Positions 1 to 64,000 of a DNA stretch of 64,000 bases are shown in pieces. Position 1 is the first letter of the stretch, and every line of letters begins with the position of its first letter. The stretch covers positions 97,477 through 161,476 of the forward strand of contig NIVC01000584.1 in NCBI GenBank assembly GCA_002269645.1, in the 5' to 3' direction. Under the pieces are notes generated by a model, which saw nothing but the letters and a program-made list of their open reading frames with translations, was not told the DNA's origin and ran no database searches. This stretch comes from Macrostomum lignano. Taxonomy: Eukaryota. Position numbers and translations under genes: made by a program.

Positions 1-324
1 CATCAGATTTTATAGCCATTGTCTAGGAAGAAATTAGGGATCAGTTTGCCTCAAAACATTTTAATTATATATAGTTTGCAGGCATCCTTTGGTTTCTTGA
101 GTCTAGTAGTTGCATTCTAATTTTTATCAGTCTACTTACTACACTAACTTTTGGCTTCATAAGCATATTAGTTGGATAAGGGGTTTCTGAGCAATGTCTA
201 TGGTCAAAAGGTTTTTAGCAGACCACTAGTTTGCAGTTTCATGACCTTAGCAGTTCAGCTAAAGCCTAAAAGGACAACAAGTTTAACTGATAAAGTTTAG
301 TATCCTCAAGAGGTGGCTAAGAAT

Positions 325-570
325 GGAGATTCCACTATTTGACAAGCTTCAATAAGCTGATATCCTGGTTGAAAATTGTTGACCAAGAGAGTTCAAAGAC
401 CACATAAATTATAATGCTAGTAATGACTTTAAGCAATACTTCTAAATGAACCCAGAAACATTTAATTTTCTAGTAGATTGTATTGGCCTACAGTTGGAAT
501 ACAATGCCCTGAGAAGTAGAAACCTGATTTCCCATGAGCAAACACTGAATTGCTCAGTCCATTCGACTCC
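325..570 (+). mobile_element. Decayed PIF/Harbinger-like transposase N-terminal fragment
   Basis: Translation NDFKQYF*MNPETFNFLVDCIGLQLEYNALRSRNLISHEQTL resembles the Harbinger F-x-x-YFRM-x-x-x-TF...IS-x-E-x-x-L motif, with in-frame stops. Confidence 0.45.
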
Positions 571-1149
571 ATAGCAAATCTAATCTTCTCTCACACCTTT
601 CTTTTCTTACTCTTTGCCTTAGAAACATCAGAAAAACTTGCAAACATTGACTTGTGAGCTCCCATTAGGGACAGAAAAGTTTCTTGTGTTTAATGGAGGC
701 CATTTTAATTCAAAGCCACAAAAAGCTGCTTAATATTCAGTATTTTCCTACTTGCCTTGAGAGAGCCTACATTCTTATCACATAGATGTTTTGGTGGCAC
801 AACCTTACTATTAACTAATAGTTATTATTTAGCAGCTTAGACATGAAACCAAAACTTCCTACTTGTTGGTTAGCTGCTGCAAAGTTAGTAATTGCTAACT
901 ACTAACTTAGCATTGCCTCATAAAATTTTTCCTAGAGGGAATACACATATGCACATATACTTGTGCATCTATAGTCAAGATCATATAATGTATACACTAG
1001 AAGTTACTGAAAAATATTTTCAATTGTGCACCAAGTATACTAGACAAAATACACTAGTATATGAATGTACAAGCTATGCTAGCAGTGAGTTTGAAATCTC
1101 CTAGCTCTAACTTACTCTAGCATTGACACAAATGTTTATATAAATTATA

Positions 1150-2508
1150 GTATTTCCCAGACAATTTGGTTCTAGAATCATTCAATTTAATCTGCCAGAC
1201 AGAATTCTAATTCATTCTGCTGTCACTAGAGATATGCTGTTTGATTCTATTCAATTTAATCCTAGGGGCACTAATTTTGTGTAATTATTTTAAAAGCCAT
1301 TATTAAGCAAGAATGATGACTTGGAAAGTAGCACCAGCTTTGTCAATGCTGACAGAGAAGGAAATCAGGGGTGCAGACCATATGCAAAAGTCAACAATGA
1401 GAGGTACCGTCTCATTGTGAAAGCTCTTAAGTGTGGAGAGACTTTATTGTCAATTTCTCAGTGGCTAAACATGAAAATTTAAATGGTATACTCAATAAGA
1501 AGGTGATACGAAACCACTGGCCACCAAGATTTTCTTCTCAGAGGTGGCTTGCAATATGAATAACTGGGAGAGATGCACACAAACAGGCTATTGCAAATGT
1601 TGGAAGAAAATCTACTTTTAATGCTGAGTCAAATGCAACATGATCTTTAACAATCTCATGGAATGGAAGTTAGCAAAAGTACCATTGCTCGGAAGCTTGA
1701 CAAGCAATTGTTTACAATGAAGTGCTTGGTAAGGTACACAGATATGCCAGCAGCCAGGAACAGCCCCAAAAACATTGCAAGGAGACGTGAGCATGACAAA
1801 TGGCTGCTAGGTCTACCAGCTGATTGCCATTTGATTTAAGTCAATGAAACAGGTTTTAATCTGTGGACGCCACGTGGTCAAGGCCATAGGTGACGGGGTC
1901 AACAAGTGTGCCAAGTTGTTCATACACAATGTGGTGTCCAAGTGAACATTTTTCAAGCTATATCCCATACCCTGACCTACTGCACCATGAGATTATTGCT
2001 GAGACAATGATTGCTCAAAAGTTTTAGGGCTGCATCAATTGATATCTTGCGAAGATGTGAATGTTAGTGCTCACCATGATGTACGTCACTAGTAGCAGTT
2101 CTACATTGTAATGGATGGGGCCAGATTTTACAATGGGGTTAAAATTCCAGCAATGTTCCAGCACAATTGGTAGGTTGTAGTGCTTCCACCCTACTTGCCA
2201 TTTTTTAACATAGTAGAATCTGCTCACAGCTGTTTAAAAGCCACAATCAAGCAGCAGCTGGCACTTCTGACAGTCAAAGTCAACCTAAATGTTCCATCTC
2301 CACCAATGACTCATGCCAATGGTAAGTAAGAGTAAAAGTAAGAGCTTTTAAAATATTATACGCAAAATTAGTGCCTCCAGGATTACATTGAGTGGAACAA
2401 AACAGCATATTTGGCCATAGACATATCTTCAGTGACGGCAGAATGAATTAGGTTTCTCTTTTATGGATTAAATTAAGTGATTCTAGAACCAAATTGACTG
2501 GGAAATGC
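1150..2508 (+). mobile_element. Decayed Tc1/mariner-IS630 (DDE_3-type) DNA transposon with TIRs
   Basis: 31-bp TIRs at 1150-1180 and 2478-2508 (2 mismatches), each flanked by TA. Remnant HTH at ~1381-1500 (GETLLSISQWLNMKI*MVYSI), NETGFNLWT at 1843, IVMDGARF at 2105 and LPPYLPFFNIVE ending 2218. Multiple stops and frameshifts. Confidence 0.85.
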
Positions 2509-3308
2509 TATATTAAAATTATAATATTTTTATACAGCTTTATATAGCTCTTTTTTATCCTTTATATATTTATAATATATTTGCAAAACAATTGGTAAAA
2601 TACATATTTAAAACTTCATAATATAAACTTTCCTATTTTATAAACATTAATTTTTTATAATTTTAAATATGATTTATTGATTTTTTCTTTTTGAGTTTAT
2701 ACAAATAGTGTTTAATCAATCTGGTAACAGTCAAAATAGCAACAGTCAATCTGGCAACAAGGTCTAGTAAGAGGCTATACATATATATATATCAATTGGC
2801 TATTGGCAGTTAAACATTAGAAAGCTTTGATTGTTATAATTACTAATAATTGTTATTATTGTTTTTTATTATTAATACTTAATACTATTTATTTTTATAA
2901 TAGAGTATACAAAAATAGTTTTAAGGATTAAAAATTGGAATAGGATTAGATTAGAAAACTATGGGTTGGTTCAAAATGCATAGTTTATAACGTGTTTTCT
3001 TATAATGATATTGCTTTAAAAATGGCAAACTATATTAGATTGATGCATTCTTTATTATTTTTACTAGATGCCATATATAAGTTTTATAATCAAATACATT
3101 ATTATATTAAAATGTTTGATAAAACTTTAAATTATGTTAGAAATGTAGACTTTATATACCATTTTTATTAGAAAAGATATTAGCCATCTTAAAATGAATT
3201 ATTTATATATAAAATTTAAAATTGTATTCATATAAAGTTTGGTTTGTATTTGAAATATATAAAATCTATAATGCAAAATCACATCATCATTCATCACATC
3301 ATCATCAC

Positions 3309-3349
3309 AATATACTAAATCTCTAAGATCTGTCTGACCGGTATTCTAG
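3309..3349 (+). mobile_element. Mini-Helitron-like remnant (5'-truncated), ends CTAG|T
   Basis: AATATACTAAATCTCTAAG is shared with the copies at 25631 and 42738; ends ccggtattCTAG followed by T. Confidence 0.45.
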
Positions 3350-3814
3350 TCTACAGCCTGAATGCCTGAACTGATTTTTTTCAAACTTGCTTTATTCAAT
3401 TGCAAATTATTGTGAGATTGTGTGGATATAATTGCATTGAAGAATTTGAATGGGAAGATGGTTAAATATTCAAAAACGAGTTTTCCCAATGCTTTCAATG
3501 GGAGGCAAGAAAAGGTCAACATCTTGACTAACTGAATAGCAATTCCAATTAAGATTGTGCCACAACTTTTCTCTGTTCACTGTGTACGCCCCAATACTGG
3601 CTGCAATAAGGGAGAGGAAAATAATGCTCAGTGGCAGCGTGTGTACATTTTGCTCTGGCTGACTGCATAGACAATTGCTATTTATAGATTTCACTTAATT
3701 GTGCATTGGCTCTGCCTGCACACAACCTGTGCACACTGAGCAGCCTATCACTGCTATGTATTTGACTGCAGTGCCGAAGCATATATGGCTGATTTTTGCA
3801 TCCTCCTATCAGTA

Positions 3815-3895
3815 GGCGGAATAGCCGCAGTGTAGGCACTAGGACTAGGTTTAGGCTAGGCATAAGGTCCAAGGTTCGAGTCTGCCTCCTCGGTG
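3815..3895 (+). mobile_element. Possible tRNA-derived SINE head (degenerate)
   Basis: A-box-like TAGCCGCAGTGTAGG and B-box GGTTCGAGTC (3873-3882); no clean cloverleaf. Confidence 0.3.
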
Positions 3896-4119
3896 GATGA
3901 TTAAAATTAAATTAATTTATTCATTTATATATAGCTTCGGGCTCAACTAATAGGAATATTTTTGTTGAATTTGTAAGGCACACCTAATGAATAATTTTTG
4001 CTAATTTACTAAGCAAATCTGATTTATAAAAAACTGCTTCGAGTATTACTCATTGCATCAATGGGTATTGCCTAGCTCCATGAAAGTATCAAATTGCTAA
4101 GCTGCTAATTTTTTTGTTA

Positions 4120-5470
4120 AAATGAAGGCTGAATTGTGAAAAAACTGCCAATATGTATGGAAAATTTATTAGTGAACCGTAATAAATGCTGAGAAAAAAT
4201 TTAGATTCTTGAAAGGATCCTTTATTTCAGTTTGCTGAGGATACTGAGGAGCTGGCTGAGAGGAGAACTGCAAACTGCTGAGGGGAACTACAGATTGGCG
4301 AAAGGGTCATTAATGCAGACTGCAAAGGGACAAACTGAAAACTGCTGAAAGGGGACACACTGAAAACTGCTGAGGTAGTTTCTCTTGACTTACAAGCCTA
4401 TAGCTGAAAACTGCTGAGGTAGTTCCTCCCGACTTACAAGCCTATAGCTGAAAACTGCTGAGGTAGTTCCTCCCGACTTACAAGCCTATAGCTGAAACTG
4501 CTGAAGGGGGCTGCTTGGAGGATTCGTAGACTTCTGAGCAAGACAACTCTTAGAGAAGATAGGATAGCAAGACATCAGTTTCAAAACTGTACAGTTTAAA
4601 TAATTAAGTTCAGGTTGTTTAGTGGATTACTGTGGATTGCTGAGTGGATTATTGTGGTTTGCTGACGGGATAGTTTTGGGCTGCTGAGGGGATAAATGCT
4701 TATGTTAATGAAAGTTATAGACTGCAATGGGATAACTCCAGGCTGCTAAGATAATGACTGCAGTCTATTTTGTGGGATTAGAACGGATAACTTCAGGTTG
4801 TTGTGGGCATATCTCAGGAATTGCTGAGATGTCATGGCTTTTTGGGGCAATTTCTGAGATTTCAAGGCCCATGGGAAATTGCTGATATTCCATGGCTTAC
4901 TGGAAGAATTGCTTGAATTGAGGTTTCAAAGGCTTTTAAGGGGGAAGTGCTAAGATTGCTTTCTTGTGGGAGATGCTTGCTATTTAGGAATGAAGGTATT
5001 GCTTAATGCTGATTTGTGCAAAACACTGCGGATATGTATCGAAAATTGATTAGTGAACCGTACTAAATTGTTAGGAAATTTTTATTGTTGAAAATATCAT
5101 TGCAATTTGCTAAGCAGGAAACTGAGGAGCCGGCCGACAGAAGAACTGCAGATTGTCAAAAGGATCATTGCAGACTGCAAAGGGGACAAACTGCAAACTG
5201 CTAAGATAGTTCATCCAGACATATAGATCATATCCTCTCGAGGATTATATCATAGATGTAAAGATGTGGGATGTGCAGACGGAGTTCCTCCAGACCATAT
5301 TCAGAAACAATGATATGATCTTTGCTCCAGACTTATGAGCATATAGCTGCAAACTGCTGAGATGGTAACTGTGGGCTACTGTGGACTACTGCTGAGTAAA
5401 TATTGTTTGCTGTGGGGACAATTCTAGGCCGCTAGAGTATGACTGAAGTCTTTTTTGGGATTGGAAGGGA
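4120..5470. repeat. Two diverged direct copies of an ~880-bp unit
   Basis: ...aaaactgc..atatgtat..aaaatt.attagtgaaccgta.taaat.. occurs at ~4141 and ~5021, and the downstream gaggagc.ggc.ga.agaagaactgca blocks are also duplicated. Confidence 0.7.
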
Positions 5471-5489
5471 TAATTTCAGGTGGAGACAT

Positions 5490-5935
5490 CTCAGGAATTG
5501 CTGAGATGGCAAGGCTTATTAGTTGAATTGCTGAGATGTCATGGGTTTTTTGGGGTAATTTCTGAGATTTCAAGGCTCATGGGAATTGCTGAGATGTCAA
5601 GACTTACTGGGGTAATTGCTGAGATGTCAAGGCTTCTTAGAGGAATTGCTGAGATGTCAAGGCTTACTGGGGGAATTGCTGAGATGTCGAGGCTTACTGA
5701 GGGAATTACTGACATTTCAAGGCTTACTCGGGGAATTGCTGAGATGTTAAAGCTTATTGGCCTGGGAGAATTGCATAGATGTCAAGGCTTACTCGGGAAT
5801 TGCTGCGATGTTGATGCTTACTGAGGGAATTTCTGGGACGTCAAGGCCTACTGGGGGAATTGCTGAGATGTCAAGGCTCATGGGGATGGCTGAATTGTTG
5901 AGATATCAAGGCTCATGCGGAATGGCTGAATAGTT
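5490..5935. repeat. ~30-bp minisatellite (gaattgctgagatgtcaaggcttactggg)
   Basis: Visible tandem units; explains ORF 5480-5824. Confidence 0.85.
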
Positions 5936-6839
5936 GGGGGGAGGTGGTTAGGTTGTTGAGCGATTGTCAGATCGTCAAGTAGTATGGCTTAAGTAGCTCA
6001 TTTAATTCAGATAATAAAATAGTACACATAAGTGATGCTGAATTTTGCTGATAGGAAATACCAGGGTATTTATTAAAAGTTTGATTCTTTGAGTTAGGCT
6101 AATAAAGAGGGGTGTCAAAGGCCGTCAGGGATTGGCATATTGAGCTCCTACTGTGGACCAGAATATGCCCAGGCCAATGACGATATGCTTTAAGAGTTTG
6201 TGCTTGAAAGGATAAGCACTATTTGCTGATTGAAAAAGGGTTTTGGGCTGATGAAGGAAACAATTTTTCTGGTGAAAGTTTTGACTCATGGCAATTTATT
6301 TTTTTTCAAAATGAGAAAAGGTAATTTTTAATTAATGGAAATGGAAATTAATGGTTACTGTTGGCTTAAAATAAAAACCATTTGGTGTCATTTTAAAACC
6401 CCCCAGCGGGGGGCTAAATGGCTAGTCAATTGCTAAATGTCTTTTGCCAATATGATTATCGCCAGTTTGACTAGTAGCCATATAAACAAAAGTAACAGTG
6501 CAGCCTATTCTAGATTGTGAATAAACTATGTATATGTGCTATAAATATATTGCATACTATGTATCAAAATTCAAGCATATATATGCTTCAAGACTTCAAA
6601 TAAAAATTGGATATTCTTTTTTGACTTACTATATCTTTAGCTTAATTATTTCTTTATGTCAATTTTTTTATAAGATACCTAAATCCTAATAGAAAATAAT
6701 AATAATTGAAACAAACTGAGTTTATTTTTGTGCAGTGTGTGTATGTACCTTAAATTTTAAAATTGCACCCTGAAATTGAAATGTAGGTACAGTTTAGGTG
6801 CGGTCTTATAACCTATTTTTTCTATTAAAGCCTCATTTG

Positions 6840-7312
6840 GGCATAGTTCTAGTTTACTTTGCAATATTATTTTTATGTGTTTTTTTGCATTTACATAGCA
6901 TATTCTGCATCTGTATCAAAACCACAACCCTTTCAACTTAATCTATACAATGGCCGGCTGCCCAGCTGCCCTGACATTGACCATCCAATAGAGCTAGGTG
7001 GACCTGGTCGCACCTTGGTCTTTGCCAAGAGGCACCTGCGTGCAATGCACGATACAAGCGATGCACTCTTCAAGAGTCATCTTGATGAATATATCTGGCG
7101 CCGCCTGTACTCTAACAATGCATTCGGTGCCATGCTTTACTAGAATTCCATGTATTATTCTATTTAAATGACTTGGCAACTTCAACTGACTGTTTTTCTG
7201 ACTTGTGACACTTGAGCCAAACCTGGAAAGTGACAAAAACAGGGTGAAATAATTTAGCGAAAGGCAGAATAATATCACGAAGTAGGCCCCTAAACTAGAA
7301 CTATGCTATGCC
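6840..7312 (+). mobile_element. Non-autonomous Merlin/IS1595-like element carrying a transposase C-terminal fragment
   Basis: TIR ggcatagttctagttta / taaactagaactatgc(tatg)cc and 8-bp TSD CTCATTTG / TTCATTTG (1 mismatch). Internal TWSH + AKRHLRAMHDTSDALFKSHLDEYIWRRLYSNNAFGAML matches the IS1595/Merlin C-terminal W-x-x-x-KR...L-x-E-x-x-WRR pattern. Confidence 0.65.
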
Positions 7313-8527
7313 TTCATTTGCATTTGGCGATTTGCACTGCCTTAAAATAAGAAAAAAGAGAAATTGCACTTTGAGCCTTAAAATTGCACCATGAAAATGA
7401 GCATAGGGTGCAATTTTGCACCTTGTCTCTGGCAAAAAAGAAAACCCTGGAAACACTTTTGGCTAAGACTTTTGGCTGAGACTAAGAGCAGTCACATGAA
7501 TATTATTCAATCCAATTGCGACTTACAATATGTGTATGCTCTCAATTGAAATGGCTAGGTGAATCCCAAGGTTACAACCAAGCCAGCATGATTCCAAACT
7601 AAGCCTATCAATTCACATCACAATCACAATTACCTAACAGAGGTGACAGAATAAAATCATCAGTTTAAATAGATTTAAAAGTCTGTGACTTCTAAAAAAC
7701 ACACTAGGGCCTAGTACAAAAGTTTTAATTATTTATTTCGAACAAACAATGCACTTCCGACACTGTCTAAACTATGCTATCTTTTTGAAGAAAGAATAAA
7801 TTGACTTAAATTGAAATTCCAATGCAAAATTGCTTTGACCTAACGCAGAAGCAATTCGCTGGGATTTTGAGAAACGTAGGCCTACTAGAATTCTGCTCAG
7901 ACTTATGATTAAAATAGTGTTACAAAGTTCTTAAAGTTGAACATTTTTTATTTTGTAGTTCTGGCTTTGAAAAGACGGAAACGAGCTTAGTACTAGCAGG
8001 TCAGGCAGCACCTAAGGTAGGTGTTAAGGTAAGGTTAAAAAATGAGTACTTTCAACAAATAAAAAATGTAGTGTCTGAATAAAATAAAAAAGTAGGTTTA
8101 AACAAATTTTTTACTTTAAAAGTATTTCTAACGATTGATAGAAAAGAAGTAGCACTTAAAGTTTCTTTTTACAAAAAAAACAAAACAATGGGTTCTACTT
8201 TTTGTAGGTTTGTTTTCTAGCTTTGTTACAATTTGACAACAGACAACAATTCTGTGCTGTCTGTGACTTTTAATATAATGAATGATGAAGGTATGGAGTG
8301 GAGGATCGTTTCTGTTTTATTTGTGTTGTACTGCTAAGTTTATTAATTAATAATAAGCGCTCATGCTAAAATACATTAAGTCTGTTAAATTCGTAAGCCT
8401 ATATTCCAGGCTAGGACCTAGGGCGAAGTCTTGTTTTGAAAGGATTTGATTTGAGTTAGATCTTTGTTTTGTTGTTTTGTTAAGAACTGTAGTAGTAGAC
8501 CTAGGCCTACCCTATTATTTTGATAAC

Positions 8528-11500
8528 ATGAAGATGGACTTTCTTCAGCTTATTCCATCTAGTACCTTGGATGTTTTATTACGTGTTCCTTTTCTTTTTA
8601 TTATTGATAATACATTGAACACAGAACTCCCTTCTATCATTCGAACGCAACATGTTGAAGCTGTTCAGTCTGTTGATCGTTTATCTGGAAATGGCTCTAA
8701 GTTAAACAGAGAGCAATATAAGCTTTGCTTGCTTAAAGACATTGGCAAAGATACCCTATCATTGTTTGATAGATTCTTTGAGAATACTATAAACATAGAT
8801 GATTGTCCACCTCAGTCATTAGTGTTCTTTTTAGTTATTATCATCCCTTTGTTTAGCTTTATATTCAAATCAGCTGGTAAGTCTTATTGACTTATTTTTA
8901 TGTAGCTTAAATATAATATATTTATTATTTAGCTAATATAATTAATCTGGCATTCCTTTGGTTTACAATCATTTTTCCACGTATATTTCGGTTCACGATC
9001 CCCATGTAATTTTCCATATAAATGATTGTAGCTTGCTTGAAATAAGCAAAATTGTTAAACTAACTGAGCTTATATGTTACATATTAGAAAAACTAAACAG
9101 AATAGCCAACAAATGGTTACTTTCATGGCATTGCAATGGCAATAACGAGGATCCTATATATCCACTTTAGTTTACGATCATTTAAATGGAAATAATACAT
9201 GTAAATGATCATGAACCAAAGCTAGCCATGTATTGAGATAGCTAGTTGAGAGGATTAGTGCATGAATTTAATTTCCAAAAATGAATCCGAGAAGATGATC
9301 CTATATATGGCGAAATCCAAAAACGTGGGATAAAACGGTAAAACAAATCTGCAGACATTCGATGGAAAGTAATGAAGACTTGTAGGCCTTAGAGAAGGCT
9401 AATTTTTTTACTACTTACAAAACAGAAAGTAATCTGTGTTTTACTTTTTATTCAAGTCAAAAAGATGAAGTATTTCTAAGGATTTCAAAGTTTTTCTAAA
9501 ACCATATAAACTCGCAAAAATTCATACATATATAAAGTGCAAAGTTTGCCAGCAAACATCTTTCTCTAAAAGTAAATATATCGCTAATTCCTTGTTGCAA
9601 AATAATCTTTAAGTTGTTTTCTTTCATTTAAATATTAACTTGCATAGTATTAGTATTTGTAATATGCCTATATTTAGACTTAAAAATTTTGGGTAAAAAA
9701 TGGTACCACAAAATGTGAACCCGGCATCCAAATCAGATGCTTACTGTATGCTCATTAAGCAACGAAGAACAATGAAATTACACTAAAACATGTATCATTG
9801 CGGTGTATATGCAGGAAAAAAAGAATTTTCCAAATTGCTTTAGTAGAAGCTGAGTAAAATGCAATTTTCCAATCCTTATGGGAATTCCAATGTGTTACCC
9901 GGCTTCCAAATCAGACGCTTACTGTATGCTCATTAAGCGACGAGGAACAATGAAATTACACTAAAACATGTATCATCGTGGCGTGTATGCAGGAAAAAAA
10001 GAATTTTCCAAATCGCTTTAGTAGAAGCTGAGTAAAATGCAATTTTCCAATCCTTATGGGAATTCCAATGTGTTACCCAACTTCCAAATCAGATGCTTAC
10101 TGTATGCTCATTAAGCGACGAGGAACAATGAAATTACACTAAAACATGTATCATCGTGGCGTGAATGCAGGAAAAAAAGAATTTTCCAAATCGCTTTAGT
10201 AGAAGCTGAATAAAATGCAAGTTTCTGATCCTTACGGAAATTTGTATGTTTAAATAATAAACTTACATTGAACACAACTTATTGCAAACGAACTCTAAAA
10301 AATACACGTTGTCAAGAGTAACGAAAGTGATAAACAAATAAACCCTTGATAATAATGTTAAATATGTTGTAGAATTATAGAGTGTAACATTATAAGATAG
10401 TTAAAGTTATTAAAATACATTATTATAGCTTTTCTATCATTTTCATTAGACTCATTTTGGGTCGTAATTAAACTTACCGTTTTAACAAATCATTTTATTA
10501 AAAATAAAGCTATACAAAAATAATTTGTGCTTTAATAGACTTTTTTACCTTTTAAAAACTTGAATAAATTAATTTTATAGCTTTATTGCTTTCAAATTGC
10601 CAAAAAACGAATTTTCATAAAACTTGCCCCCGATTTTTGGATTTCACCATATATATCCACTTCGGTTTACAATCATTTAAATGGGAGTAATACATGTAGA
10701 TGATCTTGAACCAAAGCTAGCCATGTATCGAGACAGTTATGATTTCAGTGCATGATTTCAATTTCCAAAAATGAATCCAAGAAGACGCGGGATCCTATAT
10801 ATCCACTTCGGTTTACGATCATTTAAATAGAAGCAATGCATATAAATGATTGTGAACCGAAGCTAGCCATGTATTGAGATAGCTACAAGCTTTATCTGAA
10901 ATCAAGCCCTATCTCGATACATGGCTAGTTTCAGTTCACGATTATTTATATGCATTGCTTCCATTTAAATGATTGTGTACCGAAGCTGAGGGGGGTGTTG
11001 AAGACATGTATAGTCATAGTTATTAGTTCAACTGGTGGGACTTGTTGGCAATTAAAATGTCTTGAGTTAATGTGCACTGCTAAGTAACTTGACGCTTTAT
11101 TATTCTCTTCAACATTTATTACATTTAGATTAATAGAACAATTAGAACATTTAGATTACATTTAGATTTAGATTAAATTTTAGATTAAACATTTATTCTA
11201 TGTTTAATTATTTCCAAAATTATTTTGCCCTCTATTCAAGGGTGGTGGGGGGTGGGGGTTGGAATTAAATGAACAATTTGAGAAGATAGCCAAATGTTCT
11301 TTTATCTATATAGCTAATATTAAAGCAAATTTATTTTATAAGTTTTTTAAAGTTTCTTGAAATAAAAAATGCTAAGAAGATCTGGTAATTTTATATTAAA
11401 GCTTATAATTGTTGATATAAAACTGCATTCAATTTAAATAAATTTGATATATAAACATTTGACTTTAAGAATGAATAAACATTGAATAAACATTTCTTAG

Positions 11501-12112
11501 AAAGCATGTTTAGATTTAGCATAGTAAAAATAGGAGCGAATATAGTCCACTTTGGCGACAAACAATTTAGGCAAAAACCATTTTGACAATAGCCATTTCA
11601 GCAACAGCGTAAGCAATAAATGAAAGCAAGGGCAGGAGGGGGGGCTGGTGGTTATTCTTAGCATGTACAGCTATAGTGGAGGGTGGGGAAGTCCGGCTGG
11701 CAAGAAGAAAAACTCTAGAGAGCCTGCTGGCTATATGCGCTGTCCTCAATTTACCTGCATCAAAGTTAAGATGGTTATTAAGTATAGTTTGGTGGGTACA
11801 TGCAGCCAATGCATTCTATACACAAATTGTAGGAGGCTATAGATGATAATGGACTTTTCTAGGAACAGAAAAGAATGGGCAATGAGCATAAGGAGGACTA
11901 GATTTGTTTTTTTATTTCTTACTGCTTTGTTTTAGCTTTGTGATGACTTTGACTTTGACTTTACTTTTAAAATTAAAATAAATGCATTATTGATGCTGTT
12001 GCCAAAATGGCTGTTGCTGATTTAACTTGTCACCAAAATGGTTGTTGCTGAAGTGGTTTGTTGCCAAAGTGGACTGATACCATGCCAATGGATAGGACAA
12101 CCCTAAAAGAAG

Positions 12113-12148
<36 letters not shown>

Positions 12149-15100
12149 CTTTTTTTAATGTATATATACAAGCTGTTGAAACTTGTAGAATTTGAACCTG
12201 GGGAATTCTAATCCCCAGAACTATTTTGCATGTATTCTAAAATCTAAAGTCATATTCACACAAAAACTTATTGATCGTTAGGATAGAAGGAAACATAAAA
12301 TAGAGCTAAATTTGTATAAAATTAGGATTTAAGGCAACCATTGATATGGCTAGGGTGCTATGCAGAATGTCAGAAAATGTCTATTTGACTCTAAAACATA
12401 TATTAGCAAACTTTGGCCTCTGCCTATCTCCAAGTCCCTTGGATCTTTGAAACTTCCATCTTCTCTTCTGTCTCCTCTTTTCTCTTTCTCTCCTCTCATT
12501 TCTTCTGTTCTTTCCTCTCTACTCTCCTCTTTTTTCTTGTCTCTTCCCTCATCTCTCTTTTCTCTCATCTTTGCTCTATCAAATCTCCTTTCTCTTCTTT
12601 TTTCTCTGCTCTCTTATCTCTTCTCACTTCTCTTTTCTTGCTTCTCTCTCATCTCTTTTATCTCATGTCTTCTTTTCTCTCTAAGTCAAAAAGTCATTCT
12701 CAAAGGTCTATATATCACATTTATTTAAATTGAATGCAGTTTATATCCTATATACTAAAAATGAGTTGTCTGTATGTATGTGGGTAGGTAAGTATGCAAT
12801 AGATTTCAGAAAAAATGGCTCAACCGATTTTCTTCAAACTTGCACCATTCAATCAGAAATTTTCCTGGGACGGTACATGCATCCTGGTTAAGAAATTGCT
12901 CAATTTTAAAGGGATTAAATATTTGAAAAACATGCTTTTTGCAAAGGTCAAGCAGCTCTTTCGACCTGGAATGCATTGTAAGAATGCTAGAGAAAAAACT
13001 GACTGGCTTAAACATTGCATCACAACAAGTTGAAAACAGTGCCAAAGAAAAGCACACAAGACTTGATTGTAATTGCATAACCATATTGCTAACTTAAATT
13101 GAGACTGATACTGGCTGACTGAGAAATTGATTATGTCATAACTTTCTACTCCAATTGACTTGCTGTAAGAATTAAATTATAATGGCCACAATTCATGTTC
13201 TCCAAATGAAAAGAGATAGCCCAGATGCGAACAGACTGGAATGCTATTATAGTGACCTGGGTTTGAATCTTAGTAGTGCAAAAAGATTTTTTTATTAAAA
13301 CACCTTAAAAACACAAAACTGCTAAACATAAAAGAAGCACAATGTCAAACATAGAAAAGCCACCATGTCAAACATTAAAGAGCCACCATGCCAAACATAA
13401 AATAAGCACTATGTCAAACATATACGTGACTCCATGTCAATGATTAAAAGCCACCATGTCGAACATAGAAGAGCCACTATGTCAAACCTAAACAAGACAC
13501 CACATCTAACATTTAAGAGCCACCATGTCAAACATAAAGAGCCACCATATCAAACATTTAAGAGCCACCATGTCAAACATTTAAGAGCCACCAAGTCAAA
13601 CATTTAAGAGCCACCATGCCAAATATTTAAGAGCCACCATGTCAAACATATATGTGACTTTATGTCAAACTTTAAAGAGCCACCATTTCGAACATTAAAT
13701 AGCCACTTTGTCAAACATTAGAGAACCGCCGTGTCAAACATAAAAGAGCCACCAGGTTAAACATTAAAGAGACACCATGTAAAACATTAAAGAGCCACCG
13801 TGTCAAACATAGAAGAGCCACCATGTCAAACATAAAAGAGCCACCATGTCAGACATTAAAAAGCCACCGTATCAAACATAAAAGAGTTACCATGTAGAAC
13901 AAAAAACAGCCACCATGTCAAACATAGAAGAGCCACCATGTAGAATAATAAATAGCCACCATGAAGAACATTAAAGAGCCACCATATCAAACATTTAAGA
14001 GCCACCATGCCAGACATTAAAAAGCCACCGTATCAAACATAAAAGAGTTACCATGTAGAACATTAAAGAGCCACCATTTCAAACAGTAAAGAGCCACCAC
14101 GTCAAACATAAAAGAGCCACCATGTAGAATATTAAAGAGCCACCATGAAGAACATTAAAGAGCCACCATGTCAAACATTTAAGAGCCACCATGTCAAACA
14201 TTTAAGAGCCACCATCTCAAACATATATGTGACTTTATGTCAAACTTTAAAGAGCCACTATTTTGAACATTAAATAGCCACTTTGTCAAACATTAGAGAG
14301 CCGCCGTGTCAAACATAAAAGAGCTACCAGGTTAAACATTAAAGAGCCACCATGTCAAACATAGAAGAGCCACCATGTCAAACATAAAAGAGCCATCATG
14401 TCAAACATTTAAGAGCCACCAAGTCAAACTTTTAAGAGCCACCATGTCAAACATATATGTGACTTTATGTCAAACTTTAAAGAGCCACTATTTCAAACAT
14501 TAAATAGCCACTTTGTCAAACATTAGAGAGCCGCCATGTCAAACATAAAAGAGCCACCAGGTTAAACATTAAAGAGCCACCATGTCAAACAATAAAGAGC
14601 CACCATGTAAAACATATATGTGACTTTATGTCAAACTTTAAAAAGCCACTATTTCGAACATTAAATAGCCACTTTGTCGAACATTAAAGAGCCACCGTGT
14701 CAAACATAAAGAACCACCATGTTAAACATAGAAGAGCCACCATGTTAGACATTAAAAAGCCACCGTATCAAACATAAAAGAGTTACCATGTAGAACAAAA
14801 AACAGCCACCATGTCGAACATTAAAGAGCCACAATGTAGAATATTAAAGAGCCACCATGAAGAACATTAAAGAGCCACAGTGTCAAACATAAAAGAGCCA
14901 CCATGTCAAACATATAAGAGCCACCATGTCAAACATTTAAGAGCCACCATGTCAGACATTAAAAAGCCACCGTATCAAACATAAAAGAGTTACCATGTAG
15001 AACATTAAAGAGCCACCATTTCAAACAGTAAAAAGCCACCATGTCAAACATAAAAGAGCCACCATGTCAAACATTAAAGAGCCACCATGAAGAACATTAA

Positions 15101-18100
15101 AGAGCCACCATGTCAAACATTAAAAAGCCACCATGTCAAACATTTAAGAGCCACCATCTCAAACATATATGTGACTGTTTGTCAAACTTTAAAGAGCCAC
15201 TATTTCGAACATTAAATAGCCACTTTGTCAAACATTAGAGAGCCGCTGTGTCAAACATAAAAGAGCCACCAGGTTAAACATTAAAGAGCCACCATGTCAA
15301 ACATAGAAGAGCCACCATGTAAAACATAAAAGAGCCACCATGTCAGACATTAAAAGCCACCGTGTCAAACATAAAAGGGCCACCAGGTTAAACATTAATG
15401 AGCCACCATGTCAAACAATAAAGAGCCACCATGTTGAACATAAAAGAGCTACCATGTCAAACATTTAAGAGCTACCATGTCAAACATTTAAGAGCTACCA
15501 TGTCAAACATTTAAGAGCTACCATGTCAAACATAAAAGAGCCACCATGTCAAACATAAAAGAGTGACCATGTCAAACAATTAAAAGCCACTTTGTCTAAC
15601 ATTAAAGAGCCACCATTTCAATCATAAAAGAGCCACCATGTCAAACATAAAAGAGCCACCATGTCAAACAATAAAAAGCCACTTTGTCTAACATTAAAGA
15701 GCCACCATGTCAAACATTAAAAAGCCACCATGTCAAACATAAAAGAGCCATCATATCAAACATTAAAGAGCCACTTTGTCTAACATAAAAGAGCCACCAT
15801 GTCAAACATAAAAAAGCCACCATTTCAAACATTAAAAAGCCACCATGTCAAACATAAAAGAGCCACCATGTCAAACATAAAAGAGCCACCATGTCAAACA
15901 TAGAAGAGCCACCATGTCAGATATTGAAAAGCCACTGTATCAAACATAAAAGAGCCACCATGTCAACATAAATGAGCCACCATGTCAACATAAAAGAGCC
16001 ACCATGTCAAACAATAAAGAGCCACCATGTCAAACATAAAAGATACACAATTTCAAACGTAAAAGTAAGCGAATTTTAAAGGAGCCACTATAATGCTAAG
16101 GAAATTGTCGCACTAGCTATTTATTGTCTGGTGGATGCTTGCTATTTGGGGATGCTATCTATCTGGGGGATGCTTGCTATCTGGGGGATGCTTGCTATCT
16201 GGGGGAAGCTTGCTATCTTGGGGATGCTTGCTATCTGGGGGATGCTTACTATCTGGGGTCTGGGGGAATGCTTGCTATCTGGGGGATGCTTGCTATCTGG
16301 GGGATGCTTGCGATCTGGGAGATGCTTGCTATCTAGGGGATGCTTGCTATCTGGGGGATGCTTGCTATCTGGGGGATGCTTGCTATCCGGGGGATGCTTG
16401 CAATCTGGGGGATGCTTGCTATCTGGGGGATGCTTGCTGTCTTGGGATGATTTCTTTTTGCATTGCACTTCATTTAAGTATTTTGTCTTTTTTCTTTGTG
16501 ATTGTGAATGCTTTATTTGGCTATCTTTTTGTTACTTGTAGAGAGCAGAGATTCTATACAAATATTCTATAATGGGGGGCGAAGATTGCTAGTATATTGA
16601 CTAATACCATGACATTATTTTGGAATAATTAATAATATATATAATTGTTTTTTTCAATATTGCCAATTTCGACTACATTGTACCCTAAAGAAGCTATACA
16701 TAGATAGCCATTTAATAGCAACAAAGATAAATATGAGTTTAAAGACCTATATAAATACTTTGTAGATCCAAATAAATATTAAGATTTAAGAAAAAATTTA
16801 TAAGATAACAAATGAAAAGTAGCATTGTCCTACTAAGAAGGGTCATTAGCTATACTTATACAGGCTGACTTTGCCTTGTCTTTTTGTTGAATATTTTACT
16901 TTTTTATGTTTATAACAAACTGGATTAGTGGCATAAAGTAGGGAAGGCAAGAGGCCAATATATGCAAGGCTAGGCAAGAGGCCAGGAATGCAAAGACCAT
17001 ATATAAATACTGCATATAAGTGGAGTGAGAGCAGAAGGGGAGAGGCTAGGTGGGGCTAAGCCATGCAAGACTGTAGGGGGCAAAACAGCCATAGAGAAAG
17101 AAAGGGGAAGGCTTGCCAATTAAAGGCATTTGCAGCAAGAGACCTGATTAGATTAGTCCAAAAAGAAAGAAACAAAAAAGATGCTAGTCAATGAAAATGA
17201 AAACAAAAAAAATATCTTTGTTATTTGAGTCTATAACCCAAGATATTTAAAAAGATTCCCTTTTAAAGTGGCAATATTTATTTTTAGTGATCTATCTTTC
17301 TGCCCTTATCCATGAAATAAAGGGCTCCAATGGTCTTTAAGTCTTAGTTATTAAGTAGATGACAATGATTGAGTACATTGCACTATGGCAATTAAAATAA
17401 GTGTTTGAATATATGCCATTAGGGTCCACTCTTTAGAAACTTAGTTCTAGTTCTCTCAAAAAAACTGAGCTTATTCTTATCCAAGCTTTAAAAATAGGCA
17501 CTCAGTTTGAGTGAGTTTATCATTTGCAAAAACTTATAGACTTAGTCAATCGTCCATCAGGCTGCTATTGTCACAAATGCCTAGGTGTATAGACTTTTCC
17601 ATTTTGCTGATATTAGTTGCCCACCTATCTACTTACTATTTTATCTTGCTGATATCATGGGCTTATGGTTGCCATGAGCAATGCAAAGTTGACTAGGTGG
17701 ATATTTGCCACTTTGTTTCATAGAGCTTCAAAGTTTATAAAGTTACACCTCAGTCCTTCAGTGAACTGCACCCCTCCAGCCCTTCAGTGAACTGCACCCC
17801 TCCAGCCCTTCAGTGAACTGCACCCCTCCAGCTCTTCAGTGAACTGCACCCAACAGTCCTTCAGTAAACTGCACCCCTCCAGCCCCTCAGTGAACTGCAC
17901 CCCTCCAGCCCTTCAGTGAACTGCACCCCTCCAGCTCTTCAGTGAACTGCACCCAACAGTCCTTCAGTAAACTGCACCCCTCCAGCCCTTCAGTAAACTG
18001 CACCCCTCCAGCCCTTCAGTGAACTGCACCCCTCCAGCCCTTCAGTGAACTGCACCCCTCCAGCCCTTCAGTGAACTGCACCCCTCCAGCTCTTCAGTGA

Positions 18101-21100
18101 ACTGCACCCAACAGTCCTTCAGTAAACTGCACCCCTCCAGCCCTTCAGTGAACTGCACCCCTCCAATCCTTCAGTGAACTGCACCCAACAGTCCTTCAGT
18201 AAACTGCACCCCTCCAGCCCTTCAGTGAACTGCACCCCTCCAATCCTTCAGTGAACTGCACCCCTTTAGTCCTTCAGTGAACTGCACCCCTCCAGCTCTT
18301 CAGTGAACTGCACCCAACAGTCCTTCAGTAAACTGCACCCCTCCAGCCCTTCAGTGAACTGCACCCCTCCAATCCTTCAGTGAACTGCACCCCTTTAGTC
18401 CTTCAGTGAACTGCACCCCTTCACTGTAGCAAGCTTATTTAACCTTTGTGACCCAAAATTCTACAGCTTGATGTTAATATTAAAAGGTCTTTAATCCTGA
18501 ATCCTCACACAGTGATCGCTCTGGCCGGCTTAGCATCCGTCCTGGACTCGGATTATCTCCGGGCTGCGTGCGCCAATCTCGTGTCTGTGCTCATGGCTTA
18601 TTATTCCTATCGTAGCAGCTGTGAGCTGGTTCGGGCGGCCGGTGCGGCGGCCTTGCTGAGCTCGCCCGATCCGCCTGGCGACAGGCACAGCGGTGGCGGA
18701 ACCCTCGGCCTGGTGCTGTACTGCAACAGTCAGCTGCTCACCGCACTGCTGCTCTCCCGCTGCCTGCTTGCCGACTTGCCCAACCGACTGCAGCGGCTAC
18801 TTCGAGTAGTCATGTTCGCCTTTCTGCAGCTGCCGCTCATATTCACCTGTGTGGGCGCTCCCGACCCCCTGCTGAGCCGCAGCCCCATGCTGTCTGTGTG
18901 CCCAGCTGCCTGCCTCATCAATGCCCAATTGTTGGGCAACGCTGACCGGCTGGTTGGCCAGAGTGTGCGAGCTGTGCGAAATCTGTGCAGGCAGGCTCGC
19001 GCTCTGGGCCTTGAGGTTTGTTGCTGAGCGGCTGCAGTGCCGCGTTTGTTGGGTTCGGGAAAGGTTCAGCAAGAGTCGATTTGTGTAGCTTTATTTGTCT
19101 GTCTGTCTGTCTTAATTTCTTAATGTCTGTCCCTGTCTGTCGGTCGGTAAATCTGTGTCTGTTTGTTTGTCTGTCTTTCTGTTTGTCCATCTGTCTGACT
19201 GTCTGTTTGTCCGTCTGTTTGTTTGTCCATCTGTCTGTCTGTCAGTCTCTTTGTCCATCTGTCTGTTAGTCTGTTTGTCCATCTGTCTGTCTGTATGTCC
19301 GTGTCTGTTTACTTGATGTCTGTCTTCTGTCTGTCTATGTAGTCTTTCTGTCTCCTACGAGGAACTCGAAATCCCGAGACCCGAGTCGATATTTGAGATT
19401 GAGACCATTACTCGTATTTGCACCTGTCGAGTTGTTATTTGTTTGTTTGACTGTCCGTGTAGCGTAGGCCCGTGTTCGCATCCGGGTCAGTGGAATGGCC
19501 ATGGTTGATTGTGAATTCGCTAATTGCAGATAAAAATAATATTTGCATCGAATATTTTGCGTAGACCTACTTATTAGTAAGTAGTCTGTATCGTTTCTGA
19601 CGCTTTTCATTTGATTTTGTCTGTCCAACAGGGCGTCATCGAGCAGCACTGGGCCCGGCTGCGAGTTCCTCTGCTGCTTCGCGTATTCTGGCTATTGAAA
19701 GCCGCCTATTACCTGGTTACTATGCTGTTGCTACCCGCTGAGGCTGGCGGCGGCGAGTCTCCGACTTTGATTGGCGCCCTGCAGGCGGCCACGCTGGGCC
19801 GCGGCTCGGAGAACCTGCTGTCCCTGCTGGGCATGACGGCCGTCATCAGCTGGCTGTCGCAGCTCATTGTGCTCTGCTTCGCCAAGTTTATCAGCCTTCA
19901 CGACTACGAGGAGTGGCAGTACGGCACCGTGTCGGCCATGCTGTTCTTCCTGCTGGCTCTGCAGGCTGGCATCACCGGCTTGCCGGCCGACGACAGAGTG
20001 AGCCGGCTGTACCGCAATCTGTGCCTGATGGTGTCCGCTCTGTTGCACTTTGTGCACAATATGTGCCAGCAGGTCTGTGTCCGTGCCTTGTTCTGTGTGC
20101 TTTCCGAATGCTTTTAATCAGTAGGAGCCAAATTGGAAGGCTTGGGGATTATGTTGAAATAGTGGGGTGTTAACTTAGATTGCATTAGGTGCTAAAATAG
20201 AATGCATTAGTGCCAAATTAGAATGTATTAGGTGCCAAATAAAAAAGCATTAGATGCCAATTAAGAATATATTAGGTGCCAAATTAGAATGCATTAGGTG
20301 CCAAATAAGAATATATTAGGTGCCAAATTAGAATGCATTAGGTGCTAAATTAGTATGCATTAAGTGCTAAATTAGAAAAACCCATTAGGTACCAAATAAG
20401 AATATATTAGGTGCTAAATTAGAATGCATTAGGTGCTAAATTAGAATGCATTAGGTGCTAAATTAGAAAAACCCATTAGGTAACAAATTAGGTGCCAAAT
20501 AAAAAGCATTAGATGCCAAATAAGAATATATTAGGCGCTAAATCAAAATGCATTACGGGCCAAATAAGAATTCATTAGGTGCCAACTTAGAATGCATTAG
20601 GGGCCAACTTAGAATGCATTACGTGCCAACTTAGAATGCATTAGGGGCCAAATAAGAATGCATTAGTTGCCAACTTAGAATGCATTAGGTGCCAACTTAG
20701 AATGCATTAGGGGCCAAATAAGAATGCATTAGGTGCCAACTTAGAATGCATTAGGTGCCAACTTAGAATGCATTAGGGGCCAAATAAGAATTCATTAGGT
20801 GCCAACTTAGAATGCATTAGGGGCCAAATAAGAATGCATTAGGTGCCAACTTAGAATGCATTAGGTGCCAACTTAGAATGTATTAGGTGCCAAATAAAAA
20901 AGCATTAGATGCCAAATAAGAATATACGAGTATTAGGCGCTAAATCAAAATGCATTAGGGGCCAAATAAGAATGCATTAGGTGCCAACTTATAATGCATT
21001 AGGGGCCAAATAAGAATGCATTAGCTGCCAACTTAGAATGCATTAGGTGCCAACTTAAAATGCATTAGGTGCCAACTTAGAATGCATTAGGTGCCAACTT

Positions 21101-23222
21101 AGAATGCATTAGGGGCCAACTTAGAATGCATTACGTGCCAACTTAGAATGCATTAGGGGCCAAATAAGAATGCATTAGTTGCCAACTTAGAATGCATTAG
21201 GTGCCAACTTAGAATGCATTAGGTGCCAACTTAGAATGCATTAGGGGCCAAATAAGAATGCATTAGGTGCCAACTTAGAATGCATTAGGTGCCAACTTAG
21301 AATGCATTAGGGGCCAAATAAGAATTCATTAGGTGCCAACTTAGAATGCATTAGGGGCCAAATAAGAATGCATTAGGTGCCAACTTAGAATGCATTAGGT
21401 GCCAACTTAGAATGCATTAGGGGCCAAATAAGAATTCATTAGGTGCCAACTTAGAATGCATTAGGGGCCAAATACGAGCTAAGAATGCATTAGGTGCCAA
21501 CTTGGAATGCATTAGGTGCCAACTTAGAATGCATTAGGTGCCAACTTAGAATGTATTAGGTGCCAAATAAAAAAGCATTAGATGCCAAATAAGAATATAC
21601 GAGTATTAGGCGCTAAATCAAAATGCATTAGGGGCCAAATAAGAATGCATTAGGTGCCAACTTATAATGCATTAGGGGCCAAATAAGAATACATTAGGGG
21701 CCAAATAAGAATGCATTAGTTGCCAACTTAGAATGCATTAGGTGCCAACTTAGAATGCATTAGGTGCCAACTTAGAATGCATTAGGGGCCAAATAAGAAT
21801 GCATTAGGTGCCAACTTAGAATGCATTAGGGGCCAAATAAGAATTCATTAGGTGCCAACTTAGAATGCATTAGGTGCCAACTTAGAATGCATTAGGTGCC
21901 AACTTAGAATGCATTAGGTGCCAACTTATAATGCATTAGGGGCCAAATAAGAATGCATTAGGTGCCAACTTAGAATGCATTAGGTGCCAACTTATAATGC
22001 ATTAGGGGCCAAATAAGAATGCATTAGGTGCCAACTTAGAATGCATTAGGTGCCAACTTAGAATGCATTAGGTGCCAACTTAGAATGCATTAGGGGCCAA
22101 ATAAGAATGCATTAGGTGCCAACTTAGAATGCATTAGGTGCCAACTTAGAATGCATTAGGTGCCAACTTAGAATGCATTAGGTGCCAACTTATAATGCAT
22201 TAGGGGCCAAATAAGAATGCATTAGGTGCCAACTTAGAATGCATTAGGTGCCAACTTATAATGCATTAGGGGCCAAATAAGAATGCATTAGGTGCCAACT
22301 TAGATAAATGCATTGTTAGGTGCCAAATTAATATAAAGGCATTATGTGCTAAATTAGATGAATGCATTAGGTGCCAAATTGAAAAAATGCATTAAGAGCC
22401 AATCCTCGAGTGTAAAGTTATATAAGTAAATATACGAGAACCCCCGGTTTTACCACAATCGCCAACCCCAGGTGATGCAGCGAGTCGCCTCAGCCCCCGC
22501 CGGTGTCCCGCTCAGCGTGCACCTTCGCGTCCTCTCCCTGTGCCTGTTCCTCCTGCTGAGTCCCATGGCCTTCCTGTACGTGCTGTGGACCAGCTACGAG
22601 GCGGGGGCCTGGATCCTCGCCGTCACCGCCTTCTCCGTGGAGGTGCTGTTCAAAGTGCTCTTCACCCTCCTGCTGTACGCCGCATCCATGCTGGAGGCCT
22701 GGCGGGAGGGCACCTTCGAGGATTTGGACGAGACTCTGTACTACATCCGCGGCGCCAGCAATGTCGTGGAGTTCGTGTTCGGCATCTTCCTGTTCTTCAA
22801 CGGCGGCTACATCTTCATATTCGAGTCTGGAGGCATTATCCGCGGCGTGATGCTGCTCATTCACGCCTACTTCAATATTTGGCAGCAGGCCGCTAATGGC
22901 TTGCAGGTGAGGCTTGGCTGGTAGCTGAGGACACGGATGTTCTACTGACGGAAATTCCAGAATTGCTGGCAGTGTTTTAGCTGCTTTTAAATTCAACGTT
23001 AGAAGTATAGTGTTGAACAGCATTATGTAAACAGACAAACAGACACCGACAGAGCCATATTCACACCAACATAGACGGACAACAGGCAATAAAACAGGCA
23101 TTTTTAGATTTAGAGGCTGACAGACAGAAAAACAGACTAACAGACCGACAGACAGATAGAAAGAAGGCACTAAGACAGACAGACAGACAGACAAACAAAC
23201 AAAGAGACACAGTCAGACAGAC

Positions 23223-23281
<59 letters not shown>

Positions 23282-23314
23282 AAGAGACACAGACAGACAG
23301 ACAAACAAAGAGAC

Positions 23315-23353
<39 letters not shown>

Positions 23354-23360
23354 AAGAGAC

Positions 23361-23421
<61 letters not shown>

Positions 23422-23796
23422 TACAGATAGACAGATACAGTCAGACAGACAGACAGACACAGTCAGACAGACAAGCACAGACACACAGACAGATACAGAT
23501 AGACAGACAGACAGACACAGTCAGACAGACAGACAGACAGCTGTCCCTGCCCTCTCCGGTGTCCGCAGGCGCTCCGAAACCGGTGGCTGTCGCTGGCCCG
23601 GCTGCACAGCTTGTCCCCGGCCAGCGAGGAGCTGCTGCAGTCCATGGGCGACGTGTGCGCCATCTGCTACAGCGACCTGCAGCACCGTGACTGCCGGGTG
23701 ACGCCCTGCCGCCATGTGTTCCACTCCGCCTGCATTCGCCGCTGGATCGCCGTCAGCATGGACTGTCCGATGTGCCACCAGGCCATGTTCACCTGA
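8528..23796 (+). CDS. RNF139/TRC8- or RNF145-like multi-pass ER membrane RING-H2 E3 ubiquitin ligase, ~651 aa
   Basis: Exons 8528-8876, 18513-19015, 19632-20072, 22472-22906, 23569-23796, all GT-AG with compatible phases (total 1956 nt). TRC8_N motifs [30 protein letters not shown] and [21 protein letters not shown]; C-terminal RING CAICY...[13 protein letters not shown]...CPMCH. Cannot separate RNF139 from RNF145 by eye. Confidence 0.85.
9149..10985. repeat. Dispersed/tandem ~150-bp repeat with internal hairpin; copies ~9149-9310, ~10645-10882 and inverted 10909-10985
   Basis: Shared ggatcctatatatccacttcggtttacgatcatttaaat...taaatgat.gtgaaccgaagctagccatgtat.gagatag. Confidence 0.8.
9720..10240. 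repeat. 178-bp tandem repeat, ~3 copies
   Basis: Unit starts at 9720, 9898 and 10076. Confidence 0.9.
11543..12076. mobile_element. MITE, 534 bp, ~24-bp TIRs, apparent ATA TSD
   Basis: tagtccactttggcgacaaac at the left and gtttgttgccaaagtggactg at the right, both flanked by ATA; subterminal repeats inverted. Confidence 0.7.
12430..12680. repeat. CT-rich low-complexity tract
   Basis: Near-pure pyrimidine tract; produces spurious Ser/Leu/Phe ORFs. Confidence 0.85.
12746..13000 (+). mobile_element. 5' end of a non-autonomous Helitron-like element
   Basis: A|TCCTATATACTAAAAATGAG-TTGTCTGTATGTATG...AAATGGCTCAACCGATTTTCTTCAAACTTG, typical of Helitron-N 5' ends. 3' end not identified. Confidence 0.5.
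13330..16050. repeat. 2.7-kb 22-24-bp minisatellite (aaagagccaccatgtcaaacatt) with higher-order blocks
   Basis: Direct reading; a variant block atatgtgactttatgtcaaacttt...aatagccactttg recurs. Confidence 0.95.
16130..16445. repeat. 18-bp minisatellite (gggggatgcttgctatct)
   Basis: Tandem units. Confidence 0.95.
17750..18425. repeat. 26-bp minisatellite (ccttcagtgaactgcacccctccagc)
   Basis: Tandem units ending ~90 bp before the exon 2 acceptor. Confidence 0.95.
19090..19345. repeat. Degenerate (CTGT)n microsatellite, intronic
   Basis: Direct reading. Confidence 0.9.
20180..22400. repeat. 22-bp minisatellite (aggtgccaacttagaatgcatt), intronic
   Basis: Tandem units filling most of intron 3 of the E3 ligase gene. 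Confidence 0.95.
23030..23540. repeat. (ACAG)n microsatellite, intronic
   Basis: Direct reading. Confidence 0.95.
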
Positions 23797-24149
23797 CAAT
23801 TGATGCTCTGCGAACTGCCGACCCAACCCGCGTGTCCTCATCTGGGCTTTCGTTGCTAGGAGAACATAATAACAGAGATGCTGCCTAAATATTTTTGTTT
23901 TAATGATGCCAATGTCTTGCAGTGCATCTGACTGTATAGTTCGTGTTTCGAGTGTTTAAGTATCTGGTTTTTATTTTTCGTGTGTTCAGTTTTGCGATGT
24001 TTTGCAGGTTTCATTTTTTCTGTCACTTTTGCCTTTAGTTAAAATCTGCGATAGGATCTTGTCCCGCATTCTTGCTTTGCATCGCAAACTCTTATTTGTA
24101 AAAAACTGTTTACGATGCCCAACAGTAGTTAAAGAAGTCTGTCACTCTG

Positions 24150-24480
24150 CATATCGGTAGCTATAGAAATGTGTTACACTACATATCGGTGGCTAGAGAA
24201 TTGTGCTTCACTACGTGTCGGTAGCTAGAGAAGTATGTTACACTACATATCGGTAGCTAGAGAAGTGTGTTACACTACATGTCAGTAGCTAGAGAAGTGT
24301 GTTACACTACATATCGGTTGCTAGAGAAGTGTGTTACACTACATATCGGTTGCTAGAGAAGTATGTTACACTACATATCGGTAGCTAGAGAAGTGTGTTA
24401 CACTGCATGTCAGTAGCTAGAGAAGTGTGTTACACTACATATCGGTTGCTAGAGAAGTGTGTTACAATTCATATCGGTAG
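24150..24480. repeat. 32-bp minisatellite (gctagagaagtgtgttacactacatatcggta)
   Basis: Tandem units downstream of the E3 ligase stop. Confidence 0.9.
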
Positions 24481-24929
24481 CTGAAAATTGATAAAGTATT
24501 GGTAGCTACAGATGTGTACTATGTTCATATTAATTCTGACTCGTACTTCCGATTAGTTGTGATATTTAGCTTCCCAAATTCTGCGCTGAACCAAAAATGC
24601 CTAGTTCAGGATTTCATTATTGCCGAAATTTGGTTAATTCCATTTAATAATTTTATATATCGGATTATCTAACTCTAAGTGCGTTTTTTATTTGCTACTT
24701 GTGCCTGCGGACCCAGATTCGATTCTAGTTCTAGCAGTGCGCTGCACACGTATGCTGGAGGAACATTGCATATATTGCTGTGAACTTGCTGAATACAATG
24801 CGTCTTTTGATAAGTTCACTACACCGCTCACTGAGTGTGAATTTTTGCAGCTGCTTCATTTCCTGTTGTTCTTTCTGCTGTCAATAGCTAGTCCTGCTTT
24901 TCTACTTGGATATTTCTTGCGGCTTTGAT

Positions 24930-25213
24930 GTCCGTCTGTCTGCCTGTGTGTCTGTCTGTCTGTCTGCCTGTGTGTCTGTCTGTCTGTCTGCCTGTCTGTC
25001 TGTCTGCCTGTCTGTCTGCCCGTCTGTCTGCCTGTCTGTGTGTCTGTCTGTCTGTCTGCCCATCTGTTTGTCTGTCTGTCTGCCTGTCTGTCTGCCCGTC
25101 TGTCTGTCTGTCTGTCTGCCTGTCTGTCTGCCCGTCTGTCTGTCTGTCTGTCTGTCTGCCTGTCTGTCTGCCTGTCTGTCTGCCCGTCTGTCTGTCCGTC
25201 TGTCCGTCTGTCT

Positions 25214-25265
<52 letters not shown>
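24930..25265. repeat. (CTGT)n microsatellite
   Basis: Direct reading. Confidence 0.95.
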
Positions 25266-25266
<1 letters not shown>

Positions 25267-25383
25267 GGCTGTCTAATAACTTTATAAAATTCAGTTTAGT
25301 ACGGTCTCGTACGTTTTTCTGTTCTAATAATTATTTTGTTTTCTTCTGACCCTGCTTCTAAAAGCAGCAGCAGCAGCAGCAGC

Positions 25384-28300
25384 ATGACTTCCCTGCTGGC
25401 AACGCAGCTCAACAAGCTGCGCCTGCCCGAAGGCCAGACAGCCAGCGCAGACTACAGGAGACGCAAATCACTGATTCATTCGGCAACAGAATTAAATAAA
25501 ATCGATGCCGCTGCCCACCTGGAAAGAGGTAGGTGCGATTGAGTATAGAAATGCGACGGTGAAGAATTGCTCGCTCTAGAGCGTTATGGACATTCAAGCA
25601 TACAAACCTTAGAGATTTAGTATATTTAGATGGTATCCAAGTGAATCAGATAAAAATTCCGGCAGATATCTTAGTGGAAGAAGTATGGAAGGAATTATCT
25701 GGGTGGTAGAATTTATGGCGAATCGGCATCATGTCAGATCGAAATCATGCCAGATGGACATCATTCCAGGTAGACATAATTCCAAATGGAAATCATGCCA
25801 GATGGACATCATTCCAGGTAGACATAATTCCAAATGGAAATCATGCCAGATAGACATCATTCCAGGTAGACATAATTCCAAATGGAAATCATGCCTGATG
25901 GACATCATTCCAGATGGACATCATTCCAGATGGACATCATTCCAAATAGAAATCGTGCTAGATAGAAAAATCATTTTCGATAAAAATGATGCCAGATGGA
26001 AGTCATGCCAGATGGCTCATGCAGATAAAACTTCAGCTTCTCATTCCTGATTGAATTCCAGCTCAGAAGGCATTTCAACACCTGCTGAATGTGGACCCGA
26101 GCTTGCAAGAGTTTCAAGACTGCTTCTTCTCCGAGGAGCGACTGAACTTCGAGCCGTCAATGCAGACCCCCAGCAGCAAGGCAGCTCTGGATCAAATTAT
26201 CGAGCACTTTTATCTGCGCGTTTCCCAGCATCTTCTGCTCGGCATCACCCTGGATGCGCTGGAGTGGCTGGTTTATCGGTTCCAAACGCATCAGTACAAC
26301 ATGGAGGCCATGCTGCAGGCCGTGTTGCCTTATCACAGCACCAACCTGTTTCCCAAGTAGGCTGCTGCTGTCTGGGCTTGGCTGAGGACACTGGGGCGGC
26401 CCTGTCTGCGACACGCAGTGGGAGAAGCCGGACCCCAGCCCAAAAAAACAGGGGGGGGGGAGCCGGACCCCAGCCCAAAAAAACAGGGGGGGGGGAGCCG
26501 GACCCCAGCCCAAAGACACAGTGGGGGGGGGCTGGACCCCAGCCCAAAAAAACAGGGGGGGGGGGGAGCCGGACCCCAGCCCAAAGACACAGTGGTGGAA
26601 GCCGGACCCCAGCCCAAAGACACAGTGGGGGGGAAGCCGGACCCCAGCCCAAAGACACAGTGGGGGGGGGGCTGGACCCCAGCCCAAAGACACATTGTGG
26701 GAGGCCGGACCCCAGCCCAAAGACACATTGAGGGAGGCCGGACCCCAGCCCAAAGACACATTGAGGGAGGCCGGACCCCAGCCCAAAGACACATTGAGGG
26801 AGGCCGGACCCCAGCCCAAAGACACAGTGGGCGGAGGCTGGACCCCAGCCCAAAGACACAGTGGTGGAAGCCGGACCCCAGCCCAAAGACACAGTGGGCG
26901 GAGGCTGGACCCCAGCCCAAAGACACATTGTGGGAGGCCGGACCCCAGCCCAAAGACACATTGAGGGAGGCCGGACCCCAGCCCAAAGACACAGTGGGGG
27001 GGGGAGGCTGGACCCCAGCCCAAAGACACATTGTGGGAGGCCGGACCCCAGCCCAAAGACACAGTGGGGGGGGGAGGCCGGACCCCAGCCCAAAGACACA
27101 TTGAGGGAGGCCGGACCCCAGCCCAAAGACACAGTGGGCGGAGGCTGGACCCCAGCCCAAAGACACAGTGGTGGAAGCCGGACCCCAGCCCAAAGATACA
27201 GTGGGCGGAGGCTGGACCCCAGCCTAAAGACACAGTGGGCGGAGGCTGGACCCCAGCCCAAAGACACAGTGGTGGAAGCCGGACCCCAGCCCAAAGACAC
27301 AGTGGTGGAAGCCGGACCCCAGCCCAAAGACACAGTGGTGGAAGCCGGACCCCAGCCCAAAGACACAGTGGTGGAAGCCGGACCCCAGCCCAAAGACACA
27401 GTGGGGGGGAAGCCGGACCCCAGCCCAAAGACACAGTGGGGGGGGGGGGCTGGACCCCAGCCCAAAGACACATTGTGGGAGGCCGGACCCCAGCCCAAAG
27501 ACACATTGAGGGAGGCCGGACCCCAGCCCAAAGACACATTGAGGGAGGCCGGACCCCAGCCCAAAGACACATTGAGGGAGGCCGGACCCCAGCCCAAAGA
27601 CACAGTGGGCGGAGGCTGGACCCCAGCCCAAAGACACAGTGGTGGAAGCCGGACCCCAGCCCAAAGACACAGTGGGCGGAGGCTGGACCCCAGCCCAAAG
27701 ACACATTGTGGGAGGCCGGACCCCAGCCCAAAGACACAGTGGGCGGAGGCTGGACCCCAGCCCAAAGACACAGTGGTGGAAGCCGGACCCCAGCCCAAAG
27801 ACACAGTGGTGGAAGCCGGACCCCAGCCCAAAGATACAGTGGGCGGAGGCTGGACCCCAGCCTAAAGACACAGTGGGCGGAGGCTGGACCCCAGCCCAAA
27901 GACACAGTGGTGGAAGCCGGACCCCAGCCCAAAGACACAGTGGTGGAAGCCGGACCCCAGCCCAAAGACACAGTGGTGGAAGCCGGACCCCAGCCCAAAG
28001 ACACAGTGGTGGAAGCCGGACCCCAGCCCAAAGACACAGTGGGGGGGAGGCTGGACCCCAGCCCAAAAACACATTGAGGGAGGCCGGACCCCAGCCCAAA
28101 GACACAGTGGGCGGAGGCTGGACCCCAGCCCAAAGACACATTGAGGGAGGCCGGACCCCGGCCCAAGGCACAGTGGTGGAAGACGGACCCCAGCCCAAAG
28201 ACACATTGAGGGAGGCCGGACCCCAGCCCAAATACACAGTGGGGGGAGGCTGGACCCCAGCCCAAAGACACATTGAGGGAGGCCGGACCCCAGCCCAAGG

Positions 28301-31300
28301 CACAGTGGGGGGGGGAGGGAGGCCGGACCCCAGCCCAAAGACACAGTGGTGGAAGCCGGACCCCAGCCCAAAGACACATTGAGGGAGGCCGGACCCCAGC
28401 CCAAGGCACAGTGGGGGGGGAGGGAGGCTGGACCCCAGCCCAAAGACACAGTGGTGGAAGCCGGACCCCAGCCCAAAGACACATTGAGGGAGGCCGGACC
28501 CCAGCCCAAGGCACAGTGGGGGGGAGGCTGGACCCCAGCCCAAAGACACAGTGGTGGAAGCCGGACCCCAGCCCAAAGACACATTGAGGGAGGCCGGACC
28601 CCAGCCCAAGGCACAGTGGTGGAAGACGGACCCCAGCCCCAGCCCAAATACACAGTGGGGGGAGGCTGGACCCCAGCCCAAGGCACAGGCAAGGCAAGGT
28701 GGAAGCCGGACCCCAGCCCAAAAACACATTGAGGGAGGCCGGACCCCAGCCCAAAGACACAGTGGGCGGAGGCTGGACCCCAGCCCAAAGACACATTGAG
28801 GGAGGCCGGACCCCGGCCCAAGGCACAGTGGTGGAAGACGGACCCCAGCCCAAAGACACATTGAGGGAGGCCGGACCCCAGCCCAAATACACAGTGGGGG
28901 GAGGCTGGACCCCAGCCCAAAGACACATTGAGGGAGGCCGGACCCCAGCCCAAGGCACAGTGGGGGGGGAGGGAGGCCGGACCCCAGCCCAAAGACACAG
29001 TGGTGGAAGCCGGACCCCAGCCCAAAGACACATTGAGGGAGGCCGGACCCCAGCCCAAGGCACAGTGGGGGGGGGAGGGAGGCTGGACCCCAGCCCAAAG
29101 ACACAGTGGTGGAAGCCGGACCCCAGCCCAAAGACACATTGAGGGAGGCCGGACCCCAGCCCAAGGCACAGTGGGGGGGAGGCTGGATCCCAGCCCAAAG
29201 ACACAGTGGTGGAAGCCGGACCCCAGCCCAAAGACACAGTGGTGGAAGCCGGACCCCAGCCCAAAGACACATTGAGGGAGGCCGGACCCCAGCCCAAGGC
29301 ACAGTGGTGGAAGACGGACCCCAGCCCCAGCCCAAATACACAGTGGGGGGAGGCTGGACCCCAGCCCAAGGCACAGGCAAGGCAAGGTGGAAGCCGGATC
29401 CCAGCCCAAAGACACATGGGGGCACCCACTGCTGTGAGTCCAGCAGTCACGTGACGCACCACGCCAATCCCGCAGGTTCCTGCAGCTGTTCGAGTTTACA
29501 GCGCAGAACCGCCGCTGGCACTGGCTGAAGCCGCTGGCCAATCAGGGGCAGCCGCTGAGCCGGGCGGAGCTGGTCCGCATGACCGGCAGGGACGAGTCGC
29601 TGCTGGCCTTTGTCTGCCAGCTCGTCCAGCGGGCTTTCAAAGCCTTTGGCGCCGAGGATGAGCCCCGACTTCGCCTGTTTGTCAACCTGTTCGCCCAGGT
29701 GACTCTGGGGCTGCTGATGAAGCCGCTGGATGAGGTTCGGCTCAGCAAGTGCGTGAACTGCTTGAATTTCTACCTGCTGAAGGGCATGCGGTCTGCGGCT
29801 GCCTGCTACCGCCACTCCGCCTACCAGATTGTGCAGCTGCTGGCTGTGAAGCACCGCCTGAGTGGCTCCGTACTGCACATGTGGATTAAGCGGCTGCTCA
29901 AGGTTGGCTTGTTGTACTTTTTTATTTGGCTTTGGTTGCTTGTAACTTTGTCTGGGTTTCAATTTATCTATAGAAATGTATTGATCTGCTGAGTTTCATT
30001 AAACGTTTCAATTATTAAATTTTTGGTAGCAAAAATTTGACCCCCTTAGTAACAGAGATTCGATCCCTTTTGTAACAGAGATTTAATCCCCTTAGTAACA
30101 GAGATTCCATCCCTTTTGTAACAGAGATTTAATCCCCTTAGTAACAGAGATTCGATCCCCTTAGTAACAGAGATTCCATCCCCTTAGTAACAGAGATTCC
30201 ATCCCCTTAGTAACAGCGATTCTATCCCCTTAGTAACAGAGATTCCATCCCCTTAGTAACAGAGATTCCATCCCCTTAGTAACAGAGATTCCATCCCCTT
30301 AGTGACAGAGATTCCATCCCCTTAGTAACAGCGATTCTATCCCCTTAGTAACAGAGATTCCATCCCCTTAGTAACAGCGATTCTATCCCCTTAGTAACAG
30401 AGATTCCATCCCCTTAGTAACAAAGATTCCATCCCCTTAGTAACAGAGATTCCATCCCCTTAGTAACAGAGATTACATCCCCTTAGTAACAGTGATTCCA
30501 TCCCCTTAGTAACAGAGATTCCATCCCCTTAGTAACAGAGATTCCATCCCCTTAGTAACAGAGATTCCATCCCCTTAGTAACAGAGATTCCATCCCCTTA
30601 GTAACAGAGATTCCATCCCCTTAGTAACAGAGGTTCCATCCCCTTAGTAACAGAGATTCCATCCCCTTAGTAACAAAGATTCCATCCCCTTAGTAACAGA
30701 GATTCCATCCCCTTAGTAACAGAGATTCCATCCCCTTAGTAACAGAGATTCCATCCCCTTAGTAACAGAGATTCCATCCCCTTAGTAACAGAGGTTCAAT
30801 CCCCTTTGTCAGCTAGTAATTCTATATAGAGTCCACAAATAAAGTCAGCCAATCGGCTTTACAAATTTTCCAGGCATAACAATGATTGCTCTTATAAAGT
30901 TTTAAATCTGTACTTTTATAGCCGCAAATTTACAGCTTATAGCTATATAGGTAAAGTGCACTAATATTCAACATCCTTCACGCCTACAGTCGTCAGCCAA
31001 GCGGGACCCCGCCGAGGTTTGCCTGCTGGTGGCGACGCTGTGCCGGACCCAGAAATGCCAGGTGCCAGATGAGTTCACCGAGCGATTTCTGGAGCTCTGC
31101 TCGGCCTGCAAGTCCAACGTTCTCAACGAATTTCCCGACATTGTGTCGCGCAGCACTGAATCTGTCGATATTGTTTTCGATGAGAATCACTCTCTTGTTG
31201 CTAAGGACGCCGCAGGCGTTGCTATGGAAACTAAACCAGTTGATATAGACGCTTCGATGGACGAGAAAAATGGAGGGGATCAACCGGAAGCACCTGAGAG

Positions 31301-33900
31301 CAGGAAGGAGGACAAACTTAAGGAGAAGAAATTGGCGGCAAGATTAGCTGCTGAGAATGCAGTGATGAAGCTGTTTCAGACTCCTGGGCTGCCTGCGGAG
31401 TCTGTGCCAGCAGCTGCAGCTGAATCTGCCGAAACCGCCCCGGATGAGACAGGCAATGCGACAAGTGACGCCAATCAGTCACAAAAACCTCAGGTAGGTG
31501 GTTGTTAAGCTTTTTAATGTACTTTTCATTTTTAACTAATTGTAGAAACAGGCTGAGCTCGTGGTATTTCACTTAACATGACCGGCAAGGCATCTCTCAG
31601 TAATGACTAATTATACCAACAACTATAGATGATCAATTATCGATAAGTGATATCTGTCAGTCAAATATCGACAACCGATATCTGTCGGTCAAATATCGAT
31701 AACCAATATCAGTCGATCAAATATCGATAACCGATATCAGTCGATCAAATATCGATAGCCGATATCAGTCGGTCAAATATCGACAACCGATATCAGTCGG
31801 TCAAATATCGATAACCGATATCAGTCGATCAAATATCGATAACCGATATCAGTCGGTCAAATATCGATAGCCGATATCAGTCGATCAAATATCGATAACC
31901 GATATCATTCGATCAAATATCGATAGCCGATATCAGTCTGTCAAATATCGACAACCGATATCAGTAGGTCAAATATCGATAGCCGATATCAGTCGATCAA
32001 ATATCGATAGCCGATATCAGTCGGTCAAATATCGACAACCGATATCAGTCGGTCAAATATCGACAACCGATATCAGTCGGTCAAATATCGATAACCGATA
32101 TCAGTCGATCAAATATCGATAGCCGATATCAGTCGATCAAATATCGATAGCCGATATCAGTCGGTCAAATATCGACAACCGATATCAGTCGGTCAAATAT
32201 CGATAACCGATATCAGTCGATCAAATATCGATAGCCGATATCAGTCGGTCAATTATCGATAATCAATATCACCCAGTCAATTATCGATAATCGATATCAG
32301 TCAGTCAATGATTCATAATAAATAACAGCTAATTAATTTTTGTTTATCGATAATCGCTGTATAGAGATGAATTTCCCCACCTCCGAAATGCCGCAGGTGG
32401 CCCCAGAGCCGGCTCCGAGCTCCCCCATCCTGGTGATTGGCTCGCTCATCCGCCTGCTGGCCTCGCCAGCCCAGTCGGTCCGCCGCGACTCCCTCGGCTC
32501 GCTGCGCCGCCTGCTGTCGCTCGCCAGGCCCGACGGCTGCTCGGCCGGCCCCACCGACGAGTCGGAGGAGGACGCTCAGATGTGGGACGCCGTCGAGGCG
32601 CTGCTCAACGACGCCCGGGCGATCCAGCACGACAGGCAGTGGGTGATGCGGCAGCAGCTCGGCCCGGCCTGCTGCCGGCTGGTTTGGCTGTCCATGGCCG
32701 AGCTGGCCGGCGGTCTGGCCGGCTGCTCCGCGCTGACGCCAATTCAACGGCGCTGCCTGCTGGGCCAGCTGCACTTCCTGCCGGAGCTGCGGCTGGCGGC
32801 GCTGGTCGCCGAGCAGCCTGGCGGCGGCGACGACGGTGGCAGAGATTCCGAGGCCGGCGGCCTTGGCCTGCTGTTAAGAATGATCCGCCTGCCAGACCCT
32901 AGCCTTGCTCGGGCCGTTGCTATGAAGGTTGGTTTGTTACCATTGTCATGATTTCATGGGGTCTTTATCCTGATTTCATGGGGTGTTTGTCCTGATTTCA
33001 TGGGGTGTTTGTCCTGATTTCATGGGGTCTTTGTCCTGATTTCATGGGGTCTTTGTCCTGATTTCATGGGGTCTTTATCCTGATTTCATGGGGTGTTTGT
33101 CCTGATTTCATGGGGTGTTTGTTCTGATTTCATGGGGTGTTTGTCCTGATTTCATGGGGTCGTTGTCCTGATTTCATGGCGTCTTTGTCCTGATTTCATG
33201 GCGTCTTTGTCCTGATTTCATGGCGTCTTTGTCCTGATTTCATGGGTGTTTGTCCTGATTTCATGGCGTCTTTGTCCTGATTTCATTATGCCTTTGTCCT
33301 GATTTCATTATGCCTTTGTCCTCAATTTTATTCCAGGTGACTCCGGCTGTATTCAACACCCTGAACCCGGCAATGAAGCTGGCCTACCTAACGAGGGCCT
33401 AGGTTCGACTCCGTTGACAGAAGATCCCGACGTGCTGGCGTTGGCGTGCGGCTACAGCGTGGAGACTGTCGTGTATCTGGACGCTCTGGCCAACCTGTTT
33501 GGCCTGGTGCCAACTCGGGCTTCTATACAGAATCTATCTGCCAAGTGAGTGGCTGAATTGAGGAGTCAGTTTCTAGGAAAGACTCACCATCACCACCACC
33601 ACCATCATCGCCATCATCACCATAATTCTCACCATCTTCATCACCACCATTATCATCATCATCGTCATCATCACCATAATTCTCACCATCTTCATCACCA
33701 CCATTATCATCATCATCATCATCATCATCACCATAATTCTCACCATCTTCATCACCACCATTATCATCATCATCACCATAATTCTCACCATCTTCATCAC
33801 CACCATTATCATCATCATCATCATCATCACCATAATTCTCACCATCTTCATCACCACCATTATCATCATCATCATCATCTTCATCATCATCATCATCATC

Positions 33901-33937
<37 letters not shown>

Positions 33938-34032
33938 CCATAATTCTCACCATCTTCATCACCACCATTATCATCATCATCATCATCATCATCATCATCT
34001 TCATCACCACCATTATCATCATCATCATCATC

Positions 34033-34081
<49 letters not shown>

Positions 34082-34293
34082 CCATAATTCTCACCATCTT
34101 CATCACCACCATTATCATCATCATCATCATCATCATCACCATAATTCTCACCATCTTCATCACCACCATTATCATCATCATCACCATAATTCTCACCATC
34201 TTCATCACCACCATTATCATCATCATCATCATCATCATCACCATAATTCTCACCATCTTCATCACCACCATTATCATCATCATCATCATCATC

Positions 34294-34378
<85 letters not shown>

Positions 34379-34473
34379 CCATAATTCTCACCATCTTCAT
34401 CACCACCATTATCATCATCATCATCATCATCATCATCATCTTCATCACCACCATTATCATCATCATCATCATC

Positions 34474-34525
<52 letters not shown>

Positions 34526-37500
34526 CCACAATCATCACCATCATCATCATCGCCATCATTATCACCATAATCATCACCACCACCACCATCATCATCGCCA
34601 TCATAGCCATTATCATCGACATCATCATCATCATCGCCACCATTACCACCACCACTATCATCATTATCATAAACTTGGAACTGCAGGCGCAGAAGCATTT
34701 CAAGCCAGGGCAACGCCTACTTGGACATGCCGGCATCGGATAAGCGGCAGGCTCGGCTGCTGTTCCGCATGGCCAGCTGCTCCGATGCCAGCGCTGATCA
34801 GCTGGACAGCGGGCTGCAGCTGGTGATTCGGCTGCTGGAGGTGCTGCAAATGTGAGTTCTTCAAGTGTGACCGTTATCTGCGGATTTAGCGATATTTCTT
34901 AACTGTTGGGCGTTGGCTGAGTTTAGCGGAAGGTACTTGAGGTTAGTTGAAACTTAATGGGGTTAGCAGAAGTTACCTGCGGGTAGTGGAAGTTACCTGC
35001 GGGTAGCGGAAGTTACCTGCGGGTAGCGGAAGTTACCTGAGGGTAGCGGAAGTTACCTGAGGGTAGCGAAAATGACCTGAGGGTAGCGGAAGTTACCTGC
35101 GGGTAGCGGAAGTTACCTGAGGGTAGCGGAAGTTACCTGAGGGTAGCGGAAGTTACCTGAGGGTAGCGAAAATGACCTGAGGGTAGCGGAAGTTACCTGA
35201 GGGTAGCGAAAGTTACCTGAGGGTAGCGGAAGTTACCTGAGGGAAGCGAAAATGACCTGAAGGTAGCGGAAGTAAAGATTAAGATAAGTAGCAGAGGGAT
35301 TGGATTAAAGTGACCTAAGCGGCCATCATGAACGCCACCACCCACCGCAGTCTGGTGCAGGCGCACGCTCGGCTAGACGCCAGCAATCAACAAGCAGAAG
35401 AGGAGTCAACCACTTTAGTGTCGGACATTGGCCTGTGTCTAGTGGCTGCAGACCGGGCCGCCGCTCGGACGCCAGACGCCGATGGCCGAGTCAGCGGGCT
35501 GGCCGATCTGATTCCGCTGCAGGCGGTGCTCAGCTGCGCCCGGGCCGTGTCCGATCGGAGCTGCCAGTACGCCGCCGTGGGCCTGCTGTGCCGCCTTTGC
35601 CGCCTGGCCCCAGCCAGCGCCGCCGCCTGCTGCCGCGGCCTCGTTGACTTCTTGGTCGGCGGCGGGTTTTTCGGCCGGGCAGATCGGCACAGCGAGGAAC
35701 TGTGGCGCGGACTGGTGGGATCCGTGCTGCCAGCCTATGCTAGGTAGGATCCGTGATCTGTGTTTGAGCCGACCCCAATCCGCCCCATATAACCGCTCCC
35801 CAATCCGCCCTATAGAACTGCCCTCTTCAATCCGCTCCGTAGAACCGCCCCCCCCCCGATCCGCCCCATAGAACCGCCCCCCAATCCGCTCCATAGAACC
35901 GCCACCCCCACGATCCGCCCCATAGAACCGCCCCCCCAATCCGATCCATAAAACCGCCCCCCGATCCGCTCCATAGAGCGACCCCCAATCCGCCCCATAG
36001 AACCGCCCCCCCCCCGATCCGCCCCATAGAACCGCCCCCCGATCCGCTTCATTGAACCGCCCCTCTGATCCTCCCCCAATCCGCCCCTTCGAACCGCCAA
36101 ATTGTCACTTCGCGTTCCCCGCTCTCTCGCTGCAGATGCAATCCTCTAGCGTGCCGCTTCTCGCCCAGCTGCTGTCAGCCTACGAGGACATGTCGCCGAG
36201 TCGCCGTCCTGAAGTCTTCGCCCAGCTGGTCGAGTCCGTCGGCACCGGCGCCCACCTTTGGGCGCTGCTGCTGCTGTTGAATCGGCGCGCACGCTCTCTG
36301 CAGCAGCAGCGGCGGAAACGGCGCCAGCCACCATCGCAACAGCAGCGACTGTCAGAGAGCGAAGACGGCGACGCCGACGGCCAGTTCGAGCCGCCGACCC
36401 GGCGACGCCGACTGTCAACCTCGGTGTCGATCTCGGAGGACCCGCCGGCGGCAGCAGCTCAGCAGCAGCAGCCGCAGCAGTTCGACAGTCTCGGCTCCAG
36501 CGTGCTGGCCGAGTTCGCCGTCTCCGAGCAGCTGCTGGCCTGCGCCGGCCTCATCCGCTACCTGCTGCGCCGCATCGATCCAGCATCCTTAGGTGCCTCA
36601 TCATCGGCCGTCTCCGCTTTGCCCTTCCTCGAGCTGGACAAGGCGGCTGACGAATTCGGCGGCGACGAATATTTCGGCTTCGACGAGCTGGACGAAGAGC
36701 TCGAGTCCGCGCTGCTGCCCGCCACAGCGGCCGCCGCCGAGCTGCCGGCCCAGCTGGAGTCCGCGCTCAACTTTGTCGGCGCCCACCTGAGCCGGCGGGA
36801 CCTTCTGGCCGGCATGGCCGAAGCCGAGAACTCTGCCGCAGCGATGACGCAGCTGTTCGAGGCTTTAGTCAACGCGTTGCTATGGGCAACCGGGCCCAGC
36901 AACAGCAGCAGGGCCGCCATCTGGCCAGCCTGTGCGTTCGAACCATCGAGCGGGCCGAGCAGGCGGTGCCGGGTGTTCAATTCCTGCGGGTCGTCTGCGG
37001 CCTGCTGGCCCGGCCAGAGCCTGCGTCAGGCGGAAGGCGCTGGACCTCATGCTGAGCAAGCTGACCGGCCTTGACCGCGCCGGAGCAGTGCCTCTGCTGC
37101 GCCAGTCTCTGCTGGACTGCCTGGCTGGGGTGGAGCGGAACTATCAGGGCAGTCAGGTGCGAATCATTTATTATATTCTGGATATCCTGTTGCATCCAAA
37201 TGGCAAGCCAAGCCCAAGAATCGCCTCTCAGCCAACTCTAGAATCGCCCCTCAGCCAAACCCAAGAATCGCTCCTCAGCCAAACCCAAAAATCACCCCTC
37301 AGTCAAGCCCAAAAAATCGCCCCTCAGTCAAGCCCAAGAATTACTCTCAGCCAAGCCCAAGAATCGCCCCTCAGTCAAACCCAAGAATCGCCCCTCAGCC
37401 AAGCCCGAGAATCGCCCCTCAGCCAAGCCCAAAAATCGCCCCTCAGCCAAGCCCAAGAATCACCCCTCAGTCAAGCCTAAGAATCGCCCCTCAGCCAAGC

Positions 37501-40500
37501 CCAAGAATCGCCCCTCAGTCAAGACCAAAAAATCGCCCCTCAGTCAAGCCCAAGAATTACTCTCAATCAAGCCCAAAAATCGCCCCTCAGTCAAACCCAA
37601 GAATCGCCCCTCAGCCAAGCCCAAGAATCGCCCCTCAGCCAAGCCCAAAAAATCGCCCCTCAGCCAAGCCCAAGAATTGCCCCTCAGCCAAGCCCAAGAA
37701 TCGCCCCTCAGCCAAGCCCAAGAATCGCCCCTCAGTCAAACCCAAGAATCGCCCCTCAGCCAAGCCCAAGAATCGCCCCTCAGCCAAGCCCAAGAATCGC
37801 CCCTCAGCCAAGCCCAAGAATCGCCCCTCAGCCAAGCCCAAGAATCGCCCCTCAGCCAAGCCCAAGAATCGCCCCTCAGCCAAGCCCAAGAATCGCCCCT
37901 CAGCCAAGCCCAAGAATCGCCCCTCAGTCAAGCCCAAAAAATCGCCCCTCAGTCAAACCCAAGAATCGCCCCTCAGCCTAGCCAAAGTACTCAACTCGAT
38001 GGTCAAATTACATTACTCAGGTGGCCCTCATCTGCGGTCGCGAGCTGGTCCGCCTGCTGGGCGCCTCCGAGCCGAAGCTGGTGCTGAACTTCTGTTTGGG
38101 CATCGCCGCCTCCAGTTCCTGCCTGCCGCCACCACTGCTGCCGACATCTACCGCGGATTCGAACTCCGGCAGCAGCAGCAGCAGCAGCAGCTGGGAATCA
38201 TTCGGCTGTGCACTGCTGGTGTTCGCCGAGTCAGTCAAGCAGCTCGGCATCGAGGCTTTGCCGCTGGTTGCCAGGCTCGTGCCGAAGCTTCTGCCGCGAC
38301 TGCGACCGACCGTGGCTGATCAGCGACCGCCCGGCGTGGTGCTGCTGCGTCCTTCGCCTTTCTGCAGCAATGCACCGTCACTATGGTGGACCTGATGGTG
38401 CCGTACCTGGCACAGCTGCTGCCCGTTACTGTGGAGCTCATGCTCTGTGAGTTGCTTTTTTCCATCATGTCTTCTCGTGTACCATCATGTCTTCCAGGCT
38501 CATCCGCCATCATGTCTTCCAGGCTCATCCGCCATCATGTCTTCCAGGCTCATGTACCATCATGTCTTCCAGGCTCATGTACCATCATGTCTTCCAGGCT
38601 CATCCGCCATCATGTCTTCCAGGCTCATCCGCCATCATGTCTCCCAGTCTCACGTACCATCATGTCTTCCAGTCTCATGTACCATCATGTCTTCCAGTCT
38701 CGTGTACCATCATGTCTTCCAGTCTCGTGTACCACCATGTCTTCCAGGCTCATCCGCCATCATGTCTTCCAGTCTCGTGTACCATCATGTCTTCCAGTCT
38801 CGTGTACCATCATGTCTTCCAGTCTCATGTACCATCATGTCTTCCAGTCTCGTCCGCCATGATGTCTTACAGTCTCATGTACCATGATGTCTTCCAGTCT
38901 CATGTACCATGATGTCTTCCAGTCTCATGTACCATGATGTCTTCCAGTCTCATGTACCATGATGTCTTCCAGTCTCATGTACCATGATGTCTTCCAGCCT
39001 CATCCACCATCATGTCTTTCAGTCTCATGCACCATCATGTCTTCCAGTCTCATCCGCCATCATGTCTTCCAGTCTCATCCGCCATCATGTCTTCCTGTAT
39101 CATCCGCCATCATGTCTAATTCATTACTCAATCACTCATCTCGCAGCTGCCGACTCGCAGCTGCGGCCGAAGCTGCGCTCAGTGCTGAGCTCGGTGGCCC
39201 GAGGCGTCCATCCCCCCAGCTGCTGCCTGCACTGCAGGACTGCCTCAAGCCGCACCAGCAGCAGCAGCCCTGGCTTCGCGCCGAGCACTGGGCCAGGCTG
39301 CTGCGGCTCAACCTGGAGATGACGGTCGCCTCCGAGGCGGCCAACCGGCTGGAGGAGGACGATTCGGACAGTGCTGACGCGGCCGGCTCGCTTGCTGACT
39401 TCGAGGCCGAGCTGTCCGATCTGTTCTCCAGCCTGCTGGGCAGCGTCTTCGGCAGCGGGGAAGAAGACGCGGATGGAGACTCCGGCACCGATGATGATGG
39501 CAGCGAGAGCAGCGGGACGGAGTCTGAGGAAGAGGGGGAGGGCGGCGCAGAGGATCAGGCCAAGGGGCGTCTGGTCGCTCAGCTGGCGGCCTGTCTGGCT
39601 CCGCTGCCACCTGCCACCAGGGCCATGCTGCTGCAGAGTCTGCAGGTGAGTCTTCATTCTAATCCCGATCCCAACAGTCCCAATTCAGATCCCAATAGTC
39701 GCAATTCGGATCCCAATAGTCTCAGTCCCGATCTTAATAGGCCCAATTCTGATCCCAATAGTCCCAATTCCGATCCCAATAGGCCCAATTCCGATCCCTA
39801 TAGTCCCAATTCCGATCCCAATAGTCCCAGTCCCATCCAAATAGTCCCGATTCGGATCCTAATAGTCCCAATTCCGATCCCAATAGTCCCAATCCGATCC
39901 CAATAGTTCCAATCCCAATCCCAATAGTTCCAGTCCCCATCCCAATAATACCAGTCCAAATCCTAAGAATCCCAGTCCAAATCCCACTATTTCTATCCCT
40001 ATGATCCCATACTCCAATTTCGAAGCCACACACCGAATTCGAACTCCCGCCCTGTCCGACAGGACTGGGCCGCGGGCAGCGCCAGCCGGGAGGCCGCCTT
40101 CCACCGGCTGATGGCTGTCGCCCTCGCCTCCCAGAGCGGCCGCGTGTCGGGGTTGGCCGGCCTGCTGTGCGAGTTGGACGCGCCGCAGCACGCGGCCGCC
40201 CTGCTGGAGCTCCCCGGCGCCGATTCGCAGCAGCCTCGGCCGAGCCGGCAGCTGTCCCGCTGGCTGCTGGCCTGCCTGGCCGCCCTGTTCAAAGCGGCCG
40301 GCGGCTCCTCGGGCCTCGGCTTGGACCTGCTGGACAGCATCGGCTCGCTGCTGGTCGACCGTCTGGCCGCCGCCGCCGACCCGGCCGAGCGCCTGCTGGA
40401 CTGCCTGGCCGCCTACGCTCAGGGCTCCTCGGAGGACGAGGCCCTGCTGAAGCCCCTGGTGCGCCGCCTGTGCGACCGCGGCTGCCGGCACCCCGATGGC

Positions 40501-40698
40501 TCCGTCCGGCTGGCCTCGCTGCGCGCGATTCAGCGCCTGCTGGACTGCCTTGGCGACGTCTTCATCGACAGTCTGGCCGCCGACTGCGTGCCCGCCCTTG
40601 CCGAGCTCGCCGAGGACGACAGCGAAGAGGTGGAGCGGCTGGCCCAGCGGCTGCTGGCCGACATCGAGCAGCGGGCCGGCGAGCCGCTCGAGCTGTAA
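25384..40698 (+). CDS. HEATR1: HEAT repeat-containing protein 1 / UTP10 (SSU processome), ~1746 aa if five single-base deletions are corrected
   Basis: Exons 25384-25528, 26062-26356, 29476-29902, 30990-31493, 32397-32927, 33337-33544, 34687-34851, 35351-35743, 36150-37156, 38021-38446, 39147-39645, 40063-40698. Motifs MTSLLATQLNKL, LEWLVYRFQTHQYN...VLPYH, VRRKALDLM and CVPALAELAEDDSEEVE...GEPL match HEATR1. Frameshifts at ~33397, ~36915, ~37024, ~38340 and ~39215. Confidence 0.9.
25540..25630 (-). mobile_element. Helitron-like 5' end fragment in HEATR1 intron 1
   Basis: Minus strand reads A|TCTAAATATACTAAATCTCTAAGGTTTGTATGCTTG, identical to the copy ending at 42738. Confidence 0.5.
25730..26010. 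repeat. 48-bp (3x16-bp) minisatellite, intronic
   Basis: gccagatggacatcattccaggtagacataattccaaatggaaatcat units. Confidence 0.9.
26415..29420. repeat. 3-kb ~33-bp GC-rich minisatellite (ggaggccggaccccagcccaaagacacattgag and variants), HEATR1 intron 2
   Basis: Tandem variant units; source of the 1101-aa and other spurious ORFs. Confidence 0.95.
30040..30805. repeat. 23-bp minisatellite (agtaacagagattccatcccctt)
   Basis: Tandem units, intronic. Confidence 0.95.
31640..32310. repeat. 28-bp minisatellite (gatatcagtcggtcaaatatcgataacc)
   Basis: Tandem units, intronic. Confidence 0.95.
32950..33322. repeat. 22-bp minisatellite (ctgatttcatggggtctttgtc)
   Basis: Tandem units, intronic. Confidence 0.95.
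33586..34670. repeat. Compound (CAT)n trinucleotide repeat with recurring caccataattctcaccatcttcatcaccaccattat cassette
   Basis: Fills HEATR1 intron 6 (33545-34686). Confidence 0.95.
34965..35272. repeat. 20-bp minisatellite (gggtagcggaagttacctga)
   Basis: Tandem units, intronic. Confidence 0.95.
35770..36095. repeat. C-rich ~25-30-bp minisatellite (ccgccccatagaaccgccccccgat)
   Basis: Tandem units, intronic. Confidence 0.9.
37210..37980. repeat. 24-bp minisatellite (cagccaagcccaagaatcgcccct)
   Basis: Tandem units, intronic. Confidence 0.95.
38460..39112. repeat. 25-bp minisatellite (catcatgtcttccagtctcatgtac)
   Basis: Tandem units, intronic. Confidence 0.95.
39660..40010. repeat. 21-bp minisatellite (aatagtcccaattccgatccc)
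   Basis: Tandem units, intronic. Confidence 0.9.
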
Positions 40699-40749
40699 AG
40701 AATTCTGTCTGTCTCAGAACTGGTCTTGTTTTTGTGCTCCCGAGTCCCG

Positions 40750-41245
40750 GATCCCATAATGCCGAAAGTCCCAGCCCCGGCTCCCTTAATCCCGAACTTC
40801 CCAGTCCCGGATCCTTAATCCCGAACTTCCCAGTCCCGGATCCTTAATCCTGAACTTCCCAGTCCTGGATCCCATAATCCCGAACTTCCCAGCCCCGGCT
40901 CCCTTAATCCCGAACTTCCCAGTCCCGGATCCTTAATCCCGAACTTCCCAGTCCCGGATCCTTAATCCCGAACTTCCCAGTCCCGGATCCTTAATCCCGA
41001 ACTTCCCAGTCCCGGATCCTTAATCCCGAACTTCCCTGTCCCGGATCCTTAATCCCGAACTTCCCAGTCCCGGATCCTTAATCCCGAACTTCCCAGTCCC
41101 GGATCCTTAATCCCGAACTTCCCAGTCCCGGATCCTTAATCCCGAACTTCCCAGTCCCGGATCCTTAATCCCGAACTTCCCAGTGCCAGATCCTTAATCC
41201 CAAACTTCCCAGTCCCAAATCTTTTAATCCCAAACTTCCCAGTCC
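40750..41245. repeat. 29-bp minisatellite just 3' of the HEATR1 stop
   Basis: atcccgaacttcccagtcccggatcctta units. Confidence 0.95.
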
Positions 41246-41573
41246 CAGATTCCGAAGTTTCCATTGACGAGTCCCAAAATTTGCAATCCTCAAGATCCCA
41301 AGATTGTCTTAATCCTTCCTGTTAGTGACGCAGCATTTCTCCCCGCTATTTTGATAGCTGGATTGTCGCATCTTGTTGGCGATCATAAACATGATAATTG
41401 CTGATTATTATAGTGTGTTGTCACCAGAATGTCAAATTGACTGGCCAAAAATATAAGTGTCCTGTTGCTGGCCTTTCCCATGTTTGGATATTCTGCTTGT
41501 TTATTTTTATTTTTTGGGTTCCGGGTTTATAGCTTTGTGTATTCATCAGTTTAGGGCAGGGTTAGGGTGTCGT

Positions 41574-42016
41574 TTAGGTATGGGGTTTTAGGTATGAGGT
41601 ATGGGTTTTAGGTATGAAGTATGGGGTTTTAGGTATGAGGTATGGGGTTTTAGGTATGAGGTATGGGGTTTTAGGTATGAGGTATGGGGTTTTAGGTATG
41701 AGGTATGGGGTTTTAGGTATGAGGTATGGGGTTTTAGGTATGAGGTATGGGGTTTTAGGTATGAGGTATGGGGTTTTAGATATGAGGTATGGGGTGTCAG
41801 TTATGAGGTATGGGGTGTCAGTTATGAGGTATGGGGTGTCAAGTATGAGGTATGGGGTGTCAGGTATAAACATGGGGTGTCAGGTATGAGGTATGGGGTG
41901 TCAGTTATGAGGTATGGGGTGTCAAGTATGAGGTATGGGGTGTCAGGTATGAAGTATGGGGTGTCAGGTATGAGGTATGGGGTGTCAGTTATGAGGCATG
42001 GGGTGTCAGGTATGAG
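41574..42016. repeat. 21-bp G-rich minisatellite (ggtatggggttttaggtatga)
   Basis: Tandem units, preceded by ttagggcagggttaggg. Confidence 0.95.
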
Positions 42017-42691
42017 ATGAGGCTTTGGGGCTAGGGTGTGACATACCAGCCTAACCGATTGAGCCAGCCGTTCACGCAGACGCTGCCACCGCCAATTTCT
42101 GCCGCTAGTCAAATTCCGCAGCTCCCAATTCGCTCGGTTTCCTTGCCAATTCTGAATTCCCTGTGTCCGGCATGAGGACCAGCTCAGGGCTCCTCAGGTA
42201 TGAGGCCTTCCAGACTCTCTCTTCTGCTCCGATCTGTGCTTGGAAGCGGCGCATTGCTGCAAAAGCGGGGCCGATCGCGCAGTTAACCGCGGACTCCATT
42301 TTTGTCTTCTGTCTGCTTTAACAAGCGGGCCAATCATTTTTTAATGCAAAAATCTGTTTATGCATTCTTTCTTTGTCTTTCTCTCTTGTCCAGCCCGCTG
42401 TCTCCCCGTGCGTGTTTGTTAACTAATCCGATTTCTTTGCGGTTTCTTGCGAGCTATGGTTTAATCTCTTTGACACATTTTGCTCTTGCTTGAGTCTTTT
42501 TGCTTTCGTGAAACTTAAAGCATCCGGTTGTGTTCGAGAGCCGAATTCTTCAAGGCTCTGCTTCGAAGCAGTCTTTGTTCTTTGTTCTTGGCCAGAAATG
42601 CTGGGGATTTTTATTCCATTGACCAAGTTGCAAATGCAACAGATATTCCTAGCGCGTGTACTTTAGACTGGCTAGTGCTGTTTTTGGAAAA

Positions 42692-42738
42692 CTAGAAGTT
42701 TACAAGCATACAAACCTTAGAGATTTAGTATATTTAGA
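42692..42738 (-). mobile_element. 47-bp mini-Helitron-like insertion (A|TC...CTAG|T)
   Basis: Minus strand A|TCTAAATATACTAAATCTCTAAGGTTTGTATGCTTGTAAACTTCTAG|T: Helitron terminal signatures, AT target site, no TSD. Confidence 0.55.
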
Positions 42739-42842
42739 TTGAGCCTCAGGTAGCTGTGGATGTAACTAAATTGGAGCATTTATTGCTGCTACTTTATTAT
42801 TTATGGAGCTTTACGATTGTACCGATTTTAAATGCTTTAACT

Positions 42843-43360
42843 TAGTCTTTGTGTTCCCCTTCTGATCAGTTCCCCATCCCTTCTAGTCTTTGTTTTCCCC
42901 TTCTGATCAGTTCCCCATCCCCTCTAGTCTTTGTGTTCCCCTTCTGATCAGTTCCCCATCCCCTCTAGTCTTTGTGTTCCCCTTCTGATCAGTTCCCCAT
43001 CCCCTCTAGTCTTTGTGTTCCCCTTCTGATCAGTTCCCCATCCCTTCTAGTCTTTGTGTTCCCCTTCTGATCAGTTCCCCATGTCTTTGTGTTCCCCTTC
43101 TGATCAGTTCCCCATCCCCTCTAGTCTTTGTGTTCCCCTTCTGATCAGTTCCCCATCCCTTCTAGTCTTTGTGTTCCCCTTCTGATCAGTTCCCCATGTC
43201 TTTGTGTTCCCCTTCTGATCAGTTCCCCATCCCCTCCAGTCTTTGTGTTCCCCTTCTGATCAGTTCCCCATGTCTTTGTGTTCCCCTTCTGATCAGTTCC
43301 CCATCCCCTCCAGTCTTTGTGTTCCCCTTCTGATCAGTTCCCCATCCCCTCTAGTCTTTA
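42843..43360. repeat. 41-bp minisatellite (tagtctttgtgttccccttctgatcagttccccatcccctc)
   Basis: Tandem units upstream of the hnRNP L-like gene. Confidence 0.95.
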
Positions 43361-43582
43361 GTTTTTGCGCTCCCATTCAGCAGTTCCCATAATCTCCCAT
43401 CTCTGTTCTCAACTCTAACCGCAATTTCGCTCTTTCAGCTCAACTTTTATTCTCTTCTAAAAGAGCCCAGCAAAGCAGAATCTGCAACACTAGAGCCAGT
43501 TCTCAATCGCTATTCACCCAGCTTCCCAGTCTAATCTTTCAAAAGCTTTCTCGAACCGTTTCGCTCCGACCAGCTAAAGAAG

Positions 43583-46500
43583 ATGCAGCAGCACCACATG
43601 CACCCCATGCACCAGATGCAGCACCAGGTGCAGCAGCATCCCATGCAGCAGATGCAGCTCCAGCAAATGCACCAGTTTGCCCCAGCCCAGGTTGCCCCTG
43701 GCGGCGCCGCCGTTGAGCGGAAGCGAAAGTTCAACGGGCAGCACAGCTCCGGCCAGCAGAACCCGCCCAGCTGCGTGGTCTTTGTTGGCGAGATTCCCGG
43801 CAACACGTGCGAACTGGAGATCCGGCGCATCTTTCAGGTGCATTCTCGCTGTCCGTGCCGATGCCGATGCAATGCACCCCGAGAGTCGCCCCCCAATGAA
43901 GCCTGAGAATCGCCCCCAATGCACCCCGAGAGTCCCCCCCAATGTACCCCGAGAGTCCTCCCCAATGCACCCCGAGAGTCGCCCCCCAATGCAGCCTGTG
44001 AATCGCCCCCGATGCAGCCTGAGAATCGCCCCCAATGCACCCCGAGAGTCCCCCCAATGCACCCCGAGAGTCGCCCCCCAATGCAGCCTGTGAATCGCCC
44101 CCGATGCAGCCTGAGAATCGCCTCCAATGCACCCCGAGAGTCCCCCAATGCACCCGAGAGTCCCCCCCAATGCACCCGAGAGTCCCCCCAATGCACCCCG
44201 AGAGTCCCTCCCAATGCACTTCAAGAGTCGCCCCCAATGCACTTCGAGAGTCCCCCCCAACGCCCGCAGGACTTCGGCAAGGTCCAGTTGATCTTCCCCA
44301 TGCCGGCCAAGCACCAGGCCCTAGTGGAGTACCTTCGCCTCGCCGATGCGGAGCGCCTCATCGCCTACCATCACTCGGGCCCCGGCGTCAACATCAAGGG
44401 CTCCAACGTCATCATCAGCTTCTCAAACCGGTCCCGCATCGACCTGAGCCAGGAGCCCTACCTCAGCATCGGCCCCCAGAACTGCCTGCTGCTCACCATC
44501 TACAACATGAAGATGGAGTTCAACTGCACCGATGTGCGCCAGATCTGCAGCCCCTACGCCATCATTGAGCGCTGCGTCATCATTAAACAGCAGGTGAGAG
44601 GCTTGGATAATGAGACTGGATTTCGTTTAGAATGCTCTTGGACTCATCCAATATGCTGCCAAAATAAAATGCTCACAAGCTACTTTTGTGGTGAAGCAAC
44701 CAGTAGCTTACAAGAGTAGCTTACCTGTCGCTTAAAGCTCAGCGTGCGAGCAGAATATTCTGAGAAGTCTATTTTGACTGCAATGACCAGAAGTCGCACG
44801 CAGCTTCCAGCCCTCGCCATCCCATCCTCGCTGCCACCCATCCTCAGGACGGTCTGACTCGGGCCATCGTTGAATTCGAACGCCTCGAAGACGCCGCCCT
44901 CGCCAAGCCGTTCCTGAACGGGGCCAACATGTACACCAACTGCAATGCCATCCGCTGCGACTACGCCAGGGCCAACGCTTTCGAGTACTTTATGTCCAGG
45001 TGAGAGAGAACTGGCTGGGCTTGGGAGTTACTGAAGCTTTGTCTTGGTGTAAAATGAGAGTGGGGATTTCTTGTAGTGGCACTGACACGGCTCTAACAGA
45101 CAGACAGACAGTCAGGCAGACAGACAGACAGACAGACAGACAGACAGGTATGTAGATAGACAGATAGACAAACAAACAGATCAAAATACAGACAGGCAGG
45201 GATTGTCTGAAGCGGGCTGTGTCCAAAGTCAATCACCGACTCGCCTCTCGGCAGAGAGACGGTGCTGGAGGAGTACCGGTACGACATAGACGCCGACTCC
45301 ATGACCTCGATGTCCATGGTCGGCGCGGCCTCCGGCGCCGGCGCCGGGATGAACAAGCGCGCCCGGGTGGTCCCCGGAGGCGGCGGCGGCGGTGGCCTGC
45401 TGGGTAACCCGAACGACGAGGTCGGCCTGCTGGGCACCCGCCTGCAGGGCCTCGTGGGCGCCGGCCCCGGCCACGCCATTGGCGGCGTCGTCGGCCGGCC
45501 CGGCCAGCTCGGCGGCGCCGGAGTTGGCGCCGCTGGTGGCGCCGCCAACCAGGAGCTGCTGGCCCAGAGCGCCATGAGCCTCGTGTCCCGGGTCGCCGCC
45601 GCCGCCGCTGCCGCCAACCCAGCGGCAGCTGGCGGCTTCGCCGCTTCCTACGGGCACCCGCAGGCCGGCCAGAACATCATTGTGGTGCGCGGCCTCAGCT
45701 CCCAGATGAACTGCGACCGCCTGTTCAACGTGCTGGTGCTCTACGGCAACGTCAGCCGCGTCAAATTCCTCACCACCAAGGAGGGCTTCGCCCTGGTTGA
45801 GATGTGCGACGCCGGCTCCGCCCAGCAGGCGCTGCAGCACCTCAACGGGCAGCGGGTGCTGGGCAGCATCGTGCGGGTGTCCCTGTCCGACCAGGTGCGG
45901 CCTCGGGCTCTGTGTGTCTGCCTGTGTCTGCCTGTCTGTCTGCCTGTCTGTGTCTGTCTGCCTGTCTGTCTGCCTGTCTGTATGCCTGTCTGTGTCTGTC
46001 TGCCTGTATTTCTGCCTGTCTGTCTGTCTGCCTGTCTGTCTGCCTGTCTGTGTCTGTCTGCCTGTCTGTCTATCTGTCTGTGTCTGTCTGTCTGTCTGCC
46101 TGTCTGTGTCTGTCTGCCTGTCTGTCTGTCTGTCTGCCTGTCTGTCTGCCTGTCTGTCTGTCTGTCTGCCTGTCTGTTTGTCTGTCTGTCATTCTGTCTG
46201 CCTGTCTGTCTGCCTGTTTGTCTGCCTGTCTGTCTGTCTGTCCACCTCATATTTTGCAATCCTGCAAAAGCAGCCCCTGCCAACCCTCCCCACCCGCAGG
46301 ACAACGTGAAGCGCAACACGAAGGACTTCACACTGCCGGACGGCACCCTGGCCGAGAAGTCGTACGACTCGCTGAAGTTCAACCGCTTCATGACGCCGGA
46401 GTCGGCCGCCAAGAACCAGGCCTCGCTGGGCAAAATCGGCCCGGTCCTGTACTTCTGGGGCTGCCCGGACGGCTCGGACGAGGAGACGGTGCGCGACGCG

Positions 46501-46713
46501 CTGAAGGAGGCCGGCGCCCCGGCCCCGGTGGAGGTTGCCATGCAGACCGAGAAGTGCACCACGGGCTGGATCACCTTCGAGACGCCGCAGGACGCCACAG
46601 ACGCCATCTGCCTGGCCAACCACTCCATAGTGGGCGAGTCGGCCCGGCTCAAGCTGACCTATGCTGTTAACAAGAAGGACGGCAGCGGCAGCAGGCCTTC
46701 CAACGCCAAGTGA
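43583..46713 (+). CDS. HNRNPL: hnRNP L-like RNA-binding protein (4 RRMs, Q/H-rich N-terminus), ~594 aa
   Basis: Exons 43583-43837, 44270-44593, 44848-44999, 45255-45894, 46300-46713 (1785 nt, phases consistent). Motifs MPAKHQALVEY, LLLTIYN...ICSPY, FLNGANMYTNCNAIRCDYAR, MNCDRLFNVLVLYGNVSRVKFL and FNRFMTPESAAKN match the hnRNP L/LL family. Confidence 0.85.
43870..44260. repeat. ~23-bp C-rich minisatellite (cccgagagtcgcccccaatgcac), intronic
   Basis: Tandem units. Confidence 0.9.
45910..46243. repeat. (CTGT)n-type microsatellite in hnRNP L-like intron 4
   Basis: Direct reading; an (ACAG)n tract also lies in intron 3 at 45097-45200. Confidence 0.95.
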
Positions 46714-46879
46714 GCTGCTGCAGTGTGGGCTGGCTCTGCAACTTTGCAATAATTACTTGGCTTTGAATATTGGATTTCTTTGTATCAGTTGAGCCCTTCT
46801 CGGGGCTTGAAAAAATTGCGACTGTTGGTTTTTTCAATTTCCCGTTTTCTTATGCAACTTCTGTTGCTAAAGTGTTTCA

Positions 46880-47270
46880 TCTTAATGAGGAACTCCCGTT
46901 GCCAGGGAGATCCCAGTTGCTAAGGGTATTCTTGTATCTAGAATGGTCCTAGTGGCTAGGAAGAATCCTGTTGCTAGGGAAATTCTCAGTTGCTATGGAG
47001 GTTCCAGTTGCTAGGGCGATTAATGTTTGGATTTTTAATGCTTCTTGTCTCTGGGAATTTCCTAGTGGCTAGAGAGAATCCTGTAGCTAGGGAAATCCCC
47101 AGTTGCTGTGGAGATTTCAGTTGCTTGTTTTCCGTTGCTAGGGGGATTACTGTTGCTAGGGATATTATTGTCTCTAGGATAACTTCGTTTCTTATGGGGT
47201 TCTACCTAGTGGTTAGGGAGAATCCTGTTGCTAGGGAAATCCCCTGTTGCTATGGAGATACCAGTTAATT
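46880..47270. repeat. Degenerate repeat (cctgttgctagggaaatcccc) 3' of the hnRNP L-like stop
   Basis: Recurring gttgctaggg / gtggctagg motifs. Confidence 0.6.
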
Positions 47271-48895
47271 TGTGCTCCTGTCTCTTAATCCCTTCGTTTT
47301 CTTTTCTGAAGTTTCACTTATTCTATTAGTTTATAAGCTCATATTTATTCATCCCTATATATATCTTCTGCTGTTTATCTATAAGTCCCTCTGCAAGTCC
47401 CTCAATTTCAGCTCACTGTTGTGTCAAGCAGTTTTATTTACTGGTTCGCAACACCGGCACTTATCCAGTTGAATTCACGAGAAGCTGTCTGTCGGACAAA
47501 ATTCGCTCCTTTTTATTTTTGATCAATCTGCTCTGTACTTTAATTTGCGTACTGCAATTCATTTTTACCCGTAGCAGCGCAACAGCGATGACATTCAAAG
47601 CGATATGTATCGAAAGTATAATTATTTATTTCAAGCTGTAATTTCGGTTCATTACTCGGTAATAGTTAATGAAAATACCATTTTATTTTAAAATTGTTTT
47701 ACCGAAATTCCATATTGATGTGGCTTTATCCAGCTGGCCAGCTCTCCTTCATCTGTAGCTTTTATTTATTTCTATGCTACTGAGTGCAGCGTTTAATGTT
47801 CAAGCATCTGTTTGTTGTTTTGCTTTTTTCCGCTTTACCTGTAGATTGCACCTCCCTTAATTAGGAATGCCTTTGTTTTGTTGCCCTAACTCTGTCTCTC
47901 TACTTCACAATGGCACACTGTAGTGACGCTTCATTATGGGGCAGTTAAACCTTTTCAATTTAAGTAAGTTAAGAGTATTATTCATTATAGCCTACTGAAT
48001 CTAGTAGTCTGATTAAAACGTTTATCTAAAATTTATATAAATTTTACGAAAATCAAATTTAAATTAAGAAAACTAACAAAACGACCATGGTTTTGAATTC
48101 CTCCTCGTATCGGTGGGCCCTGAGGCCATTTTGGACATTTCCCCGTTCATAAGAGGCATTCAACTCTGTTTTGTATCGTATTTACGCCTTTCTGTTTCAA
48201 GCGGCTATCCTGATTGACTTAGCAGCAAAGCATTAAGCCATTTTATTAGTTTAATGGATTAGAAGGAAAGTGGGCTCTCTGCAAGTCTGAATTCACTTAC
48301 TCTTGGCTTGTTTTCTGTCAAGTTTGTAGTCGCAAAAATGACTTAACGTAACCAACCCTGTGTTGTCAACCCCGGTTGTTTTAATTGCCTCAGTAACTCT
48401 TCTGTCTAAATTGTGTCCTGGCTCTGCTAGCGAAACCTTTATAATACAATAATATATAATAACCATATTACTGTTTCATCGCTCGCCTCCAAAAATAAGC
48501 TTATTTGGCTTTCGACTTTTTGACTTCTTCAATTTGAGTAAACCGGATTTTGATCACAGAACAGATTTTGATTGCTTTTGCCGATATGTTGTGAAGTATA
48601 CTTCTCAGTGCTATAAAGTTTTTTCAACACAAAAACACAGTTACAAGTATTTCCTGACTCAAATTTCGCGGGCAGAGAATTGTTAATTTGTACATTTTTT
48701 GCATTCTCTGCTGCTCTCGCCTTCATCAACTGAAGAGCATCTTAAGATTGACTTTCATAAGCAGTGCAGTCTGTACTGTGCCTTAACGCTGGATCAACGA
48801 TTAAAAATCCCATCAACGAGCATAATAATGCTGCTCAGTAAAATATCTGATAGTCGAGACTAAAAAATCAAAATAGCTTAACCTTAGTTGGCGCG

Positions 48896-48902
48896 AAAAA
48901 AA
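48896..48902 (-). terminator. Pol III oligo(dT) terminator of the tRNA-Ser
   Basis: A7 on + strand, 5 nt past the tRNA 3' end. Confidence 0.75.
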
Positions 48903-48907
48903 TTCAT

Positions 48908-48989
48908 CGACGAGGATGGGATTCGAACCCACGCGGGGAAACCCCAATGGATTAGCAGTCCATCGCCATAACCACTCGGCCACCTCGTC
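48908..48989 (-). tRNA. tRNA-Ser(GCT)
   Basis: GACGAGGTGGCCGAGTGGTTATGGCGATGGACT-GCT-AATCCATTGGGGTTTCCCCGCGTGGGTTCGAATCCCATCCTCGTCG: 82 nt, long variable arm, A and B boxes, T7 Pol III terminator just downstream. Confidence 0.95.
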
Positions 48990-49011
48990 TGCCCCAGTGG
49001 GCCTTCATTTG

Positions 49012-49022
49012 TCTATATATAC
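49012..49022 (-). promoter_or_regulatory. TATA-like element upstream of tRNA-Ser
   Basis: GTATATATAG on the minus strand, ~25-30 nt 5' of the tRNA start. Confidence 0.45.
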
Positions 49023-49914
49023 TGCAAGTGCCACAGAAAGCTAAATTTAGAATCACTGCTCAGGAGAGCAGCCACGCCAAATTATTTCAGATTGCCACTA
49101 GGAGCGAGTTGCTAATCAATTGACATCCATTGTCAGATTGATACGAGGGCAGGGATTGACTCAAATAGCTCGTAACCTCAACCTCTGGGGCACTGGAATA
49201 TTACTATTTTTGCATTTACATGTACATACATGCTTTAACTTTTAGCTTTAGTGTTTGGCGTGATCGTTCACGGGACACGTTCGACTGTCTGTCTGTCTGT
49301 ACATGTGCGAGTATTCAGCTTGAACGGTCCGCCAGTCCCACCCCAGAAAGTTAAGCATAGTTGGACGCGGTTCACCAAACGCATATGTAAACTAAGCTGA
49401 GACTGAGAGCCTGAGTTCCAATTCACAAAAGACAGAGAAGCCGAATCTGGACGATTGCCTGAGCAGTGAGTACACCAGGAAGTGAGTTGATGTGAGCGAG
49501 TCCTTAAGTGCGAACTCCCACATGTATAGAGATCAAATGAGCTGAAGCAATTAAAACTTCCCAATACGTCCACAAATTCTACGAACCAGAAATTGCCAAT
49601 CGGCAAATTGCACAGCGCTTTCATCTTGAGAGATGTAGCCAGTTTGCAAAGAGGCTGGCCAATCAGCTGCTCAAGTTTATTGAAGAAAACTTTGGAAAAA
49701 TGAGATAGAAAACTGGCAAAATGCCGCGCCGAGAAAAACTAGAAGCAGAAAAAGTTTTGAGCACTCGGAAAACGACAAAAAAAACAAAAAATGGTAACAG
49801 AAAATTAACAAAAACATGGGAAATGCCTCTGCAGCTGAACTCTCTGAACAGTCTGTCTTAATGACTTTTTACTGTATCGGGTGCCTGATTTTAGTGTCCT
49901 TATCTGTTATAGGG

Positions 49915-50435
49915 ATTTAGAATCCTCAAATTTGGGATCATCTGAAATTTAGAATCCTCACATTTGGGATCATCTGGGATTTGAATCCTCACATTTGGGA
50001 TCATCTGGGATTTAGAATCCTCACATTTGGGATCATCTGGGATTTAGAATCCTCACATTTGGGATCATCTGAGATTTAGAATCCTCACATTTGGGATCAT
50101 CTGGGATTTAGAATCCTCAAATTTGGGATCATGTGGGATTTAGAATCCTCACATTTGGGATCATCTGGGATTTAGAATCCTCGCATTTGGGATCATGTGG
50201 GATTTAGAATCCTCATATTTGGGATCATGTAAGATTTAGAATCCTCGCATTTGGGATCATGTGGGATTTAGAATCCTCACATTTGGGATCATGTAAGATT
50301 TAGAATCCTCACATTTGGGATCATCTGGGATTTAGAATCTTCACATTTGGGATCATCTGGGATTTAGAATCCTCACATTTGGGATCATCTGGGATTTAGA
50401 ACCCTCCCTCACATTTGGGATTATGTGGGATCTGA
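49915..50435. repeat. 32-bp minisatellite 3' of RPA1
   Basis: gaatcctcacatttgggatcatctgggattta units. Confidence 0.95.
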
Positions 50436-50523
50436 ATCCTCACAATGCTCCGCCATTAAAAATAACTGAAACAAGCTGAACAAGCTGTAACCATGGCAAC
50501 AAGTCGGAAAGCGGCCAGTCGGC

Positions 50524-55018
<4,495 letters not shown>

Positions 55019-57866
55019 TGCTACTGGAACTGAATGGTTTGGCCTAGTGATGTAAATTGGGACTAATCTGGTTGCTTAGATAGTAGTACATCTATGGTTA
55101 TAAACATAGCAGAGCCTGGTTTGTTATTCCGCACTGCAAATTATTAATGATTAAATACAAATTAACCAATCAACTGAATAGAATAAAAATTCATAGCAGA
55201 CTTTTCTAAATATAAAAAATATTGTGACTAATCTTAAAAAATATATTATGAATTTAAATATAGGCTACTAATTGATCATTTTCTTCAAAAAAACTTTTTT
55301 GTTTTATTTTCCACATGCCTTTGTTTTATTATTTATAAAAACCACAGTCAATGGTTAAAATTATATTGAATGGCTAAAAAGCAACTTATTGATATAAAAA
55401 GCACTTTACCAAAACACTGCATACTCACCCTAGAATCAATACATCTTGTCAAACAAATTCTTACTTAAGATATGTTGGAGTATTTACTAGTCTATAGGCC
55501 TAACATTTGCCTACCAATGTAAATAAAAAAGAAAAATCACTGATAAATAATTATGTAGCTTTTATTTGGTATGCTAACTTTAATATCTTGTTTTCTAATA
55601 ATGATGGAATAGGTTTGAAACTAATAAATGGTAACTTTTTACTAATAATTGCAAATTAAAAATCAATGTTGAAAAGCACATATTCAAATTCAAATGTTAC
55701 AAATTCTATTGCAATTTAGTTTTAATTAAGTTAGAGGCAATTAGTAAATGAATTATTATTGCAAAAATTATTGCAAGAATTAAATTAAGTGCAAATTTAG
55801 CTAAAACCTATAATTCACACTTATATGGCATGGGGGCCTATGCTTAAATTGTAATTCAAAATTACTCGTAGAAATAGAAAATTAAAATTAGAAAATTAGA
55901 AGAGTCAAAATAATGATTTAGTTTAGCTAAATAAAGTAGAAAAGTTTTTGTTAAGTACAAAATAACATTGAGGTGGCCCACGAGGATTTCTAAAACTCCA
56001 TATTTAAAATACGAAGCCACTAGACTTATTAGCCTATAGTTTGCTAACTGTCAAATCATTAATCAATCACACAATACAAGTACAACTGACCAAAAAAGGT
56101 TAGTACATGAACCAATTATTGACTCTTTGATAGCCTAAAAAGGATTAGCAGAGTAGAGTGTAAATTAATATGAATTCACAAATCAGGGAATCACGGGAAT
56201 CACTACGCGGCATCAAAGCTTTCGATGTGCATTCGACAAGCTCTTTTTAAAAGTATACTCGTCATACTACTCTGGCCAAAGTACAAAAGTATGTTTAACA
56301 AAAATGTATCACTATGATGATAATTTTTTGATTTTTTCAGCAATTCAAATTTTTATTTTTTAATTTCAATTTCTTTCTCAGCTTTTTATATAGTATGGCT
56401 AGCGATTCCCAGTAGCTAAGCTTTATCGTAATGCTGATTGAGAATTTTCTAGTAGCTAATGTGCCAACTTGCAGCCTCTCTTCCGCGTCTCCGCTAGTCC
56501 TCTGGAGCCCAGCTTAAATTAATTAGTCCCGACGAGACTCTCGACTGCCTAGTGAATAAATGCCTGTCGCAGTTGCACAGTCAATCTTACGTTTCGTCTT
56601 ATCACCTTGGGCCTACACATGTGTGGGGGATCCAGAATATCATTTACTGGAGATTGATTTCAGATTTTAGCGGGATTTCTAGCGGTACTAAAATAATCTT
56701 CATAATTTAATTTAAAACGATCATTTCGGGCCATTTTTACCGCTTCGATCAATTCATAAATGTCCCACCAAGAGCAGTCCATCAGTGGGATAGATGCTAG
56801 GGACTCCGTAGCCATGGCGGATCCAGGGATAGCATATTTTTGCAACTTTTCTGGTCCAATTGATTAATTACTCGTATAATTTAATTGAATATGTACGTGA
56901 ATGCAGGCAAAAAATTTCCTACGTCCGAGATATATGTAAAAGAAGCAGTGTGTTGCGAGCGTGCAGTACAGTGTATTTGTCAAAATGGAGCAAAGAATGC
57001 AGCCACACAAGAGCGCAATTGTTGCAATCGGCAATTACATGTAGTTTGCTTTAATTAAAGCAGTCGGCTAATCTATACATGCATGCACTGTACATGTAAG
57101 CTACAATAGGCTTTCATCTGTGGGAATCAAGACGTGTTTGAGGTGTTTCTCAGCACAGCGACACGAGCATAGCTACTCTTCCAAGCAGGTAAACAGCCTA
57201 TTTAGAAGCTGCCAGCAGTTGAAGTAAGTTACGTTTTTTGACACTCGAACAGCTGTTTGAGTTCCCGGCCTCAGTAACTAACGTCTGCTGCATGCTCCGA
57301 TTGATAGCTACTTATTATATAGGCGTACTGCTTCTTTATTTGCTGAAGCTTGCGACACAAAAGCAACGCTGCTTCCCATGACACAATTGCCCTCTGTCGG
57401 AGCTCTATCCAAGTATCTCCATGCATGCGCAGTGCTTTGCCCAAATGGCTTTTAGGCTCGCTTCTGTTAGCAAACATCAATCAAGCTGTACTCTATAGCA
57501 ACCATGAAAGCACTTGAAAGCTGCTATATTACAAAGCTTTGCTTGACTGCTTCAGCTAACTTTCTTTCTTGGAGCTCTGCCACTCGTAATCCTCACTTCG
57601 GCAGCATCAGAAAGGTGAGAGAAACTTCCAGGATGTGGGCGCCAGCATTTTGCCTGCCCATTAGGCCGGGGTCTTGGGCCACTGTCTACTGCCATAAAAT
57701 TCTTATTTGCATGCATTGATTGAATTAAGCACTTTTAAAGGTTATTAATTAAGGAAAAGACATTTGGATCAACCTTTTCTCTTCTTTATACAGAATTCAC
57801 CATTTGAACAGTTGAGCCAAAGCTAATAGCTGACTGCAAACCAAAGAAGTGTGTGCGCACGAGCAG

Positions 57867-60668
57867 ATGGCAAAAACAGCCGCCCTATCGGGCTCCCTGC
57901 TGATGCTCGCTGCAGTGCAGCATCTTGCCGCTGCATCAGAAGCTGCAGCTAGAGAAAGAAACTGGTGGCCCAGCAGTGAGAGCCTCTCTGACTACGAAGC
58001 TGCCCGTCTGATCAACATGGAGTCTCTGGCAGACTGCTTGGCCGCTGCCAGCAGCGACTCCGCTGTGCAGCTGGTGGCGTTCAGCGCCAGCTCCGGCCTG
58101 TGCGCTCACTTCAGGTGCCGTCTGGGCCTGAGCCACTGCAGGAAGTGCCGCAATGCGAACAAGGGAGCTCAGCCAGTGTGGGTGAGTCTTGAGTCAGTCT
58201 GGCAATTCGAACAGATGAAAGAATGCGAAGGGCTGTCCTTGGCTCTCTTTAGGATGAGGAGGGGTAGTAGTTAGAGCTTCGGACTCACGACTGGAAGGTC
58301 GGGGTTCGATTCTCAACTCCCTTGGAATAATTTGTGTCCTTGAGCAAGACACTTAACTCTGCATTGCTTCAGTTAACCCAGCTGTAAAATGGGTGCCCAG
58401 CATTAGCTGGGGTTAATTAAGGGTGTGCGGCGACCCCCAGTCCTTGGACTGAACAGCCGTACGCAGCAATAGCTGCGGCCGAATTGTCGGTTGCACACCT
58501 GGCCATTAGAGCAGGTGTAATCAATTATTTTTTCAACTGCAGTGCGATCATATTCCACGAAGTACTCATTCCAACGCATTTAGTCACCTGCTCACGCTTA
58601 ACCTTCTAGACAGCCAGCAGTGACTGCTGGACCACCGTGCAGCACAGGGTGTCCGGTTCAGTGGACTTTGACCGCAACTGGACTCAGTACCAGAGCGAGT
58701 TCGGCGAGGGACCCGACGGAAACTACTGGATCGGTGAGTGATGTTCATTTTTGGGCAGATTTCGCTTTAAAATGCACTGGTGAGATATGAATCATCAGCT
58801 TTGAGCAAAGTGCCAAATTGTAAGAAGATCACAGCTACTTGCAGTTCTTTTCATTATGAATTTTTTTCTTCTACAGAAATCCTTGCAGAAAGCAATTTTA
58901 CTTGTTTCCCGTCTCAGCTGAACATTTTTTGAAAATTTAAGCTGCAAATTAACATGCAGCTGCTGAATTTCCAAGGCTGAAAGAAGAGTGGGCGCCCCTG
59001 TTTCTTGGTGGGCACCCCTGTCTCATGGTTTGCGCCCCTGTCTCATAATTGTCGCCCCTGTCTCATGGTTTGCGCCCCTGTCTCATGATTGTCGCCCCTG
59101 TCTCATGGTTTGCGCCCCTGTCTCATTGTTGGCGCCCCTGTCTCTGTCGCGACTTTCCTAGTCATTTCTTAGTTCACCTTCACTTGTCTCTGTTTACTCT
59201 GTTTTCTCTCTCTCTCTCTGTCTAGCTCAATCTTGTTATTCTTATCTCTCTCTCCCTTGCTGCGTTCTGATTGGCTCTCCGTTCTCGCCTCTTTCCTCAG
59301 TCGCGCACTCCACCCCCTCTCTTTATTATCTGCAATTTAAACCCCCTAAGTTAATGTCTGGTATAAATATACTTGTTTGGGCCCTGCGCCCACTTACTGG
59401 CTTATCTTAGATTCAATTTAACTCTAATTTAAATATATCATAATTCAATCGTTAGTATTTTCTCTACAGTCTCATTTTTGGCGCCCCTGTCTCATGGTTT
59501 GCGCCCCTGTCTCATTTTTAGCGCCCCTGTCTCATTTTTAGCGCCCCTGTCTCATTTTTAGCGCCCCTGTCTCATTTTTAGCGCCCCTGTCTCATGGTTT
59601 GCGCCCCTGTCTCATGGTTTGCGCCCCTGTCTCATGGTTGGCGCTCCTGTTTCATGGTTGGCGCCCCTGTCTCATGGTTGGCGCTCCTGTTTCATGGTTG
59701 GCGCCCCTGTTTCATGGTTTGCGCCCCTGTCTTATGGTTGGCGCCCCTGTTTCATGGTTAATTGCGCCCCTGTGTCATGGTTAGCGCCCCTACCCCCTCT
59801 CTCGGAAGCCGGTGGATGTCACGTCAAAGAGGATAAGAAACTTGAGCTCCTGTCGAGTTCGCTCTCTCATCACTTTCATTGAGTTACATGTATTATGAAA
59901 TTACGAGCTAAAATTCAGTTTTCATAGTCCAGATCGTATATAGCAGCTCTTACTTGTGCAGACTGTTGAGTAGGCAAACAATCTTCACAAACTTCACAAA
60001 CAATCGAATATTAATTCTCTACTCACGCACTACTCATAATGGCTCATATTAAAAAGCTGTAAATGCATCGTATACACTACTAAAAGTAACGAGAATAGTT
60101 TTAAAGTTTGTCACGATGCGTCGGACGCGAGAATGACAAAACCGCATTTTTGGTAAACGGCTCATATTGTTTGAATCCGTAACTTTGTACAGAATTTCCA
60201 TGACAAACTGAATTTCAAGCTGATGCAATACTTTTAAAACCTTTAGGCCTCAACGCACTGAATGAACTCACTTTTCCTGTAAACCGGAAGCTGAGGATCC
60301 TGATGAAAACTTGGAACGACTCGGTGAGCTGGGCTGAGTACTCCAGCTTCTCGGTCGGTTCCGAGTCCGACCACTACCGGCTGAGCGTGTCCGGCTTCTC
60401 TGGCAGCGCTGGAATCGGCGACTCGCTGACCCGGAATTCCGGGCTCAGGTTCAGCGCGAGGGACGCGGATCGGAACGTCTATGTCCACAACTGCGCGGCC
60501 CAGTTCCATGGAGCCTGGTGGTATTCGAACTGCTCGCATACCTGTCCGAACGGAGTGTTCCGGCAATTCCCTGGAGCTGTAGAGATCCCCTTCTGTCAGG
60601 GCATCATCTGGAGGTTCCCGTACGGCTCGCATTACTCTTTGAAGGAGTTTGAAATGCTCGTTCTGTGA
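57867..60668 (+). CDS. Secreted fibrinogen-related protein (signal peptide + PAN/apple-like segment + fibrinogen C-terminal domain), ~286 aa
   Basis: Exons 57867-58181, 58610-58733, 60247-60668 (861 nt, phases 0 and 1 consistent). Motifs [26 protein letters not shown]...[26 protein letters not shown] and [15 protein letters not shown]. Confidence 0.88.
58252..58530 (+). mobile_element. tRNA-derived SINE with CORE-like central domain, in intron 1 of the fibrinogen-related gene
   Basis: A-box-like gggtagtagttagagc, B-box ggttcgattc, then tgtgtccttgagcaagacacttaactc...cagctgtaaaatgggt (58333-58395). Confidence 0.7.
58990..59790. repeat. 20-bp minisatellite (gcgcccctgtctcatggttt) interrupted by a solo LTR
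   Basis: Tandem units on both sides of 59145-59468. Confidence 0.9.
59145..59468. mobile_element. Solo LTR, 324 bp
   Basis: Starts TGT and ends ACA; perfect 5-bp TSD GTCTC (59140-59144 and 59469-59473); internal TATAAATA and CCAAT-like motifs. Confidence 0.8.
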
Positions 60669-61421
60669 CTGATGAAGATTAACGAGTCTGAGGCACTGAT
60701 GGGTGTGACGAATAAATATGACGAAAACATGACGAAAAGATGAGCGTGACTCGGCGGTTACAGCTTTTAAATGTTGGACACAACGCAACTAAAATATAAG
60801 AATAATATTCCGGATTTTCTTTTGAGTGAACCGTACATGCAGATGGCATTTGCTCATGACTTTTGGTAGGATTTTCAGCTGTGGGCCGGTGTGGGGAATG
60901 AGTGATATTCAAGTCACTAAAATGAGTGCCCGCGGCGCTAAAATGAGTGCCCGCGAGTGACAATCGGTAAGAGTGATATCACGGTCCACGGAGTGACGAT
61001 CGTGAACCATTCACTCAAGCCAGTCAGTCACTCATCCAAGGCAGTCAGTGACTCACCAACATAAAAAATTAACATGCAGCTAGGTAACTCCATGACACGG
61101 TGCAACATTTGAGTCCGAATGTTAGAGATGAAATTGCCGTGAAGTTTACAGAAATTCACTAAAACTCTGAAACCATTTTGACAAATGTTACTTCCGGAAA
61201 CAAACACGCAATGCTGCAAACAACAGCGTGCTTAAATGATTAACATTAAAATTGCAATGCGCACAATGTATATATTTTTGGGTTTCGACTATTTAAACAA
61301 ATTAACGACAGTTATGACGGTTACTACAAGTTATAAAATTGTGGTCAGCTAACTAGTATTTAGTTTTTGGTTAATTTTGCTCAGTTAAATGAACACCGCG
61401 ACACAGAAACAGCATTTAGAC

Positions 61422-63283
61422 TCAGTGCAGATGATGGGCGGCTTTGCCGTTGGCCTGCGGCCCGTGCACCTCGTTACTCCACAGGTGGTACACGGCCAGG
61501 GACACCAGGCCGACCAGAGCTGTCAGGCCCGTGTGCGCTGCCAACTGCCAGCCCGGCGGAGCAGATGGCCCAGAGACCTGCGGTTGGGTGGGGTGATTAA
61601 TGATGAGCATTGCGAAGCTGTATGAGTATGACCAGGCTGTGTGAGTATGAGCAAGCTGTGTGAGTATGACCAAGCTGTGTGAGTATGACCAAGCTGTGTG
61701 AGTATGACCAAGCTGTATGAGTATGACCAAGATGTATGGGTATGACTAAGCTGTGTGAGTATGACCAAGCTGTGTAAGTATGACCAAGCTGTGTGAGTAT
61801 GACCAAGCTATGTGAGGATGACCAAGATGTATGAGTATGATCAAGCTGTGTGAGTATGACCAAGCTGTGTAAGTATGACCAAGCTGTGTAAGTATGACCA
61901 AGCTGTGTAAGTATGACCAAGCTGTGTGAGTATGACCAAGCTGTGTAAGTATGACCAAGCTGTGTAAGTATGACCAAGCTGTATGACCGAACTGTGTGAG
62001 TATGACCAAGCTGTGTAAGTATGACCAAGCTGTGTGAGTATGACCAAGCTGTATGACCGAATTGTGTGAGTATGACCAAGCTGTGTGAGTATGACCAAGA
62101 TGTATGGGTATGACTAAGCTGTGTGAGTATGACCAAGCTGTGTAAGTATGACCAAGCTGTGTGAGTATGACCAAGCTGTGTGAGTATGACCAAGCTGTAT
62201 GACCGAACTGTGTGAGTATGACCAAGCTGTGTGAGTATGACCAAGATGTATGGGTATGACTAAGCTGTGTAAGTATGACCAAGCTGTGTGAGTATGACCA
62301 AGATGTATGGATATGACTAAGCTGTGTGAGTATGACCAAGCTGTGTAAGTATGACCAAGCTGTGTGAGTATGACCAAGCTATGTGAGGATGACCAAGATG
62401 TATGGATATGACTAAGCTGTGTGAGTATGACCAAGCTGTGTAAGTATGACCAAGCTGTGTAAGTATGACCAAGCTGTGTGAGTATGACCAAGCTATGTGA
62501 GGATGACCAAGATGTATGGATATGACTAAGCTGTGTGAGTATGACCAAGCTGTGTAAGTATGACTAAGCTGTGTGAGTATGACCAAGCTGTATGAGTATG
62601 ACCAAGCTGTATGACCGAACTGTGTGAGTATGACCAAGCTGTGTGAGTATGACCAAGCTGTGTGAGTATGACCAAGCTATGTGAGGATGACCAAGATGTA
62701 TGGATATGACTAAGCTATGTGAGTATGACCAAGCTGTGACCAAGTTGTATGAGTATGACCAAGCTGTATGACCAAGCTGTATGATCAAACTGTATGACCA
62801 AGCTGGCACTGTCGCACTCACAGGAACAGAAACGGCCGGTAGTTGATTAGCAGGATGCCGGCAGTGACAGCAGGCAGGTGGGCTTTGCTCAGATCGAACC
62901 GACAGTAAAGCCACAGTAGCAGCGCCAGGCACAGGTGCTGCGCCAGCTCCAGATTGGACTCAAAGCTCAGGCGGACGAATGCCCAGCTAAACTGCTGGCC
63001 GCTGGCCCCCACCCACAGCGGCACCACCTTGGTGAGCAGGAAGTGTGCGGCCGCCCAGCCGGCGCCAACGGTGAGAATCTTGATGCTGCCCTTGCCGGAC
63101 ACGCGCTGGAACACTAGGAACAGGCCGACCAGGTCGAACAAGTCACAGGTGGAGCGAAGGAAGTCAGCGAGGCCGCCAGTCCATTGTGGAAAGAATGTGG
63201 CCAGCAGCAGCATTTTGCACAGCTGGGTGAGCACATAGGCACCAGCCACTTGAGCACACTTCCATAGGGCGCTGTACTCATGC
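61422..63283 (-). CDS. TMEM147: TMEM147 (BOS complex subunit), partial; first exon lies outside the window
   Basis: Exons 63283-62822 and 61577-61422. EYSALWKCAQ...QLCKMLLLATFFP...GKGSIKIL...VVPLWVGASGQQFSW matches TMEM147. One apparent single-base deletion at ~61552-61560. Confidence 0.85.
61615..62803. repeat. 19-bp minisatellite (gagtatgaccaagctgtgt), TMEM147 intron
   Basis: Tandem units. Confidence 0.95.
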
Positions 63284-63379
63284 CTGTTTGTGGGGGGGGG
63301 GCTTATAAGCTACTGAGTTTGTATACAGCAGATTTCTATATTACAGAAATCCATAATTGCCTATACACACTAGTTTAAA

Positions 63380-64000
63380 AGGGGCCCATTACAAGCTCGA
63401 AAAATCATATCGTCGAAAAGTTTAGCAACCACCATCACAAGCTCGATGACAAGCTCGAAAAATCACATCGTCGAAAACTGATTTAGCAGCCGACATCACA
63501 AGCTCGAAAAGTCATAAGCTCGAAAAATCATATCGTCGAAAAGTCTAGCAACCACCATCATAAGCTCGAAAATTCACAAGCTCGAAAAGTCACATCGTCG
63601 AAAAGGTTAGCAACCACCATCACAAGCTTGAATAGGGTTAGGGTTAGAGCTTGTGCCTTAGGATTAGGGCTTAGGGTTAAGTTTAGGGTTGGGGTTCGAA
63701 CTTGTGCCTTAGGGTTAGGGTTTAGGGTTAGGGTTGTGGTGAACTAGTGCCTTTAAGTTATGGTTCAGGGTTAGGCTGGGGTACTGGTGCCTTAGGGTTA
63801 GTGCCTTGGGGTTACGGTTAGAGCTGTGCCTTTTCGAGCTTGTGATGATGTTTGCTAAACTTTTCGACGATGTGATTTTTTGAGCTTATGACTTGTCGAG
63901 CTTGTGATGGAGCCCTGTTTCGACGATGTGATTTTTCGAGCTTGTGATGGTGGTTGCTAAACTTTTCGACGATATGATTTTTTCAAGCTTATGACTTTTT
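63380..64000. mobile_element. Foldback/MITE-like element with modular inverted arms and a degenerate (TTAGGG)n core; right end beyond the window
   Basis: caagctcgaaaaatcacatcgtcgaaaag..gcaaccaccatcacaagc (63390-63630) is mirrored at 63830-64000; ttagggttaggg variants at ~63633-63820. Confidence 0.7.

What the first reader, a model, noticed from the sequence alone, without database searches (positions are those of the whole stretch)
20925..21605. Minos-type transposon excision footprints (TA-CGAG-TA, TA-CTCG-TA, TA-CGAGC-TA) recorded in a minisatellite and across the window
Seen: inside the 22-bp satellite the ancestral unit aagaatata|ttaggcgc (20521-20538) becomes aagaata-TACGAGTA-ttaggcgc (20925-20932, copied to 21598-21605 by array duplication). 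Separately, ccaaata|agaatg becomes ccaaa-TACGAGCTA-agaatg (21473-21481). Both are a duplicated TA plus 4-5 foreign bases. The same words occur at 19409 (TACTCGTA), 55863 (TACTCGTA), 56869 (TACTCGTA), 59902 (TACGAGCTA) and 49166 (TAGCTCGTA); 25300 (TA-CGGTCTCG-TA) and 47653 (TA-CTCGG-TA) are related. Established: Drosophila hydei Minos has termini beginning CGAGC and leaves TAcgagTA / TActcgTA footprints, whereas most Tc1/mariners leave 2-3 nt. Inference: an endogenous Minos-like element has excised many times from this genome. No full element is present here, and the isolated 8-mers alone could be chance; the in-array insertions are the strong evidence.
Basis: partly seen in the sequence, partly recalled or inferred. 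Interest (0 to 1): 0.72.

Follow-up and report, generated by a model that had tools for sequence, protein, structure and literature searches.

The report
Transposon excision scars in a flatworm
Small TA-flanked CGAG or CGAGC insertions in an intronic minisatellite and in nearby unique DNA of the flatworm Macrostomum lignano are best read as scars left when a cut-and-paste transposon with Minos-like ends jumped out. The mechanism is well known; here the transposon itself is not seen.

Summary
The window is Macrostomum lignano (assembly Mlig_3_7, contig NIVC01000584.1). A 22-bp minisatellite in an intron of a TRC8-like gene has exactly two odd units. One is 28 bp (TA-CGAG-TA, later copied once inside the array). 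The other is 29 bp (TA-CGAGC-TA). Each is a TA duplication plus 4-5 foreign bases, and many empty sister units exist.

Five more such words lie in unique DNA, against about 0.4 expected; 0 of 3000 local shuffles reached 5.

I confirmed that Minos ends are TA|CGAGCC. Five further elements whose transposases are 50-60% identical to Minos also have CGAGCC ends. Three relatives at 37-41% identity have CAAC or CAAA ends. The letters therefore point to the Minos clade.

Limits:
- No such element or transposase remnant lies in the window or in about 45 kb of extra M. lignano DNA.
- The three testable isolated words are identical in all three duplicated genome copies, so no empty or filled allele was found.
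- The 5-base form is not the canonical Minos scar.
- TACGAGTA also arises by a point change in another satellite.

Verdict: real, old excision footprints of a TA-targeting transposon, probably Minos-like. This is a known kind of thing and of modest interest.

The parts
20172..22380 (.). 22-bp minisatellite (consensus CATTAGGTGCCAACTTAGAATG), about 100 units, in the intron between two exons of a TRC8/RNF139-like gene. It acts as the 'recorder' that supplies empty sister sites.
   Evidence: TRF, unit listing, flanking exons matched to TRC8_N profile positions 207-352 and 364-493.
20925..20932 (+). Footprint 1: TA-CGAG-TA, a 6-bp net insertion at a TA of the unit ...AAGAATA|TATTAGGCGC.
   Evidence: 28-bp unit among 22-bp units, wraparound alignment, sequence.
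21598..21605 (+). Copy of footprint 1, made by a later duplication inside the array (673 bp away, identical neighbouring units).
21473..21481 (+). Footprint 2: TA-CGAGC-TA, a 7-bp net insertion at a different TA of the unit (GGGGCCAAA|TA|AGAATG). An independent event.
   Evidence: 29-bp unit. About 20 empty copies of the same unit exist in the array.
20485..20550 (+). Empty paralogous copy of the three-unit block that carries footprint 1 (AAGAATATATTAGGCGC at 20522-20538). A second, older empty copy lies at 20226-20291.
19409..19416 (+). Isolated TA-CTCG-TA in the preceding intron of the same gene. It is the right edge of a 61-bp TA-CGAG...CTCG-TA stretch (19356-19416) that is very rich in CGAG/CTCG. 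This may be a complex footprint with filler DNA.
   Evidence: There are 6 CGAG/CTCG in 80 bp against 0.36 expected, the densest such cluster in the window.
49142..49174 (+). TA-CGAG-(21 bp)-GCTCG-TA. It contains the word TAGCTCGTA at 49166-49174. It is either a simple 5-base footprint next to a chance TACGAG, or one complex footprint with filler.
55863..55870 (+). Isolated TA-CTCG-TA in AT-rich intergenic DNA, upstream of the RPA1-like gene.
   Evidence: Identical in both other genome copies, L012 and L013.
56869..56876 (+). Isolated TA-CTCG-TA.
   Evidence: Identical in L012 and L013.
59902..59910 (+). Isolated TA-CGAGC-TA, about 400 bp upstream of a fibrinogen-domain exon.
   Evidence: Identical in L012 and L013.

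Best explanation
These are old germline excision footprints of a TA-targeting cut-and-paste DNA transposon of the Tc1/mariner superfamily whose ends begin 5'-CGAGC. The source is most likely a member of the Minos clade of Tc1.

Proposed mechanism:
1. The element inserts at a TA and duplicates it. This step is inferred.
2. The transposase cuts the transferred strand at the element-flank junction and the other strand about 4 nt inside the element. Each flank is left with a TA plus a 3' overhang CGAG. This step is established for Minos, not shown here.
3. The two overhangs pair at their outer C:G and G:C positions with two central mismatches. Host end-joining and mismatch repair then give TA-CGAG-TA or TA-CTCG-TA.

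The sequence shows these points directly:
- A TA is duplicated around 4-5 foreign bases.
- Empty sister sites exist.
- Both orientations occur.
- One scar was later duplicated with its array segment.
- Three scars predate the recent genome duplication.

The 5-base form (CGAGC) needs an extra step, such as a cut 5 nt inside the element with loss of the other overhang, or 1 nt of copying from a filled sister chromatid. That step is not explained. The source element is not in the roughly 110 kb of this genome that I could read.
For: Anatomy of the two array insertions and their empty sister units.

The two insertions sit at different TA positions yet share the same core. For the second event, given the first, this has a chance probability of about 1e-3 (my estimate).

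Enrichment of the array-defined words in independent non-array DNA: 5 vs 0.39 expected, and 0 of 3000 block shuffles reach 5. Two more words lie in about 20 kb of extra M. lignano sequence.

Minos ends are TA|CGAGCCCC (PMC3680223), and Minos leaves a six-bp footprint (PMC3386967).

CGAGCC ends in five further elements with transposases 50-60% identical to Minos:
- L001
- L002
- L008, Haematobia irritans, and L009/L010
- L014/L015

Three relatives at 37-41% identity have TA|CAACCCC or TA|CAAAAC ends. The fifth base, C, of the 5-base scars matches the fifth base of all six Minos-clade ends.

The genome does host TA-inserting Tc1-like elements: a degenerate copy with TA duplication lies at 1146-2512.
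Against: - No element with TA|CGAG...CTCG|TA ends was found.
- No Minos-group transposase remnant was found, using tblastn with 120 proteins and a profile HMM, in the window or in L012/L013.
- For the five isolated words no empty site exists. The three that could be compared are identical in all three duplicated copies. No TA/CGAG indel distinguishes the copies.
- Taken alone, neither word passes a correction for all TA-N4/5-TA words.
- TACGAGTA is also generated by a simple T>C change in a 19-bp satellite and then amplified, so the bare word is not diagnostic.
- Three of the seven events have 5 foreign bases, which the canonical Minos model does not give.
- The clade assignment rests on 4-5 nucleotides. 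I did not survey the ends of other TA-targeting families (pogo, mariner, Stowaway-like MITEs).
Confidence: 0.62

Rival explanations
1. These are footprints of a TA-targeting transposon with CGAG ends that is not a Minos relative. Candidates are another Tc1/mariner or pogo lineage, or a non-autonomous MITE family that happens to share the first 4-5 terminal bases.
For: The same anatomy and enrichment as for the best explanation. Only 4-5 letters tie the scars to Minos. The one Tc1-like element actually present (1146-2512) is unrelated to Minos. The 5-base scars do not fit the canonical Minos product.
Against: Among the Tc1 relatives sampled, CGAGCC ends were found only in the Minos clade. A 4-base scar is what Minos gives, whereas Tc1/Tc3 and Sleeping Beauty or mariner leave 2-3 bases (own knowledge; the SB footprint is given in PMC2874221).
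Confidence: 0.2
2. These are ordinary small insertions and chance words. End-joining or replication errors happened to add similar bases twice in one array. The isolated 8- and 9-mers are chance or arose by point mutation.
For: The bare word can arise by point mutation (TATGAGTA to TACGAGTA in the 19-bp satellite). Other foreign insertions occur in arrays (GGCC at 5759; AATT in L012). Single-word enrichment does not survive Bonferroni correction. No empty alleles exist for the isolated words.
Against: Two independent insertions at different TA sites each duplicate TA and share CGAG. No CGAG template exists in the array consensus. Five array-defined words occur in unique DNA against 0.39 expected, and 0 of 3000 shuffles reach that number.
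Confidence: 0.12
3. The scars come from the laboratory Minos vector. The group that made this assembly injected Minos plasmids with or without transposase mRNA into M. lignano. Mate-pair libraries of the resulting HUB1 line were used in the assembly.
For: PMC5730564 describes the Minos::pEFA::eGFP injections and lists HUB1 mate-pair libraries.
Against: Three of the words are identical in three copies that are 1-5% diverged. One scar was duplicated within a diverged array. The paper states that integration in HUB1 was not transposase-mediated. Seven insert-and-excise cycles within 64 kb in one line are not credible.
Confidence: 0.01
4. Assembly or polishing artefact in a repetitive PacBio-based assembly.
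For: The arrays are hard to assemble, and the array scars could not be checked in another copy.
Against: Long-read errors are mostly single-base and not sequence-specific. The isolated words were assembled identically three times on different contigs.
Confidence: 0.03

Closest known systems
Minos (Drosophila hydei Tc1-like element) and its excision footprint
   Same: Both have a TA target duplication, foreign bases CGAG or CTCG, and a 6-bp net scar. The element ends are TA|CGAGCC. The fifth base C matches the 5-base scars. Minos is reported to insert mostly into introns (PMC2874221), as for the array scars here.
   Different: No element, inverted repeat or transposase was found in this genome region. 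The host is a flatworm, not a fly. Three of seven scars carry 5 bases, which is not the canonical product. These events are ancient and fixed, not experimental.
Tc1/Tc3 (C. elegans) and Sleeping Beauty footprints
   Same: The logic is the same: a TA duplication enclosing the terminal bases left by a staggered cut and end-joining. The SB scar TAG(T/A)CTA is given in PMC2874221.
   Different: Those elements begin with CAG and leave 2-3 bases. The letters and the length here do not match them.
Minos-clade elements found here in other organisms (L008 Haematobia irritans, L009/L010, L014/L015, L001, L002)
   Same: All have TA|CGAGCC ends, which are the letters seen in the scars.
   Different: They are intact or nearly intact elements of 1.6-1.7 kb with transposase genes. 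Nothing of that kind was found in the M. lignano sequence I could read.
Degenerate Tc1-like element in the window (1146-2512)
   Same: It is a TA-flanked cut-and-paste element with long inverted repeats in the same genome. It has a DD~34E-like spacing and a weak DDE_3 match.
   Different: Its ends read TA|TAGTATTTCCCAG, not CGAG. It has no significant similarity to the Minos transposase. It cannot be the source of the scars.

Membership tests
Tc1/mariner excision footprint | The scar sits at a TA, and the TA is present on both sides of the foreign bases. | tested here: met
   Both array insertions. All five isolated words have this form by construction.
Tc1/mariner excision footprint | An empty version of the same site exists (allele or paralogue). 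| tested here: inconclusive
   Met for the two array events, which have many empty sister units. Not met for the isolated words: there is no in-window paralogue, and 55863, 56869 and 59902 are identical in all three genome copies.
Tc1/mariner excision footprint | The foreign bases equal the terminal bases of an element that lives in the same genome. | tested here: not met
   No TA|CGAG...CTCG|TA element lies in the window or in L012/L013. Only about 110 kb of a 764-Mb assembly could be read, so absence from the genome is not shown.
Tc1/mariner excision footprint | Both strand versions of the scar occur, as expected from repair of a mismatched overhang duplex. | tested here: met
   CGAG at 20925. 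CTCG at 19409, 55863 and 56869.
Minos clade of Tc1 (IR/DR, DD34E) | The element ends begin CGAGCC next to the TA. | tested here: inconclusive
   The trait itself is confirmed in 6 of 6 clade members and is absent in 3 of 3 more distant relatives whose ends could be read. The scars match its first 4-5 bases, but no end sequence is available here.
Minos clade of Tc1 (IR/DR, DD34E) | A canonical scar of four terminal bases plus TA (6 bp net). | tested here: inconclusive
   Four independent events fit: 20925, 19409, 55863 and 56869. Three events (21473, 49166, 59902) have five bases. Literature basis.
Minos clade of Tc1 (IR/DR, DD34E) | A transposase gene or remnant with HTH and DDE_3 domains related to Minos. 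| tested here: not met
   tblastn with 120 Minos-group or Tc1 proteins and a profile HMM against all six-frame ORFs gave a best E of about 1. The same search on L012/L013 found nothing.
Minos clade of Tc1 (IR/DR, DD34E) | Long (about 250 bp) inverted repeats with inner and outer transposase-binding repeats. | tested here: not met
   No such structure with CGAG ends was found.

The most novel reading that the evidence does not exclude
Macrostomum lignano carries, or carried before its recent whole-genome duplication, an endogenous and highly mobile Minos-clade transposon. That clade is otherwise reported from insects and vertebrates (PMC6943129). The element excised so often that scars lie about every 10 kb while few or no copies remain locally. 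A reproducible 5-base scar would point to a cleavage offset or repair route different from Minos. Minisatellites would then serve as natural recorders of transposon passage. It might also bear on why Minos-vector transgenesis behaved oddly in this species.
Probability: 0.3. Interest if true: 0.5.

Novelty: new member of a known kind. Interest (0 to 1): 0.33.

Why it matters
If confirmed genome-wide, this would show three things.
- A Minos-like cut-and-paste transposon was active in the germline of a free-living flatworm.
- This model species repairs such breaks by end-joining that leaves scars.
- Tandem arrays, with their many built-in empty sites, let single excision events be proven from one genome sequence.

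There is a practical side. M. lignano researchers tried the Minos vector and saw integration that was not transposase-mediated (PMC5730564). Knowing whether an endogenous relative, and perhaps a host defence against it, exists is relevant to building transposon tools for this species.

It does not reveal a new mechanism.

Tried and rejected
1. A search for TA-flanked inverted repeats with 16-nt arms and up to 3 mismatches found none with CGAG ends. It did turn up a different Tc1-like element (1146-2512) and inverted arrays at the contig end.
2. Pfam scans of pooled ORFs from AT-rich regions gave nothing. Single fragments gave only a weak DDE_3 hit.
3. The 61-bp and 33-bp TA-CGAG...CTCG-TA stretches are not internally deleted elements. 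Their four inner ends share nothing beyond CGAG, and position 5 disagrees. They are kept only as possible complex scars.
4. In-window paralogues of the isolated words: none.
5. Duplicated genome copies were fetched through the TMEM147 gene. The three reachable words are identical in all copies.
6. The copies of the 22-bp array could not be reached. The TRC8-like gene has no exact entry in the protein collection, and I could not reconstruct its first exon with confidence.
7. I tried to learn whether unnamed NCBI hits were from M. lignano. This was uninformative; they appear to be fish-type Tc1.
8. Laboratory Minos as the source was rejected.
9. Arcà et al. 1997 and two other papers are not held in the library. 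The exact letters of the Minos scar and the heteroduplex model therefore rest on my own knowledge.
10. The right end of L016 (40% identity to Minos) could not be delimited.
Full report
**What the window is.** The window is eukaryotic. It has GC-rich exons and AT-rich introns, and almost every intron is filled with its own minisatellite. A TMEM147 exon (62818-63246, minus strand) is 100% identical to a Macrostomum lignano protein. The locus fetched for that protein matches window 51523-64000 base for base. The window is therefore part of contig NIVC01000584.1 of assembly Mlig_3_7 (GCA_002269645.1) and ends at the contig end. M. lignano is a free-living flatworm and a hidden tetraploid after a recent whole-genome duplication (PMC5704211). 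About 13% of its assembly is tandem repeats and 3% is DNA transposons (PMC5730564).

**The observation.** The 22-bp array at 20172-22380 lies in an intron of a TRC8/RNF139-like E3 ligase gene. The flanking exons match TRC8_N profile positions 207-352 and 364-493. A unit-by-unit listing shows about 100 units of 21-22 bp, plus a few degenerate pieces at the edges. Exactly two kinds of unit carry foreign bases.
- A 28-bp unit, CATTAGATGCCAAATAAGAATA-TACGAG, occurs at 20903 and again at 21576.
- A 29-bp unit, CATTAGGGGCCAAA-TACGAGC-TAAGAATG, occurs at 21459.

The first differs from its empty relatives (20485-20550 and 20226-20291) by 6 bp. The second differs from about 20 empty sister units by 7 bp. 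In both cases a TA of the unit is present on both sides of the added CGAG or CGAGC.

The two events sit at different TA positions of the unit, so one is not a copy of the other. The copy at 21598 shares at least seven identical neighbouring units with 20925, so it was made by a later duplication within the array.

Wraparound alignment of 28 arrays (about 22 kb) shows that all other insertions of 3 bp or more are homopolymer or repeat slippage, except GGCC at 5759. The array consensus contains no CGAG that could have served as a local template.

**Is it more than chance?**
- In the whole window TACGAGTA (both strands) occurs 5 times against 0.49 expected, and TACGAGCTA 3 times against 0.16.
- Tandem arrays inflate word counts, so I removed all arrays (40 kb remain) and shuffled in 1.5-kb blocks, preserving dinucleotides. 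The four word forms occur 5 times against 0.39 expected, and none of 3000 shuffles reached 5. The half-words TACGAG and CTCGTA occur 15 times against 6.2 (P = 0.0013).
- Judged without a prior hypothesis, neither word survives correction for all TA-N4-TA or TA-N5-TA words. The weight comes from using the array insertions to define the words and the unique DNA as an independent test.
- The five isolated words have unrelated flanks and no paralogues in the window.

One caution emerged. In a 19-bp satellite of two related loci, TACGAGTA arises from TATGAGTA by a T>C change with no change in unit length, and is then amplified. The bare word is therefore not diagnostic. Only the length change at a TA is.

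**What the letters point to.** The literature held here confirms two things.
- The Minos inverted repeats are amplified with the single primer TACGAGCCCCAACCACTATTAATTC, so the ends are TA|CGAGCC (PMC3680223).
[quoted passage not shown] 1997).

That the six bases are TA plus CGAG or CTCG, produced through a two-mismatch heteroduplex, is from my own knowledge of Arcà et al. 1997. That paper could not be opened.

I then asked whether CGAG ends are a family trait. A search with the Minos transposase found D. hydei Q24397 and many relatives. I fetched DNA for a sample of them.

| Locus | Identity to Minos transposase | Element ends |
|---|---|---|
| L001 | about 51% | ...CGGGGCTCG followed by T (contig end) |
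| L002 | about 50% | ...GGGCTCG followed by TA |
| L008 (Haematobia irritans) | about 53% | TA, then CGAGCCCTAACCAC...GGGCTCG, then TA |
| L009/L010 | about 60% over the aligned part | TA, then CGAGCCCTAACAAC...GGCTCG, then TA |
| L014/L015 (complete, 1691 bp) | about 51% | TA, then CGAGCCCCAATGC...GGGCTCG, then TA |
| L003 | 40% | TA, then CAACCCCAAATC |
| L004 | 38% | TA, then CAACCCCAATTC |
| L005 | 41% | TA, then CAAAACTCAATTCC |

So CGAGCC is conserved in the Minos clade and differs just outside it. The fifth base, C, is the extra base of the 5-base scars.

**What is missing.**
- No pair of TA-flanked inverted ends beginning CGAG exists in the window.
- tblastn with 120 Minos-group or Tc1 proteins, and a profile HMM built from 25 full-length ones, find nothing better than E of about 1 in any reading frame.
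- The window does hold one degenerate Tc1-like element (1146-2512). It has inverted repeats of about 140 bp, TA on both sides and a weak DDE_3 match. Its ends read TAGTATTTCCCAG, and it is not similar to Minos.
- Two further copies of window 51.6-64 kb exist on other contigs (L012 and L013, 95-99.6% identical). The words at 55863, 56869 and 59902 are identical in all three copies, and no indel among the copies has the TA/CGAG form.
- The extra roughly 45 kb in L012 and L013 contain no Minos-like end or transposase. They do contain two more full words, TACTCGTA and TACGAGTA, 241 bp apart. Both lie inside a 1.7-kb element with terminal inverted repeats that is present in L012 and absent from L013.
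- The copies of the 22-bp array itself could not be reached.

**Mechanism.** The best-supported reading is the standard Tc1/mariner cycle: insertion at a TA with duplication of the TA, then excision with a staggered cut that leaves the first bases of the element on each flank, then end-joining. With 4-base overhangs reading CGAG on both strands, the overhangs pair at the outer C:G and G:C with two inner mismatches. Repair then gives CGAG or CTCG, and both are seen here.

The 5-base CGAGC cannot arise from that pairing in any register. It needs a 5-base retention from one end with loss of the other, or one base of copying from a filled template. It is found three times independently (21473, 49166, 59902), so it looks reproducible, but I cannot explain it.

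Two sites look more complex.
- 19356-19416 is TA-CGAG-(53 bp)-CTCG-TA. It contains the densest CGAG/CTCG cluster in the window: 6 in 80 bp against 0.36 expected.
- 49142-49174 is TA-CGAG-(21 bp)-GCTCG-TA.

Their inner ends do not agree with each other or with CGAGCC, so they are not deleted elements. They may be scars with filler DNA. That is conjecture.

**A confounder considered.** The laboratory that produced this assembly injected Minos plasmids, with or without transposase mRNA, into M. lignano. It also used mate-pair libraries from the resulting HUB1 line. This cannot explain the scars. Three of them are shared by copies that differ by 1-5%, one was duplicated inside a diverged array, and the paper reports that integration was not transposase-mediated.

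**Verdict.** The footprint interpretation is the best explanation (about 0.6, plus about 0.2 for a non-Minos TA-targeting element with the same first bases). Assignment to the Minos clade is reasonable but rests on 4-5 letters. The source element, genome-wide enrichment and empty alleles remain to be shown. Excision footprints are a textbook phenomenon. What is new is a likely Minos-like element in a flatworm, and the neat use of a minisatellite as a record of excision. Interest is modest.

Noticed in passing
window 1146-2512: A degenerate Tc1-like DNA transposon of about 1.37 kb. It has inverted repeats of about 140 bp, TA on both sides, ends reading TAGTATTTCCCAG, several stops and frameshifts, a DD~34E-like spacing and a weak DDE_3 match. 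It is not related to Minos.
   Followed up: partly
window 63391-64000 (contig end): Inverted arrays of a 62-bp unit (ACAAGCTCGAAAAATCATATCGTCGAAAAGTTTAGCAACCACCATC) flank about 180 bp of degenerate TTAGGG repeats. This is a palindromic structure exactly where the contig stops. The same unit reappears in L012 at about 22.0 kb.
   Followed up: no
whole window, e.g. 13324-16065, 26416-29422, 33584-34670: Nearly every intron and intergenic spacer carries its own minisatellite (about 24 kb of 64 kb). Several families recur at another locus (L012), including the 23-bp AAACATTAAAGAGCCACCATGTC, the 18-bp TCTGGGGGATGCTTGCTA and the 30-bp GGAATTGCTGAGATGTCAAGGCTT. They are therefore dispersed repeat families, not local inventions.
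   Followed up: partly
L012 29726-34096 (corresponds to window about 55975-55986): A 4.37-kb insertion is present in one genome copy only. It is flanked by a 12-bp duplication, GGCCCACGAGGA, and ends in an A-rich tail. It is probably a recent LINE-type retrotransposon insertion.
   Followed up: partly
L012 10847-12561 (absent from L013 at about 10320): A 1.7-kb non-coding element with terminal inverted repeats (TAGTGATGGAyCCGAATGT) and a 7-bp duplication, CTCTGAG. It is polymorphic between genome copies, so it is a recently mobile DNA transposon of another superfamily. It contains TACTCGTA and TACGAGTA 241 bp apart.
   Followed up: partly
window 18512-23796 (+): A TRC8/RNF139-like E3 ligase gene with exons at about 18513-19020, 19632-20090, 22472-22900 and a RING exon ending at 23793. 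Its exons have no exact match in the protein collection, so the gene seems to be missing from the public annotation. Its first coding exon could not be located.
   Followed up: partly
window 48908-48989 (-): A tRNA-Ser(GCT) gene, about 150 bp from the 49142-49174 CGAG structure.
   Followed up: no
L012 2049-3713 and L013 1-4115 (19-bp satellite, also window 61615-62738): The variant unit AAGCTGTACGAGTATGACC arose by a T>C change and spread to 3-7 copies per array. It creates TACGAGTA with no insertion.
   Followed up: yes
window 19096-19353, 23119-23540, 24929-25274, 45909-46242: Long (GACA)n/(TGTC)n microsatellites occur in both orientations around the TRC8-like gene and in another intron. 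They dominate the inverted-repeat output.
   Followed up: no
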